64,000 bases of DNA from Thermoanaerobaculia bacterium (GTDB taxonomy: Bacteria > Acidobacteriota > Thermoanaerobaculia > Gp7-AA8): positions 152,720 to 216,719 of the forward strand of contig DATAJY010000005.1 in assembly GCA_036261885.1 (NCBI GenBank), given 5' to 3'. How positions within the stretch are numbered: position 1 is the stretch's first letter; the number at the start of each line of letters is the position of its first letter. Both the position numbers and the translations under genes were made by a program. Positions 1 through 64,000 of the stretch are shown piece after piece. Below the pieces are notes generated by a model. That model was not told the origin of the DNA and did no database searches. It worked only from the letters and a program-made list of their open reading frames with translations.

Positions 1-2
1 GC

Positions 3-107
3 GCGTTTCACGAAGTCCATCTGCCGCAGCGCATCGCCAACCTGCGCGCGCGGCTCGAGGACTCGACCCCCGCCGGAATGGAGACCGGAATCATCTTCGC
101 CGATTAG
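3..107 (+). CDS. 3' end of an upstream gene (partial CDS, C-terminus '...LEDSTPAGMETGIIFAD*')
   Basis: Open frame runs from the window edge to TAG at 105-107. Codon usage looks GC3-rich like neighbouring genes. No recognisable domain. Confidence 0.25.
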   Translation, partial: AFHEVHLPQRIANLRARLEDSTPAGMETGIIFAD

Positions 108-133
108 CGAATCACGATTGCAGGAGACCGATC

Positions 134-1480
134 ATGCATGGCGATTTTTCACGCAACCCTCTCTTCGCCCGCGGCGCGATGTCGCGCGTTCTGATGCAGC
201 AGGGACGCGTTCAGCTCGACTCCGACTGGAACGAGCAGACCGAACTGACGCTGCGCGCGCTGCGCACGGCCGTCCGCGATCTCATCGGCCCGCACGGCGG
301 CGCCGGAACCGCGTTCGAGATCAGCGTCGATCCGGGGCAGCAGTTCCGCTTCCGCATCGGACATGGGCATTACTACGTCGATGGTCTGCTCGCCGATAAC
401 GGCCAGGCCGTGCCCGTGCGCACGCGCGGCGGCGGTCCGGCCACCGGCGGAGGCGCGGGTACACCGCCTCCCCCCGCCACCGCGAATGGCATTCTCTATT
501 CGGAGCAGCCCTTCTTCCCCGGCGTCGCGCCGAATGCGCCGCACTTCGATACGACCGTCGATCAACTCGTCTATCTCGATGTGTGGGAGCGTCACGTCTC
601 CGCGGCCGAAGAGGACTCGCTGCGCGAAGTGGCGCTGCTCGGTCCGGATACCGCCAGCCGCGCGGAAATCGTCTGGCAGGTGCGCGTGCTCGACCTGACC
701 AATCGCGACGCGGTCTTTCAACAGAACGATCCGTACGATGCACTGCACGAGATTCTCGATGCGCGTGTGACGCTGCGCGCGCAGGCGGTGAAGAACACCG
801 ACACCGATCCCTGCATCATCTCGCCCGAGTCGCGCTATCGCGGCGACAACCGTCTCTATCGCGTCGAGATTCACGACGCGCAGAAGGGGACGTTCAAATG
901 GTCGTCCGACAACGCGTCGATCTCGTATCCCGTCCGCAACATCGAGGGCACCACCATCGAGCTCGACTCCCTCGGACGCGACAATCGCACCGCGATCTCG
1001 ATCGGCGACTGGGTCGAAGTGGTCGATGAAGAATCGTCGCTGCTCTCCCGCGCGTACGAGCTCGCGCAGGTCGTCGCCGTCGATCGCTCGCGTCTCGAGA
1101 TCACCGTCGACGCGCCGCTGCAGAATCCGGTCGAGCCGGCCACGTCGCGGCGGACCATTCTCCGCCGCTGGGCCACGAAGCCGATCGAGATCGATCTGGC
1201 CACCGATCCGACGCAGGAGTGGTTCGATCTCTCCGACGGCGTGAGCGTGCAGTTCTCGGCGCCGAAAGATACGCCGCGCTATCGCACCGGCGACTACTGG
1301 CTCATCCCGGCGCGCTCGGCCACGGGCGACGTGGTCTGGCCGAAGGAAGGCAACGTCCCGGCCCAACTACCGCCGCACGGCATCGAACATCACTACGCAC
1401 CGCTGGCATTGTGGAAGGCGGCGTCGCAGTCCTTCGATGGAACGCTCCGCAAGACGTACAAGTATTTGACGGAAGGGTGA
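134..1480 (+). CDS. conserved hypothetical protein (448 aa), N-terminus 'MHGDFSRNPLF...VLMQQGRVQLDSDWNEQ'
   Basis: ATG at 134 with AGGAG 8 nt upstream. Long GC3-biased ORF. The N-terminal motif looks like a recurring conserved-hypothetical family, but I cannot name it with certainty. Confidence 0.6.
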   Translation: MHGDFSRNPLFARGAMSRVLMQQGRVQLDSDWNEQTELTLRALRTAVRDLIGPHGGAGTAFEISVDPGQQFRFRIGHGHYYVDGLLADNGQAVPVRTRGGGPATGGGAGTPPPPATANGILYSEQPFFPGVAPNAPHFDTTVDQLVYLDVWERHVSAAEEDSLREVALLGPDTASRAEIVWQVRVLDLTNRDAVFQQNDPYDALHEILDARVTLRAQAVKNTDTDPCIISPESRYRGDNRLYRVEIHDAQKGTFKWSSDNASISYPVRNIEGTTIELDSLGRDNRTAISIGDWVEVVDEESSLLSRAYELAQVVAVDRSRLEITVDAPLQNPVEPATSRRTILRRWATKPIEIDLATDPTQEWFDLSDGVSVQFSAPKDTPRYRTGDYWLIPARSATGDVVWPKEGNVPAQLPPHGIEHHYAPLALWKAASQSFDGTLRKTYKYLTEG

Positions 1481-1580
1481 GAGGAGGGAGAGGCGTTCCG
1501 ACGGCGAGGCACCTTTCGGCTTGGGTGGTTGGACGGACGGGTGGACCTGGTCCGTAAAATGAACCCAAGGAGAAACTCGC

Positions 1581-1841
1581 ATGAAGAAGGTTCGACTTGG
1601 TTTCCTCGGAGCCTTGGTTCTCGGTGCTCTTCCCCTGCTTGCTGATCCCGAATGCCGTACGTGCCGCTATGAGAATCAAGGCGGAGATGGCATCGAGCTT
1701 TACTGCAAAGTGGCGGAGAACGGCGAATTCGGCGGTCTGCAATGTGAAGTCATTACGCGCCAGACGCCGCGAGGTGGAACGATCGTCGACTGCAACACCA
1801 GCGACTTCTGCACGGTTCTGGTGGTGGAAGTCAATCCGTGA
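1581..1841 (+). CDS. small secreted cysteine-rich protein (86 aa)
   Basis: AAGGAG RBS, then signal peptide 'MKKVRLGFLGALVLGALPLLA', then 6 Cys ('PECRTCRYEN...CKV...CEV...DCNTSDFC'). The stop overlaps the GTG start of the next gene (GTGA). Confidence 0.55.
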   Translation: MKKVRLGFLGALVLGALPLLADPECRTCRYENQGGDGIELYCKVAENGEFGGLQCEVITRQTPRGGTIVDCNTSDFCTVLVVEVNP

Positions 1842-3940
1842 TTTCCCGGTCGCTCCTGGCGCTCCTGCTCCTCACCGGCGCGGCTCACGCCGCGCCGGTT
1901 CGTTTGGTCGACGCAGAAGGAACGCGCGTCGTCATCGATGGCCAGCTCGTGACGACTTCCGGCGTCATCGAAGTTCGCGCGGGCGAGGCGGACGTGCCGG
2001 TTGATGGACCGCCGGTGGACGTGCGGCTCGTGGCGAAAGGATGGTGGGCCCTCCCCGCGTCCGTGAGCGTGGCCGGCACGGAGTTGCGGGTCTGGAAAAG
2101 CGGCACGCTGACCGGACGGGCCGTCGTGGCGACGGGTGCGCAGCGACCGGCGACGTTTCAGGCAGTCGTCGAAGTGCCGCCGCATGCCGGGACGACGTCT
2201 TCGTTGCCGCGGGGGACGAAGTTCGATTGCGCGATGACGGCGGACGATCACTTCTCGTGCGAACTGCCGGCGACGACGCTCGATCTCGTCTTTCGTTCGA
2301 AGGGCCTGACGCCGCAGTATCGGTGGAAGGTCGAGATTCCTTCCGGCGCCACGCGCGACGTCGGAACCGTGCGCTGGCAGCCGGGCGCTTCGATCGTCGT
2401 CTGGCTCGAACGCGATTCGGCGAAGGCCGCGGCGGAAAAAGGAGCCAGGGCGATTCTCACGCGCATGACGAGCGGCGATCCTTCGGCGACGAGTGCGAAT
2501 CTGGCCGTGCCGGTCGCGGAAGCGGCTTTCGATGTGCGTGGCCACGCGCAACTCGCACCGCTCAGCGCCGGACTCTATCGCCTCGAAGTGGCGGCGCCCG
2601 GGTTCGCGCGCGCGAGCATTTCGCCGATCGAAGTGTTCGAGGGAAGCGAGAGCGTGCTGCGCAAGCCGATCGTGCTCGAACCGCCGGTTCGCATCACGCT
2701 CGCGCTGCATCCCGCGTTGGATTTTCAGGGCGAACGCTGGCGCGTCTCGTTCCGGAGATTGCCCGATGCGGCGTCTCCGATGTCCGGCAACAGGCGCGAA
2801 TTGCGCGCCGACGAAAGCGGCGAGGTCGCGATCGAAGGGGAGTCACCGGGACGATTTCGGGCCACGGTTTCGGACGCTGACGGGAACCGGCTGGTGTCGC
2901 ATGAGTTCCAGGTCACGAGCGCGATCGATGCGCGCCAGGAGCTCACGCTCGAACGACATCCCGTCGAAGGGACGGTGATGCTCGGCGAGCGGCCACTCGC
3001 CGCGGAGGTCATTTTCGGCACCGCCGACGGTGCCGAAAGGCTCACGCTCACCTCCGACGACGAAGGCAAATTCACCGGCGCGATCAGCCGCCTCGGCAGG
3101 TGGATGGTGGAGATTCGTGCGCCCGACCGCGCGATTCGCACCATTCGTACCGTCACACTCGTCAAAGACGAGCCGGTGATGCTTCGACTCGAAGACGGAC
3201 AGATCGCCGGACACGTCGTCGACGAAGAGGGCAAGCCCGTCAGGGCGACGATCGTCGTGTCGAACGGACCAATTGCCGAGACGCACCAGACTGATGCCGG
3301 GGGTGCGTTTCGCATCGGCGGTCTCGCAGGAAGCGTGCGTTTGAAAGCGAATGCCTCACGCGATCGGGAGAGCGCGGCGCTGATCGTCGACGTCACCGGC
3401 AACAAGCACGTCGACGACCTGACGTTGCGTCTCGACGGACGTCGTGACGTGCAGGGGCGTGTCGTCGTCGACGGTCAATCGCTTCCCGGCGCCGCCGTAT
3501 CGGTTTATCCCGAGAGTGGTGGTGCGGTGATGCGCGCGACGACCGATCTCGAAGGACGCTTCCGCGTGACCGTGCGCGATCAGGAGTCGTTCGTCACGTA
3601 CGTCGTGGCCGCGGCCGGACGAACGATCGCCGCGTTCCGGCGTCCCGCGGGTGAAGAGGCGACGCTCGCGCTCGACGCCGCCGGCGGTGAAGTCCTCGTG
3701 CTCCCCGGCGAATCCGATCAGATCACGCTGTTGCACAACGGCGCCCGGATTCCGCTGCAGGAAGTGTTGCGATGGAATCGCGCGAACGGCCGCGATCTCT
3801 TTGATCGCGATGGCAATCTCACGATTGCGAACGTCGCACGCGGAACGATTCGCGCGTGTGCACCGACGAAAGCGCGCGGCGAAGTCTGCAGGGACGCATT
3901 GCTGGTGCCTCGTGGTTCCGTGACACTCGATCTGCGCTGA
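1838..3940 (+). CDS. secreted protein with multiple carboxypeptidase-regulatory-like / Ig-like beta-sandwich repeats (700 aa)
   Basis: GTG start overlapping the upstream stop. Signal peptide 'MISRSLLALLLLTGAAHA'. Reiterated 'G(H/R)VVD..GKPV..A.V' and 'VRAPGF'-like motifs typical of the CarbopepD_reg fold. Confidence 0.7.
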   Translation: MISRSLLALLLLTGAAHAAPVRLVDAEGTRVVIDGQLVTTSGVIEVRAGEADVPVDGPPVDVRLVAKGWWALPASVSVAGTELRVWKSGTLTGRAVVATGAQRPATFQAVVEVPPHAGTTSSLPRGTKFDCAMTADDHFSCELPATTLDLVFRSKGLTPQYRWKVEIPSGATRDVGTVRWQPGASIVVWLERDSAKAAAEKGARAILTRMTSGDPSATSANLAVPVAEAAFDVRGHAQLAPLSAGLYRLEVAAPGFARASISPIEVFEGSESVLRKPIVLEPPVRITLALHPALDFQGERWRVSFRRLPDAASPMSGNRRELRADESGEVAIEGESPGRFRATVSDADGNRLVSHEFQVTSAIDARQELTLERHPVEGTVMLGERPLAAEVIFGTADGAERLTLTSDDEGKFTGAISRLGRWMVEIRAPDRAIRTIRTVTLVKDEPVMLRLEDGQIAGHVVDEEGKPVRATIVVSNGPIAETHQTDAGGAFRIGGLAGSVRLKANASRDRESAALIVDVTGNKHVDDLTLRLDGRRDVQGRVVVDGQSLPGAAVSVYPESGGAVMRATTDLEGRFRVTVRDQESFVTYVVAAAGRTIAAFRRPAGEEATLALDAAGGEVLVLPGESDQITLLHNGARIPLQEVLRWNRANGRDLFDRDGNLTIANVARGTIRACAPTKARGEVCRDALLVPRGSVTLDLR

Positions 3941-3962
3941 GCGACTCCAACCGAAACAATAA

Positions 3963-3987
3963 GAGGCTGCCCGAAACGGGCAGCCTC
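3963..3987. terminator. bidirectional intrinsic terminator hairpin between convergent genes
   Basis: Perfect 10-bp stem GAGGCTGCCC / GGGCAGCCTC with loop GAAAC. T-rich stretch on the minus-strand side (ttattgtttcgg) and tctctattcg on the plus side. Confidence 0.5.
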
Positions 3988-4005
3988 AGTTCGAACGATT
4001 CGTCT

Positions 4006-4332
4006 CTATTCGAACTCGATGGCCACTTCGTCTTCGCAGAAATCGAATTCCTGCGGTTCCGACTCTTCGCCGTTCGCGAAGACGGCCTTGAAGAACTGGT
4101 CGCAGCTTTCGCCGTTCGTCGACGAGTCCCACACGAGCTTGACCGTCTTGCCCGGCGCGATGCCGGCGCCGATGTCGAAGAAGCCGTACTTGTTGCCGTC
4201 TTCCGAGACGAGGATCTTCTTGATCGGGGTGTCGGTGTTGTTCGTGACGGTGAACGAATACTCCTCGGCCGAGGCGGTGGCGCTCAGCAGGAGCGTGGCG
4301 GCGGCGGCGAGAACGAGACCTTTGATTTTCAT
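4006..4332 (-). CDS. small secreted protein (108 aa)
   Basis: ATG at 4332 with GAAAGGA RBS. Signal peptide 'MKIKGLVLAAAATLLLSATASA'. Mature part is acidic with 2 Cys. Confidence 0.6.
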   Translation of the reverse strand: MKIKGLVLAAAATLLLSATASAEEYSFTVTNNTDTPIKKILVSEDGNKYGFFDIGAGIAPGKTVKLVWDSSTNGESCDQFFKAVFANGEESEPQEFDFCEDEVAIEFE

Positions 4333-4360
4333 TTGATTTTCCTTTCTCTCTGTACAGCAT

Positions 4361-4383
4361 TCGTCGCGGTCGCGCCGCGACGA
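4361..4383. terminator. GC hairpin (tcgtcgcgg-tcgcg-ccgcgacga) just downstream of the channel gene's stop
   Basis: 9-bp perfect inverted repeat immediately after the stop of the 4400..6379 minus-strand gene. It also lies in the 5' UTR of the 4006..4332 gene. Confidence 0.35.
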
Positions 4384-4399
4384 AATCTCATGGATTGCT

Positions 4400-6379
4400 T
4401 CAGTCTTCCGCGACGACGATGACGCGGTCTTCCGCTCCGAACGACACCGTGTCGCTCTTGCGCGGATTCACGCGCACGCCGTCGGTGCTGCCGTTGTTCC
4501 CGCTGGCCACGCGGTAGCCGATGGCCACTTCGCCGCGGCGGCGGGCCGCTTCCACGACGTGCCAGTACGACACCGGTTTGCCGAGGACGACGTAGTCCGA
4601 CATCGGCCGCAGGTAGATCTCCGAACCGTCGGAGTCGAAGATGTCGTCGAACACCGCGCGCAGATCACGGTTCTCGGTGACCTGGGCGACGAGAAGGCTG
4701 GTGAGGTTCTCGCTGACGATGAAGTCGTCGGCCTGCGTGACTTCGGCGAGCTCGCGATTGCGGGCATCGAGCATTTCGCTGACGATCGAATAGCGGTTCG
4801 TGCCGCTCTTCGCTTCGATGTCGCGCAGGTGCAGCAGCGTCACGAGCGTGCGCGCGTCCGCTTTCTGCACCGGCAGGTCGTCGGCGTAGCAGAGCACGAC
4901 GATGTGCTGATACTGCTCCGGATCGACGCTCTCGATCGTCTCGCGATCGCTGGAGTCGCCGCGGCGGAAGTCGAGCGACTGCCGCGACAGGCGCGGCCGC
5001 AGCGCCTCGATTCCTTCCTCGATTCCGGGCGCATCGGCCACCACGGTCATGAGCGAGCCGGGGGCGACGTAGTTGTCGAGCTCCCGAATGATGATCGGTG
5101 CGCGTGCGCTCCAGCCGAGGAGCAGAGTCTTCTCCGGCGTCTCGACGGAGTTGCGTTTCTCGACCATGAGCGATGCGTCGATCGACGGGGTGTGTCTGGT
5201 GATCTGAATCGCGGCCGCGTCGGCGGCGATGACGATCGCCTCGTCGCCCGGCGCGAAGCGACGATCCATCGGCGGATTGAGCTGCACGATGCCGTCGGCC
5301 GTCTTCACGCCGATGATCGAGCAGCTGTCGAAGGCGAACAGTGAATCGGCGAACGAGAGGTTGTCGAGCGCGGCGTCGCGCTTGAAGTAGATCTCGTCGC
5401 CGCCGTAATCGAGGAGCTCCGTGTAGACGCCCGACAAACCGGTCTGGCGGCAGGTCTGGGCCACGACGCGGGCGATGGTCTCGCCGGTCTCGATGAGCTG
5501 CGCTTCGTCGCGGCCGACCAGGCGGGCCGGCTCCATGTTGCGGCGCTCGCGGATCTCCGCGACGATGTGGAACTTCTCTTCGCGCCGTTCCGGATGATTC
5601 GTCACGGCGAGGATGGTCTTGATCACTTCGGCATCGGGGTCGTCGCCGTCCGGGGAGAGCACGACGATGGCGCGCGCGGCGTTGAAGTTGACGATCTTCA
5701 GATCGCCGAGATCGATCGGCGTGCCGCGGCGGCAGACGATGCGCGTCGTCTTCGTGTCGGCGATGCGCTCGCGCACTTCATCGTCCATCGACACCTTGTC
5801 GCGGTCGGCCATGATCACGATCACGTTCCGCTTGCGATGTTCATTGCCGAGAATCAGCTCCCCGACGATCGAGAAGATGCGGTCGTTCCAGCCGAGGATG
5901 ACCACGTGATCGGTTTCTGCGACGACGGAGCGCCCTTTGCGCAGCTCTTCGATCTGATTGCCGACGCCGTTCGAGATGAGACCGATCAGCGTGCCGACGA
6001 TGAACACACCGCCGAGCGTGACGAGCAGCATCATCACCAGATACGCCGCCGAACCGGTGTCACCGCCCATCGTCCCCGCGTCGAGCGTGCGCATCAGGTT
6101 GTGCCACATCAGATCGGGGAACGAGAGAGCCGCGCCGTTTTCGCCGGCCGGCACCGCGCCGATCAGCGTCAGGAGAATCGACGCGAGCGCGAGAAAGGCG
6201 ATGGTGAGAATGGCCAGCCAGGCGATGAGCGCCGGCGTGCCTTTGGACAACGTGTTGTCGAATGCGTAGCGCAAACGCTGACGCAGCGTGAAGGTTTTCA
6301 CCGGGCACCTCTCGAATTGTGTTTTCGGACCGCGCCGGCACGGTAACAGAAAAGGTTCAGCCGCGTAACAGGAGAACAC
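4400..6379 (-). CDS. CASTOR/POLLUX (DMI1)-like cation channel with tandem RCK/TrkA-N domains (659 aa)
   Basis: N-terminal TM helices and a pore-like segment 'LDAGTMGGDTG', followed by 'VVILGWNDRIFSIVGELI' and a second 'LLLGWSARAPIIIREL' Rossmann/RCK unit. The start here is GTG; the true start is uncertain. Confidence 0.65.
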   Translation of the reverse strand: MFSCYAAEPFLLPCRRGPKTQFERCPVKTFTLRQRLRYAFDNTLSKGTPALIAWLAILTIAFLALASILLTLIGAVPAGENGAALSFPDLMWHNLMRTLDAGTMGGDTGSAAYLVMMLLVTLGGVFIVGTLIGLISNGVGNQIEELRKGRSVVAETDHVVILGWNDRIFSIVGELILGNEHRKRNVIVIMADRDKVSMDDEVRERIADTKTTRIVCRRGTPIDLGDLKIVNFNAARAIVVLSPDGDDPDAEVIKTILAVTNHPERREEKFHIVAEIRERRNMEPARLVGRDEAQLIETGETIARVVAQTCRQTGLSGVYTELLDYGGDEIYFKRDAALDNLSFADSLFAFDSCSIIGVKTADGIVQLNPPMDRRFAPGDEAIVIAADAAAIQITRHTPSIDASLMVEKRNSVETPEKTLLLGWSARAPIIIRELDNYVAPGSLMTVVADAPGIEEGIEALRPRLSRQSLDFRRGDSSDRETIESVDPEQYQHIVVLCYADDLPVQKADARTLVTLLHLRDIEAKSGTNRYSIVSEMLDARNRELAEVTQADDFIVSENLTSLLVAQVTENRDLRAVFDDIFDSDGSEIYLRPMSDYVVLGKPVSYWHVVEAARRRGEVAIGYRVASGNNGSTDGVRVNPRKSDTVSFGAEDRVIVVAED

Positions 6380-6688
6380 CTACGCCCGCGCGCGCGTGAG
6401 CGCACCTGTTCTTCCAGACCACGAATCGCGCGCTCATCGATCGTTACTTCGAGGGATGCCGTCGCGGCTGACGCGGTGGTGGGCATCGCAGTAACGCGCG
6501 CGTCGACGCGAAGCGGTGCTCCGGCGAAAGGGGTGTGTTACCGTTTCGCCGGTTCGCACCGATCCCCACAATTCGAGTTTTGCCCGCGACGAAAGGAGAT
6601 CGTCCATGTCCGTTCGCATCTGCGCGCGCCCGCTCGAGAGATGGAACGACGTGACTGATTACGTGAAGCCGGAATGGAGGAGTACAGG

Positions 6689-7234
6689 ATGTCTGCAATT
6701 CGTCTGGTGAATGAAGTTCCCGCGTCGGCCGCGGCCTCCGCGGAGTTTCGCGTGTCGCAGGGGAGCAATCAGATCGCGCGCATCGGTGTGCACAGCGGAG
6801 GGATGGCCTCGCTCCCGACGACGAGCTCGTGGCAGGTGCAAGCCTCGACCACGATGGGAGATTTCGCGCTGACCTCGAACGTGCTGGTGTTCACCGGCCC
6901 GTCGGCGGGCATCCTCGCGCAGGTGTTGAGCCAGGAAGGGTATTACGACTTTCAGATCGTCCAGTCGCCCGGCACGCACCCGTCGGCCATCGTGCTCGAG
7001 AACACGTGGCGGAATCCGGTGCAGTTCCAGCTCACGCAGCCGGGCACGCCGACGCAGATCGTGCAGGTCGTCGACGAACACAACAACACGATCGTCATCA
7101 CGGCGCAGGAGTGGTCGGTCTATGCGATCGTCAACGGCATCACCACGCCGAACGTCACGATCACCGATCCGAATGCGACCGTGACCGTGCGTCAGGACGA
7201 CAACGACGCCGGCTTCACGCTGGTCGTTTCGTAG
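6689..7234 (+). CDS. hypothetical protein (181 aa)
   Basis: ATG at 6689 preceded by GGAGG. GC3-rich frame. No recognisable motif. Confidence 0.5.
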   Translation: MSAIRLVNEVPASAAASAEFRVSQGSNQIARIGVHSGGMASLPTTSSWQVQASTTMGDFALTSNVLVFTGPSAGILAQVLSQEGYYDFQIVQSPGTHPSAIVLENTWRNPVQFQLTQPGTPTQIVQVVDEHNNTIVITAQEWSVYAIVNGITTPNVTITDPNATVTVRQDDNDAGFTLVVS

Positions 7235-7243
7235 CGGACTGCG

Positions 7244-8614
7244 TCACGGCGCCTGCCACCGCCCGTTCACCAGCGCCCTGGCGTGCAGATCGACTTCGGC
7301 CAGCCACGCGCCGCGCGTACCGACGCGGCTCAGCGGGCCGAATGAGATCGGCGGCGTCAGGGCCGTCGGGACGTTGTAGAAACCCTCCAGCGTCTCGACG
7401 AGTTTCTCGCGCGAGAGATCGCGGCCGGCGCGGCGCAATGCCTCGGCCAGAACTTTCGCGGCCGTCAGCGCCGCCGCGGCGGTCTGCGGATTCGCATCGG
7501 CGCGCGGCGTGAGCGTCTGCAACTCGCGAATGCCGGCGGCGGTGAGATGCGACGGCGCGGAAGGAAGCGCGACGACGAGCCGTCGATCGAGCGCGGCGGG
7601 AGCGGAGAAGAGCGCCTCGCCGGCGAATGACGACGGCACGAGGATGCGCGGCGGATCCGGAAACGTGGCCGCGGCGCGCAGCACTTCGTCGAGACGATTG
7701 GACGCGAGCAGCACGTTCTTCGCGTTGCGCATCGCATCGAGCGGCGTGGTGCTCTGCACTTCGAGCACGTCGTTTTCCGCGAACGCGCGCAAGGCCGCGA
7801 GCTCCTGCGCGGAACTGCCGAGGAGACGAAAGAGATATCGCTGCTCTGCCGCGTCGCCGGAGAAGGCGGCGATCGTCGGAAGCTCGCGCGATTCGAGCCA
7901 CGGCGCGAGCGACTCTTCCGCGCCGAGGAGCGAGCTGGCCGTGAGTGCGAACGGCTGCTCGGTGTCGAGAAACGTCTGCGCGGCGTCGCGGCGCTGAGTC
8001 GTCGCTGCGGGAAGCTCCGTGAAGCAGAGGTCGATGCGGCGGCCGTACAGGCCGCCCGCGCGATTGATGCTTTCGAAGAAACCGGAGACGACGTCGCGCA
8101 CGACGGCGGCGCGCGTGCGGTCGGGGGAGAGCAGCACGCCGATGCGGATCGCGTCGTCGGACAAACCGGGATCGCTGACGATGCCGAGCGTCTGCAGGTA
8201 GGCGACGAGATCGTCGGCATCGCGCGCCGACATCCGATAGCGCGGCATGACGCGATCGAGCTCGTTGCCGGCCGGATCGATGCCCATGGTGATGGCGCGC
8301 TTCAGGGTCGACGGCGTGTACGGCGGGTGCGTGCGCGACCCGATCGCATACGTTTTCGTCAGCTCGCTCCACTGCAGATTCGAAGGCTTCACGCCTCCTT
8401 CCGCGTTTCCGCGTCCGTCGTAGTCGTGGCAGTTCACGCAGCGCAGGACCGTCGCCGGAATGACCATCGTTCCTTCCGCGTCGGTGACCGCGTCGATGGC
8501 CGAGGAGCCTTCGCCGCGCACGTAGATCTTCTTGCCGTTCCGCGCATCGGCAGCGGTGGCCGTCAGCGCCAGCGCCAGCGTCGACGTCAGCAGCACGGCC
8601 GCAAGGCGCTTCAT
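7244..8614 (-). CDS. secreted cytochrome c domain fused to a periplasmic solute-binding (Peripla_BP_6/LivJ-like) domain (456 aa)
   Basis: Internal ATG at 8614 gives signal peptide 'MKRLAAVLLTSTLALALTATAADA' then haem motif 'CVNCH'. The remainder resembles type-I periplasmic binding proteins. The ATG overlaps the upstream SCO1 stop (ATGA). The 717-aa upstream extension in the ORF track is Arg-rich junk. Confidence 0.65.
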   Translation of the reverse strand: MKRLAAVLLTSTLALALTATAADARNGKKIYVRGEGSSAIDAVTDAEGTMVIPATVLRCVNCHDYDGRGNAEGGVKPSNLQWSELTKTYAIGSRTHPPYTPSTLKRAITMGIDPAGNELDRVMPRYRMSARDADDLVAYLQTLGIVSDPGLSDDAIRIGVLLSPDRTRAAVVRDVVSGFFESINRAGGLYGRRIDLCFTELPAATTQRRDAAQTFLDTEQPFALTASSLLGAEESLAPWLESRELPTIAAFSGDAAEQRYLFRLLGSSAQELAALRAFAENDVLEVQSTTPLDAMRNAKNVLLASNRLDEVLRAAATFPDPPRILVPSSFAGEALFSAPAALDRRLVVALPSAPSHLTAAGIRELQTLTPRADANPQTAAAALTAAKVLAEALRRAGRDLSREKLVETLEGFYNVPTALTPPISFGPLSRVGTRGAWLAEVDLHARALVNGRWQAP

Positions 8615-9723
8615 GGCGAGGCCGGAACGGCCGGTGCAGGCGCGGGATCGTCGACCACCGATTTCACGACGTCGATCACGGCATCGATGCCGGCCACGCC
8701 GAGGGCTTTTTTCCAGAGACCGGTGCGATCGTTGCCGATGAGGAAGAGATTCGAGTGGCCGTCGCGATTTTCGGCGAAGAGGCCGACGCGGCGGAGTGCG
8801 GCGTTCACCTGGTCGGGCGTTCCGCTGAGGAAATACCAGCCGTTCTTCGCTTCGAGCTGCGTGGCCAGCGCTTTGAGTTTCGGCGGGGTGTCGTTCTCGG
8901 GATCGACGGTGATGGAGATCAGCACGAGGTCGCGGCCGAGGCGATCGGCGAAGCGGTTCTGCATCGCGCGATAGGCGCTGGCCATGATCGGGCAGGTGGC
9001 TTTGCATTCGGCGAAGAACGCGTTCATCACCACCGTGCGTCCGTGCAGGAGATCGCGATAGAGATCGACCGTCTTGCCGTTTTGATCGACGAGCGGCAAC
9101 GTGCCGAAGTACTGCGCGGCGGGACTCTGCGCGTTGCTCGACGCGGCGGTCGCCGCAACACTCGAGGCGGTGCGTTCCTTTTCGAGCGACTGCAGCGCCT
9201 CCGCGATTTTCGCCGGCGCGGTGAAGCCGTCCATCCGCTGCCAGCGGCCGGTGCGATCGTCGCCGATGACGATGAGCGGCCCGTGATCGGTCTTGTCGGG
9301 AGTGAACGCGCCGACCGATTTGAGCAGCGTGTCGATCTCGTTCGGCTCGCCGGTGACGAGCGTCCAGCCGGGTTGGCCGCCGAGACGCGTGCGCCACGCT
9401 TCGAGCCGCGCCGGCGTGTCGTTCGGTGCGTCGAGCGTGATCGAGAGCAGCGTGATGTCTTTCGCGGAGTCGCCGAGGAGAGACTGCACCTTCGCGAACG
9501 TCGCACCGAGGGTCGGGCAGATCGTCGTGCAGCTGGTGAAGATGAAGTTGATGGCGACGATGCGATCCTTCACCAGCTCGGTGTAGAAACGCTTCGAGGC
9601 TCCGCCCTGATCGACGACGGAGACGTCGGCGATGCGCATCGGCGAATCGACGGAATCGCCGAAGGCGAGCGGTGCGCAGGCGAGCAGCGTGGCAGCGAGC
9701 AGCGATCGTTTGAAGTGGCGCAT
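8611..9723 (-). CDS. tandem SCO1/SenC-family copper chaperone / thiol-disulfide oxidoreductase (two thioredoxin-like domains, 370 aa)
   Basis: Signal peptide 'MRHFKRSLLAATLLACAPLAFG'. Two CxxxC copper-binding motifs ('FTSCTTICP' and 'FAECKATCP'), each with downstream His. Characteristic 'DH..L.LIG.DG' segments appear twice. Confidence 0.75.
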   Translation of the reverse strand: MRHFKRSLLAATLLACAPLAFGDSVDSPMRIADVSVVDQGGASKRFYTELVKDRIVAINFIFTSCTTICPTLGATFAKVQSLLGDSAKDITLLSITLDAPNDTPARLEAWRTRLGGQPGWTLVTGEPNEIDTLLKSVGAFTPDKTDHGPLIVIGDDRTGRWQRMDGFTAPAKIAEALQSLEKERTASSVAATAASSNAQSPAAQYFGTLPLVDQNGKTVDLYRDLLHGRTVVMNAFFAECKATCPIMASAYRAMQNRFADRLGRDLVLISITVDPENDTPPKLKALATQLEAKNGWYFLSGTPDQVNAALRRVGLFAENRDGHSNLFLIGNDRTGLWKKALGVAGIDAVIDVVKSVVDDPAPAPAVPASP

Positions 9724-9801
9724 GATCCCTTACCGGAAAGACGATCGAAGATGGAGAGTCGTGAAATTCACGAGGCGCGGTTTCTGCTTCCCGTGTCCAT
9801 C

Positions 9802-10128
9802 ATGCAGAAAAAATCGTTGTACGCGATGGTGGTGATTCTCGCCCTGACGTTTGCCGCGACTCTTTCGGCACAGCAGCCGCCCGTGGCCGAGCCGACGATG
9901 GCCGATGTCTGGAAGCACGCCGTCGGCAAACGCGGCACGATCCAGCACACCGACGGTTCGTGCGAGTACGTCTACACGGTCGAAGACAAAGGCGAGATGG
10001 TGATCGTGTTCGTCGGCCAGGACTACGTCGACTTCGCGCGCTTCACCACCGAGAAAGGCGAGCGCCTCACGCATCGTCTGATTCCGATGTCGAAACTGGT
10101 GATGCGGCGCTCGCGGCTGACGCAGTAG
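9802..10128 (+). CDS. small secreted hypothetical protein (108 aa)
   Basis: ATG at 9802 and signal peptide 'MQKKSLYAMVVILALTFAATLSA'. It is the only coding-like part of a longer antisense ORF. Confidence 0.45.
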   Translation: MQKKSLYAMVVILALTFAATLSAQQPPVAEPTMADVWKHAVGKRGTIQHTDGSCEYVYTVEDKGEMVIVFVGQDYVDFARFTTEKGERLTHRLIPMSKLVMRRSRLTQ

Positions 10129-10179
10129 GCATCGCCCTTCACGCGGTGCGTCCGCCGTTCGTCTTCCCTGCAGATCGAC

Positions 10180-11310
10180 ATGCGCAGGATGTTCGTCATC
10201 TCGTCGATGACGGGCGGGGGAGCGGCACGCACCACGGCGAACCTCGCCAATCACCAGGCTGCCTGCGGCGAATCGGTGCAGATCCTCACTCTGCATCAGC
10301 CGCAGCGGCCCGACGTCTATCCGCTCCATCCTTCCATCGAACGCCGTGACCTCGGCGAAGAAGCACCGAGCGCCGCGTCGATGTCGGCGGTGCTCGCGCG
10401 ATTCATGCAGCACTACCCTTCGCCGGCGGTGATCGCGCATGCGCCGGTGATCGCGCGGTTGCGCGATGCATTGCTCGAACGCACCTGCGACGTCGCCATC
10501 GGCATCGGTGATGTCACGAACATCCGCCTGCTCGTCGCCGCGCGCCACCTGCCGGTTCGCGTGATCGTCGCCGAGATGGCCGATCCCGGCGGGTATTCGA
10601 TTCTCGATTGGGAACTGCTGCGGAGACGCACCTATCCTCACGCCGAGGCGGTGGTCTGTCTGGCCGCGGAGTTCACGGAGTACTTCCGCCGGCGAGGCAT
10701 CGAGCGCGTGCATGCGATCGCCAGCCCGGTGCTGCCCGCGCCGCCGCGCCACGAAAAACGGCGCGAGCAGCTGATCGTTTCGATCGGACGGCTCGCGTGG
10801 GAGAAGAACCTCCCTCTTCTGCTGCAGGCGTTCTCCGACGTCGCGCCGCGGCATCCGGAGTGGCGGCTCGAACTGTGGGGCAACGGTCCGATGCGACGCG
10901 AGCTCGAAGGACTCGTGGCGTCGTTGCAGTTGCAGGACCGCGTTCGTCTGCCCGGCGTGACGCACGACGTTTATGAGCTGCTCGAACGCGCGGCGTTGTT
11001 CGCGATGACCTCGCGCACCGAGGGGCTGCCGAACGCGTTGTGTGAAGCGATGGCCGCGGGAGTTCCGGCGGTGGTCGCCGATTGTGGCGCGGGCGTGCGC
11101 ACCATCGTTCGCGATGGCATCGACGGCGTGCTGGTGGCACCTCGTCGCGTGGCCGTCGCCGGCGCCCTCGACGCGCTGATGCGGGACGACGAACGACGCG
11201 CGCGTCTGGCGAGCCGCGCGCCGGAAGTAGTCGAACGCTTCGCGATCGATCGCATTGCAGCAGAGTGGGACGAGCTTCTCATCTCCGGAAAGGTGGCCTA
11301 CGCATGTTGA
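10180..11310 (+). CDS. glycosyltransferase family 4 (376 aa)
   Basis: N-terminus 'MFVISSMTGGGAARTTANLAN' is GT4-like. C-terminal 'EGLPNALCEAMAAGVPAVVAD...GIDGVLV' matches the GT-B E-x7-E region. Confidence 0.8.
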   Translation: MRRMFVISSMTGGGAARTTANLANHQAACGESVQILTLHQPQRPDVYPLHPSIERRDLGEEAPSAASMSAVLARFMQHYPSPAVIAHAPVIARLRDALLERTCDVAIGIGDVTNIRLLVAARHLPVRVIVAEMADPGGYSILDWELLRRRTYPHAEAVVCLAAEFTEYFRRRGIERVHAIASPVLPAPPRHEKRREQLIVSIGRLAWEKNLPLLLQAFSDVAPRHPEWRLELWGNGPMRRELEGLVASLQLQDRVRLPGVTHDVYELLERAALFAMTSRTEGLPNALCEAMAAGVPAVVADCGAGVRTIVRDGIDGVLVAPRRVAVAGALDALMRDDERRARLASRAPEVVERFAIDRIAAEWDELLISGKVAYAC

Positions 11311-11972
11311 CCTCAGCAGAGAAAGCGGCTTACACGCAGGACGGTGTGCTTTTCCCGATTCACGTGTTGCGCGAGGGAGAGATCGCGCGCTATCGGGCCA
11401 AGGTCGAGCAGTCGCTCGCCAGCGATCCCGAGAACGCGAAGCTGCCGCACCTCAAATACGACTGGGCGCTCGAGCTGGCCACGCATCCCTTCGTCGTCGC
11501 GGCCGCGGAATCAGTGCTCGGCAGAACCGCCATCTGGGGCGCGATGGTGTTGCGCAAGGAGCCGCACAGCCGCAGCTTCGTCTCGTGGCATCAGGACGGC
11601 GCGTATCGCGAGTTCAAGCCGGGCGACTGCGTGACCGCGTGGATCGCGCTGGCCGACAGCGTGCCGGAGAACGGCTGCATGCAGGTCATCCGCGGCTCGC
11701 ATCACGCGCGCCTGCCGCACTTCGATCAGCCGGAGCCGGACAACATGATCCGCCTCGGCAAGCACATCGAATCGGAGATCGATCCGGCGATGATTACCGA
11801 CGTCGTGTTGCGCGCCGGCGAGATGTCGCTGCATCACAACGACATCGTGCACGGCTCGCAGCCGAACACCTCCGACCGCGCGCGCATCGGCTTCATCGTC
11901 CGCTTCATGAAGTACGGCCTGACGTGGACCGAGTGCCCGCTCGTGATTCCCGGAACGGTCACCGCCGCATGA
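11304..11972 (+). CDS. phytanoyl-CoA dioxygenase (PhyH) family Fe(II)/2-oxoglutarate oxygenase (222 aa)
   Basis: 'WHQDGAY...TAWIALADSVPENGCMQVIRGSH' and 'HHNDIVHGSQPN' His-Asp...His facial-triad pattern. The start overlaps the GT4 stop and the stop overlaps the next ATG (ATGA). Confidence 0.7.
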   Translation: MLTSAEKAAYTQDGVLFPIHVLREGEIARYRAKVEQSLASDPENAKLPHLKYDWALELATHPFVVAAAESVLGRTAIWGAMVLRKEPHSRSFVSWHQDGAYREFKPGDCVTAWIALADSVPENGCMQVIRGSHHARLPHFDQPEPDNMIRLGKHIESEIDPAMITDVVLRAGEMSLHHNDIVHGSQPNTSDRARIGFIVRFMKYGLTWTECPLVIPGTVTAA

Positions 11973-12967
11973 AGGTGTTGCTGACCGGCAATCACGTCTA
12001 TCCCGCCGCCGCGCAGAAGAGCGCCGGGCGCAGGGTGACGGAGCTGCCGTCCGGCTCCGCGCAGCGGCTGCAGGATCTGACCGCGCGCGGGCTGGTCGAG
12101 GCCGGACACGAAGTGGTCTACTACTTGACCAAACCGCCGGCGGGCCGTCCGCCGCGCGGCGTGACCGTCGTCGATCGCTGGATCACGAACGTCGACGTCG
12201 TGCACACGCACGTGCAGCGCGAAGAGTTCGAAGACGAAGCGCGCGCGCTGCAACTGCCGTTCATCTCCGTGCTGCATCTCCACCCGAGCTCGCGTCCGGC
12301 GGCGATGCCGGAGCCGCGCGAGGAGTGGGTGTATGTCTCCCGTTTTCTCGCCGAAGCGCTCGGCGGCACGCGTTTCGTGCACAACGGCGTCGATCCGGCC
12401 GACTACGCGTACTCCGAGGCGAAGGACGACTACGTGCTCTTCCTCTCGTCGATGGACTGGTGCGTGGAGAAAGGGCTCGACGTCGCCATCGCGCTCTCGA
12501 AGCGGATCGGCTTCCGCCTCGTCGTCGCCGGCAGCGCGCGAACCGAAGAGCGGCTCGCTGCGGCGATGGCGTTGTGTGCCGAGGGGGGAGCCGAGTACGT
12601 CGGCGACGTGCAGGGAAACGAAAAGGCGGAACTGCTCGCGGGTGCACGGGCGTTACTCCACCCTTCGCGCTATCAGGAAGCGTGTCCGCTCTCGATCATC
12701 GAGGCCCTGATGTCGGGCACGCCGGTGATCACGACGCCGTGGGGCGCATCGGCCGAGTTGATGACGCGTGACGCCGGCTTTCTCTGCCGCGACGAGAGCG
12801 ATTATGTCGATGCATTCGCGCGTCTCGGCGAGATCGCGCCGCGCGCGTGCCGCGACCACGCGCTGGCCCGATTTCACTACCGGCGCATGGTGGCCGGATA
12901 CCTGCGCGAGTACGAAACCGCCATCGGCGCGTTCACAACTGCGGGCGCTCATCCGTCAACTGAGTAA
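11969..12967 (+). CDS. glycosyltransferase, GT-B/GT4-like (332 aa)
   Basis: 'EACPLSIIEALMSGTPVITTPWGASAELM' is a GT4 C-terminal sugar-donor motif. The ORF track fuses this frame with junk upstream; the ATG at 11969 is coupled to the PhyH stop. Confidence 0.7.
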   Translation: MKVLLTGNHVYPAAAQKSAGRRVTELPSGSAQRLQDLTARGLVEAGHEVVYYLTKPPAGRPPRGVTVVDRWITNVDVVHTHVQREEFEDEARALQLPFISVLHLHPSSRPAAMPEPREEWVYVSRFLAEALGGTRFVHNGVDPADYAYSEAKDDYVLFLSSMDWCVEKGLDVAIALSKRIGFRLVVAGSARTEERLAAAMALCAEGGAEYVGDVQGNEKAELLAGARALLHPSRYQEACPLSIIEALMSGTPVITTPWGASAELMTRDAGFLCRDESDYVDAFARLGEIAPRACRDHALARFHYRRMVAGYLREYETAIGAFTTAGAHPSTE

Positions 12968-13056
12968 CAGCCTTTTTTCCTGACCAATCGTCGCGGCGCG
13001 CCTTCGTTCGTGCGTACGCGAGGACTTCGTCCCGTTCGATTTTCGAGGAGGAAACG

Positions 13057-16000
13057 ATGCTCCGTCGCCCGGCCTTGTTCCTGTTGATCCTCGGCGCGCT
13101 CGTGCCGCTGGTGGCGCAGGCAGACAATCCCTGCACGCCCCAGAACACCACGCGAGCCGACGTGGTCGCGCTCGATCAGGCGTTCTACAACAATCGCCTC
13201 GGTGCCTTCCAATCGGGAGGCACGATCTACGCGCTGCGCCGCGACGTGGTCAGCAACGCCGGTGGAGCGAGCGCGCTCACGGCCGGCAAGGTGATGCTGC
13301 GTCCGGACAAGCGTCCGCGCCCGATCGTGCTGCGCGTCAACGAAGGGAGCTGCCTCGAGATCGCGTTCCAGAACCTCCTCGCTCCCGTGCCGCAGGTCTC
13401 GGTCTTTCCCGCCGCCTCACCGTGGGAAAACCAGAGCACGATGTCGAACGCCTACACCTCGACCGGCGGCGCGTCGACCGATCTGCAGAAATGGGGAACG
13501 CAGACCACCCAGGGACCGACGCGCTACGCCGGCGTGCACGTGATGGGCTTGAACCTCGTCAGTGCGAAAGACGGCAGCGGCGCGCCGATCGAGGCGATCG
13601 CCGCCGACGGCTCCTGGACCGGTGCGAACGACATCACCGCGAACGCGCGCGGCCCGCGGGCCAGCGGTCTCGTCGCACCAGGCGAGAAGATCACGTATAC
13701 GCTGTTCGCCCGCGAGAACTCCGAAGGCTCGTATCTGCTCTACAGCACCGGCGCGACGAATGGTGCGTCGCAGGATTTCGGCGGGCAGTTGATGCAGGGC
13801 CTCTTCGGCTCCGTCACCGTGCAGCCGGGAAGATCGGAGTGGTATCGCAGCCAGGTCACGCGCGATGAACTGCTCAAGGCGACGTACACCGCGGCGGGAC
13901 AGACGCTCACGCCGAGCAGCAAAGCGCCGGTGAAGATCAACGGCAAGAGCGCGAAAGTGTGGAACTGGAAGGTGTCGGCCACCGACACGCGGGAAGCGGT
14001 CCTGCTGAATGCGGACGGCGATCCGGTTTCCGGCAGCAGCAGCGCCTACCTCCACACCACGAAAGGACAGCCATACATCAACTACGGCGCCACCGATTCG
14101 ACGCGGCAATGCGGCGGCGAGCCGCTGCCGGTGCTGAAGATGACGAACGGAAAGGGCGAGATCTGCCACAGCGATCTCACCGCGATCATCACCGGCCCGA
14201 ACGCGGGTCTGGTGATCGATCCGCCGTACGCGGGCGTGCCGTCGACGCCGAATCCACGCGAGCCGTGGCGCGAGTTCGCCATCCACTATCACGACGATTT
14301 CCTCGTCACGCAGGCGTTCCCGCAACAGCAGCCGGGCAACAGTCTGGCCGGCACGCTGAACGCCGGCCGCGATTACTTCGCGATCAACTACGGCATCGGC
14401 GGCATCGCCGCGGAGGTGCTGGCCAATCGGCTCGGCGTCGGCCCGATGTATCAGTGCGCGACGTGCAAGTTCGAAGAGTTCTTTCTCAGCTCCTGGACCG
14501 TCGGCGACCCGGCCATGGTGGTCGACGTCCCGGCCAACAACGGCACCGGCACCGGACCGAAAGCGACCAAGGCGCTCTTTCCGGATGATCCGTCGAACGT
14601 CTACCACAGCTACGTCGGCGATCACGTGATCTTCCAGATCCTGCACGCCGGCACGAACATCACCCACGTGCATCACCTGCACGCGCAGCAGTGGCTGCAT
14701 TCGCCGCGCAATGCGAACAGCGCGTATCGCGACAGCCAGATGATCAGCCCGGGCGCGTCGTACACGCTCAACCACGTGTACAACGGCAGCGGCAACGTCA
14801 ACAAAACGGTCGGCGACTCGATCTTCCACTGCCACTTCTATCCGCACTTCGCGCAGGGCATGTGGTCGATGTGGCGCGTGCACGATGCGTTCGAAGCCGG
14901 CACGATCCTCAATGCCGACGGCACGGTGCGCAAGGGATGGAACCGCGCACTTCCGGACGGCGAGATCGCCAGCGGAACGCCGACGCCGGGCCTCGTGCCG
15001 CTGCCGACGATTCCGATGGCGCTGCCGCCGGCGCGCACGCAGATCGTCGACGTCACGATTCCGGGGCAGACCAAGCCGGTCGGTTACACGGTGCAGGTCC
15101 ATCCCGACGACAAGACCGCGACTCCGGGCTATCCGTTCTTCATTCCCGGCGTGGCCGGACAGCGCGCGCCGCATCCGCCGCTCGATCTCGCCTGGGACGA
15201 AGACGGCAACGGCAAGCCGCGCAAGGATTCGAAGGGCAACACGATTTATCTCGACGGCGGATTGCCGCGGCACATCTCGCTCTTCGATACCGACATCACC
15301 GAGAAGCACACGCGCTGGGACTTCACCAAAGACAACGGCGCGATCACGGCCGTGCAGCTGCCGGAGGATGGCACCGCGAGCGAGCGGCAGGCCATGACCG
15401 TGCACGAGCAGCGCAACCATCCGTCGTTCACGCCGGAAGGGAAGCCCGCCTCGTTCGTGCTCAACGGCATGAAGCGCAAGCACGGCGCGCCGTACGCGAA
15501 CCCGAACGTCAATCTCGACGGCACGCCGCACTGCAATGACGACGTGCCGCCGGCGATGGTGCTCGATCCGAAGGACGGCGAGCAGCCATGCCTGATCCGC
15601 TACAAGGCGGCGGCCATTCAGATCGACGCGGTCTTCAACAAGAAAGGATGGCATTACCCGCAGTCGCGCATCCTCTCGCTGTGGGGCGACGTGAAGGACA
15701 CGATGGCCAACAAGCGGATTCCGCAGCCATTCTTCTTCCGCGCGAACAGCGATCAGATCATCGAGTACTGGCACGCCAATCTCGTTCCGAACTACTACGA
15801 GCTCGACGACTTCCAGGTGCGTACGCCGACCGACGTCATCGGCCAGCACATTCACCTCGTGAAGTTCGACGTGACGTCGTCCGACGGCGCGGGCAACGGC
15901 TACAACTACGAAGACGGCACGTTCAGCCCCGATGAAGTGCGGGAGACCATCGAGGCCATCAATCAGTGTCCGGACCATCAGCCGTGCGCACAGTGCCCGG

Positions 16001-19000
16001 CCGGTCTGTTCCCGATGCTCTCGATCACCGGCAGCGGCGCGAAGCCGGGCGGCACGCGCACCTGCCTGAAACCGAAGGCGATTCCGTATTTCGGCGACGG
16101 TCCGGATGGACGCTGGGTCGGGGCGCAGGCGACGATTCAGCGCTGGGCCGCCGATCCGGTGTTCGGCGAGAAGCAGGCCGACAGTCTCATCGAATATCCG
16201 AAAGGCGAGCGCCGCATCGATCGCACGCTGCGCACGGTCTTCACGCACGATCACTTCGGTCCGTCGACGCATCAGCAGGTCGGGCTCTACGCCGGCCTGG
16301 TGGTCGAGCCGAAGCACACCTACTGGCTCGACGGCGAAACCGGCGAGCATTACGGCTCGAACCAGAATCGCCCCATCGGTGCAAACGGACTGGCGCCGTT
16401 CGACGGCGGTCCGACCGGATGGCACGCGACGATCCTGCATCCCAACAAGCCGAGCGATGACTATCGCGAGTTCGTGCTCGAGTTCCAGGACCGGCAGCTC
16501 GCCTACACCTCGAGCAGCATCGGCAAGGCCGTGCCGTACGACGGAGGCACCTCGGCGTACACCGGCTGGTCCGATCCGCAGTTCGCGATCTCGCCGCCGG
16601 CCACCGGCACCGGGCCGCGTCCGCCGTGGCCGGTGCTGGTCACGAACTCCTTCGCCACCGGCTCGTACTCGGTCAACTATCGCAACGAGCCGCTGACGTT
16701 CCGCGCGTTCGGCGGCACGCCGAACCAGACGCCGAACGCCGCCGGCTCGGATCTCTCGAATGCCTTTGCCTCGATTCCGCGGCTCGATCCGCAACTGAAC
16801 ACGCAACCGGCCGCCGGCTCACCGATCACCACGACCGGCGCGAATGCGTTCACGTTCCCGCCGCCGTTCCGCGGCGCCGGTGCGAACGATCCGTACACGC
16901 CGCTGCTGCGCGCGTATGACGGAGACAACGTACAGCTGCGCACGCTCGTCGGCGCGCACATGTCGCCGCACTTCTTCAACGTGCACGGCGTGAACTGGCT
17001 CTTCGAGCCGGCCGAGGAGGACTCGGGGTGGAGATCGGCGCAGGGGATGGGCATCTCCGAGCACTACGAAATGATCTTCACCATGCCGCGCACCGGCGGC
17101 CCGACGTCGGACTATCTCTATGAAGCGAGCTCCGACACCACCGGCCGGAAGAACGGCAACTGGGGTCTGCTGCGCGCGTACAGCCAGGATCAGACCGACC
17201 TGCAGCGCCTGCCGAACAATCCGGCCACCGCACCGGCCACGGCCGGACCGCCGGCGGGATGTCCGGGGCCCGACGTCGCTCCGGCGCGCGAGTACCGCGT
17301 GCGGGCGATGACCATCCAGCAGGCCACCGGCGCGAACTGGCTCACGTACAACGCGCGTGGTGCGGCCGGCAAGAACGGCGGCGAACAGCTCGTCGATCCG
17401 AACGCGATCATCTATGTCGATGAAGCGGATCTCGTGGACGGGAAGCTGAAGAACCCGAACCGCGTCGAGCCGCTGATTCTCCGCGCGAAAGCGGGCGAGT
17501 GTGTTTCGGTGACGCTCACGAACTCACTGCCGGGCGATACCGTCGGTGCAACGGTGACGACGACGCCGCCGTGGCCGACGCAGTTCACGCTCACCGCGAC
17601 GCAGAACGCCATCGACGACATGCTGGTCTTCTTCGTCGGCGCCGGTTCGACCACGCCGCGCCAGAGCTCGTACAGCACCGAGTTCCAGCTGCTCTTCAAC
17701 ACCAACACGTTCGGCTATCAGCTTCCGCCCTCGGGTGTCGGCAGCAGCACCACGAACAACGGCAACAACACCTACACCATCGTCTCCGGCAACACGTACA
17801 TCGTTTCGCGCACGAGCAACACCACGCTCAACGTCACGGTGGCGCAGCCGGTCGCGATCAGCACGTCGAAAAACGTCGGCCTGCATGCATCGCTGCTCGC
17901 GTATGACGTGCGCAGCAACGACGGCATGAACGTTGGCGCGAATCCGACGCAGACGCTCACGCCCGGCCAGTCGCGCACCTACAAGTGGTACGCGGGGCAG
18001 TACTTCCTCGAAAACGACGTCTGGACGCCGCGGCCGGTTGAGTACGGCTCGGTCAATCTCAACCCCTCCGATCCGCTGATGCAGCATCCGAAGGGACTCA
18101 TCGGCGCGCTGATCATCGAGCCGCGGACCACGACGAAGTGGACCGTCGACGAGAACTCGAACGCCTCCGCGCGCGTCGAGTACACCGAAGACGGCGCGGC
18201 GAAGTCGTTCCGCGAATTCGTGGCCATCATCTCCGACGACATCATCGGCATGCAGAAGACCGGCGGCCAGCCGGTGCAGGCCGCGCCGGCGGTGACCGTC
18301 GACGATGGCAGTGGCGGTGTGGACAATCCGGTCGACAGCGGCAGCAGCGGCACGGCCGATGCCGGCAAGACCATCACCATCTCCGGCGTGGTCATCAACG
18401 GCACGATCGCCTGGGCGCTCGACGGCACGCAGAAGCCGAACAACACCACGTACGACGTTTCGCCCGGCGACACCGTCGTCTTCAACGTGACGAACGGGAA
18501 GCACGGCGTGGCGTTCCTGCCGGGACAGCCGGCGTTCGACGCCTTCTTCGATGTCGTCTCCGGCGGCAATCTCCTGAAGGCCAGCCCGAACGGCATCACC
18601 GGTTCATGGGGCACCGACGCGTTCAACGGACCGGCGTCTCTGGTCACGCTGCGCGTGAAATCGACCGCCACCGGCAACCTGCCGTTCGAATGCACGCAGC
18701 ACAAGACGAACATGGCCGGCACGCTGCGCGTCGTTTCGAGCAGCGGCAGCACGCTCGCCGGCGACATCGTCAACAGCCAGGTGGTGTGGGCGTTCAACGG
18801 CGTTCCGAAGGCGAACAACTCGACGTACAACGTGAAGGCGGGCGACATCATCACGGTGACGTCGCAGAACGGTCTGCACGGCATCGCCTTCCTGCAGGGG
18901 CAGACCGCATTCGAAGCATTCTTCGACGTGCTGTCGGGCGGGAGCCTGCTGATCCCGAATCCGAACGGCATCACCGGCTCGTGGGGCACGCTGCCGCAGA

Positions 19001-20826
19001 ACGGTCCGGTCACGCTGCTCACGCTGCAGGTGAAGGCGACGGCCACCGGCAAGCTGCCGTTCGAATGCTCGCAGCACAAGCAGAACATGGCCGGCACGTT
19101 CCAGATCAGCGGGGCGCCCACGCCGACGCACACCATCACCGGCGATCTCGTCAACGGCACGCCGACCTGGCTGCTCGACGGGAAGGCGATGCCGAACAAC
19201 AGCTCCTATCCGATGAAGCCGGGCGACATCATCCTGTTCGACGTGAAGAGCGGCACGCACGGCGTGACGTTCACGCAGGGACAGACGGCCTTCAACAACT
19301 TCTTCAACGTCCTCGACGGCGCGAGCAAGTTGATCGCGAATCCGAACGGCATCACCGGCGGCTGGGGCACGCCCGCGGTCGCGGGACCGGCCACGCTGAT
19401 CACCATTCAGGTGAAAGCGAGCGCCAAGGGGACGCTCATCTTCTGGTGCACGCAGCACAAGCAGAACATGGCCGGCACGTTCTCGGCCGGTCCGCAGACG
19501 TGGAACGTCACCGGCGACAACGCGCCCGGTCCGGTGTGGAAGCTCAATGATGCAGTGCAGTCCAACAACGCCTCGTATCCGATCAGCTCCGGCGACACGG
19601 TGGTCTTCTCCGTCGCCACCGGCCGTCACGGCGTGGCGTTCATCACCGGCCGTGCGGCGTTCGACAACGTCTTCGACGTCGTCTCGAGCACCGCGCCGCT
19701 GAAAGACAACCCGAACGGCATCGCCGGCTCTTACGGCACCGATGCCTTCAACGGACCGCAGGCGCTGATCACGGTGAAAGTGAAGCCGAATGTCGCGCCG
19801 ACGAACCTGCCGTTCTGGTGCACGCAGCACAAGGCGAACATGGCCGGTACGTTCAAGGTGAACGGCGGCGTGCCGACGCTCACCGCGGTGCCGACGCAGT
19901 TCACGCGCGCGTTCAACTACAAGACCGAGCCGCTGCAGTATCGCTACGTCGATCAGAACGCGTTCCTCAACCCCGCCTCGTATCCGCTCGGCATCATGCG
20001 CGCGGTCTCGAACCAGCTCGTGCTGGCCGATCCGCAGACTCCGGTGTTCGCGGCCGCGGCAGGGGAGCCGGTGCGCATTCGCATGCTCCATCCGGCCGGC
20101 CTCGACGAACAGGTGCTGACGCTGCACGGTCACGCGTGGCAGGAAGAGCCGTACGAGAACGGTACGCAGTCTTCCGTCATCGGGCACAACAAGTTCTCGC
20201 AATACCTCGGCTCGCGCGATGCGTTCGGTCCGAACGTCTCGTGGGACCTCGTGATCGACGAGGCGGGCGGGCGCGCGCAGACGAAGGGCGATTACATCTT
20301 CCGCACCTTCATCGGCACCGACTTCCTCTTCGGCCTCTGGGGCATCCTGCGGGTCGGCCATGCGAATCGCGACGTCGTCACCGTGAACTACTTCCCGCCG
20401 CCGAGCGCCGGCTCGAATTTCCCGGCCGGCCTGCGCGGCACGACCACCGTCAACACGTCGACCGGCCGCATGGCCGATCGCATCGAGATCTACGCCGGCT
20501 CTTCGGCCAGCGGCACGCCGTTCGACACGGTGCGCATCGACAAGTCGACCGGCTTCTGGTCGTCGACGAAGACGATGCCGAATCCGCCGCTCTTCGTGCA
20601 GTCGGTGTCGTGCTCCGATGCGAACTGCACGTCGAAGACGCCGTGGGGCTCGCGCGTGATGGAGACGTACATCCCGACCACGACCATTCCGGCCGGCAGC
20701 ATTGCGCAGCCGATGATCCAGCTGCCGCCGTCACCGATCGATCTGTTCAAGCCGGCGCGTCCTGACACGATCGTGCAGCCGCAGCCGACGACCACTCCGA
20801 CGCACGAGCATCCGCCCGAACACTGA
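13057..20826 (+). CDS. giant secreted multicopper-oxidase-like protein carrying four tandem cupredoxin (type-1 copper) domains (2589 aa)
   Basis: GAGGAGG RBS and signal peptide 'MLRRPALFLLILGALVPLVAQA'. MCO copper motifs: 'IHYHDD' (HxH), 'HVHHLH' (HxxHxH) and 'HCHFYPHFAQGM' (HCHxxxHxxxxM), with a second set 'GQHIHLVKFD', 'THDHF' and 'LTLHGHAW'. Residues ~1770-2270 hold four ~125-aa repeats, each with 'G.HGV.F', 'NPNGI.G.WGT' and 'F(E/W)C(T/S)QHK.NMAGT', the His/Cys/His/Met ligand set of a blue-copper site. Confidence 0.8.
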   Translation: MLRRPALFLLILGALVPLVAQADNPCTPQNTTRADVVALDQAFYNNRLGAFQSGGTIYALRRDVVSNAGGASALTAGKVMLRPDKRPRPIVLRVNEGSCLEIAFQNLLAPVPQVSVFPAASPWENQSTMSNAYTSTGGASTDLQKWGTQTTQGPTRYAGVHVMGLNLVSAKDGSGAPIEAIAADGSWTGANDITANARGPRASGLVAPGEKITYTLFARENSEGSYLLYSTGATNGASQDFGGQLMQGLFGSVTVQPGRSEWYRSQVTRDELLKATYTAAGQTLTPSSKAPVKINGKSAKVWNWKVSATDTREAVLLNADGDPVSGSSSAYLHTTKGQPYINYGATDSTRQCGGEPLPVLKMTNGKGEICHSDLTAIITGPNAGLVIDPPYAGVPSTPNPREPWREFAIHYHDDFLVTQAFPQQQPGNSLAGTLNAGRDYFAINYGIGGIAAEVLANRLGVGPMYQCATCKFEEFFLSSWTVGDPAMVVDVPANNGTGTGPKATKALFPDDPSNVYHSYVGDHVIFQILHAGTNITHVHHLHAQQWLHSPRNANSAYRDSQMISPGASYTLNHVYNGSGNVNKTVGDSIFHCHFYPHFAQGMWSMWRVHDAFEAGTILNADGTVRKGWNRALPDGEIASGTPTPGLVPLPTIPMALPPARTQIVDVTIPGQTKPVGYTVQVHPDDKTATPGYPFFIPGVAGQRAPHPPLDLAWDEDGNGKPRKDSKGNTIYLDGGLPRHISLFDTDITEKHTRWDFTKDNGAITAVQLPEDGTASERQAMTVHEQRNHPSFTPEGKPASFVLNGMKRKHGAPYANPNVNLDGTPHCNDDVPPAMVLDPKDGEQPCLIRYKAAAIQIDAVFNKKGWHYPQSRILSLWGDVKDTMANKRIPQPFFFRANSDQIIEYWHANLVPNYYELDDFQVRTPTDVIGQHIHLVKFDVTSSDGAGNGYNYEDGTFSPDEVRETIEAINQCPDHQPCAQCPAGLFPMLSITGSGAKPGGTRTCLKPKAIPYFGDGPDGRWVGAQATIQRWAADPVFGEKQADSLIEYPKGERRIDRTLRTVFTHDHFGPSTHQQVGLYAGLVVEPKHTYWLDGETGEHYGSNQNRPIGANGLAPFDGGPTGWHATILHPNKPSDDYREFVLEFQDRQLAYTSSSIGKAVPYDGGTSAYTGWSDPQFAISPPATGTGPRPPWPVLVTNSFATGSYSVNYRNEPLTFRAFGGTPNQTPNAAGSDLSNAFASIPRLDPQLNTQPAAGSPITTTGANAFTFPPPFRGAGANDPYTPLLRAYDGDNVQLRTLVGAHMSPHFFNVHGVNWLFEPAEEDSGWRSAQGMGISEHYEMIFTMPRTGGPTSDYLYEASSDTTGRKNGNWGLLRAYSQDQTDLQRLPNNPATAPATAGPPAGCPGPDVAPAREYRVRAMTIQQATGANWLTYNARGAAGKNGGEQLVDPNAIIYVDEADLVDGKLKNPNRVEPLILRAKAGECVSVTLTNSLPGDTVGATVTTTPPWPTQFTLTATQNAIDDMLVFFVGAGSTTPRQSSYSTEFQLLFNTNTFGYQLPPSGVGSSTTNNGNNTYTIVSGNTYIVSRTSNTTLNVTVAQPVAISTSKNVGLHASLLAYDVRSNDGMNVGANPTQTLTPGQSRTYKWYAGQYFLENDVWTPRPVEYGSVNLNPSDPLMQHPKGLIGALIIEPRTTTKWTVDENSNASARVEYTEDGAAKSFREFVAIISDDIIGMQKTGGQPVQAAPAVTVDDGSGGVDNPVDSGSSGTADAGKTITISGVVINGTIAWALDGTQKPNNTTYDVSPGDTVVFNVTNGKHGVAFLPGQPAFDAFFDVVSGGNLLKASPNGITGSWGTDAFNGPASLVTLRVKSTATGNLPFECTQHKTNMAGTLRVVSSSGSTLAGDIVNSQVVWAFNGVPKANNSTYNVKAGDIITVTSQNGLHGIAFLQGQTAFEAFFDVLSGGSLLIPNPNGITGSWGTLPQNGPVTLLTLQVKATATGKLPFECSQHKQNMAGTFQISGAPTPTHTITGDLVNGTPTWLLDGKAMPNNSSYPMKPGDIILFDVKSGTHGVTFTQGQTAFNNFFNVLDGASKLIANPNGITGGWGTPAVAGPATLITIQVKASAKGTLIFWCTQHKQNMAGTFSAGPQTWNVTGDNAPGPVWKLNDAVQSNNASYPISSGDTVVFSVATGRHGVAFITGRAAFDNVFDVVSSTAPLKDNPNGIAGSYGTDAFNGPQALITVKVKPNVAPTNLPFWCTQHKANMAGTFKVNGGVPTLTAVPTQFTRAFNYKTEPLQYRYVDQNAFLNPASYPLGIMRAVSNQLVLADPQTPVFAAAAGEPVRIRMLHPAGLDEQVLTLHGHAWQEEPYENGTQSSVIGHNKFSQYLGSRDAFGPNVSWDLVIDEAGGRAQTKGDYIFRTFIGTDFLFGLWGILRVGHANRDVVTVNYFPPPSAGSNFPAGLRGTTTVNTSTGRMADRIEIYAGSSASGTPFDTVRIDKSTGFWSSTKTMPNPPLFVQSVSCSDANCTSKTPWGSRVMETYIPTTTIPAGSIAQPMIQLPPSPIDLFKPARPDTIVQPQPTTTPTHEHPPEH
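18370..19870 (+). repeat. four in-frame tandem repeats (~375 bp each) encoding cupredoxin-like domains inside the giant MCO gene
   Basis: Peptide repeats starting 'TITISGVVINGT', 'SGSTLAGDIVNS', 'APTPTHTITGDL' and 'PQTWNVTGDNAP', each ending in '...LPFxCTQHKxNMAGTF'. The DNA-level similarity is visible, e.g. recurring 'aatccgaacggcatcaccgg' and 'cagcacaag..gaacatggccggcacg'. Confidence 0.7.
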
Positions 20827-20832
20827 ACCCGC

Positions 20833-22671
20833 ATGAGGCACAAAGCACTCGCTGCCACGTTTCTGCTCCTCGCCGCCGCGACCTTCGCGCGCGGCGAGGA
20901 GTCCGTCGAGACCGCGCCGGTCGTGCGCAAAGCCGTGCACGACGGCGTCGCGGTGAAGATGACCATCGATCACGCCGCGGCCGCCGAGGCGCAACCGTTG
21001 CGCGGGGGGGATGACGTGGTGGTGCGTTTCGAGATCACCGACGCCGCCACCGGCGCGCCGTTGCGCGGCGCGAAACCGGCGGCGTGGATGGACGGCGGTC
21101 ACGATCGCCCGTCCGGCTGCCGCGACCGCATCAACATCTACGCGGGCGGCGGTTTTCTCGGGCGCGCCGATGTGAATCTCAATACGTTTCACGTGCTGGC
21201 GATGAATGACGACGCGACGTTGACGGTCGTCGATCCGCTGTTCGGATTCGGCGGCACGAAACTGCTCGCACTGGTGGAGCTGCCGAGTCCCGCCAACGAC
21301 TGGGTGCTCACCGATGACAGCAACCAGTTGTTCGTGTCGATGGCGAAAGCGAAGCAGGTCGCGCTCGTCGATACCGCGGCCTGGCGGGTGGCGAAGAGCG
21401 TTTCGTTCCGCACTTCTCCGGGCCGCATCGTGCTGCAACGCGATGAAGGGTATCTCTGGGTCGCAACCGAAGACGCGCTCGTGGCGTTGCGCACGAAAGA
21501 CCTCGGCATCGCCGCATCGCTGCCGCTGCCGAGCGGCGCGCACGACGTCGTCGTCTCGCACGACAATCGTTTCGTCTTCGCCACCAGCGCCGAGGGCGAT
21601 CGCGTGACGGTGGTCGACGTCGCGAAGCTCGCGGTCGTACGGGAGGTGAAGGTTGCGCGGCCGGTCTCGATCGCCTGGTCCTCGCTCGCGAACACCGCGT
21701 ACGTCGCGAGCGAGAAAGGGGCGATCGTCGCGGTGGGGACGCGCGGTGTGCTCGCGACCATCGACGTCGGCGCGGGCGTCTCGATGGTTCGCGTCACTCC
21801 CGACGCGCGGCTGGCGCTGGCCATCAATCCGCTCGAGAGCTCGATCGATGTGATCGACGTCTCCACGAATCGTTTGATGCAGAGCGGCGAGCTGCCTGGC
21901 GTTCCGGATCAGATCGCGTTCTCGCGCACGATCGCGTACGTCCTGCTGCGCGATTCCGAACAGGTACAGATGATCGTGCTCTCCGAGCTCGGTCACAAAG
22001 ACGCGCCGATCGCGATCGCCGACGTCGGCGGCGGACGGCGCGCGTTCGAGACCGATGCCACCTCTTTCGCACCGTCGGTCGTGCAGGCCGTCGGCGGAGA
22101 CTCGGTGCTCTTCGCGAACGGTCCCGACCGGGTCATCTACTACTACCAGGAAGGGATGGCCGCGCCGATGGGAAACTTCAACAACTACGGCCGGCGGCCG
22201 CGTGCGGTGATGGTCGTCGATCGCAGCCTGCGCGAGCGGCGTCCCGGCGTGTATGAAACGTCGGCGCGTCTGGCCGATGCCGGCCGCTATGACGTCGCGT
22301 TCCTCCTGGACGTGCCGCGCGCCGTCGATTGTTTCAATGTCGCCGTGGCCGAAGCACCGCGTACGAAATCGACGCGGCCGGTCGTGCATGCGGCGCTCGT
22401 CGATGATGGTGCCCGCAGGAGCGGCGCGAAATCGTCTCTGCGATTCCGTCTGACCAACGAAGCAGGCGCGCCGATCGAAACGCTCGGCGATTCGCTCGTG
22501 CTCATCTTCGCGCCCGGCATCTGGCAGGGGAGAGAACAACCGCGCCCCTTGGGCGACGGTACGTTCGCCGTCGACTTCACGCCCCCCGCACCCGGCAACT
22601 ACGCGATGTATCTCAACGCCGCCTCGCAGGGACTCTCCTACACGTTCGTCGGCTCGGTCTCCGTGCAGTGA
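20833..22671 (+). CDS. secreted YVTN-type beta-propeller repeat protein (612 aa)
   Basis: Starts 6 bp after the MCO stop. Signal peptide 'MRHKALAATFLLLAAATFARG'. Reiterated ~40-aa units such as 'QLFVSMAKAKQVALVD', 'YLWVATEDALVALR', 'FVFATSAEGDRVTVVD', 'AYVASEKGAIVAVG' and 'LALAINPLESSIDVIDV', typical of YVTN/NHL-like propellers. Confidence 0.65.
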   Translation: MRHKALAATFLLLAAATFARGEESVETAPVVRKAVHDGVAVKMTIDHAAAAEAQPLRGGDDVVVRFEITDAATGAPLRGAKPAAWMDGGHDRPSGCRDRINIYAGGGFLGRADVNLNTFHVLAMNDDATLTVVDPLFGFGGTKLLALVELPSPANDWVLTDDSNQLFVSMAKAKQVALVDTAAWRVAKSVSFRTSPGRIVLQRDEGYLWVATEDALVALRTKDLGIAASLPLPSGAHDVVVSHDNRFVFATSAEGDRVTVVDVAKLAVVREVKVARPVSIAWSSLANTAYVASEKGAIVAVGTRGVLATIDVGAGVSMVRVTPDARLALAINPLESSIDVIDVSTNRLMQSGELPGVPDQIAFSRTIAYVLLRDSEQVQMIVLSELGHKDAPIAIADVGGGRRAFETDATSFAPSVVQAVGGDSVLFANGPDRVIYYYQEGMAAPMGNFNNYGRRPRAVMVVDRSLRERRPGVYETSARLADAGRYDVAFLLDVPRAVDCFNVAVAEAPRTKSTRPVVHAALVDDGARRSGAKSSLRFRLTNEAGAPIETLGDSLVLIFAPGIWQGREQPRPLGDGTFAVDFTPPAPGNYAMYLNAASQGLSYTFVGSVSVQ

Positions 22672-22690
22672 CGCTCGTTCGCGTGGCGTG

Positions 22691-23437
22691 ATGAACGACA
22701 CGATTCAATCGCTCTGGATCGGCGGCGCGCTCTCGCCGATGGAGCAGCTCGCGCTCGCGTCGTTTCTTCATCACGGCCATCGCGTCGATCTCTACGTGTA
22801 CGACGAAGTGCGGCACGTCCCGGCCGGGACGACGCTGCGCGATGCGAACGAGATCCTTCCGCGCGAGCGGATCTTTCGCTATCGCGAGCACGACACCGTC
22901 TCCGGCTTTTCGAACTTCTTCCGCTATCGCCTGCTGCTCGAGCGCGGCGGGTGGTGGGTCGATACGGATGTCGTCTGTCTGCGCGCGTTCGATTTCGCGG
23001 ATGACCATGTGTTCGCGAGCGAGCCGACGCGCGACGGCAGCACGCCGGCATCGTGTGTGATCCGCGCGCCGGCCGGCGGCGCCGCCATGCAACTCGCCTG
23101 GGAACGCTGCGATGCGCGCGATGCCTCATCGTTGCGCTGGGGCGAAACCGGACCGCGGCTGGTGAAGGAGATCGTCGCGGAATGCGGGCTCGAATCGTTC
23201 GTGCAGCCGCCGGAGGTTTTCTGTCCGCTGCCGTTCTTCGCCTGGCGCACGATCGTCGAAGGTCCGCCGCCGTCATTCGACGCGCCGACGCGGGCGGTGC
23301 ATCTCTGGAACGACATGTGGCGGCGCGGCGGAGCGAGCAAGGACGACGTTCCGGAAGGAACGTTGTACGCGCAGCTCATCGAACGAGTTCTGGGCGGGAG
23401 AGCAGCGCGTAGCGCTCCACATCGTCCACGTGATTGA
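22691..23437 (+). CDS. glycosyltransferase with DXD motif (Gly_transf_sug-like, 248 aa)
   Basis: 'LLLERGGWWVDTDVVCLR' resembles the conserved DXD region of the alpha-1,4/1,6 sugar transferase family. The 3' end overlaps the convergent 712-aa gene by ~60 bp. Confidence 0.55.
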   Translation: MNDTIQSLWIGGALSPMEQLALASFLHHGHRVDLYVYDEVRHVPAGTTLRDANEILPRERIFRYREHDTVSGFSNFFRYRLLLERGGWWVDTDVVCLRAFDFADDHVFASEPTRDGSTPASCVIRAPAGGAAMQLAWERCDARDASSLRWGETGPRLVKEIVAECGLESFVQPPEVFCPLPFFAWRTIVEGPPPSFDAPTRAVHLWNDMWRRGGASKDDVPEGTLYAQLIERVLGGRAARSAPHRPRD

Positions 23438-25514
23438 GCACGCTCACGATGAGCAGCTCGATCCGTTCGTCCTTGTAGCCGCGTGCGCGCAACATCGTCG
23501 CCGCTTCCGCGCGCCACCGCGCGATCTCCGCATCTCCCTCCGGACGCTTCTCCATCCATGCGCGCACGAGCTCATCCCAGTCGCGCAGTTCGCGTACGTA
23601 GCCGCGCGTGACCATCTTGCGGAGCGCTTCGTTTTTCTCGACCGCGTCGTGGGCCTGAAAGTACGCCTCGCGATAGGACTGCCGGAACGCCCGCATTCCC
23701 TCTTCCGCCGTTTCGTCGCTGACGCGATAGATGCTGCGCAGCGCGGCGACTTCGCCGGGCACGCGGCGACGGCCGGCCGTGCCGCCGAGGACGTGCACGA
23801 GATCGTGACGCATGCCGCGGAAGCCGTGATTGGCGGTCCATTGATCGTAGTCGCGCCCTGGAATCGAGACCGAGTCGTGATCGACGAAGTGCACGCGCAC
23901 GCACCAGTCGCCGTTGCGAAAGACATTGCGCAGGCCGACGTTGCGCGTGACGAACGATTCCCCTTCGCTCCACATCCGCAGCGCGGTGTAGAACGCGAAG
24001 TAGTGGCCGATCTGGGAGAGCACATCGCAGAACGTCGCGTCGAGCTCCGGGCGATTGAGCGCATAGGCCTCATCGAGATACTGCGCGTACGTCGCGCCGG
24101 AAGAGGTGCGCGGCGGGAGATAGTGCGGGACGATCTCACCGAAAAGCGCATCCGCGAAACGGCGGCGGTCGTCATCCGTTGCTTCGAGCTGTAATCCCTT
24201 CGTGAAGTACTGCTCGTCGCCGTCGGGCGCCAGGTACGCGGCCAGCCGATCGAAGCGAAACGAGCTCGATCCGATCACGAACGCCTGCTCGGGTGAAGTG
24301 ACGGCCAGCCAGCGGCCGAGCGTTTCGTAGCCGCCGTGATCTCCGGCCGTGGCGTGCAGGCGATCGCTTTCGAGACGCGGCAGCGCCTTCTTCATCGCCT
24401 CGCGCATCGCGCCGAAGCCCGGGCCGTACGTCTGCGCGTTTCCGAAATACGAGACCAGCGACACGTCGCCGCGCGGTGTCGGGATCTCGAGAATCGCGGA
24501 GAGCCCGACGATGCGCGAGCCCGGTCCTTCCACTCCGTACGCGAGGCGATGCAGGCGCGCGAGAAAGCTCGCCGACGACAGCTCCCAGCGCACGAGGCGT
24601 CCGGTCGAGCCGCCCCAGAAGTGATGGTGCACCGGCACCGGATGCTTCTGGTTCTCATGCTGATAAACGCAGTCGATGACGCGGTCCCCGCGCGCGCCGG
24701 CGCGCTTGAGCTCGAGCTCGACGTCGCTGCCTGGCGGCTTGATCACCAGCGCCACGGTGCCGAGCGGATATTCGACGAGCGAATGAATGGTTGACGGTGT
24801 TTCGTCCGCGACCCAGTAGATCACCGGCTCGCTCATCAGCAGTTCGAGTATCTCGCGCTCGTACGGCGGCAGGCCCTGCTTCGCGCGGCGTGCCTCATCG
24901 AGATTGTAGGGATCGGTCTTCGGCATCTCCGGCATTCCGGAGCTCGTGCGCACGACTTGCATGATCCGGGCGACGACGTCTTCGGGCGAAAGCAGATAGC
25001 GCGAGAAAACGAGACGGCACTCGTGCCGCGAGTGATCCACGAAATCGGGTGCGCCGCGAAGAGTGTCGCGTTCGAGCGCCGCATGCACGTGATCGAATCG
25101 TCCGATGCGGCGGCGCAGTTCGCCGGCGAAGTGCAGCACGGCCACCGACGAGTAGCCTTCCTGCAGTACGACGCGCCGCACCTGCTCGAGCGAGTCGGTG
25201 AGGAGTTGCAGGCCGTGGAGAAAGGCGAGCAGATCGTCGGGGCGGGCGATGCGCAGGAACTCGTGTTCGAGCGCGAGACAGGCCAGGCGCCGCACGCCCC
25301 ACTCGTCGCCGCGTGTGCCGCGGGCGACCTCCATCAGCTCCGCCGCGTAGGCGCGATCGTGCGTGTTGCGCACGAGAAACGGCGCGAGCAGCTCCGCACC
25401 GCGGTCCGCGCACTCCGCGCCGAGGGATGCGCGCACGATCCGTCGCAGGCGCTCCGAGCCCGTACTAACGAGGAACGGCGCCGAACGGCGCCGCTCCTTT
25501 TTCACCGCGTTCAC
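23376..25514 (-). CDS. large conserved hypothetical protein (712 aa), function unknown
   Basis: Long GC3-biased frame. No motif I can assign with confidence. GTG start here, so the start is uncertain. It lies 3 bp downstream of the Lys-rich gene. Confidence 0.5.
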   Translation of the reverse strand: MNAVKKERRRSAPFLVSTGSERLRRIVRASLGAECADRGAELLAPFLVRNTHDRAYAAELMEVARGTRGDEWGVRRLACLALEHEFLRIARPDDLLAFLHGLQLLTDSLEQVRRVVLQEGYSSVAVLHFAGELRRRIGRFDHVHAALERDTLRGAPDFVDHSRHECRLVFSRYLLSPEDVVARIMQVVRTSSGMPEMPKTDPYNLDEARRAKQGLPPYEREILELLMSEPVIYWVADETPSTIHSLVEYPLGTVALVIKPPGSDVELELKRAGARGDRVIDCVYQHENQKHPVPVHHHFWGGSTGRLVRWELSSASFLARLHRLAYGVEGPGSRIVGLSAILEIPTPRGDVSLVSYFGNAQTYGPGFGAMREAMKKALPRLESDRLHATAGDHGGYETLGRWLAVTSPEQAFVIGSSSFRFDRLAAYLAPDGDEQYFTKGLQLEATDDDRRRFADALFGEIVPHYLPPRTSSGATYAQYLDEAYALNRPELDATFCDVLSQIGHYFAFYTALRMWSEGESFVTRNVGLRNVFRNGDWCVRVHFVDHDSVSIPGRDYDQWTANHGFRGMRHDLVHVLGGTAGRRRVPGEVAALRSIYRVSDETAEEGMRAFRQSYREAYFQAHDAVEKNEALRKMVTRGYVRELRDWDELVRAWMEKRPEGDAEIARWRAEAATMLRARGYKDERIELLIVSVLNHVDDVERYALLSRPELVR

Positions 25515-25517
25515 GGC

Positions 25518-25775
25518 TCAGCGCTTGCCGCCCTTGCGACCGCTCGTGCTCTTGCCACCCTTGCTGCTCTTCCCGCCTTTGCTGCTCTTGCCGCCGCCCG
25601 CGGTCTTGCCGGTGGTCTTCTTCGCGCCTTTTTTCTTCTTCTTCCCGCCGCCGCCGGCGAGTGCTTTCGAGAGCGCAAGAAACATCTGCTCAGCGACCGT
25701 TCGCGAGACGATGACCGTCACGTTGTCGACCGCTTTTCCTTTGGTACTGCCTGTCGTCGATTTTCCAGTAGCCAT
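25518..25775 (-). CDS. small lysine/glycine-rich basic protein, histone H1-like low-complexity tail (85 aa)
   Basis: ATG at 25775 with 'gaaaggggaag' RBS. 'MATGKSTTGSTKGKAVDNVTVIVSRTVAEQMFLALSKALAGGGGKKKKKGAKKTTGK...GGKSSKGGKSSKGGKS'. An alternative GTG start at 25817 would overlap the GT2 stop. Confidence 0.5.
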   Translation of the reverse strand: MATGKSTTGSTKGKAVDNVTVIVSRTVAEQMFLALSKALAGGGGKKKKKGAKKTTGKTAGGGKSSKGGKSSKGGKSTSGRKGGKR

Positions 25776-25813
25776 GTTTTCTTCCCCTTTCTTCGGGACG
25801 ATGGTTGGTCGGT

Positions 25814-26590
25814 TCACGCGACGGAGACGCCGCGACGGAGAGAGCGTTCATCGATGGGTGGATACGGCCGCCGCGCGCGGATGCGCAGCGTCGTGTCGCG
25901 CATCTCCTCGTGCATCAGCCGTCCCACGGAATGTGGATTGGCGCGGTTGTAGATCATCAGGACGTCGGCGATGTGCCGGGCGCGGCGCGTCGTGGCCATC
26001 TCCAGCATCGGGATCATGCAGGCCTGGTCTTCGACGATGCGGAAATAGCGGCCGTCGTCGTCGCGAAGGTCGCTGTCGTCGATCAGATCCCACAGCCACT
26101 TCCTGAACGTGCGCACGGCGGTGCCGAGCCAGAAGCCGCTGCGGAAATCGGTGGTGTCGTCGGGATACGCCGGCCACCTCCCTTGCGCGTGTGGAGGATC
26201 GTCTTCATTCAGTCCTTCGGCGATCCACGAGCCGTACGTCATCCAGCAGTCGAAGCGGCGATACGACTGGTCGATGATCTCCAGCGCGTGCGGCGTGGCG
26301 AAGCGGTCGTCCCCGTCGAGCACCACGATCACATCCTCCGGATCGGCGCTTCCGCGCTCGATCGCGTCGACGAGGTTGTGCATCGCCCACCGACGCTCGT
26401 CGTTCTGCCGCACGTGAAAGCGCGAGTCTCCGGCGATCGCCGCGAGCGCCCGCTCGTACGTCGCGTCGCCGCACGGATCGATCGTCAGCGTGCAGGTCCA
26501 GTCGCGCACCGTCTGGCGGCGCAACGAGGCGATGCATCCGTCGATGTACGCTTCCGCCGCGCCGCAATTCGTGATCACGCGGAACGTCAT
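25814..26590 (-). CDS. glycosyltransferase family 2 (258 aa)
   Basis: Internal ATG at 26590 ('MTFRVITNCGAAEAYIDGCIASLRRQT...') overlaps the LLM stop (ATGA). 'VIVVLDGDDRF' is a GT2 DxD motif. Confidence 0.65.
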   Translation of the reverse strand: MTFRVITNCGAAEAYIDGCIASLRRQTVRDWTCTLTIDPCGDATYERALAAIAGDSRFHVRQNDERRWAMHNLVDAIERGSADPEDVIVVLDGDDRFATPHALEIIDQSYRRFDCWMTYGSWIAEGLNEDDPPHAQGRWPAYPDDTTDFRSGFWLGTAVRTFRKWLWDLIDDSDLRDDDGRYFRIVEDQACMIPMLEMATTRRARHIADVLMIYNRANPHSVGRLMHEEMRDTTLRIRARRPYPPIDERSLRRGVSVA

Positions 26591-27630
26591 GCCACCGCCT
26601 CCCGCTGCAGCACGCGGCCCATCACTTCGCTGCCGAAGATGTGCATCTCTTCGCGCTTCGGCCAGCCGGAGAGAATGAACTGCGTGATGCCGGCGGCCTG
26701 ATATTCGAGGATCGCGGTCGCCACTTCGTCGTACGAGCCGACGATGGCCGTGGCCATCATTCCCTGCGTCGCCACCGCGCCGGTCCAGAGCCACGGCGTC
26801 AGCCATTCGCGCGCGCTGTTCTCCATCGCGCTCTGCACCATCTGCGAATCGCTGCGCGACGCGAACGATCCGAACGAGCCGTGCACGCGGGCCGGGCCGA
26901 AATCGCGAAACGCGTGCGCCGCCTCCACTGCTTCGTGGTGCGTGCGCCGCGCGATGACCATCACGCGCAAGCCGGCTTCGACGCCGCGCGCGACGATCGG
27001 TGCGATGCGCGGCGCGATCTTCGACGGGACGTCGGCCGGCAGGAGCAGGCAGTTCGCATGCTTGCCCGCCACCATGCGCGCTCCTTCCGACGCGCCGCCG
27101 ACGTAGATCTGCGGCGCACGACTGCCATCGCTGGCGACGTACGCGGTGCGCACGCGCGCCTGTTCGACGCGGTAGTACGCGCCGTCGAAATCGACCACGC
27201 CGTCGCGCCAGATGCCGCGCGCGATGGTGAGGAATTCATCGGTGCGCGCCCAGCGGTCGTCGTGCTCGAGGTAATCGCCGTACGCGCGCTGTTCGTCAGG
27301 CGTGCTGCCGGCGACGATGTTCAGCGAGATCCGCCCGTCGATGAGCGAGGAGAGCGTGTTCAGCTGCTGCACGAACGAGGTCGGAGCGAGCAGCCCGGAA
27401 CGATAGGCGATGAGGAAACGGATCTTCGACGTGGCCATGCCGAGGGCGGTCGAGAGGACGATCGAGTCGGCTTTGTCGATGCCGAAGTCGACGAGCAGTG
27501 AGTCGAAGCCGAGCCGCTCTGCATCGCGGCAGAACGGGATCTGTTCTTCGAGATGAGGTGCGGAACAGTCGCGCATGTCGCCCGGCCGGTCGTCGCCCTG
27601 CGGTAAACGCCAGTGAAAGCGCGGTTGCAT
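26587..27630 (-). CDS. luciferase-like (LLM class) flavin-dependent monooxygenase (347 aa)
   Basis: TIM-barrel LLM features 'FDSLLVDFG...', 'RISLNIVAGSTPDEQRAYGD' and 'DEFLTIARGIW'. Paralogous to the next gene. Confidence 0.75.
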   Translation of the reverse strand: MQPRFHWRLPQGDDRPGDMRDCSAPHLEEQIPFCRDAERLGFDSLLVDFGIDKADSIVLSTALGMATSKIRFLIAYRSGLLAPTSFVQQLNTLSSLIDGRISLNIVAGSTPDEQRAYGDYLEHDDRWARTDEFLTIARGIWRDGVVDFDGAYYRVEQARVRTAYVASDGSRAPQIYVGGASEGARMVAGKHANCLLLPADVPSKIAPRIAPIVARGVEAGLRVMVIARRTHHEAVEAAHAFRDFGPARVHGSFGSFASRSDSQMVQSAMENSAREWLTPWLWTGAVATQGMMATAIVGSYDEVATAILEYQAAGITQFILSGWPKREEMHIFGSEVMGRVLQREAVA

Positions 27631-27631
27631 G

Positions 27632-28729
27632 TCAGCTCGCTTTCACCGTCATCGCGGCGGCGGAGGCTTCGCGATCGCGCACGCGCGGTGCGACTTCACG
27701 CGCGAAGATCTGCATCTCCTCGATGTCCGGCCAGCCGAGGAGGAGGAATTGGGAGACGCCGGCCGCTTTGTAATCGAGGAAGGAGTCGGCGATCTCGTCG
27801 TACGAGCCGACGAAGGCCACCGAGGCCGGTCCCATGAACGGCACCGCGCCGGTCCAGAGCGTCGGCGTCAGCCACTCGGCCTGTCGCGCCAGTCCGTACA
27901 CATTGCGGCTGGCCACCGAATCGGTGCGCGCGAGAGCCTGTTCATGCACCTTGCGCGCGCTGTCGTCGAACGACGCCGTCAGCGCCTCCGCTTCGGCGAT
28001 CGCTTCCTCGCGCGTGGCGCGCGCGATCACGGAGGCGATCAGCCCGGTCTCTTTTCCGGCCGCCGCCAGGCGCGAGGCCGTTCCTCCGACCACCGAAAGG
28101 ACGTCGGGGAAACGCCAGAGACAATCGGCGTGACGGATCACCGTCTCTTCGGCCGTGCGTGAATTGCCGCCGACGAAAATCTCCGGCGCGACGCGTCCGT
28201 CCGGGGCGATGTACCGGCTGCCCAGCCGTCCGTTCGCGACGCGGAAGTGCTGCCCTTCGAAGTTGACCGTGTTCTCGCCGCGATGCCAGAACGCGTTGCA
28301 GACGGCGAGGAACTCGTCGGTGCGGCCGTAGCGTCCTTCGTGGTCGAGGAAGTCTCCGAAGCTGGCCAGCTCTTCGGGAGTGTGTCCGTTGACGATGTTC
28401 AGGCAGACGCGCCCGTTCGTCAGCGCGGAGACGGTGTTGATCTGCTGCACGAACTGCGCGGGCACGTTCACGCCCGAGCGGATGGCGATCATGAATTTGA
28501 TCTTCGACGTCATCACGCCGAGAGAGGCCGCCATCGCGATCGGGTCGGGACGATACGAGCCATACGCGGTGAGCAGCGAGTCGATTCCGCACTCCTCGGC
28601 CATCAGACAGAAGTTCAGCAGCACTTTGAAATCGGGTACGGCCGACATCGCCGCGCGCGCCTGCGTGCGACGCTTCGGATCGGCCGCCGACGACATGCTC
28701 CAGTGAAAGCGCAGGGGTGCGTCGTTCAT
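27632..28729 (-). CDS. luciferase-like (LLM class) flavin-dependent monooxygenase, paralog (366 aa)
   Basis: Internal ATG at 28729 ('MNDAPLRFHWSM...'). 'RVCLNIVNGHTPEELASFGDFLDHEGRYGRTDEFLAVCNAFW' parallels the upstream LLM. The 624-aa extension in the ORF track is spurious. Confidence 0.75.
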   Translation of the reverse strand: MNDAPLRFHWSMSSAADPKRRTQARAAMSAVPDFKVLLNFCLMAEECGIDSLLTAYGSYRPDPIAMAASLGVMTSKIKFMIAIRSGVNVPAQFVQQINTVSALTNGRVCLNIVNGHTPEELASFGDFLDHEGRYGRTDEFLAVCNAFWHRGENTVNFEGQHFRVANGRLGSRYIAPDGRVAPEIFVGGNSRTAEETVIRHADCLWRFPDVLSVVGGTASRLAAAGKETGLIASVIARATREEAIAEAEALTASFDDSARKVHEQALARTDSVASRNVYGLARQAEWLTPTLWTGAVPFMGPASVAFVGSYDEIADSFLDYKAAGVSQFLLLGWPDIEEMQIFAREVAPRVRDREASAAAMTVKAS

Positions 28730-29678
28730 GGCAAGAGCTCCTTGTTCCTCGCCGCGCGCGCGATCCGCGCGAAGAAGGTCTCGGGAAGGTGATGGACGGG
28801 AGAGAGGAACAGCAGCGCGCCGATCACCAGCGAGGCGCCGGCGAGATCGGATGCTCGCAAGGTGCCCCCGATGGCGATCGTCGCCACGATGCCGGCGAGC
28901 AGGCTCGCGCCGCGATTCAGCGGGACGCAGAACGTGTTCTCGCGACGATCGAGATAGACGCTCGTGCCGAAGAAATAGAGGAAGCCGTACATCACGCCGA
29001 CGAGCAGCCCGGCCGGCCGCAGCGAGACGATGCCGCCGCGGATCGCTGCACCCGCCGGAGTGAGCGCCGCCAGCAGCGGCAGCAGCAACTGCACCGCCAG
29101 CGCGATGATCATCTCGCCGAGGAACCAGCGGCGGGTGAGCTCGGGATCCGAAACCTTCGCCGATTTCGTCATGCGCGGCAGACGCACCGCGTACGCCGCG
29201 AGATACGCGGATGTGTTCAACACGGCCACGAACGTCATGCGCGTGTCGCCCGCATTGGCGAGTGCGATGAAGAGACCGCTCATGCTCGCCAGCAGCGCGG
29301 CCCAGCAGAACCAGCGCACGCCGCGGCCGGTCAGCGTGTCGACGACCGGCGCGAGGATCAATACGCCGCCGCGCAACAGCAGCAGCGCGAACACGATCGA
29401 CACGCCGTCGAACGTGTAGGCGAGCGTGGTGGTCACGATGATCACGCCGGTGGCGAGGCCGGCGATGATGGTGTCGGCATCGAAGCGCGGTGCGACGCGC
29501 CACCATCCGAGCGAGGCTACGAGCAGCGGCAGCGTGATGGCGGTTCCGAGCGTGACCGCCGGCAATAACGACAGCCCCGGTACCTGCGCGCCGTCCGTGA
29601 CCTGCTTCACCAGCGCGGAGTAGAACGCGTAACAGACGAAGTAGCCGAACGCGAAAAACCAGACGATGCGATTCGTCC
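28726..29678 (-). CDS. polytopic inner-membrane protein (~10 TM; possibly DMT/EamA-like, 317 aa)
   Basis: ATG at 29678 ('MVPRTNRIVWFFAFGYFVCYAFY...'). Hydrophobic segments throughout. The stop overlaps the LLM start. Confidence 0.5.
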
Positions 29679-29698
29679 GCGGCACCATGGTCGTTTCC

Positions 29699-30940
29699 TC
29701 ACGGTTTGTAGAAAGACGCGTCGAAGGGCTTGCCGAGAGCGGCGCGTCCGATGGTCGCCAGAACCTGGTCGTCGTTGTCGTGACGGATGTAGAGCGCGAG
29801 ATCGCGAAGGATTCGTTCGATCGGGCTGGGACGATTGAGACAGCGCGCCCCGCACGCGCGAACGCAGTGCTGCACCGTTTCCTCGGCCGCATGCTCCGCG
29901 ACATGACGCACGCGGCTGCCGGCCACCTGCGCCTCCGCGTACCGTCCCGTCTCCCACAACGTCGCGACGTGACGCAGCCAGAGATGCGCGGTCGAGACAT
30001 TCACCGTCATCTTCGCGACGTGATGCTGCACGTACGGATCGTCGGACTTGTTCTGCACGCGGATGCAATCGAGCGCGTAGTCGAGCGCCGCCTCCGCCGC
30101 GCCGGTGAACGACGCCGCGTAATGCGGTGCGAAACAGGTCTGCCATCCTTCGCGGAGGTACTGGCCGGGATAGCCGATGAGATTCGCGTCCGGGATGAAC
30201 GTGCCGTCGAACTTCACGGCGTGGCTCACCGTGCCGCGCATGCCGATCGGATCCCACCACGAGCCGTCGACCGATACCGACGGATCGCGCAGATCGCACG
30301 CCATCAGCAACAGGTCGTCGACGTTGCCGCCCGCATGACGCGCACCGCCGGGGCCGGAGGTGTTGACGAGCAGGATGGCCCAGTCGGCGCCGCCGGCGCT
30401 GGTGGCGAATGCCTTCACGCCGGTCAGACGCCAGCCGCCTTCGATGCGTTCGGCATAGGTGCCGAAACGCGTCTTTTCTTCCGGTGCGCGCGATTGCGGC
30501 TCACCGCTCCACGCCACCCACGTTTCGCCGCGTTCGATCACGCCGCGGAACCAGCGATCTTTCTGTTCGTCGTTGCCCGCGCCGTCGATCAGCACGAGCG
30601 AGTTCATGTGCCCTTCCCAGCAGCGGGCGAGGGAGAGATCGGCTTTGGCGATCTCCTTGGTCAGCATCCAGAGCGTGAAGACGTCGCCGCGATACGGACC
30701 GAGCCCGTAGCCGCCGTGCGTGCGCGGGACGCAGGCGCCGAGGAGCCCGGCCGCGAAGAGGTCGTCGACGCTCTCGCGCGGAAACGTGGCCGTGGCGTCG
30801 TAGTGTGCGGCGCGGGGCGCGAGCTTTTCCTTCGCCAGACGCCGCGTCTGCGCGACGAGCTCCTGCTGCGCGCGATCGAGATAGACCGCCGCGATGCCGA
30901 GGTCTTCACCGGTGGCCGTGAGCGGATCGAGCGCGGTCAT
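29699..30940 (-). CDS. acyl-CoA dehydrogenase family protein (414 aa)
   Basis: Internal ATG at 30940 ('MTALDPLTATGEDLGIAAVYLDRAQQ...'), overlapping the upstream stop (ATGA). ACAD-like middle beta-domain and C-terminal helical domain ('GGYGL...', 'MRGTVSHAVKFDG'). Confidence 0.7.
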   Translation of the reverse strand: MTALDPLTATGEDLGIAAVYLDRAQQELVAQTRRLAKEKLAPRAAHYDATATFPRESVDDLFAAGLLGACVPRTHGGYGLGPYRGDVFTLWMLTKEIAKADLSLARCWEGHMNSLVLIDGAGNDEQKDRWFRGVIERGETWVAWSGEPQSRAPEEKTRFGTYAERIEGGWRLTGVKAFATSAGGADWAILLVNTSGPGGARHAGGNVDDLLLMACDLRDPSVSVDGSWWDPIGMRGTVSHAVKFDGTFIPDANLIGYPGQYLREGWQTCFAPHYAASFTGAAEAALDYALDCIRVQNKSDDPYVQHHVAKMTVNVSTAHLWLRHVATLWETGRYAEAQVAGSRVRHVAEHAAEETVQHCVRACGARCLNRPSPIERILRDLALYIRHDNDDQVLATIGRAALGKPFDASFYKP

Positions 30941-31344
30941 GGCCGCTCCCGATAGAAGAACTCGCGGACGAAGGCGCCGATGCGGCCGCTGTCGTCGGTG
31001 AACTCGCTCTGCGTGCCGAACACCATCACGCCGCGTCGCGGCATGGCCTGCACGTGCACGCGCTGGAATCCGAAATCGTAGTCGGCGGTGAAGGCGAAGA
31101 TCTCGCGTGACTCGAACGTCGTCGCGTAGGGCGTGGCCGCGGTCTCGCCCCATTCGAATTCGCCGCCGTCGCGGCGCGAGAAGACGTTCAGCAGCAGTTT
31201 GCCGTCCGCGGCGCGAAGCGTGAATCGCGGAATGCCGGTGGAATTGCGATTCGTGCAGCGCCACGTGCCGGTCAGGCCCGAGGCATCGAGCTCCGTCGCG
31301 CTGCCGTGCGTGACTACCTGTTCGTGTGTTGCCGCCGTCGTCAT
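30937..31344 (-). CDS. small beta-barrel (lipocalin/calycin-like) hypothetical protein, paralog A (135 aa)
   Basis: 'GTWRCTNRN...REFFYR'. Paralogous to the adjacent gene. The 'GxW' start is typical of lipocalin-type barrels. Confidence 0.5.
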   Translation of the reverse strand: MTTAATHEQVVTHGSATELDASGLTGTWRCTNRNSTGIPRFTLRAADGKLLLNVFSRRDGGEFEWGETAATPYATTFESREIFAFTADYDFGFQRVHVQAMPRRGVMVFGTQSEFTDDSGRIGAFVREFFYRERP

Positions 31345-31353
31345 CGCCTCACC

Positions 31354-31758
31354 TCACACCTGATGGAAAAACTCACGCACCGCGCGGTCGGCGCGACTGC
31401 TGCCGTCTTTCATCCGCACGAACGACACGACCACGAGCAAACCCTGATTGAGATTCGCCTCGAGGTCGGTCACGCAGAAGCCGAGATCGAACGACGCGCG
31501 CCAGGCACCGCCGGCGGCGGAATCGAGCGACGCGCCGTAAAGGAAGGTCGACCGCGTGATTCCCCATTCGTCGGGCGAGCCGTGCACGCCGCCGCTAACG
31601 CTGACGGCGAGCGCGCCATCGAGTTCGTCGACGCGAACGGAGGTGACCCAGAACGGCCGCTCGTTCGTGTTGCGCCACGTCCCGACGAACGGCGCGAGGT
31701 CGATCGGCGGCCGGGGCATCGGAAACGTGCGGTTCTCGTTGTCGCGCAGATACTCCAT
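31354..31758 (-). CDS. small beta-barrel (lipocalin/calycin-like) hypothetical protein, paralog B (134 aa)
   Basis: 'GTWRNTNER...REFFHQ'. Shares its motif pattern with paralog A. Confidence 0.5.
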   Translation of the reverse strand: MEYLRDNENRTFPMPRPPIDLAPFVGTWRNTNERPFWVTSVRVDELDGALAVSVSGGVHGSPDEWGITRSTFLYGASLDSAAGGAWRASFDLGFCVTDLEANLNQGLLVVVSFVRMKDGSSRADRAVREFFHQV

Positions 31759-31780
31759 CTCGTCTGCTCTCCTTCACGCA

Positions 31781-33227
31781 CTACGCACTGAGGGCCACGT
31801 CCGCGACCGGCTCGCGGCCGAGAATTCGTTTTGTCACCGCGGCCGGCATCTCCTGGCCGGTCATGAGGCGGAACTGCGTCATCGCCTGCGTCATCAGCAC
31901 GTCGCGGCCGTCGATGGTCAGCTGTCCGCGCTCGCGCATCGAGGCCACCAGAGGCGTGGCGCTCTCGCCGTACGCGAAGTCGATGACCACCGCGTTCGAG
32001 CTGAGGCTGTCGACGTTGAACGGCGTGGCCGTTCCATCGCGGCCCACCGGCGTGGCGTTGACGATCACCGAGTAGCCGCCGGCGGAGAAGCCGGCGAGCG
32101 GACGGAATGGCAGTTTCAGAAGATGCAGCGCGAACGACGCCCGATCGAAGCCGCGATTGACCATGGTCACGTCGGCGCCCGCCTGATGCAGCGCCGCCGC
32201 GACCGCCCGTCCCGAGCCGCCGCATCCGATCACGGCGATGCGCTGCTGTCCCGGATCGATGCCGCGCTCGCGCAGCGTGACCAGCACCCCTTCGGGATCG
32301 GTTGTGTCGGCGGTCCACTGATCGCCTTCCTTGATGAAGAAGTTGCTCGACCACGCGCGCTCGACGATTCGCGAGCGCACCTTCGTCGCCGCGAGCGCCA
32401 CCTCTTTGTGCGGCGAGACGATGCAGAACGCGCCGGCGTCGAAGCCGAGCTTCTCGATGGCGTTCTGCTCGACCACGTTCTGCCAGAAGAGATCGAACCG
32501 ATCGACGTGGAAGGGGAGATAGAGCGCCGGCCGGCCGATCGCTTCGAAGGCGGCGTTGTGGAGGCGCGGCGAAAGCGACTGCAGCACCGGACTGCCGACG
32601 ATGCCGAACAGCTCCCGGATCTCGCGCCGGTGCGGAAAGCCGTAGTCGGTGACGAGCTGCTCGACGGTCGGCAGGCCGGGCTCTTCGCTCCTGGTGAGCG
32701 TGGCCGTAATGAATGGTGCACCAACGAATGGCGAGACGAGGCGCGTCCAGAAGCCGATCGCGCCGGTGGCATACGCGGCCACGTCATTGCGGCCGCACTC
32801 GCGCATCAGCTGCAGCGGGAACAGCTCTTCTCCCGAATTGCGGACCTCCGCCTCGAGGCGGTACCAGCGCGCCGGAGTGAAAGTGATCTGATAAAGACGC
32901 TCGCGCAATTCGTCGAGCGAGTACGCGCGGCCGCGCCAGGTGATGATGCGGCGCTCGGCCGGAATCGCGCGCAGCACCGCGGCGGTGAGGTCGCTCTTTT
33001 CCAGCAGTACGAAATCGAAGCGCGCCGCGGCCTCGAGCAGGCAGGCGCGGCGTGCCGGCCCCCGTTCCCGCGTCGAATAGACGAGCGGACCATCGAATCG
33101 CGAGCGCACCAGCTCCGGATCGATGCCCTCCGGTACTTCCAGCAGCCCGGTTTCCGGCGGCAGAGCGGACAACTCCTCCATGAGGCGGTCGCGCGAGAGC
33201 GCCGCCATGATCAGCGAGGTGAACATG
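31781..33227 (-). CDS. bifunctional-looking 3-dehydroquinate dehydratase-like N-domain fused to shikimate/quinate dehydrogenase (AroE-like, 482 aa)
   Basis: Internal ATG at 33227. C-terminal half has the SDH signature 'GIVGSPVLQSLSPRLHNAAFEAIG' and NAD(P) Rossmann 'VIGCGGSGRAVAAALHQAGADVTMVNR'. The N-terminal ~230 aa resemble type-I DHQase; that call is weaker. Confidence 0.6.
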
Positions 33228-33270
33228 GTTGTATCTCGTAGACGACCGGCGCGTGCCGCGTGTGAAACGG

Positions 33271-33921
33271 CTACGGCGTGGAGTTGCGTTTCGTTCGCGG
33301 CGGCAGGTTGCGGCGCAGAATTTCCCGCGCCAGCTGCACGCGCTTGCGCACGTTGGCCTGCGTGATCGAGAGCTTCTGCGAAATGCTTTCGTACGGCGCC
33401 TCGGCGAGGAAATGGAGTTGCGCCACGTCCCGCAGCCGCGGCGGCAGTTCCGTGATCGCGCGCACGATGCACGCGTACCCCTCATGCGTCAGCGTCACGT
33501 CTTCCGGCGAGAGCGGCTGTTCCTGCGGATGTTCCTGCTCGATCTGCACGAGCTCCTCCGCCATCCCCACGCCGATGGCCATCCGCCGCTGCTCGCGCTG
33601 GATGTCGGTGCAGACGTTCAGCACGATCCGCGTGAGCCACGCCTGCACGTTGTTGATGCCGTTCGCGTACTGCGGCATCTTCGAGCAGGCCACCATCATC
33701 GACCGGCTCATCGCATCGGCCGCATCGCACGACAGCCCGTTCATGCGCCGCAGACAAACGTTGTAGAGATGGCGGTGATGGCGCAGCCAGAGCTGCCAGA
33801 AGGCATCGGCGTCGCCGCCGTCCAGCGCCTCCAGCAGCGTGCGTTCGGGGGTCTCGACATCGGCGACGGCCCGCGAGCCGGCGCCCCAATCCTCCTCCCT
33901 GCGGGAGATTCGAGCAGACAT
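33271..33921 (-). CDS. ECF-type RNA polymerase sigma-70 factor (216 aa)
   Basis: Region-2-like 'FWQLWLRHHRHLYNVCLRRM' and region-4 HTH 'YESISQKLSITQANVRKRVQLAREIL'. It heads the minus-strand operon. Confidence 0.75.
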   Translation of the reverse strand: MSARISRREEDWGAGSRAVADVETPERTLLEALDGGDADAFWQLWLRHHRHLYNVCLRRMNGLSCDAADAMSRSMMVACSKMPQYANGINNVQAWLTRIVLNVCTDIQREQRRMAIGVGMAEELVQIEQEHPQEQPLSPEDVTLTHEGYACIVRAITELPPRLRDVAQLHFLAEAPYESISQKLSITQANVRKRVQLAREILRRNLPPRTKRNSTP

Positions 33922-34083
33922 GTCCTCATCCTTTCTCTCGAAGGCAAGACCGAGGCGAAAACTGAAGCTATGTCTTAGGAGTGCAGTCCCGAAATAAATC
34001 CCTACCCATCCGAATAGGTAAATTTTTAGCGACTGCCGTTTTTGAGGGTTGGCAGGGGAGAAGGAAGCGCGAACGGTCCGCGT
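33922..34083 (-). promoter_or_regulatory. relatively AT-rich intergenic region upstream of the ECF sigma operon (putative promoter)
   Basis: ~50% GC stretch ('ccgaaataaatccctacccatccgaataggtaaatttttagcg') in a ~70% GC background. It lies between the stop of the upstream gene and the sigma ATG. Confidence 0.3.
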
Positions 34084-35460
34084 TCAGCGAGCCTGGAACC
34101 GGATCGTGGCGATGTTTTCGCCGGTCAGCACGCGCACCGAGATCGGCGCCGCGAACTCCGAGGCGATCTCGTAGAGCATCTGTCCCTCCGCCGCGGTGCG
34201 GTACGGCCAGAACTCGTAGGTTCCGGGCGGCACGTGCTGCAGGGAGATGTTTCCCTCGGCGTTGGTCATGAGCGAGAACCCGCGGCTGCTGAGCAGGCGC
34301 GCGATCTCCGGCGGCACGACCATGCCGTCGATGCGCATCAGCAGCCGCAGATCGGAGAACGCCTCACCGGCATCGGTCTTCAACGCCAACTGCAGCGACG
34401 ATGTCCCTTCCGGGACACGAACGGTCAGCGGGCCGGCGCCTTCCGCGCGTACCAGCGCGATCGACCCGCCCTGCGGCACGACGTAGATCGCGCAGACCGC
34501 ATCCGCCGGCAGCGCCACGTCGGCACGTCCTTCGGCATTCGAGGTCGCCGTCGATTTCACGTGGCCGTTGCACGAGGTGAGCAGTGTGGCGCCGGCGATC
34601 GCCGCTCCGCGCGCATCGACGACCCGGACGACGCGCGGCTCTCCGTGCGTGAGCGTCAGGTCGACGGAATGCTCTCCGCTCGGTCCGTTGAGCTCGAAGC
34701 GCGCCGCGTCGCTGTCGACATACGAAGGCATGCGCGCGGTCAGCGTCTGTGCGCCCTCGCGCACGCCGAAGAATTCGAAGGCGCCGTCGGGTCCGGAGCG
34801 CGCGCGCACCGTCAGCGCCGACTGGCTCGCTTCGGAGCGGAGATTCACCACCGCGCCGGCGATCGGCACTCGGTCGCGATCGACGACGTGGCCGCGCACA
34901 TGGCGGTCGGGCACATCGATCGTCACCAGTTGCGGAGCGACATACACGTCCGCGCGATGCGGCGCGGAGAGAGGATTGCGACTGACGCTCGCGGTGTAGA
35001 CGGCCGGCTCCCACAGCTCACCCGCGAACTGTCCGTCTTCGCCGGTCTCGACTCTCGTGTCCCAGCGCAGCTCGTCGTGCGTCAGGGCGATGGCCGCGTG
35101 CGGGATCGGCGCGCCTGCCAGCGTCGCGCGCAGGATGGTCTTCCCTTTCGGGATGTCGAGACGAACGCTGTTGCCGCTCGGGCCGAGGTTTGCTTTTGCG
35201 CTGAGACGTTGCAGCGGACGCGGTCCGCTCACCAGCACGACATACAACCCTTCGGACAAGCCGTCGAAGCGGACGGACGACTGTCGCGCGGCCAGCGTTT
35301 TCGCCGACGACCACTCCGGCGGCCGGCCCTCGACGCGAGAGGCGACGGCCACGTCGATCGGGCCGGTGAACCCGTGACGATTCACCTCCACGTTCAGCGT
35401 GGCGGCCGATGCGGTCTGAGCGAAGAGCAGGATGAACGCGAAAACGAACGACGCACGCAT
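34084..35460 (-). CDS. secreted protein with carboxypeptidase-regulatory-like beta-sandwich repeats (458 aa)
   Basis: Signal peptide 'MRASFVFAFILLFAQTASA'. Repeats such as 'GHVVDRDRVPIAGAVVNL', 'RVVDARGAAIAGATLL' and 'GLYVVLVSG'. Confidence 0.65.
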   Translation of the reverse strand: MRASFVFAFILLFAQTASAATLNVEVNRHGFTGPIDVAVASRVEGRPPEWSSAKTLAARQSSVRFDGLSEGLYVVLVSGPRPLQRLSAKANLGPSGNSVRLDIPKGKTILRATLAGAPIPHAAIALTHDELRWDTRVETGEDGQFAGELWEPAVYTASVSRNPLSAPHRADVYVAPQLVTIDVPDRHVRGHVVDRDRVPIAGAVVNLRSEASQSALTVRARSGPDGAFEFFGVREGAQTLTARMPSYVDSDAARFELNGPSGEHSVDLTLTHGEPRVVRVVDARGAAIAGATLLTSCNGHVKSTATSNAEGRADVALPADAVCAIYVVPQGGSIALVRAEGAGPLTVRVPEGTSSLQLALKTDAGEAFSDLRLLMRIDGMVVPPEIARLLSSRGFSLMTNAEGNISLQHVPPGTYEFWPYRTAAEGQMLYEIASEFAAPISVRVLTGENIATIRFQAR

Positions 35461-35514
35461 CTCACGACCTCCGGAAGGGGCGATCTCTCCCGCATTCGTG
35501 ATGGGCGGAGTGAG

Positions 35515-35835
35515 TTATTTCAGTTCGGCCGGCTGAGGCGTCCGGACTTCGGCCACCTGGGCCGGAGCGGTGACCGTCTTCGAGTCGAGCGACGGACGGC
35601 TGATCTCGATCGAGGAGACCTTCCATTCCGACAGCACAGGCGCCTGCGCGCGGCCGATGCAGTAGCCGTAGTATTCCTCGCATCCCGTCTCGGTGTATCG
35701 GCAACGGAATCCGCTGTACGGTTCGTTGTAGCACTCGTTCCAGTAGTAATCACACGCTTCACACTGCGGCGCGGCAAACGTCGGGGCCGCCGCGAGCAGC
35801 AACAGCGTACAGACCAGGATGATTCGGACTTTCAT
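35515..35835 (-). CDS. small secreted cysteine-rich protein (106 aa)
   Basis: ATG at 35835 preceded by AAGGAG. Signal peptide 'MKVRIILVCTLLLLAAAPTFA', then 'APQCEACDYYWNECYNEPYSGFRCRYTETGCEEYYGYC' (8 Cys, Tyr-rich). Confidence 0.5.
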   Translation of the reverse strand: MKVRIILVCTLLLLAAAPTFAAPQCEACDYYWNECYNEPYSGFRCRYTETGCEEYYGYCIGRAQAPVLSEWKVSSIEISRPSLDSKTVTAPAQVAEVRTPQPAELK

Positions 35836-35911
35836 CGTCTTCTCCTTCATTCGAGAAAGATCGCCTGAAAGCATTCTGCAACAATGGAGGGGCGTAAAAG
35901 AGTGAGGTAGC

Positions 35912-38431
35912 TCACGCCGTCCCTCCGCAGTTCCGGAGCGCATCGCGCATCGCGGCCGCGCTGGCGAAGCGGTCGCGCGGCGCGCGCCGCAGCGAGGTGA
36001 GGAGCACGTCCGCGAGTGCGGCGGGAACGAGTGGCTGCAGCGTCCGCGGATCGGCGACGTCTTCGCCGAGGATGCGATTCATGGTCAGGACGGCAGTGCC
36101 GGCCGCGAACGGATTCGCGCCGGTCAGCGCTTCGTAGAGCGTCACGCCGATGCTCCAGACGTCCGCCGCCGGGCTCGCCACCTCTCCGATCGCCACCTCC
36201 GGCGCGAGATAACGCGGCGTGCCGGCGATGTTCGTCGTGCCTGTCTCGCGTGCGAACGCGGCCAGCCCGAAGTCGAGCAGCTTCGGGGTGTCGTTTCGAT
36301 CGAAGCCGATGTTCGACGGCTTCACGTCGCGATGCAGCACGCCCGCCGCGTGCGCATGCGCCAGCGCATCGCAGAGCGCGATGCCGATGCGCAGCACTTC
36401 GCCGGCCGCGAGCGGGCCGCGCTCCAGGCGTTCCGCCAGCGTGCCTCCGTCGAGCAGTTCGAAGAGCAGCAGCGGTTGTCCGCGCCAGCTGTCGGCCGCG
36501 TGGATCGTGGCGATCGATGGATGCGACAGCGCCGCTGCCGCGTGAGCCTCCCGTTCGAAGCGCGCGATCGCATCGGCTCCGACGGCCGGCAGCATCTTGA
36601 CGGCGATGTCGCGGCCGAGGGCGAGATCGCGCACCTGATAGACGACGCCCATCGCACCGCTGCCGATACGGCGCTCGAAGCGGAACTTCGCATGCAGCAC
36701 GTGCGGGACGTTCGCCGCAACGAGCGGCATGTCGTCCTGCGCGCAGCGTGTGGCGGCGAGCGGGTCGGTCACCCGCGCGCACGCGGGACAGATCCGCGCG
36801 AGCTCGGGATCGTCGAGGACGACGGGCGCCGGTCTCGCCTCGCGCAATCGAATGGTCTCGAGCGCGAGGGCGGTCGCGCTGCCGATCGTGCCCGCCAGCA
36901 GGCGATCGTTCTCATCGAACGGCAGGCCGCTCATCTTCTCTCCCGCCGCGAGCACCGCGGAGCCGGCCGGCACGAGCAGCCGGATCTGACGCTGTTCGAG
37001 CCACTGGCGTTCGATCGTCGAGAGTGTGGCCAGGAACCGCGCATCGACGTCGGCGATCGCGTCGATCGTGCTCATGCGCCACGAGGGTTCAGGCGTGACC
37101 AGCGTCGCCGATTCGAGTCGCAGCGCCGCGGTCAGCGTTTCGGCGACGTCGCGGGCGAGTGCCTCCGTGGTGGTCACGGAGTGCACGCGCTGTGTGAAGT
37201 CGTGCAGTACGCGCCGCGCGTCGGCCGTGTCGCGGAGAAACGTGCGCTCCAGCGATCTGCGCGCGAGGCGTGCGAGCGCGATCAGCGCGATCGCGAGCAG
37301 CGCGAGGAAGCTGCGCGTCACGAGCAGCACTGCCACGACGACCAGCATCACCGCCAGCAGCGTGCGATCGGCGACGGCGAAGACGACCGCGCGGCGGGTG
37401 AGAACGCCGGCACGTTCGACGCGGCGTGCCAGCAGCGCGTAGGCGAGGGAGAGCGGAACGAGCAGCAGCGGCAACAGCAGCAACGCCATGAGCTCGCGCG
37501 GCATCGCCAGCCGTGACGTGACGGCGAGCGAGAGGAACTGCACGAGCATGCCGGCCAGCGGAATGCCGATGCCGAGGAGCAGGCCGAGGGCGACGAGGCG
37601 CGCGCGGTCGCGCATCTCGGCGGCCCCCCGCGTGCGCAGTTGCCGTACGACGAGCAGCAGCGCGGCCACGACGGTCGCGAGATACGGCACGCTCTGCAGC
37701 AGCGCACCTTCGACGAGCGAGGCGATCGCGGTGGCGCCGGGAACGCGATCGAACAGCACACCGATCTGCGACCACGCGAAAAGAATCGACCGCGCGATGG
37801 CGAGGAACGATACGGCGCCGAGAATCGCGCGCATCACGCGGCCGATCGGCAGCGCGTGCGGCAGATCGGCCGCGAGGAGCAGCAGGTAGCGGCACCAGAG
37901 CGCGGCCGGCACGAGCGCGTAGAGCACGATGATCGCGTCGCGCAGTGCGCGCGAGTCGATGAGCACGAGGTTCGGCTCGAGAAACCCGAAGCCGAGCGTC
38001 GCGCCGGCGCCGGCGAGAAAGCCTCCCGCGTGCAGCGCCGCGCGATTCTGTCCCGCGAGGCCGAGGGCCAGGCCGGCCACGAGCGAGACGAGCGCGAGCA
38101 ACGCGAGCACCGCGCGACGCACGAGCGTGGCGCGGTCGGCGGCGACGTTGCGCACCGGGCCGCGCACGATGCGTCCGTCGCGCAGCCGATAGGCGATCTC
38201 GCTTCCTACCGGCGCATTGCGAAATCGCCGTCGGGCCTCCGGCGACGCCGCCGCGACGAACGGCGCATTGCCGAAACGAATGGCCACGACGCCCGCGTCG
38301 CGCGCGGGAAACGGCAGCGGATGCACGCGCATCGTGGCGATCGTGCCGATGGCCATCGGTGCGAGCGGCAGCACCACGAGCGCACAGCAGATGCAGAACA
38401 GCCGAATGACTGCAGGCCGCAGGGAAGTCAT
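35912..38431 (-). CDS. membrane-anchored Ser/Thr protein kinase with large N-terminal multi-TM sensor region (840 aa)
   Basis: Internal ATG at 38431 ('MTSLRPAVIRLFCICCALVVLPLA...'), then ~8 TM helices. C-terminal Hanks kinase 'GSGAMGVVYQV', 'AVKML', 'HRDVKPSNIGF', 'DFGLA' and 'GTPRYLAPE'. The upstream 218 codons in the ORF track are Ser/Arg-rich junk. Confidence 0.7.
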   Translation of the reverse strand: MTSLRPAVIRLFCICCALVVLPLAPMAIGTIATMRVHPLPFPARDAGVVAIRFGNAPFVAAASPEARRRFRNAPVGSEIAYRLRDGRIVRGPVRNVAADRATLVRRAVLALLALVSLVAGLALGLAGQNRAALHAGGFLAGAGATLGFGFLEPNLVLIDSRALRDAIIVLYALVPAALWCRYLLLLAADLPHALPIGRVMRAILGAVSFLAIARSILFAWSQIGVLFDRVPGATAIASLVEGALLQSVPYLATVVAALLLVVRQLRTRGAAEMRDRARLVALGLLLGIGIPLAGMLVQFLSLAVTSRLAMPRELMALLLLPLLLVPLSLAYALLARRVERAGVLTRRAVVFAVADRTLLAVMLVVVAVLLVTRSFLALLAIALIALARLARRSLERTFLRDTADARRVLHDFTQRVHSVTTTEALARDVAETLTAALRLESATLVTPEPSWRMSTIDAIADVDARFLATLSTIERQWLEQRQIRLLVPAGSAVLAAGEKMSGLPFDENDRLLAGTIGSATALALETIRLREARPAPVVLDDPELARICPACARVTDPLAATRCAQDDMPLVAANVPHVLHAKFRFERRIGSGAMGVVYQVRDLALGRDIAVKMLPAVGADAIARFEREAHAAAALSHPSIATIHAADSWRGQPLLLFELLDGGTLAERLERGPLAAGEVLRIGIALCDALAHAHAAGVLHRDVKPSNIGFDRNDTPKLLDFGLAAFARETGTTNIAGTPRYLAPEVAIGEVASPAADVWSIGVTLYEALTGANPFAAGTAVLTMNRILGEDVADPRTLQPLVPAALADVLLTSLRRAPRDRFASAAAMRDALRNCGGTA

Positions 38432-38475
38432 TTGTGCTGGAATTGAAATGCTGCTTTCTATACTAGCTGCCTTCA
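38432..38475. promoter_or_regulatory. AT-rich divergent promoter region between the kinase and LuxR genes
   Basis: 'tttgtgctggaattgaaatgctgctttctatactagctgcct' is ~40% GC, sharply below background, and is flanked by two divergent start codons. Confidence 0.35.
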
Positions 38476-39194
38476 TGAGATTGGACGCGCTCCGTCGTTT
38501 GTGGGAACGGCTTCGTGCGAGCGGCGGCAGCGCGCACGTGCTCGACAGTGACTCATTCACCGAAAGCGAGCGCGCCGTCGGGCGGATGGTGCTGCCGCTC
38601 ATCGCCGATCTCGAGAGCGCGCGGCAGACCATCGCCGATCTCACGGAGAAGGCGCTGGCCATCGATGCGCTGCTGCGTCTCGTCCCTTCCGCCGCGCTCG
38701 TCGTCGACGAACAGGGACGGCTGTTCTCCTCCAACGATGCGGCCAAGGCGCTCTTCGGCGGTCCGGCCATTCCGCTGTCGATCGTCGAGGTCGCGTCGCG
38801 CGCGTTGCGTTCCGGAGAAGAACGCGAATGCGATGCTGTCGCGCACCCGCGCCGCTCCGGCAGTTCGCTGCGCGTCGTGCCGGCGGACGTGGAACGGCGC
38901 GAGTCCGGACCCGGCGTCGTGTTTCTGGTCGCACCGGAAGGAGACGGCGGCGTCGATGAAGACGAAGTGGCGCAGCGTCTGCGGCTGACTCCGATGCAGG
39001 CCCGCGTGGTCTCGCTCGTCGCGCGCGGACTCTCGAATCGCGAAGTGGGCGAGCGCCTCGGTCTGTCGATCGAGACCGTGCGCAAACATCTCGCCGCCGC
39101 GTATCAGAAGACCGGCGTTCCCAATCGCGCCGGTGTCGTTGCGCTCGCCTATGGCGCGCGCTTCGGCGCGCGTCCGCCGCTCGATCTGATGTAA
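38476..39194 (+). CDS. LuxR-family transcriptional regulator (239 aa)
   Basis: C-terminal HTH 'LTPMQARVVSLVARGLSNREVGERLGLSIETVRKHLAAAYQKTGV'. ATG at 38476 ('MRLDALRRLWERL...'). Confidence 0.7.
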
Positions 39195-39262
39195 CCCGCT
39201 CGGGTGATGTCGCACGCTCGCGCGAACGCGACACTCCTCGCATCAACAAAACGGAGGCAGAG
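39189..39262 (+). promoter_or_regulatory. conserved intergenic element, copy 1 (palindrome ACCCGCTCGGGT plus conserved RBS-proximal block)
   Basis: 'taacccgctcgggtgatgt...gcatcaacaaaacggagg' sits immediately after the LuxR stop. A near-identical element follows the next gene. Confidence 0.5.
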
Positions 39263-39877
39263 ATGAGAAGACCGAATACGACCAGTCTGGAGTTTTTACG
39301 AAGCGAAGCCGGAGCACGGCTCACCCGTGCACTCGTCGGGCAATACATCGATTCCGCGAGCCTGTCCGCCGACACCTGGTGCAAGGAGGCGTCGGCGCAG
39401 CAGCGATTCGACTGGCTGCTCAACGATTTTCTGGCCGTGCTCGAGACGAGAGGCGTTCCGTATCCGCTCACGTTCCGCGGCGATCTGGAAGGCGTCTACT
39501 CCGAGCGCTACTTCGATCTCTATCCGCCGGACGAGAAGGATGCGTGTCCGTACTACCTGATCCTCATCGCCGTCAGCCGCATCCTCGCGGAGCTGACCAT
39601 CAACGTCTGGAAGCTCGAGCGGGGAGAGCTGGGGGAGTACCCGAAGCCGAAGCCCGATCGCGTCTTCTCGTTTCTGCATCTGCAGTGGGCGCGCGAAGCC
39701 TTCGGCTGGTGGGCCGCGAACCTCGCGCATCTCGTGTACGACCTGAAGTATCCGCCTCCCTGCGCGGAACAGAATCCGATCCGGCTGGCCATGCTCGAAA
39801 ACCTCGACGACGCCACGAAACGCGAGCTGGTGGTGCTCAAGCCGGTGGAACTGGAGAGCGGTTGCCCGGTCTGCTAA
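39263..39877 (+). CDS. hypothetical protein (204 aa)
   Basis: ATG at 39263 with GGAGG RBS. No recognisable motif. Ends '...ESGCPVC'. Confidence 0.5.
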   Translation: MRRPNTTSLEFLRSEAGARLTRALVGQYIDSASLSADTWCKEASAQQRFDWLLNDFLAVLETRGVPYPLTFRGDLEGVYSERYFDLYPPDEKDACPYYLILIAVSRILAELTINVWKLERGELGEYPKPKPDRVFSFLHLQWAREAFGWWAANLAHLVYDLKYPPPCAEQNPIRLAMLENLDDATKRELVVLKPVELESGCPVC

Positions 39878-39950
39878 CCCGATCGGGTGATGTGGCCCGC
39901 CTCCCTGCGGCGCACATTGCGCGCATCACCAACGACGAAGGAGATGCGTA
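39873..39950 (+). promoter_or_regulatory. conserved intergenic element, copy 2 (perfect palindrome ACCCGATCGGGT)
   Basis: 'taacccgatcgggtgatgt...gcatcaccaacgacgaaggag' matches copy 1 at both ends, with the same placement relative to the flanking stop and start codons. Confidence 0.5.
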
Positions 39951-40751
39951 ATGACGACACTGAGTGAGTTCCAGGAACAGATTCTCATGCACCCCGACGT
40001 GACGCTGTACGGCCCGAGCCACGAGAAGTACGCGCACTTCGCGCTCAAGCACAACTGGGCGACGTTCGGCATCTCGAACGAAGTCTTTCCCGGCGTGCGC
40101 GCCGGCGAACCGCTGCCGGCGCGCAGCGACAACGACGTGCAGTGGGTCTGGCCGCACGAGATCGTTTCGTTCCTCTGGAACGTGCCGGGAGGATTTCTCC
40201 CGGTGCTGGCCAGCGCGCCGAAAGCGGTCTACGAGTTCTTCCGCGCCGTGATCGACAACGGCGGGCTGTCGCAGGAGACGGCGCGGCAGTTCGTCCGCAA
40301 CGACATCGGTTCGTGGCGGCAGTTCTTCGCCACCCTCGGCAGCGACCACCGCTTCATCGACCTGCGGCCGGACTGGGCGAAATGGTGCCGCTACTTCGGC
40401 GGCGTCGGTCCGATGCCGTCCACCGCGCAGCGGATGGATGTCGCCGAGCTCGACGATCCGCGCATTCGCGAGCTCGTCGCGCTCATCGCCCTCGGCCTCG
40501 GCATCGTCGTCGCCGCGACCGTCAGTGCCATCGGAATGATCATCACCGTCATCGGCACGGCCGTGACCATCGCGGTCGCGTTCCCGCCCGCCGCACCGGC
40601 GATGATCGTGATCAGCGTCTGCCTGATCGTGCTGGCCGGCATCGGCTGGGCGCTGTCGGTGGCACTGGCCATCATCTACATGGCCGTGCAGGGATCGCTG
40701 ATCTTCAATCCGGGAACGGAGCTCGCCGAGGTGCAGGCCCTGGCGTCGTGA
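39951..40751 (+). CDS. hypothetical protein with C-terminal small-residue-rich TM helices (266 aa)
   Basis: ATG at 39951. Soluble N-domain, then 'LVALIALGLGIVVAATVSAIGMIITVIGTAVTIAVAF...VISVCLIVLAGIGWALSVALAIIYMAV'. Confidence 0.5.
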   Translation: MTTLSEFQEQILMHPDVTLYGPSHEKYAHFALKHNWATFGISNEVFPGVRAGEPLPARSDNDVQWVWPHEIVSFLWNVPGGFLPVLASAPKAVYEFFRAVIDNGGLSQETARQFVRNDIGSWRQFFATLGSDHRFIDLRPDWAKWCRYFGGVGPMPSTAQRMDVAELDDPRIRELVALIALGLGIVVAATVSAIGMIITVIGTAVTIAVAFPPAAPAMIVISVCLIVLAGIGWALSVALAIIYMAVQGSLIFNPGTELAEVQALAS

Positions 40752-40806
40752 TGATCCGGAACGCGTGGAGTGGTGGGCCGCTCCACGCGTTTCCTTTCGC
40801 TCGCGG

Positions 40807-41460
40807 TCACCGCGCCGAGATCTCCTCCATCACCCGCGCCACGACGCGATCGCAGCGCGACGCACCGAAACTGAAGATGCTGTGCAGTCCTGCGCCGGCG
40901 CGCCGATCGACCGCGTCGCGCAGCATCGTGCGTGCGCGATGCAGGCGCGTCTTCACGACGTCGGCGCTCACCTCGAGACACGCCGCCGTCTCCTCGGTGC
41001 TCAACCCTTCCACCTCGCGAAGCAGCAGCACGGAACGGTAAGCCTCCGGAAGCGCCGCCACTTCTGCTTCGACGTGATGCATCAGATCGGCGGCAACCGC
41101 GCGCGTTTCCGGATCGGGACCGGGCTCTGGAAAGTTGGTCATCTCTTCCTCGATGGGGGAATGCGCGGATTTCCTGTTTCTCGCGGAAGCTTCGCGCAAC
41201 GCGATCTTCGTCAGCCACGTGGCGAAGCTCGCGCGTCCTTCGAATTGATGGAGGTGGCGATACGCATTCACGTACGCCTGCTGCATGACATCCTCCGCAT
41301 CGGCGTCATTGCGGAGCACGGCCCGCACCGCGCGGTAGATGCGCTGGTTGTAGCGCCGCAGCAGCAGCTCGAACAACTCGCGCTCGCCCGCCACCACCCG
41401 CCGGACCACTTCGTCATCGGTGAGCTCCATCGGGCGCGCGGCAACCTCGGCAATGGTCAT
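40807..41460 (-). CDS. ECF-type sigma-70 factor with short C-terminal extension (217 aa)
   Basis: 'ELFELLLRRYNQRIYRAVRAVL', 'FATWLTKIALREA' (region 2) and 'GLSTEETAACLEVSADVVKTRLHRARTML' (region 4). ATG at 41460 with AAGGA upstream. Confidence 0.7.
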   Translation of the reverse strand: MTIAEVAARPMELTDDEVVRRVVAGERELFELLLRRYNQRIYRAVRAVLRNDADAEDVMQQAYVNAYRHLHQFEGRASFATWLTKIALREASARNRKSAHSPIEEEMTNFPEPGPDPETRAVAADLMHHVEAEVAALPEAYRSVLLLREVEGLSTEETAACLEVSADVVKTRLHRARTMLRDAVDRRAGAGLHSIFSFGASRCDRVVARVMEEISAR

Positions 41461-41576
41461 GAGTGATTCTCGTCCTTTCTGCATTAGAGGGCCCGGACCG
41501 CGCCGGGGTGACAACGAAATTGCGGTGTCACCGATTGCCGGTGCGCTCGCTCTAATCGGGAAAGGAGACAGCACAC

Positions 41577-41978
41577 ATGAATCCACAACTCGAACTTCCG
41601 TTCCGTGCCCTGCGCATCGGCCTCGGCGCGGGCGCCTTTCTCGCCGGCCTCGACAAATTCTTCAACCTTCTGACGCAGTGGGAGTCGTACCTCAGTCCGC
41701 TGGTCACGAACCTGATTCCACTCACGCCCGCCACGTTCATGCGCATCGTCGGCGTGATCGAAATGATCGCCGGCCTCGTCGTGCTGGCCGGTCTCACGCG
41801 CCTCGGCGGCTACGTCATCGCCGCCTGGCTCGTCCTCATCGCTCTCAGCCTCGTGACCACCGGCAGGTTCTTCGACGTTGCCGTCCGCGACGTCGAGATG
41901 GCCATCGCCGCCTTCACTCTGGCCCGCCTCAGCGAGGCGCGCGAACGCGTTCCGCAGAGAGTCGCGGCTCCGGCGTAA
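41577..41978 (+). CDS. DoxX-family membrane protein (133 aa)
   Basis: AAAGGAG RBS. Four hydrophobic helices ('RIGLGAGAFLAGLDKFFN', 'MRIVGVIEMIAGLVVLAG') typical of DoxX. Confidence 0.65.
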   Translation: MNPQLELPFRALRIGLGAGAFLAGLDKFFNLLTQWESYLSPLVTNLIPLTPATFMRIVGVIEMIAGLVVLAGLTRLGGYVIAAWLVLIALSLVTTGRFFDVAVRDVEMAIAAFTLARLSEARERVPQRVAAPA

Positions 41979-42026
41979 TCGGGACGGCTGCATCGACTTT
42001 CGCTTGACCGAGGTACACCATTTCGC

Positions 42027-43574
42027 ATGACAGAGCCGAACAGCACTCGCGATCTGCAGGAAGGCGTGCCCGTGAATGAGCTCGCCGATGGCGGCATGCT
42101 CGCCGGCCGCGTTGGTGAGGACGACGTTCTCCTTGCACGGCGCGGCGACGAGTTCTTCGCGCTCGATGCATTCTGCACGCACTATCACGGGCCACTCGCG
42201 GAGGGAGCGCTGGTCGGCGAGGCGGTTCATTGCCCATGGCATCACGCCTGTTTCGATCTTCGCTCCGGAAGTGCGATTGGTGCGCCGGCGATGCGTCCCC
42301 TGCGCACCTGGCGCACCGAGAGAACGGATGGTGTGGTGCGCGTGCTTCCGAACCCGGTGGTCGTGCATGCGCCCGCGGCGGCATCCGATCCGACGCATGT
42401 CGTGATCGTCGGCGCGGGCGCCGCAGGATCGTTTGCCGCATCGGAGTTGCGCCGGATCGGTTTCGGCGGGCGAGTGACGCTTCTCACGCGTGAGGATCGT
42501 CTGCCGTACGACAAGCCGAATCTTTCGAAGGACTATCTCGCCGGGCGTGCGCCGCAGGAGTGGATTCCTCTCCGGTCGGAGGGGGAGTACGCGGAAGATC
42601 GCGTCGAACTGCGGCTGCGCGCGAATGTCGAACGGATCGATCGTGCTCGGCACGTCGTCGCGTTGTCGGGCGGCGAGACGATCCGATACGACCGGCTCAT
42701 TCTCGCCACCGGTGCGCAGCCACGACGGCTCGAACTCCCGACGGCGCCGGAGGCGCGCGTCTCTTATCTGCGGACGTGGGGTGATGCGGATGCGGTGCTC
42801 GCGATCGCCGGATCGGTTCGACGCGTCGTCGTCATCGGCACGAGCTTCATCGGTCTCGAGGTTGCGGCCTCTCTGCGCGAACGTGGGCTGGAGGTGACGG
42901 TGGTCGGTCCCGCCGAACGGCCGCTCGCGGCGATGGGACAGGAGGTGGGTGACTTCGTGCGCAGCGTTCACGAATCGCGCGGCGTCCGATTCCGTCTCGG
43001 CCGCCGTCCCACCGCGGTGCGCGGCGATGGCGTCGTTCTCGACGACGGCAGCGTCGAACCTTGCGATTTCGTCGTCGCAGGGATCGGCGTCACCCCCGAC
43101 CTCGCACTGGCCGAGCGCGCAGGCCTGACGATCGATCGCGGCATCGTCGTCGATGCACACCTGCAAACCGACGATGCCGACATCTTCGCCTGCGGCGACG
43201 CCGCCCGATTTCCACTCGCGCGTACCGGCCAGTCGATTCGCGTGGAGCACTGGGCCGCCGCCGCGAAGCAGGGACAACTCGCCGCGCGCAACGCCGCCGG
43301 CCGTCGCGACCGCTTCACGACGGTGCCGTTCTTCTGGAGTCAGCATTACGACCTCGTGCTCTCCTACGTCGGCTACACGGAGCACGTCGACGACGTCGAA
43401 ATTTTCGGCTCACTCGCCAAGCACGACGCCGCGATCCTCTACCGCGATGCAAACCGCATCGCCGCCGTCGCCACACTCTTCCGCGACGACATCAGCCTCG
43501 CCGTCGAAACGGCAATGGAGCAAAACGCCGCCGACACCACGATTCTCGACATCGTGCGTCGCGGTTTTCGGTAA
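42027..43574 (+). CDS. Rieske [2Fe-2S] domain fused to FAD/NAD(P)H-dependent ferredoxin-reductase-type oxidoreductase (515 aa)
   Basis: Rieske ligands 'CTHYHGPL' and 'CPWHHACF'. FAD Rossmann 'VVIVGAGAAGSFAAS' and NAD 'VVVIGTSFIGLEVAAS'. Confidence 0.75.
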   Translation: MTEPNSTRDLQEGVPVNELADGGMLAGRVGEDDVLLARRGDEFFALDAFCTHYHGPLAEGALVGEAVHCPWHHACFDLRSGSAIGAPAMRPLRTWRTERTDGVVRVLPNPVVVHAPAAASDPTHVVIVGAGAAGSFAASELRRIGFGGRVTLLTREDRLPYDKPNLSKDYLAGRAPQEWIPLRSEGEYAEDRVELRLRANVERIDRARHVVALSGGETIRYDRLILATGAQPRRLELPTAPEARVSYLRTWGDADAVLAIAGSVRRVVVIGTSFIGLEVAASLRERGLEVTVVGPAERPLAAMGQEVGDFVRSVHESRGVRFRLGRRPTAVRGDGVVLDDGSVEPCDFVVAGIGVTPDLALAERAGLTIDRGIVVDAHLQTDDADIFACGDAARFPLARTGQSIRVEHWAAAAKQGQLAARNAAGRRDRFTTVPFFWSQHYDLVLSYVGYTEHVDDVEIFGSLAKHDAAILYRDANRIAAVATLFRDDISLAVETAMEQNAADTTILDIVRRGFR

Positions 43575-43644
43575 AGGGCGCAGGTGAAGCGCGGTCATTG
43601 AGCGGCTGCGTGGACCGAACCCCCTTCGGCCGTGATCGTGGAGC

Positions 43645-43666
43645 GCCGAAGCGGGCTTCGGTTTTT
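43645..43666 (+). terminator. rho-independent terminator downstream of the Rieske-reductase gene
   Basis: Hairpin 'gccgaagcgggcttcgg' directly followed by TTTTT. Confidence 0.6.
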
Positions 43667-43783
43667 CCCGATGTGCTGCTTTGATTCCCTCCCGCCCGGT
43701 GCTCGTTGCTTTCTTCCTTCCATCCGTGCTTTAGTGCGTTCCGGTCCCGCTCACAATTCAAGAATCGAAAAAGGGAGGCATCC

Positions 43784-45373
43784 ATGAGACCTCGGTTGAG
43801 GACGATCGTCCTGGCGATCCTCGTCACGGCCATTTCCGTTCCGTTGTTCGCGCAGCAGCAGGGTGTGCGCATGAACTGGCAGACGTTCATCCAGGATCCG
43901 GCGCGCGTGCAGAGTCTGCGCAACGCCGTTGCGGTGATGAAATCGCGCAACAGCGCCGATCCGAAGAGCGCCGTGTATCGGACCAGCTGGGAGTACTGGG
44001 GGGCCATGCACGGCTACTTCGGTCCCGGCTCGGTCTTCGGCACCGTCGAGCAGGCCATCGCGCAGTACAACTCCAGCGGCGGCGATCCGCTGCTCCTTCC
44101 GCTGTACAACGGCATCAAGGACACGGCGCCGCCCGACGCGATCGCGCAGCAGGTATGGGGCCAGTGCCAGCACGGCACGCCTTGGTTCTTCGCGTGGCAT
44201 CGCCTCTACCTCTACTACTTCGAACAGGTGCTGCAGAAGGCGGCCAACGATCCGAATCTCCGCCTGCCGTACTGGGACTACACCGATCCGGCCAATCTGG
44301 CGATGCCGGCGCCGTACAGCACGCCGACGTATTTCGACGGCCAGGGCCACATCGAGGCCAATGCGCTCAACGAGCCGCGGCGCACGCCCGGCTGGAACCC
44401 GCCCGGCGGCAACCTGCTCGACGCGACGTCGACGAACATCAATGACGCGCTGAAGGACAAGACCTTCTTCGACACTCCGACCGGCACCGGCTACCAGAGC
44501 GACATCGAAGGGAATGTACACGGATATGTGCACTGCACCGTGGTGCCGTGTCCCGGGCCGGACATGGGCGCGGTCGGCTACTCCGCGAACGATCCGATCT
44601 TCTGGGCGCATCACGCGAACATCGATCGCATGTGGGACTGCTGGACGAGTCTCGGCAACAAGAACCCGACCGATGCGTCGTATCTGAACAAGACCTTCTC
44701 GTTCGTCGACGCCGACGGCAACCTGGTCACGAATGCGGTGGCCGATCTGTTCAACGGCAAGATCAAGTTCACCTACGTCTACCAGCAGGCCAGCAACTGC
44801 GCGCGTCCGGTCACGACGCTCGAAGCGGTGCCGGCGCCGTCGGCGAATCTCTCGCCGAGCGCGCTGGAAGCGGCGCGCACGAAACTCGCCGAGCCGGCCG
44901 TGCTCGCGGCGGTGAAGAATCACGTGATCAACGCGGAAGTGACGCGCAGGAAGCTGACGCTCGCGGGCGGGCAGCTGGAATCGGTCCGCTCGGTGGCGGT
45001 GCGCGGCAACGACGCCCTGCCGGTCGAGACCGAGCTCGTGCTGCGCAACATCCAGTTCGACTCGCATCCCGGCTCGCAGTTCAACGTCATTCTCGAACGG
45101 CGCGACGATGCGACGAAACGCGTTCGCGTCGGCACGCTGAGCTTCTTCGTTTCGACGAACCCGCACGAAGGGCACAGCGGCGCGATCAACCGCACGTTCG
45201 ACGTCACGGATGAGCTGCGCCAGATCGGCGCGTCGTCCGCCGATCTCAAGGACCTCAACGTCGTCTTCGAGGCGACGACCGGACGCGCGGGCGCGACCGA
45301 GTCGTCCTTCGACGCGAACGACGCGAAGGTCACGATCGGCGAGATCGAGCTGCGCGTGAAGGCAACGGAGTAA
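43784..45373 (+). CDS. secreted tyrosinase / type-3 copper polyphenol oxidase with C-terminal lid-like domain (529 aa)
   Basis: AAGGGAGG RBS and signal peptide 'MRPRLRTIVLAILVTAISVPLFAQQ'. CuA 'HGTPWFFAWHRLYLYYFEQV'. CuB 'HGYVH' with 'FWAHHANIDRMW'. Confidence 0.8.
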   Translation: MRPRLRTIVLAILVTAISVPLFAQQQGVRMNWQTFIQDPARVQSLRNAVAVMKSRNSADPKSAVYRTSWEYWGAMHGYFGPGSVFGTVEQAIAQYNSSGGDPLLLPLYNGIKDTAPPDAIAQQVWGQCQHGTPWFFAWHRLYLYYFEQVLQKAANDPNLRLPYWDYTDPANLAMPAPYSTPTYFDGQGHIEANALNEPRRTPGWNPPGGNLLDATSTNINDALKDKTFFDTPTGTGYQSDIEGNVHGYVHCTVVPCPGPDMGAVGYSANDPIFWAHHANIDRMWDCWTSLGNKNPTDASYLNKTFSFVDADGNLVTNAVADLFNGKIKFTYVYQQASNCARPVTTLEAVPAPSANLSPSALEAARTKLAEPAVLAAVKNHVINAEVTRRKLTLAGGQLESVRSVAVRGNDALPVETELVLRNIQFDSHPGSQFNVILERRDDATKRVRVGTLSFFVSTNPHEGHSGAINRTFDVTDELRQIGASSADLKDLNVVFEATTGRAGATESSFDANDAKVTIGEIELRVKATE

Positions 45374-45380
45374 CGGCTGA

Positions 45381-45436
45381 GTGTGGCGCGCCCCTTGGGC
45401 GCGCCACACTTGCGGAACGCGCCACACTTGCGGAAG
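45381..45436 (+). terminator. 13-bp perfect GC hairpin followed by an 18-bp tandem direct repeat after the tyrosinase stop
   Basis: GTGTGGCGCGCCC-ctt-GGGCGCGCCACAC, then 'gcgccacacttgcggaa' twice. Confidence 0.45.
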
Positions 45437-45468
45437 AACGGGTGCAAGCCTTCCGTTGCATCGTTCGG

Positions 45469-45969
45469 ATGAACAAGCGCACCACGGTTCTCTCGATCGT
45501 CGCGGCCATCACCTGGTGTGCGTTCTCCGCCAGCGCCTGCGAGCCGCCGACCATTTCCGCCAGCGCGAAAGCGATCGTCATCGAGTCGGACGTCACACGC
45601 GCGCACCTGCCGATCGCGAAGAGCGCGCTCGACGCGAACACGGAGCTCGTCCTGCGCGACATTCATTTCGAGAACCATCCGGGAACGCAGTTTCACGTTC
45701 TTCTCGCGCGGCGCGATCAGCCCGCCCGACGCGTGCGCGTCGGAACGCTCAGCTTCTACCTGCAGTCGAATACGAAACAGACGACGACGCGCACGTTCGA
45801 TGTCACCGATGAGCTGCGCCAACTCGCACGCACGCCGGCCGATCTCGAACAGATCGACGTCGTCTTCGAGGCGACCTCCGGACGCGGCGGCGCGAACGCG
45901 CGCGCGCACTTCGACGCCGATGCGAAGCTGACGATCGGCGAGGTGCTGCTGCGGGTGAAGGCGAAGTAG
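45469..45969 (+). CDS. free-standing paralog of the tyrosinase C-terminal domain, secreted (166 aa)
   Basis: Signal peptide 'MNKRTTVLSIVAAITWCAFSASA'. 'ELVLRDIHFENHPGTQFHVLLARRDQPARRVRVGTLSFY...RTFDVTDELRQLARTPADLEQIDVVFEATSGRGGA...AKLTIGEVLLRVKAK' is ~60-65% identical to tyrosinase residues ~400-529. Confidence 0.6.
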   Translation: MNKRTTVLSIVAAITWCAFSASACEPPTISASAKAIVIESDVTRAHLPIAKSALDANTELVLRDIHFENHPGTQFHVLLARRDQPARRVRVGTLSFYLQSNTKQTTTRTFDVTDELRQLARTPADLEQIDVVFEATSGRGGANARAHFDADAKLTIGEVLLRVKAK

Positions 45970-46027
45970 GCAGGGGACGACACGCACGACGCGGCGAATC
46001 GCGCAGCGATCCGCCGCGTCGGAAGCC

Positions 46028-47350
46028 TCACTGCTTTTCGAGACGCTCCATTCGTGCGCGCAGATCGGTGATCGTCTTCTGCTGCTCCTGCACGATCTTC
46101 GTCAGCACGGCCACCACGTCCATCGGCGCGAGTCCGGTGCGATCGGGAGTCGCCACGAGCTCCGGCACATCCTCGGCGATGAAGCCGACGTGCGTGTCGC
46201 TCGGATTCGCCTTGTACGCGAACGTGACCGGCTGCAGCGACTGCAGCGCATCGAACGCGGCGCCGGATTCGAGCTGGTGAATGTCCTGTTTGACCTTGCG
46301 GCTCGATGCATCGACCCACACACCGGCGTCGAGCCGGGCGCCGCTGCTGTGATGGATCTGGTACGACGGTGCGGCAACGCCGAGGCCGATGCGGCCGGTG
46401 CTGTCGATGACGAGCGAGTAGTAGGGAGCCGAGGGAAGGATGATGAACGGGTTCTGCTCGTGATTCACGTCGCGCACGTAGAAGTTGTTGTTGTTGGCGA
46501 CGATGTCCCACGTCTGGAACGGCGAGGCGCTCTGCTCCATGCGGATGGTCGGGGAGAGCGGCACGCTGATGGTCAGGTCTTTCGCGGGAGTGGAGGTGCG
46601 CAGCCCGATGCGGCCGGTGCTGTCGACGTAGAGCGCGTTGTTCGGTGTGCCTCCTTCGATCAGGAACGGCACCGTCGCGGCGGTGAGATCTTCGACGAAC
46701 AACTTGTTCGCGCCGCCGCTGAACGTGTCGTTCGCGCTGAGCTGCCAGTCGGTGGTCGCGAAGCCGGCGCTCGCCGACGTGTCCTCGAACTTGAGACGGG
46801 TGTTGTTCTCCTTCATCTTGATCGACGCGAAGCCGTAGGACTCGGCGTTCGTGCAATCGGAGCCGGCGCAGACGCCGCCCGCGGCGGCGACATCATCGGC
46901 GAAGAACGTATCGGTCGATGCTTTGAGTGAAGGGCGTGCGGTCTCACGAGCCGTCATCGGAACAACGGCGCCGTTCAGCACGGTGAACGATCCGGTCTGC
47001 ACGAGCAACGCATCGGCGGTGACGTCTTCCGAGACGCGTGAGATTTCGCGCGTCGCGCGCGCCGCGGTACGCAACTCGTACGAGTAGAGACCGTCGCTGA
47101 GATTCTCCACGCGCAGCAGCGGAGTGCGGCCGGGAGCGAACGTCTCGGTGGTCACCTGTCCATCGGGACGCTGCAGGGAGAGCACCGTGGCCGCGTGGTC
47201 GCCGGTGGGCTGCCACTCGACGGTCGTGGCCGTCGTGACGAGATGACCGACCGGCTCGTGCATCGCTGGAGCGGCGAGAACGGAGAGGGGCAGGAGTGAC
47301 GCGATGAACAGGGTGAAAAGCGAGATCGAGAACCGGGAGCGAATGCGCAT
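46028..47350 (-). CDS. secreted tail-fibre-like protein with C-terminal peptidase S74 / intramolecular chaperone autoprocessing domain (440 aa)
   Basis: Signal peptide 'MRIRSRFSISLFTLFIASLLPLSVLAAPA'. Repeated 'YVDSTGRIGLRTSTP' and 'VIDSTGRIGLGVAAP'. C-terminus 'DASSRKVKQDIHQLESGAAFDALQSLQPVTFAYKANPSDTHVGFIAEDV...TDLRARMERLEKQ' resembles the endosialidase/tail-spike chaperone domain with its Ser-Lys dyad. Confidence 0.65.
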   Translation of the reverse strand: MRIRSRFSISLFTLFIASLLPLSVLAAPAMHEPVGHLVTTATTVEWQPTGDHAATVLSLQRPDGQVTTETFAPGRTPLLRVENLSDGLYSYELRTAARATREISRVSEDVTADALLVQTGSFTVLNGAVVPMTARETARPSLKASTDTFFADDVAAAGGVCAGSDCTNAESYGFASIKMKENNTRLKFEDTSASAGFATTDWQLSANDTFSGGANKLFVEDLTAATVPFLIEGGTPNNALYVDSTGRIGLRTSTPAKDLTISVPLSPTIRMEQSASPFQTWDIVANNNNFYVRDVNHEQNPFIILPSAPYYSLVIDSTGRIGLGVAAPSYQIHHSSGARLDAGVWVDASSRKVKQDIHQLESGAAFDALQSLQPVTFAYKANPSDTHVGFIAEDVPELVATPDRTGLAPMDVVAVLTKIVQEQQKTITDLRARMERLEKQ

Positions 47351-47479
47351 GTTGCCTCCATTGGTCGAAGGAAGAGAGAGGTGATGCTTGCAGGCACCGT
47401 CGGATGCCCGCCCAGGGAGGTTTGATATTCGCGAGGAGGCAATTGTAGGAGGTGCGTGAACGCGCGAGCGTGACGATGC

Positions 47480-50400
47480 TCACTCGGAGGCGTCGGCGGT
47501 TGCGCGTTGCCGCGTGCCGCCCGTGCTGCGGTTCGCGCGCTCGGCCATCTTGCGGAGATAGAGCTCGCAGCCGATGGAGTGGAAGATCGTGCGCGCGCGC
47601 TCGCGGCAGTCGGCGCGCTCGCGCGGATCGACTGCGTGGCGCGTCAGCTCATACAACGCGATTCCTTCTTCCATCAGCAGCCCGAGCCGTGCCGCGGTGG
47701 CGGCGGCTTTGCGCAGCAGACTCGTGCCGCGGCGTTCGCTGCCGTCGAGGCATTGCGCGACGCCGGCCAGCCGCAGCGTGCTCGGCGCGAGGATCGGCGC
47801 GCGCGCCGCGTAATGGCGAAGCTTTCGCAGCAGCGCGCTCACCGTGCGGCGCATCCGCGCGGCCTCCAGCGGATCGCGATAGCGCGCGCGCACCCACACT
47901 TCGAGATACACCTCCGCGGGACTCGAGAAGCCGCGCAGCATTTCGAAAAATGTGGGACGGTTCTTCGATGCGCTGGCGTACGCCGTGTCTGCCGCTTCGA
48001 CCGCGGCGTCGAGTTGATTGAGATGCAGCAGCGTCAGCGCGCGCAACGCGTCCATCACCACCATCGAGAGCGCGTCGTTGATCCCGACGAGACGGCGCGA
48101 GGCGTCGAGGAGATCGAGCGCCGTTTCGAGATCGCCCATGAAGATGAGCGCCCGCGCGCGGTCGATGTGTCCCCACGCCTCGTGCTGCTGATTGTTGCGC
48201 TTGCGCGCGAACTCGGCGAGGCGGGCGAACCGGTCGGCGGATGCAGAGAGTTTTCCGGTGTAGAACTCCCAATGACCGAGATGCGTTTCGAGTAATTCGA
48301 GCGCCTGCGGATCGCCGCAACGATGTGAAAGCAGCGTCGCCTCCTCCGCGGCGGCAGGCGCTTCTTTCCAGTCGCAGCGCGCGGTGTGGAAGTGGAGGCG
48401 GGCCTGCGCGACATTGGCCAGCACGAAGAGATCGTTCTCCGTTGCGGCGGTGTCGCGGGCGATCGTCAGGTAGCGGTTCGAGAGCCGGTGCAGCCCCATC
48501 ATTCCGCAGGCAAAGCCGAGAATGAAGTAGCCGAAGGCGTTGGCCGGCGTGCCGGTCAGACGCTCGCCGATGTTCACGCCGATCAGTGCGCTCGCCACCA
48601 TCGCCGTTTCGTTGGTGAGGTAATACGACAGCTCCGCGACGACCACCGCCGAATCGGAGAGCTCTTTCAGCACCAGCGTCTTCGTGCTGCGCGCGCGATA
48701 GAACGCGCGCGGCAGGAGGAGATGCATGGCCTGTCTCGTGATCTCGAGCAGCATGAGCGCCTGCCAGGCCCGAGTGCCGCGCGGTAGTTTCACGCCGAGC
48801 AATTCGAGGCTGGTGTTCAGGTGTTCGGCGGTGCTGTCGAGATCGCCGAGGCCGATTCCGGCCCGGCCGAGCAGACGATGCCAGCGCGCGTGGCGGATGC
48901 GCCGTGCGAGCACCGGCTCCGCATCGGCGTTCCGTTTGTCGAGCGAGATGGCGCGCCGCAGAAGATCTCTCGCGTCGCGGCATGCACCTCTCGTGATGGC
49001 GAGCTCTCCGGCCGTCGAGTAGTAGTGAATCGCTTTGCCGTGCTGGCCGGCCACATCCCAGTGATGCGCGAGCGCGGCCGCATTCGCGCGAAGCGAATCG
49101 TCGTCCGTGCAGGCGCTCTCGATCGCCTGCGCGGCGCGCGCGTGCAACGTGGCCAGCCGTTCCGGCGCGATGCGGTCGTAGGCCGCTTCGCGAAGCTTGT
49201 CGTGGGCGAAGCGAATCCCGCGATCGGCCGGATCCATCACGTACAGCTCGAGCAGCTCGGCGATGGCGCTCTGCGCATCGCAGGCGTTTTCCCCGCAGGT
49301 GGCGATCAGCAGCGCTTCGTCGACCTCGCGGCCGAGCACCGCCGCCGCTTCGACGACGCGGCCCGCGCTCGCGGAGATGGAGCCGAGTCGCCGGGCGACG
49401 AGATTGCGCAGGGTGCGCGGCAGTCCGAGATCGCTGAAGGAATGCGACCGCGCGCTCTGCACGTGCCAGTGACCCCCTTCGCGGTAGAGCAGTCGCTCGG
49501 CGACGGCGGCGCGCAGATATTCGGCGACGAAGAACGGATTGCCTTCGCACTGATTCGCGACGAAGCGAAGAAAACTCTCCGGTGCACCGGGCGCCGCGAG
49601 CATCGAGCGGACGATGTCGTGCACGCAGGTCTCGGCCAGTCGTTTGAGAGGCATCTTCACGACGTGCGGCCGCGCCAGCAGCGCGCGCAGATCGGGACCT
49701 GCTTCGTCGGCGCGATACGTGCCGAGCAGCATCAGCGGCGTGTTTGCGAAGAAGTCGGCGTCGAGCGTGGAGAGGAAACGCAGCGTCACCTCGTCGGCCC
49801 ACTGCAGGTCGTCGATGACCAGCACGTGCGGTCGTTCGCGCGCGAACGCATGCAGCGTTTCGGCGACGTCGGAGAAGAGCCGGCGGCAGGCGATCTCGGG
49901 AGGGATGCGCGGCGTTTCTTCGCTGCGCAATTCGACGAGCGCTTCGAAGGCGGGGTCGTGATCGCGAAGGACTGCCAGGCGCGGACCGAGAATCGACTCG
50001 ACGGCGCGAGGCGCATCGCCGCGGCAATGATCGGCGATGGCGCGGAACAGCGGCCGCAGGGGATGCAGTGCCTGTCCGCCGATCACATCGCCGCTCGTCG
50101 CGAGAGCCATGCATTCTCCGGCGATGACGCCGAAGCCGGCGAGTGTGGCCTCGCGTCCGAACACCGAGGCGACGGAGGTCTTTCCGATCCCGCTCTCTCC
50201 GCCGATGACGACGAACGCACCGCTGCGTTTGCGTCGATCGGGGAGACATGCGCGAAGCGCTTCGACGGTCTCCCGTCTGCCGACGATTTCAGGCCGATAC
50301 AGATACGTGGCCGGCTCGCTGCCGAAGTCGGCGTCGTACTGCGCGCCTGCATCGACGAGCAGCGCCGCGACGTCGTCGGCGTATCCGAGCCGGTCGGCGC

Positions 50401-51268
50401 GCCGCTTCTCGAGCAGATGCATGATGAGGTTGTCGAGCGCCGGCGGCACGTTTCGCACGACCTCGGACGGGCGCTGCGCGTTGCGCGTCAGATGCTGGAA
50501 CAGCACGTCGCCCGCGGAGGTGCCGTCGAACGGCGGCACGCCGGTGACGATCTCGTAGAGCATCACACCGAAGGAATAGAGATCGGAGCGCGCGTCGACG
50601 AGCTCGCCGCTGGCCTGTTCGGGCGATGCGTACAACGCGGTGCCGAGCATCTGTCCGGCGATCTCGAGCACCTCGCGGCCGCTGTGATCGTGATGGCGGC
50701 CGACCAGACCGAAGTCGACGAGCACCGGTCGATCGCCCGCGCGCACGAGCACGTTCTCCGGCTTGATGTCGCGATGAATGATGCCGTGCGCGTGAATGTG
50801 CGCGAGCACGCGCGCGAGCCGGTACATGAGCGTCAGCACACGCGGCAGATCGCTGCGCACTTCCGTGCGCGCATGCACGGAGGACGGCAGCACGCCCGAC
50901 ACCGGAATGAACGGATGCACCTGCTCGGTGACCGCGCGGTCGTACTCGGCGAGGCCGAGCAGCTCGCCGAGGGAGTGCGCCTCGAGCAGTTCCATGACGT
51001 ACCACGGCACACCCTTTTCGGTGCCCTCGTCGAGAATCCGCACGACGCCGGGATGCTGCAGCCGGCGCAGCGTCTGAATCTCGCGGCGGATGAATCCGAA
51101 CAGATCGGCCATCTCCGCCGACGCGATCTTGAGCGCCACCGCCGCGCCGTCGTAAAGACGCAGCGCGCGATACACGACTCCCATTCCGCCGCGCCCGATC
51201 TCGTACTCGATCTCGTACGGACCGATTGCACGCGGCGGGACCGGATCGCTGTGCGCAGCGACGCTCAT
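47480..51268 (-). CDS. STAND-type multidomain Ser/Thr protein kinase: Hanks kinase, then AAA+/P-loop NTPase, then TPR-like C-terminal region (1262 aa)
   Basis: 'GRGGMGVVYRA', 'AVALK' and 'HRDIKPENVLV' for the kinase. P-loop 'VVIGGESGIGKTSVAS'. Long helical repeat C-terminus. Confidence 0.75.
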   Translation of the reverse strand: MSVAAHSDPVPPRAIGPYEIEYEIGRGGMGVVYRALRLYDGAAVALKIASAEMADLFGFIRREIQTLRRLQHPGVVRILDEGTEKGVPWYVMELLEAHSLGELLGLAEYDRAVTEQVHPFIPVSGVLPSSVHARTEVRSDLPRVLTLMYRLARVLAHIHAHGIIHRDIKPENVLVRAGDRPVLVDFGLVGRHHDHSGREVLEIAGQMLGTALYASPEQASGELVDARSDLYSFGVMLYEIVTGVPPFDGTSAGDVLFQHLTRNAQRPSEVVRNVPPALDNLIMHLLEKRRADRLGYADDVAALLVDAGAQYDADFGSEPATYLYRPEIVGRRETVEALRACLPDRRKRSGAFVVIGGESGIGKTSVASVFGREATLAGFGVIAGECMALATSGDVIGGQALHPLRPLFRAIADHCRGDAPRAVESILGPRLAVLRDHDPAFEALVELRSEETPRIPPEIACRRLFSDVAETLHAFARERPHVLVIDDLQWADEVTLRFLSTLDADFFANTPLMLLGTYRADEAGPDLRALLARPHVVKMPLKRLAETCVHDIVRSMLAAPGAPESFLRFVANQCEGNPFFVAEYLRAAVAERLLYREGGHWHVQSARSHSFSDLGLPRTLRNLVARRLGSISASAGRVVEAAAVLGREVDEALLIATCGENACDAQSAIAELLELYVMDPADRGIRFAHDKLREAAYDRIAPERLATLHARAAQAIESACTDDDSLRANAAALAHHWDVAGQHGKAIHYYSTAGELAITRGACRDARDLLRRAISLDKRNADAEPVLARRIRHARWHRLLGRAGIGLGDLDSTAEHLNTSLELLGVKLPRGTRAWQALMLLEITRQAMHLLLPRAFYRARSTKTLVLKELSDSAVVVAELSYYLTNETAMVASALIGVNIGERLTGTPANAFGYFILGFACGMMGLHRLSNRYLTIARDTAATENDLFVLANVAQARLHFHTARCDWKEAPAAAEEATLLSHRCGDPQALELLETHLGHWEFYTGKLSASADRFARLAEFARKRNNQQHEAWGHIDRARALIFMGDLETALDLLDASRRLVGINDALSMVVMDALRALTLLHLNQLDAAVEAADTAYASASKNRPTFFEMLRGFSSPAEVYLEVWVRARYRDPLEAARMRRTVSALLRKLRHYAARAPILAPSTLRLAGVAQCLDGSERRGTSLLRKAAATAARLGLLMEEGIALYELTRHAVDPRERADCRERARTIFHSIGCELYLRKMAERANRSTGGTRQRATADASE

Positions 51269-51373
51269 GACGCCCGACCGGACCGGCGCTCTCTCACATG
51301 AGGGTGTGACGCGAACCGCGGTTTTGAGACCGCCGGTCGATTTCGTGCGAGCTCATCCATCGGCGCCGCATCC

Positions 51374-52120
51374 TCACGGATAGTTCGAATCGGAGCAGCC
51401 GGAACCGAACGTCTCGTCCAGCACAACGGAAGCCTTCGGAATCTGAGGAGCGGGAGGGAAGACCGCGGCGAGGATGTAGTGAAGCAGAAAGTGACTGCCC
51501 GTGTGCTCGGTCTCGATGGTCTCGTTCGGATCGCGATTGCTGATCGTGATCGTCGCCGGCACGAGCACGCGCAGCGGCGAGGAAACCGGCGGCACCACCG
51601 GATTCGTGGCCCCGGGCAACGGCTCGATGTGCAGTCGGATGTGCGTCGGCGTCGGCGGGCCGATCACTTCGACGGCATCCATCTCCAGTTGCGACGCCAC
51701 CGCGCCATCTTCATCGATGAACGACGAGAGCACTCCCTGATCGGTGTCGAAGAACGCACCGATGGCCGGCCACGATCCGTCGAACACATTCGTCGATGGA
51801 ACTCCCAGCGTGAGGATCGGATTCATCAGCTGCGTGAGGTTCGGAGTGAGATTGATGAAGTCCTGCGTCAGATCCAGTCCCGTTCCCGGCGTCTCGACGC
51901 GAATCCGAACGCCCTGCAGCGTGAAGGTCTGCGGGCCGTCGTGATCGACCGTCGAGGAGACGCTCATCGTGGCGATGTGAGGCGGGATCAGAATGTCGTT
52001 GATGATGTTGAGACCACTCGCGTTCACCAGCACGACGCGATGGTTCACGTCGAGTCGCGAGTTGGCCTCCCTGGAGAAATGCGTGCAGATGCCCTGGAAT
52101 TGAACGGTCACGTTTCCCAT
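51374..52120 (-). CDS. hypothetical protein (248 aa), co-transcribed downstream of the anti-sigma/CHAT gene
   Basis: ATG at 52120, 16 bp after the upstream stop. 'MGNVTVQFQGICTHFSREANSRLDVNHRVVLVNASGL...' carries no assignable motif. Confidence 0.5.
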   Translation of the reverse strand: MGNVTVQFQGICTHFSREANSRLDVNHRVVLVNASGLNIINDILIPPHIATMSVSSTVDHDGPQTFTLQGVRIRVETPGTGLDLTQDFINLTPNLTQLMNPILTLGVPSTNVFDGSWPAIGAFFDTDQGVLSSFIDEDGAVASQLEMDAVEVIGPPTPTHIRLHIEPLPGATNPVVPPVSSPLRVLVPATITISNRDPNETIETEHTGSHFLLHYILAAVFPPAPQIPKASVVLDETFGSGCSDSNYP

Positions 52121-52136
52121 CGGTGTTGCTCCTTTC

Positions 52137-55100
52137 TCACAGCCGGCGAATGCGCGTGGTGAGTACAGCGACGGACCTCCACGCCGTGCGATGCGGATCG
52201 CGCATCGATTCGAGTTGCGCGCGGCGCACCGCCTCGGCCGCGCCCGCTCCCGCGGCGAGATGGCGATGAACGGTCAGAAAGAACAGCCGGGCATCGCTGT
52301 CCGCCACCGGCGTGAGCGTCCCGATCACGTCTCCCGCTCCGGCGGCGAGAAATGCGCCGCCGAGGCTGAGTGCGCGCGTCGGGCCCGCATGCGGCGCGCG
52401 CAACGTGTCGCACGCCGCGAGCACGACTACCGGCGCGTGCCGGAGTGAGGCACCGGAAAGCCGCCGCCACGAAACGCGATCGCGTCGTTCGGCCGGCCCG
52501 AGCAACAGCACCGTCTCCGCGATCGCATCGTTCGCGCTGTGACCGGACAGATGAATGACGTCCGCATTCCGCGCGCGCTCGAGGAAAACCGGCAGCGTGC
52601 TTCGCTCGCCGGCGAGGTCCGCTCCGCTCGCGTACAGACGGCGGATCTCCGCCAGCTCTTCGACACTGCCCGGAAGACCGACGTCCTCCGACGCCAGCTC
52701 GACGCCGAGCATCGAGCGCGGTGTGCGGCGCTGCGTCTCCGCGCGCAACGCGCTCGCCGACGGAGCGACGGAGAGCGGCATCTGTTCGACGAACATCCGC
52801 CGCGTCACCGAGTCGGTGAGCGCCGCGAACGGAACGCGCGCCAGTCGCGGATCGGCGATGACGATGACTTCGTTTGCGCGCGCCAGCAGCGGCGCCGCGG
52901 GGCGAATGAGAAGGTCGTAGAGCGACGTCGATGCGTTTCGATCGCCCTGAACCGCGGCGTCGGCAAGCGCGGGCAACGTCTCTTCCGCGACCGGCTGCCT
53001 GTGCACCTCCATCCGATCGGACGTGATGCAGAACGCGATCACCTCGTGCGGCAACACCACCAGTTCGAGCAGCGCGTTTCCGCTGTCCGCGAGGCGTTCT
53101 TGAAGGGCGAGCCGCGTGGCGGGCGGCGTCGCAGGACCGATCTGCGCGAGCGAACGATCGGCATACGCGAATGCAGCATCGTGATCGCCGCGCGCGAGCG
53201 CGAGCTCGATGGCCTCGCGATACAGCGCCGAGCCGGCGTCGAGCACGCCGGTGCCGCTGACCGCGTCGCTGAAACGGACCGGCTGTCGTTCGTACGCGGC
53301 AATGCCGTCGTCGAGATCCCGTCGCGCGCCGATTCGATCTTCGACACGCAATCGCGCGCGCGCTCGCAGAAGATGACATTCGGCGATGAACGGCGCGGCT
53401 TCGAGCGTGCGATAGCCGTCGATCGCTTTGCCGAGGAACTCGGCGGCACGCCGCGGATCGTCCGCGAGCAGCGCTGCACCGGTGGCGAAGTCGACATCGG
53501 TGAGCGCTCTGGCGCGCAGCCCGGCATCGGAGATCTTCGCCGCCCTTTGTGCCGCCTCGCGTGCGGCAACGGCCGCGGCGCGAGGGTCACCGAGTTGCGC
53601 GTCGAGCACGGCCGCGCGCACGAGCGTGTTGGTGCTCATCACGTCGTTCGCGGTGCGGCTCTGTGCCGCGCGTTCGAGTTGCGCGAGCGAGCGCGCCACC
53701 GCGAGCTGGCCGTTGCGCAATTCCACCTGCACCGCTCCGCCGAGGCTCACCGGCAGGCGGTCGCCGCGTCCGCTCGTGCTCAACATCGTGAACGAGCGGA
53801 TGCGCGCGGCCCACGCGTCATCGGGGCGGCCGAGCGCGTTGAGCACGTCGGCCTGCAGCGTTTCGAGGAAGCCGCAGTTGCTCGATTCGCCGAGATCGCA
53901 GAACGCGCGCGCCGCATCGCGCACCAGCGGCAGCGCGCCGCTCCAGTCGTCGTCGTTCATCAGACAGAGCGCGAGCTCCCAGCGTACGTGCGCGGCGAGA
54001 GCGGGGAAGCGGCGTTCGTGCAGCAGCGCTTCGAGCTCCGTGCGCGCGCCGCGGATGTCGCCGCGATCGAAGCGCGTGTTCGCGGCGTAGTAACGCGCCA
54101 CGAGCGCCATCGGATCGTTTGCGAAGAGCTGGGCCGCGCGGCGCAACTCGCTCTCCGCTTCCGCGGGAGCTTGCCGGCTGTAGGCGATGCGTCCGCGTCG
54201 ATAGGCGACGTGCGCCTCGGCGATCTCGCGTCGTCGTTCGGGCGCGGCGTCATCGATCGCGCGTACGGCGTCGCGCAACAGCGACTCGCCGGAGATGCGC
54301 AGGAGCGCGTCGCCGATGGCGCGTGCAATCGTCAACTGCCGCGAAGCCTCGGCCGCATCGGCGTGCAACGCGGCCTCGCCCCAGAAGCCGAGGTACTCGC
54401 CTTCGCCGAACGCGCGACTCTGCTGGCGGAACTGCTGCACGATCGAGGAGATCGTGGCGACGTCGCCTGCCGCGACCGCGCGTTCGAGCCGCGGCCGTTC
54501 CGAGCGGAACTGCGATTCTCCGGTCGTCGCCGGAAGCCGCGCGAGATGCTGACGCGCTTCTTCCGCCCACTTCGACGACGCGTCGAGCTCGAGGTACTGC
54601 TGCCACGCCTCCCGAGCGGCCTGCAGGAGGCCGAGGCGCTCGAGGATCAGCGCGCGATTGAAGCGCGCCTCGGGGAGACGCGGATCGATGCGCAAGGCGG
54701 CGTCGACGTCCGCCAGTGCCATCGGAATGAGCGAGGGCGCGCGCCCGCGTTCCGCCGCCGCCAGTCGTGCCGCGGCAAGATCGCTGCGCACCTTCGCATC
54801 GTTCGGCGACGCTTCCGCCGCGGCGCGAAGTTTTTCCACCGCATCCTTTGGCCGCCCCGTCAACAGGAGCGCGAGACCGGCGCCCTGTTGTGCGGATGCG
54901 GATGGATCGTGCGCGGCCTGATCGAGAATCTCGCCCGCCGCGCCGACGAGCTTCATCTGTTCCGGATCGATGGCGCCCTCGGTCGCGCGCATCGGACCGC
55001 GGAACGGCGTCCAGGGAAAACCGCCGGTTACGCGCGGCTCGATGAGCCGCTCGGATCGCGGCGACAGCGACACGAGTCGTCGAATCGGATCGCGCTGCGA

Positions 55101-55346
55101 CAGGCGATCGCGAAACAGCAGCAGACCGGCGATCGCAATCGCCAGCACCGCCGCCGCGGCGAGCAATTGCAGCGGCAAACGGCGCGACGCCGGCGAACGA
55201 ATGGCCTCGACGTCTGCCGTGCAGTCATTGCAGTGCCTCAGGTGCGCGAGCACCGGTGCGATCTCCTGCCGCGTCAACTTGCCCTCCGCGAACGCCGCCA
55301 GCGTTTCCGCATCGAGGCACGACCGCTGATTCCTGTCGCGACTCAT
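52137..55346 (-). CDS. membrane anti-sigma factor (zf-HC2) with periplasmic TPR repeats and C-terminal CHAT protease domain (1070 aa)
   Basis: Internal ATG at 55346 overlapping the sigma stop. Zinc-finger 'HLRHCNDC'. TM 'LPLQLLAAAAVLAIAIAGLLLF'. Long TPR-like helical region. CHAT dyad 'VIHLSGHSAND' and 'VVVLAACDT'. Confidence 0.7.
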   Translation of the reverse strand: MSRDRNQRSCLDAETLAAFAEGKLTRQEIAPVLAHLRHCNDCTADVEAIRSPASRRLPLQLLAAAAVLAIAIAGLLLFRDRLSQRDPIRRLVSLSPRSERLIEPRVTGGFPWTPFRGPMRATEGAIDPEQMKLVGAAGEILDQAAHDPSASAQQGAGLALLLTGRPKDAVEKLRAAAEASPNDAKVRSDLAAARLAAAERGRAPSLIPMALADVDAALRIDPRLPEARFNRALILERLGLLQAAREAWQQYLELDASSKWAEEARQHLARLPATTGESQFRSERPRLERAVAAGDVATISSIVQQFRQQSRAFGEGEYLGFWGEAALHADAAEASRQLTIARAIGDALLRISGESLLRDAVRAIDDAAPERRREIAEAHVAYRRGRIAYSRQAPAEAESELRRAAQLFANDPMALVARYYAANTRFDRGDIRGARTELEALLHERRFPALAAHVRWELALCLMNDDDWSGALPLVRDAARAFCDLGESSNCGFLETLQADVLNALGRPDDAWAARIRSFTMLSTSGRGDRLPVSLGGAVQVELRNGQLAVARSLAQLERAAQSRTANDVMSTNTLVRAAVLDAQLGDPRAAAVAAREAAQRAAKISDAGLRARALTDVDFATGAALLADDPRRAAEFLGKAIDGYRTLEAAPFIAECHLLRARARLRVEDRIGARRDLDDGIAAYERQPVRFSDAVSGTGVLDAGSALYREAIELALARGDHDAAFAYADRSLAQIGPATPPATRLALQERLADSGNALLELVVLPHEVIAFCITSDRMEVHRQPVAEETLPALADAAVQGDRNASTSLYDLLIRPAAPLLARANEVIVIADPRLARVPFAALTDSVTRRMFVEQMPLSVAPSASALRAETQRRTPRSMLGVELASEDVGLPGSVEELAEIRRLYASGADLAGERSTLPVFLERARNADVIHLSGHSANDAIAETVLLLGPAERRDRVSWRRLSGASLRHAPVVVLAACDTLRAPHAGPTRALSLGGAFLAAGAGDVIGTLTPVADSDARLFFLTVHRHLAAGAGAAEAVRRAQLESMRDPHRTAWRSVAVLTTRIRRL

Positions 55347-56197
55347 TGCCGATCCTCGGCCGGAGCGGTCCGGTCTTCTTCTACCGACTGCCGGAACGGC
55401 TCCGCTTTCCCGCTCTCGAGTCCGAAGTCCATCTCCTGCGATGCCTCGCCGATGACGCTCGAGAGTGCATTCGCGTCGAGCTCCGCGGCGATGAGCGCGG
55501 CGCGCAGTTTCGCGAGCAGCGTCTGAATGCGGCGATAGAGCGGACGCTGGGGGAGGCGCAGCATGCGCGAGATGTCGGCGATGCTCATGGACGAGCCGTA
55601 ATGGAAGCGAAGGATCATCGCGTCTTCGTCCGCCCACGTGTCGATGGTGCGCCGCACGATCTCGCTCGCACGCGCCGACAGCCGGCGCGCCTCGGCGGAT
55701 AGCGCGCGTCCATCGGCTCGCTCGCGGCTCGGCAGCGCTTGTTCATCGGTGTCCTCCAGTGCGACGGCGCGCAACCGGCCGGGCCGCTGCGGCAGTTGTC
55801 GCGCCATGGCCGCGATTTCCTCATGCGTCAGCGCGTAGCGGGCCTGAACGATCGGGATCACTCCCTCGAGCGGGCGGCCGTCGCGCACGAGCAGTTTCTC
55901 GAGCAGGACACCGCCGGGTCCGAATCGCGTCGCCTCCGCGGAGGGACGCCAACGCCCGAATTCCTCATTGCGTTGATCGGAGAGCAGCCGCCGGATGACG
56001 ACGCTCAGATAGCCGGCCAGTGAGGAGCGCCCTTCCCAGCGGCGAAGAACGACGTAGTCGTTCTCCATCAACGCCAGTCGCGCCGAAGAGGAGAAATCCT
56101 CCGCCTCGGCATCGCGCAGGCGAGCCGATCGACAGACCTCGCGGATGACGCGGTCGATGACCGTCAGGTTGTCCCTGAACAGGCGTTCCGGATCCAT
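55343..56197 (-). CDS. ECF-type sigma-70 factor with C-terminal extension (284 aa)
   Basis: Internal ATG at 56197 ('MDPERLFRDNLTVIDRVIREV...'). Region-4 HTH 'MSIADISRMLRLPQRPLYRRIQTLLAKLR'. Translationally coupled to the anti-sigma gene. Confidence 0.65.
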   Translation of the reverse strand: MDPERLFRDNLTVIDRVIREVCRSARLRDAEAEDFSSSARLALMENDYVVLRRWEGRSSLAGYLSVVIRRLLSDQRNEEFGRWRPSAEATRFGPGGVLLEKLLVRDGRPLEGVIPIVQARYALTHEEIAAMARQLPQRPGRLRAVALEDTDEQALPSRERADGRALSAEARRLSARASEIVRRTIDTWADEDAMILRFHYGSSMSIADISRMLRLPQRPLYRRIQTLLAKLRAALIAAELDANALSSVIGEASQEMDFGLESGKAEPFRQSVEEDRTAPAEDRQ

Positions 56198-56334
56198 TGC
56201 TGAAGGGAAGTACCGAGAAAATGATACGCCGCCTTCCACAAAAACGGCGTGGCGGAATCGTCTTGTACGGGAGCCGATGGAAAAACGCGGGCCTTCGTCA
56301 GTCGTGGTGATGGAGGAGAGAACAATGCCCGCTA

Positions 56335-57344
56335 AAACGTCCAATACGCCCATCACCCCCGCACCGATGATTTATGCGTCGTTGTTCGGCACCTGCAATC
56401 CCAACGATTCCACAATTGCGTCTTACATCGCCGCCGCGACCGATCTCGCGGAGTCGGGATTCGCAACCGTGAACGTGTGGCAGTTTCACGTCGACGGCTC
56501 CGGCAACCTGCTCGTCAATGCCGCCGCACCCGGCCCGGCGCTGATTTCCGGCGGCTCGCTGCAGAGCGGGTTTTCGTACGTTCCGGAAGTCATCGCCGCC
56601 CTCACTGCAGCCGGCGGCAAGGTGACGACCATCCGGGCCACGATCGGCGGCTGGGGACTCGACAACACGTTCAACAACATGGTGCAGCTGATCAATCAAT
56701 TCGGCACCGGACCCGCGAATCCGCTCTATCAGAACTTCGTGGCATTGAAGGCGCTCGGCATCAGCGGCATCGATCTCGATCTCGAGCCGGCCGGCGGAGA
56801 GGTGATTCACGACTATCCGTATTACATCGGCCCGCTCGCGCAATTGATCACCATGATTGCGGAGCTCGGCCTGAGCACGACGTTCTGTCCGTACCAGAAC
56901 GAGAATTTCTGGCTGGTGCTCCTCGCCGCCGTCTGTGCACAGAACGACGGCGCGCAGCCGGTGCAGTCGATGAACGTGCAGTGCTATTCCGGAGGCGCCG
57001 GCAATACACAGAGCGGATGGATCGAGGCGCTGAAACGCTTTCCCTCGCTCGGAATCGGAATGGCCGGAACGGTGGAAGAGACGTTCGGCATCAGCGATCC
57101 GGCCTCGTTCGTCGTTCCCGGATTCGGTGTGCTGTCGTCGGGGCAGCCACAATGCCCGAACGTCATTCAACAGGCATTGACGGCGCAAGGGTTCGCCCGG
57201 AAGGGCATCAGCGCCGCCTATCTGTTCAATTACGCCAACATCCAGACCATTCAGCAGGACGGGAGCTGCCCTGACGACAATGCGACCGCCGATTACGCGA
57301 ATGCACTCATCGCCGGCATCAACGCGGTGAACGGTGTGAGCTGA
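56335..57344 (+). CDS. glycoside hydrolase family 18-like (chitinase-like TIM barrel) protein, no signal peptide (336 aa)
   Basis: GGAGGAG RBS. GH18-like 'TIRATIGGWG' and DxDxE-like 'GISGIDLDLEP'. Ends 20 bp before the S8 protease gene. Confidence 0.5.
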
Positions 57345-57363
57345 GGCTCGCAGGCGATCGCTC

Positions 57364-59235
57364 ATGAATCCCTCAGAAACAACGGTCACGCATTCGGCGT
57401 GGCGTGCGGAGCTCGAACGAATCTCGGCCGGTGCGAGGGGCGACGCGCGCGTGCGTGTGGCGATGATCGACGGGCCGGTCGATCGGACCCATCCGGCATT
57501 ACAGGGCGCCACGCTCGAATTTCTCGAGTCTCCTGCACCGAACGCCTCCGCGTCGCACGGAACGTCGGTCGCCAGCGTGCTGTTCGGCCAGCCGGGAAGC
57601 GCGATTCACGGCATCGTTCCGCACTGTCACGGTCTGATCGTTCCGGTTCTTCGCGAGAGCAATGGAATGCTCGCCGCCTCCCAACTCGATCTGGCGCGCG
57701 GCATCGTGCTGGCGCTGGCTCATCGCGCGTCGATCATCAACATCAGCGCCGGACAATTCGACCCCGGCGGCGAAGCGCATCCTTATCTCGCCGACGCGCT
57801 TCGTCACGCGCGGGAACAGGGCGCGCTCGTGATCGCGGCGGCCGGAAACGACGGCTGCCATTGTCTGCACGTGCCGGCCGCGGATCCGTCGGTGCTGGCG
57901 GTCGGAGCGATCGACGACAGTGGACGTCCGCTGCCGATGAGCAACTGGGGCGCGGCCTATCGCGACCACGGCATCGTCGCACCGGGAAGCGTTCTCAGTG
58001 CCCAGACCGGCGGTGGAGCGGCTGTACACACCGGCACGAGCTGGGCCACCGCCGTCGTCTCCGGCTTCGCTGCGCTGCTCTTGTGCGAGCAACTGCAGTG
58101 CGGCGATGAGCCGGACGTGCGTCGCGTGCGCGAGGCCATTCTCGAGACCGCGGACCGCTGTCATGAAGAGACGGACCACGACTGTCAACGCTTGCTCGAG
58201 GGACGGCTCAATGCAGCCGCCGCCTGGAGACGAATCAGGGAGAGAAGGAGGACACCGATGATCGAGGAGATGCAGTCTGTCGTACCGGCCGCAATGGCCG
58301 TACCGATTTCCACTTTTGAGGTGGCCGCGGGCCCGGCGCCGCCGCCACGCGTCACGCCGAGCTGCGGATGCGGCGGAGGAAGTGCCGACTCCTGCAGTTG
58401 CCGCGACAAGGAAAAACCGGCGCCGGAGAGCAGCTGTGCGTCGAAGAAAGCTCCCCCTCCGCTCGTCTATGCGCTCGGCCAGCTCGGCTACGATTTCGCG
58501 AGCGAAGCGCGGCGCGACTCACTGATCCAGCAGGGGCTCCACAATCCCTACGATCCGGTGCAACTGCTCAATCATCTGGAGTCCAATCCCGCCGCGGCCG
58601 CCGCCGTCACCTGGACGCTCGTGCAGGATTCGACGCCGATTTACGCGATTCAACCGGTGGGACCGTTTGCGGCGGAGACGTATGCACTGCTGCGCAAATT
58701 TCTCGGACAGCAGCTGCACGAAGGCGTCGAACGGATTTCGGTGCCGGGGTGGGTCGGCGGAAAAGGCGCGCTGTCCAATGGGCAGATCCTGCCGGTAATC
58801 GTGCCGGACCCGCGCGGTATGTTCAGCTGGACGACGCGCGCGCTGCTCGAAGCGGTGCTCGGTTCGCGCGAAGACGAGGAGAGCTCGCGCGAGCGCGCCA
58901 GCGAACTGGCGAACTTTCTCGATCGCATCTACTTCGAAGTGCGCAACCTCGGCCTGCTGCCGCAGGAGCGGGCCATCAATTACGCCGCCACGAACGCGTT
59001 CCAGCTCGGCGAGGTCTACACCCGCAATGCGAAAGCGGGCCTCAAGCTCGACGTCATCGGCGCCGAGCGCAGCCCGATCTGCAGACCGGAGTCCGACTGC
59101 TGGGACGTGAAGCTGACGTTCTTCCATCCCGCGCGGCGGCTGGAACAGGCGAGAGAAGTGTTCCGCGTGACCGTCGATGTGAGCGACGTCGTTCCCGTGA
59201 CGGTCGGCCCCGTGCGGAGCTGGCACGTCTACTGA
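57364..59235 (+). CDS. cytoplasmic S8 (subtilisin-family) serine peptidase with Cys-rich linker and PatA/PatG-like C-terminal domain (623 aa)
   Basis: Catalytic triad contexts 'VAMIDGPVD' (Asp), 'SHGTSVASV' (His) and 'GTSWATAVVSG' (Ser). No signal peptide. Linker 'SCGCGGGSADSCSCRDKEK'. C-domain motif 'LVYALGQLGYDFASEARRDSL', which I recall as characteristic of the cyanobactin-protease PatA/PatG C-terminal domain (from memory, unverified). Confidence 0.75.
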   Translation: MNPSETTVTHSAWRAELERISAGARGDARVRVAMIDGPVDRTHPALQGATLEFLESPAPNASASHGTSVASVLFGQPGSAIHGIVPHCHGLIVPVLRESNGMLAASQLDLARGIVLALAHRASIINISAGQFDPGGEAHPYLADALRHAREQGALVIAAAGNDGCHCLHVPAADPSVLAVGAIDDSGRPLPMSNWGAAYRDHGIVAPGSVLSAQTGGGAAVHTGTSWATAVVSGFAALLLCEQLQCGDEPDVRRVREAILETADRCHEETDHDCQRLLEGRLNAAAAWRRIRERRRTPMIEEMQSVVPAAMAVPISTFEVAAGPAPPPRVTPSCGCGGGSADSCSCRDKEKPAPESSCASKKAPPPLVYALGQLGYDFASEARRDSLIQQGLHNPYDPVQLLNHLESNPAAAAAVTWTLVQDSTPIYAIQPVGPFAAETYALLRKFLGQQLHEGVERISVPGWVGGKGALSNGQILPVIVPDPRGMFSWTTRALLEAVLGSREDEESSRERASELANFLDRIYFEVRNLGLLPQERAINYAATNAFQLGEVYTRNAKAGLKLDVIGAERSPICRPESDCWDVKLTFFHPARRLEQAREVFRVTVDVSDVVPVTVGPVRSWHVY

Positions 59236-59265
59236 GAATTTTCCCGACAAACGAAAGGAGCGATC

Positions 59266-59589
59266 ATGGACATCCCGATTCAAGCGTCACCCGCGCGGCG
59301 CGGCACGATGCAGCGCATTCCTCTCCACGACGACGCGGCCGTTCTGGCCGCATGCAGTCTGTCCGAGCAGATCAGCTGTTGTGCGCTGGCGGCGGGTCTC
59401 GTCGCCGCGTGCGCCTCCGTCGGAACCGGCATCGGCATCATCGCCTGCGCGGCCGCCATCGGTGGCTACGTCGGCTCCGATTGCGAAGACTGCGCGTGTG
59501 GCGAGCCGCTGCGCGCGAGCGTCTGTGGCTGGGTCGACATCATCAACAGCATCGCGCCCAACACCATCCCGGTGCCGTCGTTCTGCTGA
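59266..59589 (+). CDS. small Cys-rich hydrophobic peptide, putative RiPP/bacteriocin precursor A (107 aa, 10 Cys)
   Basis: Strong RBS 'aaaggagcgatcATG'. Leader-like 'MDIPIQASPARRGTMQRIPLHDD', then Cys/Gly/Ala-rich core 'ISCCALAAGLVAACASVGTGIGIIACAAAIGGYVGSDCEDCACGE...SVCGW...SFC'. Confidence 0.55.
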   Translation: MDIPIQASPARRGTMQRIPLHDDAAVLAACSLSEQISCCALAAGLVAACASVGTGIGIIACAAAIGGYVGSDCEDCACGEPLRASVCGWVDIINSIAPNTIPVPSFC

Positions 59590-59600
59590 AGGAGGCAACG

Positions 59601-59822
59601 ATGAATCTTCCCAATCAAGTCCCCTCTGTCGCCAGGTCCGGCGCCGCAACGAGCATCCCGCCGGCCGTGCTCGCACAAGGCTGCTCCGTCGGCCAGGGCT
59701 TCCTCTGCGCCGGCACCATCCTCGCGTGCCTCGGCGCCTGCTGCTCCGGCCTCTGCCTCCTGTCTCCGCTCTGCATCGCCTGCATGGGCGGCGCATACAC
59801 GGAATGCAAAGACTGCTTCTAG
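59601..59822 (+). CDS. small Cys-rich hydrophobic peptide, putative RiPP/bacteriocin precursor B (73 aa, 10 Cys)
   Basis: RBS 'gaaggaggcaacgATG'. Leader 'MNLPNQVPSVARSG' is paralogous to peptide A's 'MDIPIQASPARRG'. Core 'GCSVGQGFLCAGTILACLGACCSGLCLLSPLCIACMGGAYTECKDCF'. Confidence 0.55.
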   Translation: MNLPNQVPSVARSGAATSIPPAVLAQGCSVGQGFLCAGTILACLGACCSGLCLLSPLCIACMGGAYTECKDCF

Positions 59823-59833
59823 AGACCGCATGC

Positions 59834-59866
59834 GTGACGACGGACGCGAATGACGGCCGTCGTCAC
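59834..59866. terminator. bidirectional terminator-like hairpin between convergent genes
   Basis: GTGACGACGG ... CCGTCGTCAC 10-bp stem, between the peptide B stop and the hydroxylase stop. Confidence 0.45.
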
Positions 59867-60708
59867 GCTGCATTCCGTCGCGTGCGACTCCTCCCGGTCA
59901 CGATCGCCGATGGCGCGGAGCGAAACGGCAGCGTGAGGAGCCAGCGCAGCGTTTGCCGCGTCTGATTTTGCAGATCCGGCAACCCGATTCCGGGATGCTC
60001 GCTGCTCGCTTCGACGCGATACGTGCCGAACAGCCGGTCCCACCACGGAATGCTGAAGCCGAAATTCGTATCGCGATCGCGGCGCTCCGCCGAATGGTGG
60101 ATCGAGTGCATGGCCGGCGTCACGATCAACCAGCGCAGCGCGCGATCGATGCGGCGGGGAAGGTGGACGTTCGCGTGATTGAACAGCGACGTCACCGCCA
60201 GCAGCGTTTCGAACACGATCACGGCCGGCACGCTGGCGCCGATCACCGAGACCGCGGCGAGCTTGATGCCCATCGATAACAGCAGTTCGAGCGGATGAAA
60301 ACGCGAGCCGAGGGTCACGTCGAAATCGATGTCGGTGTGGTGCACCTTGTGGATGGCGAAGAGGAGCGGAACGGAATGAAAGAGCACGTGCTGCGCGTAA
60401 ATCACGAGATCGAGCAACACGATCGCCAGTACGAATTCCATCGCCGCGGGCCAGTTCGCCACCTGCAGCAAACCGGCGCCGTTCGTCGCCGACCAGAGCG
60501 CCGCACTGACGGCGCCGATCGGGAAGAGCAAGCGCAGGACGGCCGTATTCAGCAGCGTCAGGCCAAGGTTGGAAACCCAGCGGCTGCGGCGTGCGACGCG
60601 GCGCGGCCGCTCCTCGAACACCGTTTCCGCGACGGCCATGACGACGAATACGGCGACGCACGATCCGGCGCGCAACATCGCGGCGTCGCCTTCGAGCCAG
60701 CCGTTCAT
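59863..60708 (-). CDS. fatty-acid hydroxylase / sterol desaturase superfamily membrane enzyme (281 aa)
   Basis: Internal ATG at 60708 overlapping the ArsR-rhodanese stop. His boxes 'HSVPLLFAIHKVHHTD' and 'HSIHHSAERRD'. Hydrophobic N-half. Confidence 0.7.
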   Translation of the reverse strand: MNGWLEGDAAMLRAGSCVAVFVVMAVAETVFEERPRRVARRSRWVSNLGLTLLNTAVLRLLFPIGAVSAALWSATNGAGLLQVANWPAAMEFVLAIVLLDLVIYAQHVLFHSVPLLFAIHKVHHTDIDFDVTLGSRFHPLELLLSMGIKLAAVSVIGASVPAVIVFETLLAVTSLFNHANVHLPRRIDRALRWLIVTPAMHSIHHSAERRDRDTNFGFSIPWWDRLFGTYRVEASSEHPGIGLPDLQNQTRQTLRWLLTLPFRSAPSAIVTGRSRTRRNAA

Positions 60709-61385
60709 CCGCGCCTCGCCGCCGGCTTGTCGCCGGCCACGACCTTCAATCCCGCCGCTCGCCATTCGAGCACGCCTTCTTCGAGCCGCTTTGCGCGGAA
60801 GCCGCGCCGCGACAGCAGCCGCACGGCGTCGGCCGAGAGCATGCAATACGGACCGCGGCAATACGCCACGACCTCCTGATCCTTCGGCAGCTCTTTGAGG
60901 CGCGCCGCAAGTTCCTCGAGCGGAATCGAAACCGCGCCGGAGAGGTGGCCGGCGATGTATTCCTCGCGCGGACGGACGTCGATGAGCATCGCTTCGCTCG
61001 AGCGCAGCCGGGAGACGAGCGCCTGCCGGTCGACGCTTTCGATCCCTTTCGTTTTCGCGAGCAGCGCCGCGCGCGCCTCCTGCAGTTCTTCGAGCTGGGA
61101 TTCGCCGAGCTCGCGCAATCGCACGAGCAGATCGCCAACGCCGTCATTGGCCAGGCGATACGTCACGAACAGTCCCTGCTTTTCGGAGACGACGAGTTGG
61201 GCCTGCCGGAGCAGCTGCAGATGTTGCGAGGCGTTGGCGACGGTCTGTCCCGTAGCCACGGCCAGCCGTTCCACCGTTCGCGGCCCCTGCGACAGCGCAT
61301 CGAGCATCTCCACCCGCTTCGGTGCGGCAAACGCTTTTCCGAGCCGGGCCAGCTGCGCGAAGAGTGTTTCCTTCGGTTCGGTCAC
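60705..61385 (-). CDS. ArsR/SmtB-family HTH regulator fused to a rhodanese (sulfurtransferase) domain (226 aa)
   Basis: Winged-helix 'VEMLDALSQGPRTVERLAVATGQTVANASQHLQLLRQAQLV'. Rhodanese 'LIDVRPREEYIAGHLSGAVSIP' with active-site loop 'VVAYCRGPYC'. GTG start. Confidence 0.7.
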   Translation of the reverse strand: MTEPKETLFAQLARLGKAFAAPKRVEMLDALSQGPRTVERLAVATGQTVANASQHLQLLRQAQLVVSEKQGLFVTYRLANDGVGDLLVRLRELGESQLEELQEARAALLAKTKGIESVDRQALVSRLRSSEAMLIDVRPREEYIAGHLSGAVSIPLEELAARLKELPKDQEVVAYCRGPYCMLSADAVRLLSRRGFRAKRLEEGVLEWRAAGLKVVAGDKPAARRG

Positions 61386-61440
61386 GGCGGTAATCTAGTC
61401 GTTGGTTGAATATTAATCAAGTAATGACTTGAGTAATGAC
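61386..61440. promoter_or_regulatory. AT-rich promoter/operator with inverted repeats upstream of the ArsR-rhodanese gene
   Basis: 'taatctagtcgttggttgaatattaatcaagtaatgacttgagtaatgac' holds a perfect palindrome TCAAGT-aatg-ACTTGA and an imperfect TTGAATATTAATCAA, at ~30% GC against a 70% GC background. Confidence 0.45.
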
Positions 61441-61475
61441 GAGGGCGCGACGAGCAACGTCCGGATGACCACGGT

Positions 61476-62318
61476 CTACGTGGTGCGGTCGAGGAACCGG
61501 CTGCGCGCGCGCTTGCTGATGGCGTTGATCCCCGTGACCAGTACGAAGAGCAGGAGGATGAGCGCCAGGGCCTCGCGGTATTCGAAGAGCTGGAACGCGC
61601 TCATGATCTCGAGGCCGATTCCGCCGGCGCCGATCACGCCCATGACCGTGGCCGCGCGCACGTTGTGTTCCCAGCGGTAGAGCGTGACGTCGACGGCGCG
61701 CGGAAGGATCTGCGGCAGCACGGCGAATCGCATCACGCCGAGACTCGAAACGCCCTGGCTCTTCAACGCATCGCCGGGCACGGGATCGACGTGTTCGAGA
61801 ATCTCGGCGTAGAACTCGCCGAGCATTCCGGTCGAATGAATGGCCAGCGCCAGCGCGCCGGGGAGCGCGCCGAATCCGACTGCCGCGACGCAGGCGATGC
61901 CCCAGACCACGAGCGGAATGGAGCGGAAGATGTTGAGGATCGTGCGGACGACGCCGGCGAGCGACGGCAGACCGGCACGGCCGGAGGCGAGCGCGCCGAG
62001 GGGAATCGCGGCGAGGGAGGCGATGACGGTTCCGGCCACGCTCATGGCCAGCGTATCGAGAAGCGGCTGGCCCCAGTTCCGCCAGCGGCTGAAATCGGGA
62101 GGGAGTGCATCGCGCAGCAGCGTGAAGATCGTGCGCGAGGCATCGCTGTAGCGCGCGAGATGAAAGAGATCGGCCACGTAGAGCGCCAGCGCGATTACGG
62201 CGAGGATGCTGATGGTCAGCGCGCGTTTTCCGAAACGGCCGCGACGACGCGAGACGAGGATCTCTCCAAGACCGATGGCGTCGGCCGAGCCGGGTCGTCG
62301 CAGCGGCACGGTGGTCAT
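61476..62318 (-). CDS. phnE: phosphonate/phosphite-type ABC transporter permease (PhnE-like, 280 aa)
   Basis: Internal ATG at 62318 overlapping the phnD stop. Six TM segments. Permease 'EAA-like' loop region 'LKSQGVSSLGVMRFAVLPQILP'. Confidence 0.7.
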   Translation of the reverse strand: MTTVPLRRPGSADAIGLGEILVSRRRGRFGKRALTISILAVIALALYVADLFHLARYSDASRTIFTLLRDALPPDFSRWRNWGQPLLDTLAMSVAGTVIASLAAIPLGALASGRAGLPSLAGVVRTILNIFRSIPLVVWGIACVAAVGFGALPGALALAIHSTGMLGEFYAEILEHVDPVPGDALKSQGVSSLGVMRFAVLPQILPRAVDVTLYRWEHNVRAATVMGVIGAGGIGLEIMSAFQLFEYREALALILLLFVLVTGINAISKRARSRFLDRTT

Positions 62319-63169
62319 CGCGTCGCCGCCTCCACCGCGGCCACCCAGCGGCGTACGACGTCGACGTCGCTGTCCGTGGCCGGCACGAATGCGTCGGCGC
62401 GGAAGACGTTCAGCGCCGCCGGATCGCGCACGTTGAGAAACGCATTGCGCACTTCGTCGCGGAACGCGGGATCGAGACCGTCGCGGAACGTCCACATGTA
62501 TTCGGGAATCGGCGGCGATTCGGCGAGCACGCGCACCGCGCCGGCAGCGATCTTCTTTTCGCGGATCAACCGCTGATAGATCGGCAGGCTCAGTCCACCC
62601 GCGGCGACGCGGTGATTCGCCACCGCGAGCGCGACCGCATCGTGCGCGCCGAGAATGCGCGGGGTGAAGTCGCGTCGCGGCATCAATCCGGCTGCGACCA
62701 GCTGATATTGCGGAACCCATGTGCCGGAGGTGGAAGCGGGATCGCCGAACGCGATCTCTTTTCCTTTCAGATCGGCCAACGTCTTCGCGGTGCTGTCCGC
62801 CGGCACGATGAGGACCGCCTGAAACGTGGCGCCGACACCGGCGTGCGTCGGCCGTGCGAACGGAACGAGCTTCACGTTGCGGCTTTGCTTGATGTAGGTG
62901 ACGGGCCCGAGGTACGCGATGTCGATTCGTCCGAAGCGGAGTGCTTCGCCGGTCGCCGCGTAGTTCGCGCCGACCATCAGCCGCACCGGAAGGCCGAGCC
63001 GCTTTTCCAGGTACGCGCGCATCGGTTCGTTCAGACGGATCACGGTCGGCGCCGACTCACCGGGCAGGAGCCCGATCGTCAACGCGGAGGGGCGTTTCGT
63101 CTGGCCGGACGTCGTGACGATCACGGTCAGCGCGGCGAAGAGGACCAGCTTTCGCGCGATCGCGTTCAT
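62315..63169 (-). CDS. phnD: phosphonate/phosphite-type ABC transporter substrate-binding protein (PhnD-like, 284 aa)
   Basis: Signal peptide 'MNAIARKLVLFAALTVIVTTSG'. 'LTIGLLPGESA...GRIDIAYLGPVTY...FGDPASTSGTWVPQ' is typical of the PhnD/SsuA fold. ATGA overlaps at both ends. Confidence 0.65.
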   Translation of the reverse strand: MNAIARKLVLFAALTVIVTTSGQTKRPSALTIGLLPGESAPTVIRLNEPMRAYLEKRLGLPVRLMVGANYAATGEALRFGRIDIAYLGPVTYIKQSRNVKLVPFARPTHAGVGATFQAVLIVPADSTAKTLADLKGKEIAFGDPASTSGTWVPQYQLVAAGLMPRRDFTPRILGAHDAVALAVANHRVAAGGLSLPIYQRLIREKKIAAGAVRVLAESPPIPEYMWTFRDGLDPAFRDEVRNAFLNVRDPAALNVFRADAFVPATDSDVDVVRRWVAAVEAATR

Positions 63170-63951
63170 CGAGTCCCCTCGCCGAAAACAGAGGCCTGCG
63201 CATCGTCGTCGAAGTCTTCTGCGAGACCGTCGAACGCCACGCCGCCGGAACAGAGACCGATGACGCGATCGGCCATCCGCAGCGCCGTTTCGATCTGATG
63301 CAGCACGATCACGACGGTCATGCCGGTGCGTGCCACGGCGCTCCGCAGCTCGTCGCTCAGTTGTCGCACGAGGGCGCGATCGACCGACGCGAACGGCTCG
63401 TCGGCGAGCAGCAGCCGGGGGCGGCGCACGAAGGCACGCGCGATTCCGACGCGCTGGCGCTCGCCGCCGCTGAGCTTCGACACGCGCGTGTTGGCGCGAT
63501 GCAGCAAGCCGACTTCATCGAGCGCCTCTGCGGCGCGGATCACCATCTCCTCCGGCCACGCGAGCGGCGAGAGCGGATGGCGCATGTCGGCGAGGCCGAG
63601 CAACACGTTGTCGATGGCAGGCAGCCGATCGATCAGCGCGTGCTCCTGAAAAACCGTTCCGATGCGCGAGCGATGCGCCCGCAGCGCGGCACTGTTGTCG
63701 AGCGCTCCGATGCCCTCGACGGAGATCGCGCCCGAGGCGGGACGGAGCAGGCCGTTGAGCAGACAGAGAAGCGTGGTCTTGCCGACGCCGGATCGTCCGA
63801 CCACGGCGGTGATTTGTCCGTCGTGGATGTCGAACGAAATGCCGCGCAGCACGTCGGCCGCGCCGCGGCGCGCGGTCACGTCGTGCAACGCGATCGCCGC
63901 GCGGGATGCCGGCGACGCGTGATTCTTCACCGCTGAGATGGAGGCAGACAT
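63166..63951 (-). CDS. phnC: phosphonate-type ABC transporter ATP-binding protein (PhnC-like, 261 aa)
   Basis: Walker A 'GRSGVGKTT', signature 'LSGGERQRVGIARA' and Walker B 'LLLADEP'. ATG at 63951 (the longer ORF begins at an upstream GTG). Confidence 0.75.
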   Translation of the reverse strand: MSASISAVKNHASPASRAAIALHDVTARRGAADVLRGISFDIHDGQITAVVGRSGVGKTTLLCLLNGLLRPASGAISVEGIGALDNSAALRAHRSRIGTVFQEHALIDRLPAIDNVLLGLADMRHPLSPLAWPEEMVIRAAEALDEVGLLHRANTRVSKLSGGERQRVGIARAFVRRPRLLLADEPFASVDRALVRQLSDELRSAVARTGMTVVIVLHQIETALRMADRVIGLCSGGVAFDGLAEDFDDDAQASVFGEGTR

Positions 63952-64000
63952 GTCTGTGGGACATCGCCTCACCGCCCGTTGCGTTGGCGCGAAGCGTTAC

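Follow-up and report, generated by a model that had tools for sequence, protein, structure and literature searches.

A conserved, ECF sigma factor-headed operon of soil Acidobacteriota with a candidate oxygenation and glycosylation pathway

On the minus strand, positions 23376-33921 form an 11-gene transcription unit of ~10.5 kb, headed by the gene for an ECF sigma factor. Most of this unit (25814-33921) had been singled out in a preliminary description of the window, meaning the whole stretch of 64,000 nucleotides analysed. A second, convergent unit lies on the plus strand. The features, with the evidence for each, are as follows.

33976-34006, minus strand: promoter-like motif GGTAGGGA-N15-CACTCCTA, upstream of the sigma gene
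33271-33921, minus strand: ECF sigma factor, 216 aa (Pfam, NCBIfam)
31781-33226, minus strand: fusion of DHQase-like and shikimate dehydrogenase (SDH) domains, AroD/AroE-like, 481 aa (Pfam, NCBIfam, PDB match)
31354-31758, minus strand: calycin-like beta-barrel 1, 134 aa (structure model)
30937-31344, minus strand: calycin-like beta-barrel 2, 135 aa (paralogy to barrel 1)
29699-30940, minus strand: ACAD-fold flavoenzyme, 413 aa (Pfam)
28726-29688, minus strand: polytopic membrane protein, 320 aa (hydropathy)
27632-28729, minus strand: luciferase-like monooxygenase 1 (LLM1), 365 aa (Bac_luciferase)
26587-27630, minus strand: luciferase-like monooxygenase 2 (LLM2), 347 aa (Bac_luciferase)
25814-26590, minus strand: GT2, 258 aa (Glycos_transf_2)
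25518-25775, minus strand: small polycationic protein, 85 aa (composition, kept in relatives)
23376-25514, minus strand: SelO-like protein-kinase-fold enzyme, 712 aa, terminal gene of the unit (model)
13057-23437, plus strand: convergent unit with oxidase, propeller and glycosyltransferase (conserved synteny)
13057-20826, plus strand: giant secreted MnxG-type multicopper oxidase (MnxG match)
20833-22671, plus strand: YNCE beta-propeller (Pfam)
22688-23437, plus strand: GT32-like glycosyltransferase, Gly_transf_sug (Pfam)

The operon is real, compact and co-directional. Gene calls and predicted domains agree with the preliminary description of an ECF sigma gene followed by eight tightly packed genes on the minus strand. 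Some details required correction. Thus, ATGA overlaps, previously said to predominate, occur at just three of the seven junctions among the eight genes (barrel 2/ACAD-like, membrane protein/LLM1 and LLM2/GT2). The other four are gaps of 22, 9, 10 and 1 nt. A gap placed at 29678-29699, and thought to be ~20 bp, is the 10 nt gap at 29689-29698. Similarly, the left boundary was wrong, since two further co-directional genes, kept in relatives, follow GT2 down to position 23376. These are separated by 38 nt (GT2 to small protein gene) and 3 nt (small protein gene to SelO-like gene). The sigma and fusion genes are 44 nt apart. No sigma-70-type promoter was found inside the operon. Three protein families encoded here have no database entry and, in the literature searched, we found no earlier description of the operon.

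The sigma factor has Pfam domains Sigma70_r2 and r4_2, and scores 83.8 bits against TIGR02937 (cut-off 42.9). In region 2.2 the sequence is DAADAMSRSM, of which Ser72-Arg73-Ser74 is invariant. There is no anti-sigma gene adjacent to the sigma gene. Orthologs, with 43-79% identity, are encoded by the first gene of the same operon at related loci L001, L004, L014 and L015; in L013, the sigma gene is 5 kb upstream of the operon. The DNA upstream of the sigma gene is 51% GC, compared to 66% for the window, consistent with the AT-rich promoter region noted previously. This DNA contains the only full copy of the promoter-like motif in the window. The motif is identical in L001 and L004, and in L013, L014 and L015 the sigma orthologs are preceded by near-identical GGTAGGGAA...CTCCT(A/T)A motifs. 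Overall, GGTAGGGA(A)-N15-CTCCTAA precedes sigma in six lineages, and L014 has a second copy upstream of another gene. A terminator-like hairpin (34082-34068) sits between the motif and the upstream gene. From these comparisons, 33976-34006 is a candidate autoregulated ECF promoter.

The operon is conserved across soil Acidobacteriota, and is one variant of a wider gene module. Among source records naming the organism, the module is restricted to this phylum. The core order of sigma, fusion, barrel, barrel, ACAD-like gene and membrane protein gene is found in L004, L013, L014 and L015. L001 retains this order minus the membrane protein gene, while in L012 the fusion and the ACAD-like gene occur with a pair of LLMs and with the double barrel in fused form. 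Because the same order recurs in independent lineages, the arrangement is not a chance one. Hence, with the core order recurring and a promoter-like motif upstream of each sigma gene, the orthologs are not scattered, which would have spoken against the preliminary description. The preliminary view that this is no primary metabolism operon also holds; it is a dedicated, conserved cluster led by an ECF sigma factor. Outside the core, distant variants carry 2OG oxygenases (PhyH and TauD), methyltransferases and GT25. GT4 and an ATP-grasp enzyme are also found among the variants.

Could the fusion be a housekeeping AroD-AroE of aromatic amino acid biosynthesis, with functionally unrelated neighbours? 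The best PDB match is the Arabidopsis DHQ-SDH 2gpt (92 bits), and Pfam detects Shikimate_dh_N plus a weak DHquinase_I. In the SDH domain, the catalytic and substrate residues (SxS, Lys and Asp) are fully canonical and invariant in 121 of 121 relatives. Some sources annotate relatives as ‘type I 3-dehydroquinate dehydratase’. However, 118 of the 121 family members lack the Schiff-base lysine of the DHQase; at the position equivalent to Lys170, 101 have Arg, 13 Val, three Gly and three Lys. A profile of the N-terminal domain gives only a weak DHQase match (2ox1, E 0.028). Furthermore, the protein scores below the NCBIfam equivalog cut-offs for AroE and AroDE (TIGR00507, 137.7 bits against 200.2). 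Finally, the ECF sigma gene heads the operon, and the fusion stays beside the barrel pair and ACAD-like gene in L001 and L004, from two close Thermoanaerobaculia relatives (76-84% fusion identity), and in four distant loci (46-52%). The housekeeping explanation is thus largely refuted, and the fusion is not a canonical AroDE. The protein combines an intact, NADP-type SDH domain with a degenerate N-terminal domain that is like a type I DHQase.

Next to the fusion and barrel genes is that for the ACAD-like protein, the most conserved of the module (63-94% identity across loci, compared to 30-55% for neighbouring genes). It had been described as an acyl-CoA dehydrogenase. While Pfam domains Acyl-CoA_dh_N, M, 1 and 2 are present, the catalytic glutamate is not; RHDNDD replaces the YEGT catalytic motif, and is invariant across seven lineages. 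The top PDB match is 5z8t, an ‘ACAD type 2 domain protein’. The nearest families (SfnB, DszC and HsaA) are flavin oxygenase types, and the protein resembles a flavin oxygenase or oxidase of group D. The two luciferase-like monooxygenases are paralogs, as first described, with 43% identity and Bac_luciferase in both (LLM1, 2.7e-39; LLM2, 1e-44). Of the two cofactor types that had been entertained, family profiles favour FMN and not F420. LLM1 scores 160 bits against SsuD, its top NCBIfam match, and at most 57 bits against F420 families, and both proteins are assigned to the FMNH2 type. Since LLM1-type and LLM2-type orthologs stay distinct in L011, an old heteromeric pair would fit. Neither a flavin reductase nor a CoA ligase is encoded in the operon or the window.

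Scores of this kind raise the possibility of organosulfur scavenging, as in ssu/msu/sfn systems, where the LLM pair and an SfnB/MsuC-like oxygenase would free sulfite from sulfonates or sulfones. The LLMs match SsuD, MsuD (7jv3, 158 bits, is the top PDB match of LLM2) and SfnG best. The ACAD-like protein is closest to SfnB, 3-sulfinopropanoyl-CoA desulfinase, DszC and MsuC. In addition, L012 has an adjacent ABC importer with an oxyanion-type binding protein, SBP_bac_11. Against this, all scores are far below equivalog cut-offs (160-181 compared to 518 bits, and 88 compared to 431). Moreover, Cys54, His228, Arg297, Tyr331 and His333 of SsuD are not kept, and both the flavin reductase and a sulfonate-binding protein are missing. 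Note that ssu/msu/sfn operons have no counterpart of the ECF sigma control, SDH fusion, barrels, GT2 or SelO-like gene found here. We consider sulfur scavenging very improbable.

The two small proteins, previously called lipocalin-like paralogs, do have a calycin-like fold. The model of barrel 1 is an eight-stranded, up-and-down barrel, and barrel 2 is a paralog (30% identity, E 4e-14) sharing motifs GTWxxTN, FDxGF, DDSGR and REFF. Barrel 1 has no signal peptide, and the family has no Pfam entry. We conclude that the barrels are calycin-like and cytoplasmic. Because they are often fused in relatives, with 91 (61%) of the 149 best representatives of the family being single 200-340-aa proteins that hold both, the pair probably acts together.

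The membrane protein has ~9-10 hydrophobic segments, by hydropathy, and is presumed to be a transporter. It has no Pfam family and belongs to no recognisable transporter family; there is a faint EamA-like match (TIGR03340, E 0.002). In L004, L011/L015, L013 and L014, the gene after the ACAD-like one encodes an ortholog (43-82% identity). The GT2 is small and soluble, with a DGDD (DxD-type) motif, and scores 36.6 bits against Glycos_transf_2 (cut-off 23.3). In L001, L004 and L011, a GT2 ortholog with 58-78% identity comes after the LLM pair. Glycosyltransferases GT2, GT32 and GT4 might instead be the core function, with the operon remodelling envelope or exopolysaccharide glycoconjugates. The oxidoreductases would then produce or modify some unusual sugar or sugar-acid, and the ECF sigma factor would provide a tie to envelope stress. 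In line with this, the wider locus has four glycosyltransferases, and the L014 and L012 variants include a DegT sugar aminotransferase and an NAD epimerase/dehydratase. In L013 and L014 the membrane protein carries a fused LMWPc phosphatase domain, of a kind that polysaccharide export systems often contain. Also, the 5-ketofructose reductase 7cok is among the PDB matches of the fusion, and keto-sugar reduction is a known activity in the SDH family. However, the SDH pocket is an exact match to shikimate/quinate enzymes and the invariant core has no glycosyltransferase. The operon also lacks Wzx, Wzy, Wzz, a polyprenyl-phosphate transferase and a nucleotide-sugar synthase. A primary role in the envelope is unlikely.

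The last two genes encode an unusual pair. The small protein has a conserved 25-aa core (VTVIVSRTVAEQMFLALSKALAG) then a Lys/Gly/Ser-rich tail (22% Lys, 22% Gly and 24% Ser+Thr for the protein), and has no Pfam or PADLOC match. The confident model of the 712-aa protein is nearest to the AMPylase SelO/YdiU, which points to a SelO-like protein-kinase-fold enzyme. With this Lys-rich protein, and with PhyH/TauD, methyltransferase and GT25 in variants, protein modification fits equally well as small-molecule chemistry.

Such a system, of RiPP or silaffin/collagen-like character, would have the small protein as its substrate. The 25-aa core would dock enzymes and the tail would be modified. The SelO-like enzyme would AMPylate or phosphorylate, flavin oxygenases would act on side chains, and GT2 would glycosylate. 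With PhyH/TauD, methyltransferases and GT25 joining in variants, the result would be a decorated polycation at the cell surface. SelO and YdiU do modify proteins (PMC8097203). In L001, L004, L006, L007 and L010 a small gene with the same core, and a K/G-, KD- or KP-rich tail, is directly upstream of the 700-aa gene. With its conserved core and hypervariable Lys-rich tails, the small protein is reminiscent of a leader/core arrangement. The P0022 contig has a small ORF at the equivalent position, matched by position alone. Conversely, L012, L013 and L014 have the invariant core (fusion, barrels, ACAD-like protein and membrane protein) but neither the small protein nor the SelO-like gene. Both SelO-like paralogs of L011/L015 have no neighbouring small ORF. 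It is not obvious what the SDH, with its fully conserved substrate pocket, would do to a protein. The small protein lacks a signal peptide, and neither a peptidase nor an exporter is encoded in the operon. On balance, protein modification seems doubtful, though worth serious consideration.

The operon is part of a larger neighbourhood around the giant oxidase, the link between them being one of synteny. The oxidase matches MnxG (9bxa, E 7e-90, in five stretches) and carries a signal peptide along with HCH..M motifs and four cupredoxin repeats of the form CxxHxxxM. Recurrent operon neighbours are the giant MnxG-type oxidase, YNCE propeller, SCO1 and glycosyltransferases. Homologs of the convergent unit adjoin the operon, or parts of it, in L004, L007, L010, L011, L013 and L014, and in L013 the MnxG homolog is directly downstream of the module on the same strand. 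No such oxidase was found within the 10-kb flanks of L001, L006, L012 and L014. The Bacillus Mnx complex requires two paralogous ~12 kDa accessory proteins, without known homologs, encoded beside mnxG (PMC5622069). The barrels, being two ~14 kDa paralogs that recur near an MnxG homolog, might be accessory subunits analogous to MnxE/MnxF, with the remaining operon serving oxidase maturation. However, the oxidase has a signal peptide that the barrels lack, and the barrel pair is also present in L012 and L014, with no MnxG homolog in range. We give this idea very little credence.

Taken as a whole, the preliminary interpretation is partly supported. Our preferred reading, to which we assign a probability of roughly 0.4, is a sigma-induced cytoplasmic pathway in which a shikimate/quinate-class compound would be oxygenated, glycosylated and exported. 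Counting against it are the missing flavin reductase and CoA ligase, a membrane protein that fits no transporter family and is not kept in L001, the loci whose flanks lack the oxidase, and the variant enzymes that would suit protein modification just as well. A signal would activate the sigma factor, which would then transcribe its own operon from the conserved promoter-like motif. The NADP-type SDH domain would oxidise or reduce a shikimate/quinate-class hydroxy-carboxylate, with the catalytically dead DHQase-like domain as a binding module. The intermediate could then be oxygenated by the ACAD-fold flavoenzyme and the heteromeric, FMNH2-type LLM pair, and the barrels may form a heterodimeric ligand-binding or cyclase-like subunit. 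GT2 would add a sugar, and the polytopic protein would move the product, which the preliminary description suggested may be a glycosylated cyclitol or aromatic acid, across the membrane. The last two genes may be a separate sub-module, where the ATP-using SelO-like enzyme probably nucleotidylates or phosphorylates its polycationic partner, or scaffolds on it. At the cell surface, as synteny suggests, the exported product would be used with the secreted MnxG-type oxidase, as its substrate, a metal ligand or a redox mediator.

The locus is built around a minus-strand unit, between positions 23376 and 33921, headed by a sigma factor gene. Genes of the unit, listed 5' to 3', are as follows.

33271-33921, minus strand: ECF sigma factor (gene call; Pfam/NCBIfam)
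31781-33226, minus strand: DHQase-like::SDH fusion (gene call; Pfam/NCBIfam)
31354-31758, minus strand: first of two ~134-aa paralogs, barrel 1 (gene call)
30937-31344, minus strand: second paralog, barrel 2 (gene call)
29699-30940, minus strand: protein with the acyl-CoA dehydrogenase (ACAD) fold (gene call; Pfam)
28726-29688, minus strand: polytopic membrane protein (gene call)
27632-28729, minus strand: luciferase-like monooxygenase LLM1 (gene call; Pfam/NCBIfam)
26587-27630, minus strand: luciferase-like monooxygenase LLM2 (gene call; Pfam/NCBIfam)
25814-26590, minus strand: GT2 glycosyltransferase (gene call; Pfam)
25518-25775, minus strand: small 85-aa protein, after a 38-nt gap from GT2
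23376-25514, minus strand: 712-aa SelO-like protein, after a 3-nt gap from the small gene

Gene calls, and Pfam and NCBIfam domain checks, bear out the central point of the preliminary description, that a minus-strand ECF sigma gene heads eight same-strand genes. The description ended the operon at 25814; two further genes (25518-25775 and 23376-25514) belong to the unit. Stop/start overlaps, reported as mostly ATGA, have this form at three junctions only, the other junctions being gaps of 1-22 nt. The gap said to separate two sub-clusters, put at ~20 bp, measures 10 nt (29689-29698). Spacing between the sigma gene and the fusion is 44 nt. The stretch 5' of the sigma gene is AT-rich as described, with 51% GC versus 66% for the window, and a terminator-like hairpin (34082-34068) closes the gene upstream of the operon. 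No sigma-70-type promoter was found inside the operon and no Rfam RNA element was found in the window. The GT2 protein contains a GT-A domain (Pfam Glycos_transf_2, 36.6 bits versus a threshold of 23.3) and its translation shows DGDD, a DxD motif. We regard this as a probable ECF-sigma-controlled tailoring or biosynthetic operon, with three undescribed protein families.

The compact sigma-headed unit is conserved across Acidobacteriota classes. An exact-sequence look-up of barrel 1 gave no match, and relatives were reached via homology instead; the closest are all in Thermoanaerobaculia or Acidobacteriota metagenome assemblies. Only two MAGs came back from a GTDB genome scan with the barrel alignment, neither of them new, since the peptide pattern derived from it was a narrow one. 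The order from the sigma gene to the 712-aa gene is shared with two other Thermoanaerobaculia lineages, represented by comparison loci L001-L003 (L001 without the membrane gene) and L004/L005. Flanks differ between the window and each of these. The core order (sigma, fusion, two barrels, ACAD-like protein, membrane protein) is also present in three more distant loci, on a 5.08-Mb contig (L013), a Vicinamibacterales contig (L014), and a Thermoanaerobaculia-like contig (L015/L011). On a 51%-GC contig (L012), the fusion and the ACAD-like gene occur with two LLMs and a double barrel fused into one protein. According to the synteny table, the ACAD-like protein is the best-conserved part of the module (63-94% identity), while its neighbours are only 30-55% identical in distant loci. 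Since the core order recurs in independent loci, across lineages, the orthologs are clustered, as the preliminary description supposed, rather than scattered. Two distant variants occupy the following intervals.

L007, 12043-21429: distant variant
L010, 4432-14132: distant variant

The barrel and LLM pairs persist in both, as do the small protein and the SelO-like gene. Where the fusion and ACAD-like gene would be expected, they have TauD, PhyH dioxygenases and methyltransferases (several of each), GT25, and an ATP-grasp enzyme. Separately, a DDE transposase in L013 (8369-9844) lies between SCO1 genes and the fusion, splitting sigma from the core operon. In L013 (13520-15043) and L014 (13497-14975), the module's membrane protein carries a fused LMWPc domain (low-molecular-weight phosphatase or arsenate-reductase-like); in L012 (510-2144), an LMWPc domain is fused to the ATPase of an adjoining ABC importer. 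These fusions hint at a phosphorylated intermediate or substrate.

The sigma factor has Sigma70_r2 and Sigma70_r4_2, i.e. regions 2 and 4 only, and is of the ECF type (group 4) with 83.8 bits versus 42.9 for TIGR02937. Its immediate neighbours are the SDH fusion downstream and, upstream, a gene for a secreted protein with CarboxypepD_reg repeats (34084-35460, minus strand). Between this upstream gene and sigma, 40-70 nt 5' of the sigma start codon, is the motif GGTAGGGA-N15-CACTCCTA. L001 and L004 carry exactly the window's version of it, and the form GGTAGGGAA...CTCCT(A/T)A is recognisable in L013, L014, and L015. A regex search found one site only in the window. We infer that the motif is a candidate promoter of the sigma factor itself. 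A second perfect copy (GGTAGGGAAAAACATCCCTGTGTCACTCCTA) is found in L014 (620-650, minus strand), 5' of a 792-aa gene without a family, which may be another regulon member of this sigma factor.

No anti-sigma gene lies beside the sigma gene in the window or in five other lineages examined. Kinase-activated sigma factors without an anti-sigma factor, exemplified by EcfP/PknT and EcfK/PknS, form group ECF43; its hallmarks are loss of the acidic DAED motif of region 2.2 and a conserved adjacent Ser/Thr kinase (PMC8999054). Like these, the sigma factor described here has no adjoining anti-sigma gene in any lineage, kinase genes nearby, and conserved Ser residues in region 2.2 (DAADAMSRSM, where Ser-Arg-Ser is invariant). 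Unlike ECF43, where the motif is absent, it reads DAAD at the DAED position, so most negative charge is retained. Furthermore, a Ser/Thr kinase gene adjoins sigma only in L001. In the window the kinase is two genes away (35912-39085, minus strand; 1057 aa, with the kinase domain at the C-terminus), and adjacency is not conserved in L004, L013, L014, or L015. On both counts we reject ECF43 membership. Kinase control of the sigma factor is possible and the 35912-39085 kinase could act on it; note that this arrangement is not conserved. Elsewhere in the window, a Ser/Thr kinase of 1290 aa that also contains an AAA_16 STAND-type ATPase (47480-51352, minus strand) adjoins a 1201-aa TPR-CHAT protein (52137-55742, minus strand). 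The kinase of L001, encoded divergently beside the sigma gene, has the architecture of this kinase.

The first enzyme of the unit is the fusion. Its best PDB match is Arabidopsis DHQ-SDH (2gpt, 92 bits), and its domain order is that of the plant enzyme and of Chlamydia-type AroDE (NF006802). The SDH half retains SxS, the catalytic Lys and Asp, Asn, Tyr, Gln, GxGGxG, and the NADP-type NRxxxR, as judged by comparison with E. coli AroE and by a separate alignment to 2gpt. The SxS serines, the Lys/Asp dyad, and the Rossmann GxGGxG, which define the SDH superfamily, are invariant in 121/121 relatives. Such features might belong to a housekeeping AroDE. Unlike DHQ-SDH and AroDE, the fusion has a degenerate N-terminal half, scores under the curated cut-offs, and sits in a sigma-controlled, non-aromatic operon. 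Pfam DHquinase_I matches the N-terminal half weakly (19.8 bits, below 22.2), and no His aligns at the His143 equivalent of type I DHQase. The Lys170-equivalent position, which we take to be the Schiff-base Lys, has Arg in 101 relatives, Val in 13, Gly in 3, and Lys in 3; the lysine is absent in 118 of 121. This column is an inferred, though consistent, assignment from the alignment to E. coli AroD. All AroE and AroDE equivalog cut-offs were missed, the best score being 137.7 bits versus 200.2 (TIGR00507 and PRK00258 models). Canonical AroDE identity of the fusion, named in the preliminary description as counter-evidence, is not borne out. With the Schiff-base lysine lost and the synteny conserved, we reject a housekeeping role as unlikely. 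Judged by sequence, the fusion is a distinct, putative pseudo-DHQase::SDH family and not a standard AroDE.

We applied similar scrutiny to the flavoenzymes. The ACAD-like protein has the full three-domain fold (Acyl-CoA_dh_N, Acyl-CoA_dh_M, and C-terminal domains). It was initially called an acyl-CoA dehydrogenase; the fold is present but the catalytic Glu is not. In comparisons with 8i4p and 1ws9, the YEGT position that holds this residue aligns to RHDND, and across 7 lineages RHDNDD does not vary. Among curated models the protein scores highest with SfnB, DszC, and HsaA, which are flavin-oxygenase members, and it reaches the cut-off of none of them. PDB entries 5GJ7 and 5Z8T, also best matches, are named in no searchable paper. 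For the LLMs, earlier left as either flavin- or F420-type, NCBIfam models favour FMN. With FMNH2-type models (SsuD, SfnG) both proteins reach three times the score given by any F420 model; the best F420 model gave 57 bits where cut-offs are at least 167. We therefore reject F420 dependence on these scores. Orthology with SsuD/MsuD is also rejected, on scores (160 and 181 bits versus an equivalog cut-off of 518) and on active-site residues. We take the SsuD active site to be Cys54, Arg226, His228, Arg297, Tyr331, and His333; LLM2 keeps Arg226 only. LLM1 and LLM2 are 43% identical and their orthologs are still distinguishable in one distant locus, which suggests that they may be an old heteromeric pair.

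The best-scoring curated families and structures for the LLMs and the ACAD-like protein are those of sulfur acquisition, namely SsuD/MsuD/SfnG and SfnB/MsuC/DszC. These two-component, FMNH2-dependent sets share the same folds, with two LLMs and one ACAD-fold protein without the Glu. Unlike those sets, the operon scores at about one third of the cut-offs, does not conserve the SsuD active-site residues, and is without a reductase or a sulfonate transporter; regulation and neighbours also differ. No flavin reductase is encoded in the window. A role in sulfur scavenging is unlikely.

The two small paralogs have no Pfam, NCBIfam, PADLOC, or PDB sequence match. The model of barrel 1 is an eight-stranded, antiparallel, up-and-down barrel of ~115 structured residues with an N-terminal GxW, which makes it calycin-like. 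Calycin barrels include avidin/streptavidin, lipocalins, FABPs, and barrel enzymes such as phenolic acid decarboxylase. Unlike the known calycins, these proteins are cytoplasmic, always occur as a paralogous pair or fused doublet, and have their own DDSGR and REFF motifs. A profile search recovered 867 cluster representatives at E<=1e-3. Among the best 149 of the 867, fused doublets of 200-340 aa account for 91, a hydrophobic N-terminus occurs in just 4, and ~80-85% have the DxSxR and RE[FY][FY] motifs. From this pattern of fusion, the two barrels probably work jointly, in the cytoplasm. Since the proteins without a family have no PADLOC match, a defence system is unlikely.

Converging on the operon are genes encoding a GT32-like glycosyltransferase, a YNCE propeller, and a giant secreted protein. 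The neighbourhood is as follows.

8611-9729, minus strand: double-domain SCO1/SenC copper chaperone, upstream of the giant oxidase
10129-12967, plus strand: genes for GT4, a PhyH dioxygenase, and another GT4-like protein, 5' of the giant oxidase
13057-20826, plus strand: giant MnxG-type multicopper oxidase
20833-23437, plus strand: YNCE beta-propeller and GT32-like transferase, downstream of the giant oxidase

The giant protein is 2589 aa long, with a Sec signal peptide and no Pfam match. It aligns, in 5 stretches, with the Mn(II)-oxidising multicopper oxidase MnxG (PDB 9bxa; E 7e-90, 305 bits), and is homologous to it over multiple cupredoxin domains. It also has HxH/HCH copper motifs and four C-terminal CxxHxxxM blue-copper repeats. 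Synteny with the oxidase is recurrent, and the surrounding set of SCO1/SenC, GT4, PhyH, YNCE, and GT32-like genes is likewise met again in other Acidobacteriota loci. Homologs of the oxidase, YNCE, SCO1, and GT32 genes adjoin the module, or parts of it, in L004, L007, L010, L011, L013, and L014; in L013 the oxidase gene is directly downstream of the core on the same strand. As in mnxEFG of Bacillus sp. PL-12, an MnxG homolog is encoded close to two small paralogous proteins, and the barrels might be MnxE/F-like accessory subunits of the oxidase. They have no similarity to any PDB chain. We consider such a role unlikely and reject it as unsupported. Unlike mnx, this oxidase has four extra cupredoxin repeats and a Sec signal peptide, and the locus holds many enzymes absent from mnx. 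We found no paper linking MnxG to such an acidobacterial locus or naming this enzyme combination.

Other genes of the window lie further off. A protein with a Tyrosinase/polyphenol-oxidase domain (43685-45373, plus strand; Pfam 1.4e-32), ~10 kb from the operon, is a second copper phenol oxidase in the window. A subtilase with PatG_D and PatG_C domains (57340-59235, plus strand), of cyanobactin-type macrocyclase architecture, is preceded by a 428-aa protein without a family (56058-57344, plus strand); together they may form an unrelated RiPP locus. Nothing evident ties three further genes to the operon; they encode a DUF6519 protein truncated at the edge of the window (2-1480, plus strand), a Castor/Pollux-type RCK ion channel (4400-6379, minus strand), and an ArsR-rhodanese fusion regulator (60705-61394, minus strand).

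The last gene of the unit encodes a protein with no sequence match in any library searched (no Pfam match at E<=0.01 and no PDB sequence match). Hence, it falls outside the Pfam SelO family by sequence. Its structure model is of high quality (pLDDT 92.6) and the top Foldseek match is YdiU, the enterobacterial SelO, with probability 0.99. The kinase-like fold is thus closest to that of SelO, at 15% identity over the aligned region. By inspection, not superposition, the invariant residues K259, N525, and D545 occupy the positions of the kinase beta-3 Lys, Mg-binding Asn, and DFG Asp, and there is no Asp at the HRD position. SelO shows the same residue pattern (PMC8097203). The family comprises >120 clusters, almost all in Acidobacteriota where named. 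With 712 aa and large extra helical regions, the protein exceeds the 476 aa of SelO chain 6eac. Unlike the AMPylating (UMPylating) SelO/YdiU pseudokinases, it has a small polycationic protein as its partner. In this 85-aa partner, a 25-aa core is conserved and the tail is Lys/Gly/Ser-rich (22% Lys, 22% Gly). Small genes with the same core, and a KG-, KD-, or KP-rich tail, precede the 700-aa gene in L001, L004, L006, L007, and L010. The contig of a further relative (P0022) has a small ORF at the same position, matched by position only as its sequence is not readable. No small gene precedes the two SelO-like paralogs of L011/L015.

In the main rival reading, the Lys-rich small protein would be the substrate of a modification pathway. 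This would suit the distant variants, with their 2OG oxygenases, methyltransferases, and GT25. Such a pathway leaves the canonical SDH pocket unexplained, along with those core modules that have no small protein, and we regard it as doubtful. That the locus is a dedicated, conserved, sigma-controlled pathway module has, in our view, a probability of about 0.85. Its chemistry can be sketched tentatively, and we hold the complete small-molecule scheme at somewhat below even odds. The sigma factor would drive the unit, and the SDH domain would work on an acid of the shikimate/quinate class. The flavoenzymes would oxygenate an intermediate, and the barrel pair would be their partner in a binding or cyclase-like role. 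GT2 would then glycosylate the intermediate, the membrane protein would export the product, and the product would work with the extracellular oxidase. A bolder extension, which we think improbable, makes the operon the cytoplasmic half of an undescribed, Acidobacteriota-wide, extracellular metal-oxidising or oxidative cross-linking apparatus. Here, the ECF sigma factor would turn on the making and export of a shikimate-derived, oxygenated ligand for the giant oxidase, and the SelO-like enzyme would nucleotidylate or phosphorylate a silaffin-like polycation. The modified polycationic protein would template or anchor mineral or polymer at the cell surface.

All catalytic folds of the operon are already known. 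What is new is the gene combination, the family of pseudo-DHQase::SDH fusions, the pairing of cytoplasmic barrels, a SelO-like family that comes with a polycationic partner, and the link to a giant MnxG-type oxidase; the searched literature held no description of these elements. In soil, Acidobacteriota rank among the most abundant bacteria, and the majority of their conserved gene clusters lack an assigned function. The present locus is a concrete, testable unit. The sigma factor, and its recognisable motif, should make it possible to induce the operon in a heterologous host or in a cultured relative. Three sizeable families are without a database entry: the barrels (867 representatives), the SelO-like enzymes (>120 clusters), and the polycationic small proteins. 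SDH fusions in which the DHQase half is without the catalytic lysine are another useful feature of the locus. The repeated linkage to a giant MnxG-type oxidase, if functional, would tie cytoplasmic specialised chemistry to extracellular manganese or phenol oxidation in soil, and the few kinase-fold enzymes with non-kinase chemistry would gain a new branch.

Follow-up and report, generated by a model that had tools for sequence, protein, structure and literature searches.

Conserved dyad elements behind a LuxR-type regulator gene in a Thermoanaerobaculia bacterium as putative paired promoters of two unannotated genes

The module analyzed in this work lies within a 64-kb stretch of Thermoanaerobaculia DNA (the window, at its full length) and consists of a LuxR/GerE-type regulator gene, two downstream genes termed A and B, and a divergently transcribed gene for a membrane Ser/Thr protein kinase (Table 1). 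Domain searches bore out the first-pass annotation, made from the sequence alone, which had described a LuxR regulator followed by two unannotated genes (204 and 266 aa) and divergent from a large membrane kinase; the start of the regulator gene was corrected from 38476 to the ATG at 38475. The Pkinase domain occupies residues 584-828 of the kinase (E = 7.6e-43), and the kinase gene is kept in those related loci that reach far enough upstream. The GerE/LuxR HTH of the regulator was found at residues 171-225 (GerE, E = 8.3e-10), the matches to PAS and MLTR_LBD being weak, and its best solved relatives, EL222, NarL, DosR, and GerE, match the C-terminal HTH only. Pfam detected no autoinducer-binding domain in the regulator, and its neighbours are the kinase and the unknown genes; its identification as a quorum-sensing LuxR (an AHL receptor) was rejected, as it is without such a domain and not in a LuxI/LuxR pair. 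A defence-system reading of the locus was discarded as well, since the PADLOC matches concern the generic kinase domain only.

Genes A and B have no family in Pfam, NCBIfam, or PADLOC, and no paralogy between them was found. The HMM searches suggested earlier as a check on the two unknown proteins returned no family; the AF2 model of the gene B product has a pLDDT of 58, too low to support a comparison of folds, with confident helices at residues 170-210 and 212-252, in agreement with the C-terminal membrane helices originally described. The gene B sequence falls into just two clusters among 5.8 billion proteins, and a protein-based metagenome scan for relatives of gene A gave pattern matches, none of which was confirmed as a relative. 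The terminator after gene B was read from the sequence, and its inner part was also picked up by a terminator scan. Further downstream of the module, at 40807-41586, lies an ECF sigma gene, which is absent from the related loci. On the other side, the hexamer TATACT is probably a strong -10 element of the LuxR gene; TATAAT stands in the same place in the divergent regions of loci L001, L126, L128, and L131.

Table 1. Coordinates of genes and of observed or predicted sequence features in the module (positions are those of the window).
Feature	Position	Strand	Description
Membrane Ser/Thr protein kinase, 839 aa	35912..38431	-	multi-pass N-terminal region, C-terminal kinase domain
-10 hexamer TATACT of the LuxR gene	38459..38464	+	10 nt before the ATG, near-leaderless; read from sequence
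LuxR/GerE-type one-component regulator, 239 aa	38475..39194	+	weakly PAS-like N-terminal domain, C-terminal HTH
Box 1	39192..39209	+	TAACCCG-CT-CGGGTGA then TG; 7-2-7 dyad; opens with the LuxR stop codon; candidate LuxR operator across the -35 region of the putative gene A promoter
Spacer 1	39210..39229	+	exactly 20 nt, sequence unconserved, GC-rich; hairpin potential TGTCGC/GCGACA; MFE z = -2.06
Candidate -10 hexamer, gene A promoter	39230..39235	+	GACACT; suggested by the invariance of A40 and T44
Predicted transcription start, gene A	39242		A within GCATC
Gene A, 204 aa	39263..39877	+	all-helical; invariant HLxWAREAFGWW, C-terminal GCPxC motifs
Box 2	39875..39892	+	TAACCCG-AT-CGGGTGA then TG; perfect 12-bp palindrome core; opens with the gene A stop codon; candidate LuxR operator of the putative gene B promoter
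Spacer 2	39893..39912	+	exactly 20 nt, sequence unconserved; MFE z = -2.21
Candidate -10 hexamer, gene B promoter	39913..39918	+	CACATT
Predicted transcription start, gene B	39925		A within GCATC
Shine-Dalgarno AAGGAG of gene B	39938-39943	+	
Gene B, 266 aa	39951..40751	+	N-terminal domain, fold unassigned; C-terminal pair of long small-residue-rich TM helices
Intrinsic terminator after gene B	40760..40799	+	11-bp perfect stem 40760-40770/40781-40791, T-rich tail

Genes A and B are each preceded by a copy of a repeated element, which extends from the TAA stop of the gene before to the ATG of the gene after, in intergenic regions of 68 and 73 nt. The search for its leading 19-mer that had been proposed at the outset was run on the 64-kb window and confirmed both the motif and its positions: TAACCCGNTCGGGTGATGT has exactly two matches, at 39192-39210 and 39875-39893 on the forward strand, with 0 mismatches, compared to a chance expectation of 0.02, and at least two matches were obtained in 0 of 100 shuffles. 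No third copy was found in the window even with up to 3 mismatches allowed. The elements had also been called near-identical over ~70 bp, which is overstated: the ungapped comparison gives 47 identical positions out of 74 (64%), and only short blocks match: the first block agrees at 18/19 positions and the next one at 13/18, with 7/19 for the middle. The palindrome core of 12 bp reads ACCCGCTCGGGT at 39194-39205 and ACCCGATCGGGT at 39877-39888. At 12 bp when perfect and 16 bp when one mismatch is admitted, the dyad is short, and the GATG to its right has no mirror image on the left. Readings of the conserved blocks as sigma-54 or ECF promoters were rejected by eye, as neither the spacing nor the bases fit.

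The element was then compared across nine related loci of the Thermoanaerobaculia type, which share the gene order kinase, LuxR, gene A, and a variable gene B. The 13 copies obtained align without gaps and consist of the dyad TAACCCG-N2-CGGGTGA, GATG, a spacer of exactly 20 nt, a hexamer NAnnnT, and usually GCATC. Positions C4, C5, G12, G13, G15-A16-T17-G18, A40, and T44 are invariant, the symmetric dyad core CC...GG is thus unchanged in all 13 copies, and the 20 nt between the two conserved ends are scrambled. The box precedes the downstream gene in 9/9 loci, and the hexamer of the second intergenic region (IGR2) is CACATT in 7 of the 9 copies and CATCTT or GATCTT in the others. An exact spacer of free sequence together with an invariant A...T makes a promoter-like pattern, the A and T of the hexamer being the two key -10 bases.

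The same loci link the box to the regulator. LuxR is 77-92% identical across seven loci and its recognition helix hardly varies, and gene A is only 29-65% identical. L128 is the sole locus with altered recognition-helix residues, and there both boxes are changed alike and the half-site spacing is increased by 2. The downstream gene has been swapped among three unrelated proteins while the box was kept, suggesting that the box belongs to the regulator, rather than to the cargo; the gene B position in other lineages holds unrelated proteins of 153-163 aa. No extra copies of the box were detected in the flanks of the nine loci (about 60 kb).

We further assessed the distribution of the box by a genome-wide scan with the pattern AACCCGNTCGGGTGATG, which left the downstream sequence unconstrained. 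Among the matches listed, TAnnnT was located exactly at offset 39-44 in at least 7, compared to 0-3 at shifted offsets. A LuxR homologue was found nearby in 7/7 of the TAnnnT-bearing matches versus 1/112 of the others (Fisher p = 1.4e-10, again among the matches listed). The 3-4 contexts outside the Thermoanaerobaculia include homologous loci, and the independent observations are therefore few. In the Alphaproteobacteria, the box accompanies a TRAP dctP gene divergent from LuxR; in the bactofilin context, a GerE-only ORF is followed by the box and bactofilin; and in the Eremiobacterota, the box precedes an HtrA-type protease gene followed by LuxR. The boxes in other phyla are accompanied by the near-consensus hexamers TAGCAT and TACGAT. 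The protease genes have their ATG 5-6 nt past the hexamer, at the predicted start site, so that these genes are apparently leaderless and the box would lie upstream of the transcript. None of the outside contexts contains gene A, and the LuxR-type gene is the sole neighbour common to the four contexts among the proteins searched for; the LuxR homologues of other phyla share with the present regulator the generic GerE helix residues only. A metagenome DNA scan required A40 and T44 and served only for the protease cluster and the background; with these two bases imposed on the pattern, it cannot alone prove a -10 element, and it gave no overall excess of T at position 39.

Based on these comparisons, we propose, with a probability of about 0.65, that the repeats are paired LuxR-dependent promoters of genes A and B, of the class II type and acting on the DNA. 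In this model, the adjacent LuxR/GerE-type regulator would bind as a dimer to the dyad TAACCCG-N2-CGGGTGA. A weak candidate -10 hexamer (GACACT or CACATT) is found 30.5 bp downstream of the dyad centre. With transcription starting at the conserved A of GCATC, the dyad centre would fall at about -42.5, the class II position; this centring is conditional on a start 7 nt past the hexamer, all 13 copies and the 7 LuxR-linked boxes of other phyla sharing a spacer of exactly 20 nt. At such a position, the bound activator would touch RNA polymerase and replace the missing -35 element, of which only aTG is present here. With a class II site substituting for the -35 at each gene, A and B could be turned on independently of the LuxR gene, for which a strong near-leaderless promoter of its own is predicted.

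Two features of a class II LuxR/GerE promoter were found at the locus, namely, a dyad-symmetric operator (16 bp, with the perfect 12-bp core in IGR2) and a nearby co-conserved regulator (the GerE gene directly upstream, kept in the related loci). A consensus promoter scan identified nothing in either element, a result that is expected of a weak promoter but does not count in favour of one. Among the options raised in the first-pass annotation, the comparative evidence (the nine loci with their 77-92% identical LuxR, the other phyla, and the fixed distance to the -10) favours a LuxR operator, and the stretch described there as a conserved 5'-UTR is better read as a core promoter (-10 and start) plus a short leader. 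The repeat, its conservation, the exact spacing, and the association with LuxR-type genes in several phyla are observed; binding by this particular LuxR, activation rather than repression, and the start sites in Table 1 are inferred from them, and LuxR may in turn be controlled by the neighbouring Ser/Thr kinase.

LuxR could instead bind the same site as a repressor, its occupancy of -50 to -33 either blocking RNA polymerase or halting, as a roadblock, polymerases that run on from the LuxR promoter, which we consider unlikely. The site does overlap the -35 region, the TAGCAT and TACGAT hexamers of other phyla might fire unaided, and read-through is likely, as no terminator separates LuxR, A, and B. 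However, the weak core promoter (CACATT, GACACT, no TTG at -35) fits activator dependence, and most one-component proteins of the LuxR type that carry a sensor domain activate transcription. The predicted -42.5 geometry also corresponds to the classical activator position (PMC3376562). Rather improbable is an element that works in the RNA, where the hairpins ACCC-GNUC-GGGU and GAUGUG...CACAUU (the latter pairing being able to close a hairpin around spacer 2) would form a processing, stabilising, or attenuation site; equally so is its translation-control version, in which GGUGAUG, CAUCACC, and the Shine-Dalgarno region would pair in alternative ways. Columns 15-20 pair with columns 39-44 in 83% of cells, including one G-C to C-G swap, the -10 hexamer CACATT being complementary to GATGTG; the spacer folds slightly better than shuffles in 12/13 copies (mean z = -0.95), an advantage that is lost outside intercistronic contexts (mean z = +0.08); and CGCAUC...GAUGCG may sequester the Shine-Dalgarno in IGR2. 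In contrast, whole-element folds are ordinary (z = -0.5 and -1.3), RNAalifold retains only the 4-bp palindrome stem, and the conservation lies in the sequence, without real covariation and with constant length in the 13 copies. An Rfam scan of 36000-43000 returned two chance-level matches, both outside the element, and none in it at E <= 1. No intrinsic terminator was detected in the intergenic regions by the scan, and the hairpins, which are followed by CACAUUGCG and ACACUCCUC, have no U-tract, unlike the terminator after gene B. Elsewhere, the box lies ahead of genes that seem to be leaderless, where it would not be transcribed. The processing or attenuation site suggested earlier is therefore not borne out, although the complementarity of CACATT to GATGTG and the somewhat better spacer folds make an additional role of the promoter element in the RNA possible.

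It is less probable still that the box is read by a factor other than LuxR, either an alternative sigma factor using GGGTGATG as a -35 element or a different regulator, so that the association with LuxR genes would be indirect. GATG is invariant though outside the dyad symmetry, and the ECF sigma gene is encoded just downstream, but this gene is missing from the related loci, the LuxR-type gene alone recurs beside the box in all four contexts, and the symmetry of the dyad speaks for an HTH protein acting as a dimer. A REP-like or other small mobile repeat, inserted twice in the operon by chance, another of the original suggestions, would also be palindromic, intergenic, and placed right after stop codons in two copies, yet it is very improbable: neither the window nor the flanks of the nine loci hold further copies, the elements occupy orthologous positions although the proteins have diverged to 29-65% identity, and the middle is scrambled with ends and length kept, whereas a repeat that had moved recently would show the reverse.

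A promoter with a regulator site is a gene switch of the ordinary kind, and no new regulatory principle is revealed; the particular box is without earlier description, and literature searches for its palindrome strings turned up primers and unrelated sequences only. If the promoter model is true, it provides a testable wiring of a rare module in uncultured Acidobacteriota, made of a kinase, a PAS-like LuxR, a helical protein, and a swappable cargo, and the signature TAACCCGNTCGGGTGATG-N20-TAnnnT could serve, across several phyla, to predict which regulons belong to related regulators of the LuxR type. Going further, we tentatively consider that TAACCCG-N2-CGGGTGATG, the 20-nt spacer, and TAnnnT might be the signature of an undescribed, very widely spread GerE/LuxR group, with one operator and promoter geometry shared by Acidobacteriota, Alphaproteobacteria, and Eremiobacterota; in the Thermoanaerobaculia, it would be wired to a membrane Ser/Thr kinase and drive gene A together with an exchangeable cargo. 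The intercistronic hairpin might then insulate the cistrons, the same 50 nt serving in the DNA as a promoter and in the RNA as a 3'-end structure. This wider scheme is possible but doubtful.

Among known systems, REP elements and intercistronic stem-loops are likewise GC-rich palindromes that follow stop codons directly within operons, but they differ from the present elements, which are not dispersed and occur in two copies at orthologous positions with conserved sequence and exact length. The lux box of the Vibrio fischeri luxI promoter is a dyad centred at -42.5 (PMC3376562). The proposed promoters would resemble it and the LuxR-TraR sites in having a dyad for a LuxR-family HTH dimer with its centre at about -42.5, a poor -35, and an adjacent regulator. 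However, the lux box is 20 bp long and unrelated in sequence, compared to a 16-bp dyad with a 12-bp perfect core here, and the present regulator is without an autoinducer-binding domain and outside a LuxI/LuxR pair, its site and start being predicted. EL222, a LOV/PAS-HTH protein, is the best solved match of the HTH by sequence (E = 1e-6, residues 163-228 only); a likeness in the sensor-plus-GerE-HTH architecture rests on the weak PAS hits, and the conserved Ser/Thr kinase neighbour distinguishes the present system. NarL sites have a 7-2-7 arrangement of inverted heptamers. Although the regulator studied here differs from NarL, DosR, and GerE in its weakly PAS-like N-terminus, without a receiver domain, and in the heptamer sequence, its HTH aligns with their chains, and the proposed sites share with theirs the inverted heptamers 2 bp apart and a C/G-rich core.

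The repeat downstream of the LuxR-type regulator gene is real and non-random, and a pair of LuxR-box promoters is the best explanation of the sequence evidence. The 19-mer TAACCCGNTCGGGTGATGT has two exact matches, compared with a chance expectation of 0.02, and no third match with up to three mismatches was found in the 64-kb window, which bears out the first-pass annotation in reporting a motif that recurs after the LuxR stop codon and after that of the next gene. Each copy opens with the TAA stop of the preceding gene and extends to the next start codon, across intergenic regions of 68 and 73 nt (IGR1 and IGR2). The description of these elements as near-identical over ~70 bp holds for a 19-nt 5′ block (18 of 19 positions) and a second block near GCATC; overall, ungapped identity is only 64%, with 7 matching positions in the 19 nt separating the two blocks.

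The gene calls agreed with that annotation, save that the LuxR ATG lies one base before the coordinate it gave; the divergent membrane kinase, both protein lengths, and the long C-terminal helices of the gene B product were likewise confirmed. Neither downstream protein, both said to be unannotated, matched a Pfam, NCBIfam, or PADLOC family, and the predicted model of the gene B protein (pLDDT 58) is usable solely for the C-terminal helical hairpin. The regulator has no autoinducer-binding domain and is thus not a quorum-sensing LuxR. Its gene is preceded, 4-10 nt 5′ of the ATG, by a conserved, strong -10 hexamer (TATACT in the window, TATAAT in relatives) with no Shine-Dalgarno sequence (window 38432-38474; related locus L001, 5173-5215; divergent regions of L126, L128, and L131). 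TATAAT-type -10 elements appear to be used by this organism, and the LuxR mRNA probably has no leader or almost none. No terminator separates LuxR, gene A, and gene B; a canonical, bidirectional-looking one lies between gene B and a convergent ECF sigma-factor gene (40807-41586, minus strand).

Features of the locus, of the element (T of TAA = position 1), and of related or box-bearing loci
Feature	Coordinates	Strand	Remarks
Membrane Ser/Thr kinase gene	35912-38431	-	839 aa; divergent from LuxR gene
LuxR -10 hexamer	38459-38464		TATACT
GerE/LuxR-type regulator gene	38475-39194	+	
Gene A	39263-39877	+	204 aa
Gene B	39951-40751	+	266 aa; two long C-terminal helices
19-mer	39192-39210; 39875-39893	+	TAACCCGNTCGGGTGATGT
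Palindrome core, copy 1	39194-39205		ACCCGCTCGGGT
Palindrome core, copy 2	39877-39888		ACCCGATCGGGT; perfect
Intrinsic terminator	40760-40799		3′ of gene B; 11-bp perfect stem, T-tract
Dyad TAACCCG-N2-CGGGTGA	positions 1-16		C4, C5, G12, G13 invariant
GATG	positions 15-18		invariant
Predicted -35 hexamer	positions 16-21		aTGnnn
Free sequence	positions 19-38		20 nt in every copy
Predicted promoter spacer			17 bp
NAnnnT, predicted -10 hexamer	positions 39-44		A40, T44 invariant; T43 nearly so
GCATC	positions 49-53		most copies
Predicted start	39242 (IGR1); 39925 (IGR2)		A at position 51
~162-aa last gene	L003 6721-7206; L031 5368-5859; L126 3241-3732; L127 1302-1790; L131 5731-6219		
153-aa last gene	L128 4604-5065		
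Alphaproteobacterial boxes	L036 3145-3162; L125 5430-5447; L055 2075-2092	-; -; +	
Eremiobacterota protease-locus box region	L029 1547-1600		

Relatives of gene A are few: 5.8 billion proteins searched by word index yielded only three clusters beyond its own, a profile search four further clusters, and exhaustive HMMER searching over 1.84 billion representatives 11 strong matches. The contigs of these relatives, together with L031, a Thermoanaerobaculia MAG locus found via the DNA motif itself, gave nine distinct loci. Wherever the contig reaches far enough, the order is kinase (-), LuxR (+), gene A (+), and one more gene (+), with LuxR identity of 77-92% compared with 29-65% for gene A. The last gene is unconserved: the 266-aa membrane protein is restricted to the window, L001, and L005, an unrelated 161- to 163-aa protein occupies the position in five loci, and L128 carries a third. 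None of the three belongs to a known family, and they are swapped behind the second box while kinase, LuxR, gene A, and box stay put, which suggests a conserved sensor-regulator core with an exchangeable output. The element precedes the last gene in all nine loci; between LuxR and gene A, just three loci (the window, L001, and L005) retain an intact copy, which is degenerate in L128 and reduced to TGACCC(G) in L126 and L031.

Thirteen copies from these loci align over 66 columns with zero gaps. The hexamer reads CACATT in seven copies, GATATT in two, and otherwise CATCTT, GATCTT, GACACT, or AAGATT. Because the spacer is strictly constant in length and scrambled in sequence, and the hexamer retains the two bases that matter most in a -10 element, the arrangement reads as promoter anatomy. 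Given the predicted start, the dyad centre (8.5) would lie at -42.5.

The small mobile repeat proposed earlier is unlikely, as only two copies occur in the 64-kb window and none in the flanks of the related loci, the copies occupy orthologous positions, and their middles have diverged while their ends are conserved. Several features would fit action in RNA: GATGTG (15-20) and CACATT (39-44) are complementary, a pairing that holds in 83% of alignment cells and includes one G-C to C-G swap, GC hairpins can form in the spacers, and in 12 of 13 copies the spacer fold has a slight edge over shuffled sequence (mean z = -0.95). However, folds of the whole element do not stand out (z = -0.5 and -1.3), an Rfam search gave no match in the element, RNAalifold retains only a 4-bp palindrome stem, the conserved parts show no covariation, element length is constant, and no U-tract follows the hairpins, in contrast to the true terminator after gene B; the suggested processing or attenuation site is accordingly poorly supported. 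The hairpin excess (positions 15-46; window 39206-39237 and 39889-39920) is confined to the 13 intercistronic copies of this lineage. Since boxes of other contexts, not between cistrons, have no such excess (mean z = +0.08), a secondary role of the hairpin in this lineage's polycistronic RNA is possible.

The LuxR-box reading, one of the options first offered, draws further support from other phyla. A scan for AACCCGNTCGGGTGATG, with one genome per species and nothing demanded of downstream sequence, returned at least 120 stretches, mostly single chance matches in unrelated taxa. Among the matches listed, TAnnnT stood exactly at positions 39-44 in seven, compared with 0-3 at shifted offsets, and all seven had a homologue of the window LuxR nearby by tblastn, compared with 1 of 112 others (Fisher p = 1.4e-10). 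In Alphaproteobacteria (L036; L125, Oceanibacterium; L055), the box precedes a TRAP-transporter dctP gene divergent from a LuxR-type gene and is followed after 20 nt by TAGCAT, TAGAGT, or TAGCGT; in two of them (L036 and L125) the LuxR alignment covers N-terminal sequence as well as the HTH. The arrangement suggests a regulator-operator pair for TRAP transporters that is so far undescribed. In L039, as in IGR1, the box directly follows a GerE ORF, here a short one 5′ of a bactofilin gene. Three Eremiobacterota MAGs (L029, L099, L106) carry the box before an HtrA-type protease, and a small LuxR-type gene lies ~2 kb downstream. Nine soil contigs (L154, L159, L172, L179, L192, L214, L222, L226, L235) have it in front of a homologous protein; at least two of them (L214, L222) encode a LuxR-type HTH further downstream. 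At most protease loci the ATG lies 5-6 nt after the hexamer, at the predicted start position, so that the mRNA is apparently leaderless and the box upstream of the transcript. None of these contexts contains gene A, and of the proteins searched for, only the LuxR-type gene is shared with the window locus. Loci within each context are homologous and therefore amount to three or four independent observations; recognition helices of the window LuxR and these homologues share only generic GerE residues. Many soil contigs (among L133-L252; for example L188 5979-5998, L165, L178, L190, L204, L241) also contain a perfect 16- to 20-bp palindrome, (CA)TCACCCGATCGGGTGA(TG), in contexts that include cydA and PRC-barrel genes; a TCA left flank, which the search pattern left free, is clearly enriched.

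We propose that a strong, nearly leaderless promoter of its own would drive LuxR synthesis, that the LuxR dimer would bind the dyads at 39192-39207 and 39875-39890, and that from -42.5 it would recruit RNA polymerase to weak core promoters, inducing genes A and B. With no intervening terminator, transcription from the LuxR promoter is likely to read through to some extent as well. That LuxR is itself controlled through its PAS-like N-terminal domain, or by the conserved kinase encoded alongside, is conjecture. Repression at the same dyads is less favoured than activation, since the core promoters appear weak and class II activators share this geometry. L128 lends the proposal minor support: its half-sites stand 2 bp further apart in both intergenic regions (CCCG-TTCC-CGGG at ~3760-3810; CCC-GCTTTA-GGG at ~4500-4560) and, of the LuxR proteins compared, only its own has an altered recognition helix (SVETVRKHLT, compared with SIETVRKHLA in the others); protein and site may co-vary.

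The regulatory principle is standard, and the box sequence itself was not found described in searchable literature; the conservation of box and geometry across phyla and the uncharacterised kinase-LuxR-gene A module make the system worth following. In architecture the window LuxR resembles PAS-HTH proteins such as EL222, and the predicted dyad centre of its elements coincides with the -42.5 position reported for the lux box (PMC3376562).

What the first reader, a model, noticed from the sequence alone, without database searches (positions are those of the whole stretch)
43784..45969. Secreted tyrosinase followed by a free-standing, recently duplicated copy of its own C-terminal 'lid' domain
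The tyrosinase has both type-3 copper sites, CuA 'HGTPWFFAWHRLYLYYF' and CuB 'HGYVH...FWAHHANIDRMW', plus a ~130-aa C-terminal extension. The next gene encodes a secreted protein ~60-65% identical to just that extension, e.g. 'VRVGTLSFF...RTFDVTDELRQ...VVFEAT.GR.GA' in both. In plant and fungal polyphenol oxidases the C-terminal domain shields the active site until proteolytic activation. A trans-encoded copy could act as an inhibitor, caddie-like copper or maturation chaperone, or decoy. This arrangement differs from the Streptomyces MelC1/MelC2 caddie system.
Basis: seen in the sequence. Interest (0 to 1): 0.65.

Follow-up and report, generated by a model that had tools for sequence, protein, structure and literature searches.

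The report
Tyrosinase plus free-standing lid paralog
A secreted copper enzyme (tyrosinase) that carries a built-in cap over its active site is followed by a separate, conserved gene for a stripped-down copy of that cap; bacteria have evolved this pairing several times, and it could help show how such enzymes are switched on or off.

Summary
Window 43784-45373 encodes a Sec-exported, lid-bearing pro-tyrosinase from a Thermoanaerobaculia (Acidobacteriota) MAG. Window 45469-45969 encodes a secreted 166-aa protein that is 50% identical (E=2e-43) to the enzyme's C-terminal lid and is predicted to adopt the same beta-sandwich fold.

The duplication is not recent. At least 29 intact free-standing orthologues form their own clade. 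They sit downstream of tyrosinases that are roughly 77% or more identical to this one, and they are under purifying but relaxed selection (dN/dS 0.21-0.66, against 0.04-0.31 for the cis lid).

The free copy keeps the strand-loop motif RVGTLSF-Y but differs from attached lids in three ways:
- It has lost a 14-aa helix.
- It has lost the His-rich loop, which has two or more His in 96 of 100 attached lids and none in the free clade.
- It has an invariant Tyr where 100 of 100 attached lids have Phe.

The same pairing occurs in at least two other tyrosinase lineages, and each free copy is most similar to its own neighbour's lid. This indicates repeated independent origin.

Best reading, by inference only: a trans-acting, caddie-like cap without a copper-handling role. 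Whether it inhibits or activates the enzyme is untested. The library searches found no paper describing this arrangement. I rate it a new variant of a known kind.

The parts
43784..45373 (+). Pro-tyrosinase gene (529 aa): signal peptide, type-3 copper catalytic domain, linker and C-terminal lid
   Evidence: ORF. Pfam PF00264 E=1.1e-32 plus PPO1_DWL. AF2 pLDDT 89.3. Foldseek best matches are latent lid-bearing PPOs 8b74, 6els, 4z11 and 7xio. 628 homologues at E<=1e-10.
43784..43852 (+). Signal peptide of the tyrosinase (MRPRLRTIVLAILVTAISVPLFA|QQQ), Sec-type, no twin-arginine motif
   Evidence: Read from the sequence. Low-confidence N-terminal helix in the AF2 model. No predictor was run.
43862..44803 (+). 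Catalytic domain (about residues 27-340). Invariant H76, H130, H139, H246, H250, H276 are read as the CuA and CuB ligands by motif position. C128 lies two residues before H130.
   Evidence: These residues are invariant in the 60-sequence alignment A2. phmmer alignments to hemocyanin and PPO copper sites. dN/dS 0.035-0.135.
44897..45370 (+). Cis lid: C-terminal beta-sandwich domain (residues 372-529)
   Evidence: DSSP of the AF2 model. Weak PPO1_KFDV match, E=0.032. The phmmer alignment to apple pro-PPO 6els runs through residue 488.
44972..45013 (+). Helix insertion (residues 397-410, QLESVRSVAVRGND), present in attached lids and deleted in the free paralogue
   Evidence: BLASTP gap. Alignments. 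Helix H396-407 in the model.
45131..45148 (+). GTLSFF motif (residues 450-455) at the end of a beta-strand. Inferred site of the active-site placeholder.
   Evidence: F455 invariant, and G450, S453, F454 nearly invariant, in A2. The second aromatic is Phe in 100/100 attached lids. By analogy with abPPO4, where Phe454 sits in the loop right after a strand (PMC4157443). The plug role was not tested.
45149..45190 (+). His-rich loop (residues 456-469, VSTNPHEGHSGAIN) following the motif. Inferred copper-handling loop of the cis lid.
   Evidence: Two or more His in 96/100 attached lids and none in 29/29 free-clade proteins. By analogy with the CXXC loop that follows the placeholder in abPPO4. Function is inferred.
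45380..45410 (+). Intercistronic GC-rich hairpin (about 14-bp stem) 7 nt after the tyrosinase stop codon, with no U-tract
   Evidence: RNA fold -54.4 kcal/mol, z=-3.55. The stem is conserved in 4 of 5 orthologous loci with a variable loop. It is not a dispersed repeat in the window. The simple scan does not call it a terminator.
45400..45435 (+). Tandem 18-nt duplication CGCGCCACACTTGCGGAA x2, overlapping the 3' arm of the hairpin; specific to this window
   Evidence: Read from the sequence. Absent from L018, L003 and L001 in alignment A3.
45469..45969 (+). Free-standing lid paralogue gene (166 aa): signal peptide (residues 1-23, nt 45469-45537) plus a beta-sandwich domain
45742..45759 (+). 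GTLSFY motif (residues 92-97) of the free paralogue; Tyr97 replaces the Phe of attached lids
   Evidence: G92, L94, F96 and Y97 are invariant in 29 free orthologues. Tyr in 30/30 free-clade proteins against 0/100 attached lids.
45987..46021 (.). Hairpin between the free-lid gene and the convergent downstream gene; a possible bidirectional terminator
   Evidence: RNA fold -32.8 kcal/mol, z=-3.1.

Best explanation
**What the two genes are.**
- The first encodes a Sec-exported latent tyrosinase. Its own C-terminal beta-sandwich lid covers the dicopper site.
- The lid's GTLSFF strand end is inferred to supply the active-site placeholder. The adjacent His-rich loop is inferred to help load copper after export.
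- The second gene arose by an old duplication of the lid. It encodes a secreted, simplified lid that keeps the fold and the docking strand (RVGTLSF-Y), has lost the helix and the His-rich loop, and has Tyr97 where attached lids always have Phe.

**Proposed mechanism.** I propose that the free protein acts in trans on the adjacent tyrosinase in the periplasm or outside the cell. It would dock on the surface that the cis lid occupies, most plausibly re-capping the processed, active core as a caddie-like plug that carries no copper. This would limit quinone production near the producing cell.

**Shown.** Homology, predicted fold, conservation, purifying selection, conserved gene adjacency, repeated independent origin, and the three lid-versus-free differences.

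**Inferred.** Docking, the identity of the plug residue, the copper role of the His loop, and the direction of the effect (inhibition rather than activation).
For: **Same fold as PPO lids.**
- 50% identity to its own cis lid.

**Functional gene.**
- 29 intact orthologues, each with a signal peptide and 19 invariant residues.
- dN/dS 0.21-0.66, with the 95% CI below 1 in 9 of 10 pairs.

**Tied to the tyrosinase.**
- The free gene sits immediately downstream in the window and in L003, L006, L018/L019 and L026. Five further short contigs appear, from matching contig lengths, to carry both proteins.
- Both proteins have export signals.
- The most conserved blocks of the free protein coincide with the conserved blocks of the lid, including RVGTLSF.

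**Repeated origin.**
- In L014 and L015 a free lid-like protein lies beside a lid-bearing tyrosinase. In L022 the neighbouring tyrosinase is cut by the contig end, so its lid is not seen.
- Each free copy is most similar to the lid of its own neighbour (for L022, the lid of the neighbour's relative P0281): 139, 163, 89 and 90 bits, against 98 bits or less to lids of other tyrosinase lineages.

**Consistent differences between free and attached forms.**
- Two or more His in the loop in 96/100 attached lids, against 0/29 in the free clade and 9% of other free-standing forms.
- The second aromatic is Phe in 100/100 attached lids. It is Tyr in 30/30 free-clade proteins and in 13/28 other free-standing proteins.

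**Precedents from papers.**
- A lid domain expressed alone folds autonomously and acts on the pro-enzyme in trans (PMC6563526).
- Caddie proteins plug the site with a Tyr, and C-terminal lids plug it with Phe or Leu (PMC10526336; PMC4157443).
Against: - No complex could be modelled, and no model coordinates were available. Docking and the plug residue therefore rest on analogy alone.
- The free protein evolves much faster than its supposed partner. Across nine paired loci, mean pairwise identity is 59% for the free protein, 76% for the cis lid and 83% for the catalytic domain. In the closest pair its dN is about 10-fold that of the tyrosinase. That is unusual for a tight, specific interface.
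- Related tyrosinases at 65-76% identity have no free copy, so it is dispensable.
- In one MAG (L001/L005) the catalytic domain is deleted while the free gene remains intact.
- The only experimental precedent for a lid added in trans shows faster activation, not inhibition.
Confidence: 0.4

Rival explanations
1. Trans-activator. The free lid competes with or destabilises the cis lid, or promotes cleavage of the linker, and so speeds conversion of the latent enzyme to the active form.
For: Adding the separately expressed C-terminal domain of apple MdPPO1 to the pro-enzyme increases the self-cleavage rate in a concentration-dependent way (PMC6563526). This rival is supported by the same fold, adjacency and co-export evidence as the main explanation.
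Against: There is no evidence that this enzyme self-cleaves. Relatives without a free copy presumably still mature. Nothing in the sequence points to activation rather than inhibition.
Confidence: 0.15
2. Neofunctionalised secreted beta-sandwich. After duplication the lid copy took on a role that does not involve docking on the tyrosinase. Examples would be binding a polymer, a phenolic substrate or the cell surface, or serving as a Tyr-bearing protein substrate.
Against: The best structural matches are lids, not CBMs. The gene stays strictly next to a tyrosinase wherever enough flank is available, and this holds in three independent lineages. The conserved blocks are the same as those of the lid.
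Confidence: 0.22
3. Copper metallochaperone in the strict MelC1 sense. The free protein would deliver Cu to the apo-tyrosinase after Sec export.
For: The gene is adjacent and the protein is co-exported. Caddie proteins are small beta-rich partners encoded in the same operon (PMC9454253).
Against: The free clade has no His in the loop where attached lids have two or more. Its only widely conserved His is H70, in the HPG motif shared with all lids. No conserved Cys or Met motif is present, and the Cys after the signal peptide is not conserved. There is no MelC1 family hit.
Confidence: 0.05
4. A functionless duplication remnant that is slowly decaying.
For: It has the highest evolutionary rate of the three modules. 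It is absent from sister lineages. The L006 copy has a divergent C-terminal end.
Against: 36 hits include no internal stops, and 29 full-length orthologues keep a signal peptide. dN/dS is significantly below 1 in 9 of 10 comparisons. 19 residues are invariant. The architecture has arisen independently in other lineages.
Confidence: 0.05

Closest known systems
Latent bacterial and plant pro-tyrosinases/PPOs with a C-terminal lid (Hahella HcTyr1 8B74, Ralstonia TYR 7XIO, V. spinosum vsTyr, apple MdPPO1 6ELS/6ELT, aurone synthase 4Z11)
   Same: The window's tyrosinase has the same two-domain plan: a helical dicopper core, a linker and a beta-sandwich lid. These proteins are its best Foldseek matches. 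The free protein has the lid fold.
   Different: In the accounts read here, these enzymes carry the lid only in cis. Here a second, simplified lid is encoded as a separate secreted protein next to the enzyme. The review consulted lists three bacterial architectures (caddie, C-terminal extension, neither) and none that combines a cis lid with a trans protein (PMC9454253).
Streptomyces MelC1 / ORF378 caddie protein with MelC2 tyrosinase
   Same: A small, beta-rich, exported partner encoded beside the tyrosinase. The caddie plugs the active site with a Tyr, which becomes dopaquinone on activation. The free lid has an invariant Tyr at the inferred plug position.
   Different: There is no sequence-family match. 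The fold is a PPO lid, not a caddie. The gene lies downstream rather than upstream. The signal is Sec-type, not Tat. No copper-binding His set is present. The partner tyrosinase already has its own lid and its own signal peptide.
Separately expressed C-terminal domain of MdPPO1 (Csole, PDB 6ELV), a laboratory construct
   Same: It is a lid domain produced on its own. It folds autonomously and acts on the pro-enzyme in trans (PMC6563526). The window encodes a natural equivalent.
   Different: Csole is identical in sequence to the cis lid. The natural free paralogue is only 50% identical and lacks a helix and the His-rich loop.
Pfam DUF7868 (PF25271)
   Same: Profile-profile match of the free clade to free-standing DUF7868 proteins: 99.4% probability, E=1.9e-21. 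DUF7868 is also recorded on the C-termini of some tyrosinases and on a free protein next to one.
   Different: Neither window protein reaches the Pfam threshold for DUF7868. The family has no assigned function, and no paper in the library mentions it.

Membership tests
Type-3 copper tyrosinase / polyphenol oxidase (PF00264) | Sequence-family match above the curated threshold | tested here: met
   PF00264 E=1.1e-32, 114.6 bits against a cut-off of 22.6.
Type-3 copper tyrosinase / polyphenol oxidase (PF00264) | Six histidine ligands forming the CuA and CuB sites | tested here: met
   H76, H130, H139, H246, H250 and H276/H277 are invariant in 60 homologues and align with the hemocyanin and PPO copper motifs. 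Copper binding itself was not tested.
Latent pro-tyrosinase with C-terminal lid (PPO1_KFDV / DUF7868-type) | C-terminal beta-sandwich domain packed on the catalytic domain | tested here: met
   AF2 model pLDDT 89.3, pTM 0.87, with eight strands in residues 372-527. The best Foldseek matches are latent, lid-bearing enzymes aligned over about 540-570 columns.
Latent pro-tyrosinase with C-terminal lid (PPO1_KFDV / DUF7868-type) | Pfam match of the lid to PPO1_KFDV or DUF7868 above threshold | tested here: not met
   PPO1_KFDV E=0.032, 14.7 bits against a cut-off of 26. No DUF7868 hit. The relationship is visible only by profile-profile comparison and by fold.
Latent pro-tyrosinase with C-terminal lid (PPO1_KFDV / DUF7868-type) | A lid residue (placeholder or gatekeeper) inserted in the active site | not testable with these tools
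   Model coordinates are not returned. F454/F455, just after strand 446-452, is proposed by analogy with abPPO4 Phe454. Its distance from the C-terminus is also similar to that of published placeholders.
Free-standing DUF7868 proteins | Homology to the DUF7868 domain in a protein of about 150-200 aa with a signal peptide and no catalytic domain | tested here: met
   hhalign of A4 against A5: 99.4%, E=1.9e-21 over 135 columns. 15 of the 17 A5 members hit PF25271. The window protein itself does not pass the Pfam HMM.
MelC1-type caddie metallochaperone | Membership of the MelC1 sequence family or fold | tested here: not met
   No MelC1 hit in Pfam at E<=10 or in NCBIfam. The fold is a PPO lid.
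MelC1-type caddie metallochaperone | Tat signal on the caddie, with the tyrosinase hitch-hiking without its own signal | tested here: not met
   Neither N-terminus has a twin-arginine motif, and the tyrosinase has its own signal peptide (sequence). In L015 and L022 the tyrosinases carry their own Tat-like signals.
MelC1-type caddie metallochaperone | Conserved copper-binding histidines | tested here: not met
   No His in the plug-adjacent loop in 29/29 free-clade proteins. The only near-invariant His is H70, in the HPG motif common to all lids.
MelC1-type caddie metallochaperone | A tyrosine that occupies the active site as a pseudo-substrate | tested here: inconclusive
   Tyr97 is invariant at the position where attached lids always have Phe. 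Whether it reaches the copper site could not be tested.
Pseudogenised duplication remnant | Frameshifts or stops in homologues, and neutral evolution | tested here: not met
   Orthologues are intact. dN/dS 0.21-0.66, with the CI below 1 in 9 of 10 pairs.

The most novel reading that the evidence does not exclude
Free-standing lids may be a convergently evolved, caddie-like class of sacrificial plugs. After the cis lid is removed, the free protein would insert its invariant Tyr97 into the active site and be oxidised there to DOPA or quinone by the enzyme. That would give either a self-timed release (a delay switch) or a DOPA-bearing secreted protein. On this reading, cis lids must use Phe to avoid self-oxidation and keep the His loop for copper loading, while trans lids can use Tyr and drop the loop.
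Probability: 0.15. Interest if true: 0.8.

Novelty: new variant of a known kind. Interest (0 to 1): 0.6.

Why it matters
How latent tyrosinases and polyphenol oxidases are activated and controlled in vivo is still described as largely unknown (PMC6563526).

Bacterial tyrosinases are currently sorted into three types: caddie-dependent, lid-bearing, or bare (PMC9454253). This locus combines a cis lid with a trans lid-like protein, and the combination has arisen repeatedly.

The consistent differences between attached and free lids separate two roles that are usually confounded in lids and caddies:
- The His-rich loop is present in attached lids and absent from free ones, which points to copper loading as a role of the cis lid alone.
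- Phe in attached lids against Tyr in free ones points to a difference in how the active site is plugged.

These give concrete, testable predictions for each role. The enzymes occur in Thermoanaerobaculia (Acidobacteriota) MAGs, and tyrosinases of soil and wetland bacteria have been proposed to influence phenolic turnover (PMC9454253).

Tried and rejected
1. **Direct family assignment of the free protein.** Pfam, NCBIfam and a PDB sequence-profile search gave nothing significant. The relationship needed a fold search and hhalign.
2. **Origin by whole-gene duplication followed by deletion of the catalytic domain.** I tested this through signal-peptide similarity. The scores (20-28) are no higher than those against unrelated signal peptides (20-33), so there is no evidence for it.
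3. **The intercistronic hairpin as a dispersed REP-like element.** Only the two arms match in the 64-kb window. It is also not called by the simple terminator scan.
4. **Locating the placeholder by residue-level alignment to solved lids.** The alignment to 6els is reported only as coordinates, and hemocyanins fill the slots for printed alignments. Lid-only queries find nothing. P0175, which has the same length as HcTyr2, carries no name.
5. **Search against afdb50.** The library is not installed.
6. **Genome and metagenome scans.** They returned only 9 and 10 loci. That is enough to show which tyrosinase subclade has the free copy, but not for statistics.
7. **Placing distant free-standing families on the NJ tree.** The result is unstable (bootstrap 53%). 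I used reciprocal similarity to neighbouring lids instead.
8. **Context of the other free-standing families.** P0169, P0202, P0214 and P0239 lie on contigs too short to show any neighbour.
Full report
**Observation**

The window comes from a Thermoanaerobaculia (Acidobacteriota) MAG. Both proteins are found with 100% identity in NCBI records of that name.

The ORF at 43784-45373 (+) encodes a 529-aa protein with a Sec-type signal peptide. It matches Pfam Tyrosinase (E=1.1e-32) and, at threshold, PPO1_DWL. H76, H130, H139, H246, H250, H276 and C128 are invariant across 60 homologues. I read these as the copper ligands and the thioether-type Cys by motif position.

The next ORF, read from the conserved ATG at 45469 to 45969, encodes a 166-aa protein with its own signal peptide. 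BLASTP aligns it only to residues 371-527 of the tyrosinase (79/158 identical, E=2e-43).
- The score is far above shuffled controls: 135 bits against a maximum of 22.
- There is no other tyrosinase or lid in the window.

**What the two proteins are**

The full-length AF2 model is confident (pLDDT 89.3). It shows a helical core, a lower-confidence linker (about residues 341-371) and an eight-stranded C-terminal sandwich.
- Its best PDB matches are latent, lid-bearing enzymes aligned over their whole length: Hahella HcTyr1 8b74, apple pro-PPO 6els, latent aurone synthase 4z11-4z14 and Ralstonia TYR 7xio.
- phmmer carries the alignment to 6els through residue 488, well into the lid.

The free protein also models as a beta-sandwich (pLDDT 83.8).
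- Neither window protein passes the Pfam models for PPO1_KFDV (E=0.032) or DUF7868.
- The free clade nevertheless matches free-standing DUF7868 proteins by hhalign at 99.4%, E=1.9e-21.

**Not a recent duplication**

The database search found 36 relatives of the free protein. Most are free-standing proteins of 150-190 aa with a signal peptide, at 53-75% identity.

The free gene lies directly downstream of the tyrosinase in the window and in L003, L006, L018/L019 and L026. Five further short contigs appear, from matching contig lengths, to carry both proteins. Tyrosinases at 65-76% identity (L004, L007-L013, L025, L029-L031) have a lid but no free copy.

In an NJ tree of the domain:
- the 29 free copies are monophyletic (bootstrap 72.5%);
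- the attached lids of the same tyrosinase subclade are monophyletic (83.5%);
- the free copies and the attached lids of this and the related Thermoanaerobaculia tyrosinase subclade together form a group (78.5%).

The window's free copy is therefore not sister to its own lid.

Rates point the same way.
- Against the closest relative (L018), the tyrosinase is 96% identical (dN/dS 0.05) while the free protein is 75% identical (dN 0.158, dN/dS 0.44).
- Over nine paired loci, mean pairwise identity is 83% for the catalytic domain, 76% for the cis lid and 59% for the free protein.
- The free gene is nonetheless constrained. dN/dS is 0.21-0.66, with bootstrap 95% CI below 1 in 9 of 10 pairs, and 19 residues are invariant.

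**How the free copy differs from every attached lid**

Alignments across close, intermediate and distant tyrosinases show three differences.
- **Helix.** Attached lids have an insertion of about 14 residues that forms helix 396-407 in the model. The free clade lacks it.
- **His-rich loop.** Attached lids have a loop directly after the GTLSFF motif (HEGH here). It carries two or more His in 96/100 attached lids. It carries none in 29/29 free-clade proteins and none in 66% of other free-standing relatives. The free loops are also shorter (median 12 against 19 residues).
- **Second aromatic of the motif.** It is Phe in 100/100 attached lids. It is Tyr in 30/30 free-clade sequences and in 13/28 other free-standing proteins.

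**A recurrent architecture**

A profile search of 1.84 billion representative proteins found 182 proteins with the domain. Many are secreted proteins of about 170-200 aa from other families.

Where flanking DNA was available:
- L014 has a lid-bearing tyrosinase followed by a free copy with a Tat-like signal.
- L015 has a free DUF7868 protein directly upstream of a lid-bearing tyrosinase that has its own Tat signal.
- L022 has a free DUF7868 protein directly upstream of a Tat-signal tyrosinase. That gene is cut by the contig end, so its lid is not seen.

Each free protein is most similar to the lid of its own neighbour. For L022 the comparison is with the lid of the neighbour's relative P0281. 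The scores are 139, 163, 89 and 90 bits. This compares with 98 bits or less to lids of other tyrosinase lineages and 34-68 bits to free proteins of other families. The simplest reading is at least three independent lid duplications, although ongoing gene conversion with the neighbour would give the same pattern. Either way, the pairing is selected and specific to the cognate enzyme.

**Mechanism (inference)**

Three published findings frame the inference.
- In abPPO4 the placeholder Phe454 sits in the loop right after a lid beta-strand. It is followed by a long loop bearing a CXXC motif implicated in copper incorporation (PMC4157443).
- Published placeholders are Phe, Leu or Ile in lids and Tyr in Streptomyces caddies, where the Tyr becomes dopaquinone (PMC10526336).
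- In vsTyr, mutating the lid Phe leaves the copper sites underloaded.

Here the strand 446-452 is followed by S-F-F and then the His-rich loop, which is the same local arrangement. I therefore infer three things:
- F454/F455 is the plug of the cis lid.
- The His loop helps copper loading of this Sec-exported enzyme.
- The free paralogue keeps the docking strand and a Tyr plug but has no copper role.

My preferred model is a trans-acting cap for the processed core. The opposite direction is a live rival, because the only experiment with a lid supplied in trans (MdPPO1 Csole) showed faster self-cleavage (PMC6563526).

Points that count against any tight partnership:
- the free protein's fast evolution;
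- its absence from sister lineages;
- one MAG (L001/L005) in which the catalytic domain is deleted but the free gene is intact.

**Gene organisation**

A GC-rich hairpin (45380-45410, z=-3.55) lies 7 nt after the tyrosinase stop. It is conserved in 4 of 5 orthologous loci with a variable loop and has no U-tract. It could be a partial terminator or a stability element that sets the ratio of the two products, but this is untested. A second hairpin follows the free gene. The flanking genes are not conserved beyond close relatives, so the unit is the two-gene pair.

**Novelty**

The review consulted recognises three bacterial tyrosinase architectures: caddie, C-terminal extension, or neither (PMC9454253). 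Searches for DUF7868 and for trans or stand-alone lids found no description of a natural free-standing lid paralogue. The library is limited to open-access papers, so an earlier description cannot be excluded. I rate this a new variant of a known kind.

Noticed in passing
L001 5627-6543 (same place as L005; MAG MFD01916.bin.2.105, 5.03-Mb contig): The tyrosinase is reduced to the last 82 residues of its lid (80% identical to the window's), and the catalytic domain is gone. The free-lid gene next to it is intact and still shows dN/dS of about 0.5.
   Followed up: partly
L021 23-722: Two tandem free-standing lid-like genes of a different subfamily (INFYNQ type) on a 1-kb contig. No tyrosinase is visible within the contig.
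   Followed up: no
L014 2383-5026 (- strand): A second, divergent 536-aa tyrosinase lies beside the tyrosinase-plus-free-lid pair, flanked by unannotated 131-aa and 190-aa genes. The lid profile does not detect a lid in it.
   Followed up: no
window 45400-45435: A perfect tandem duplication of 18 nt (CGCGCCACACTTGCGGAA x2) overlaps the 3' arm of the intercistronic hairpin. It is absent from the orthologous loci.
   Followed up: partly
window 46028-47350 (-): A secreted 440-aa protein with a C-terminal Peptidase_S74 domain (endosialidase intramolecular chaperone, E=7.5e-10), convergent with the free-lid gene. The same neighbour is present in L018.
   Followed up: no
window 47480-51268 (-): A 1262-aa ORF whose N-terminus reads like a Ser/Thr protein kinase, followed by a long region that looks like an ATPase/TPR-type regulator. 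This is by eye only; it was not scanned.
   Followed up: no
window 42027-43574 (+): A Rieske [2Fe-2S] plus FAD-dependent pyridine-nucleotide-disulphide oxidoreductase fusion sits between a DoxX-like gene (41577-41978) and the tyrosinase. In the close relative L019, DoxX is followed directly by the tyrosinase, so this gene is an insertion here or a deletion there.
   Followed up: partly
L004 5223-6828: The tyrosinase of this long-read contig is split into two frames around residue 230. This is probably an assembly frameshift, and it explains the 275-aa 'tyrosinase' hit P0032.
   Followed up: partly
L014 and L015 N-termini: In other lineages the free lid-like proteins (P0165, P0262) carry Tat-like signals. 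So do their partner tyrosinases or close relatives of them. Both window proteins look Sec-type.
   Followed up: partly
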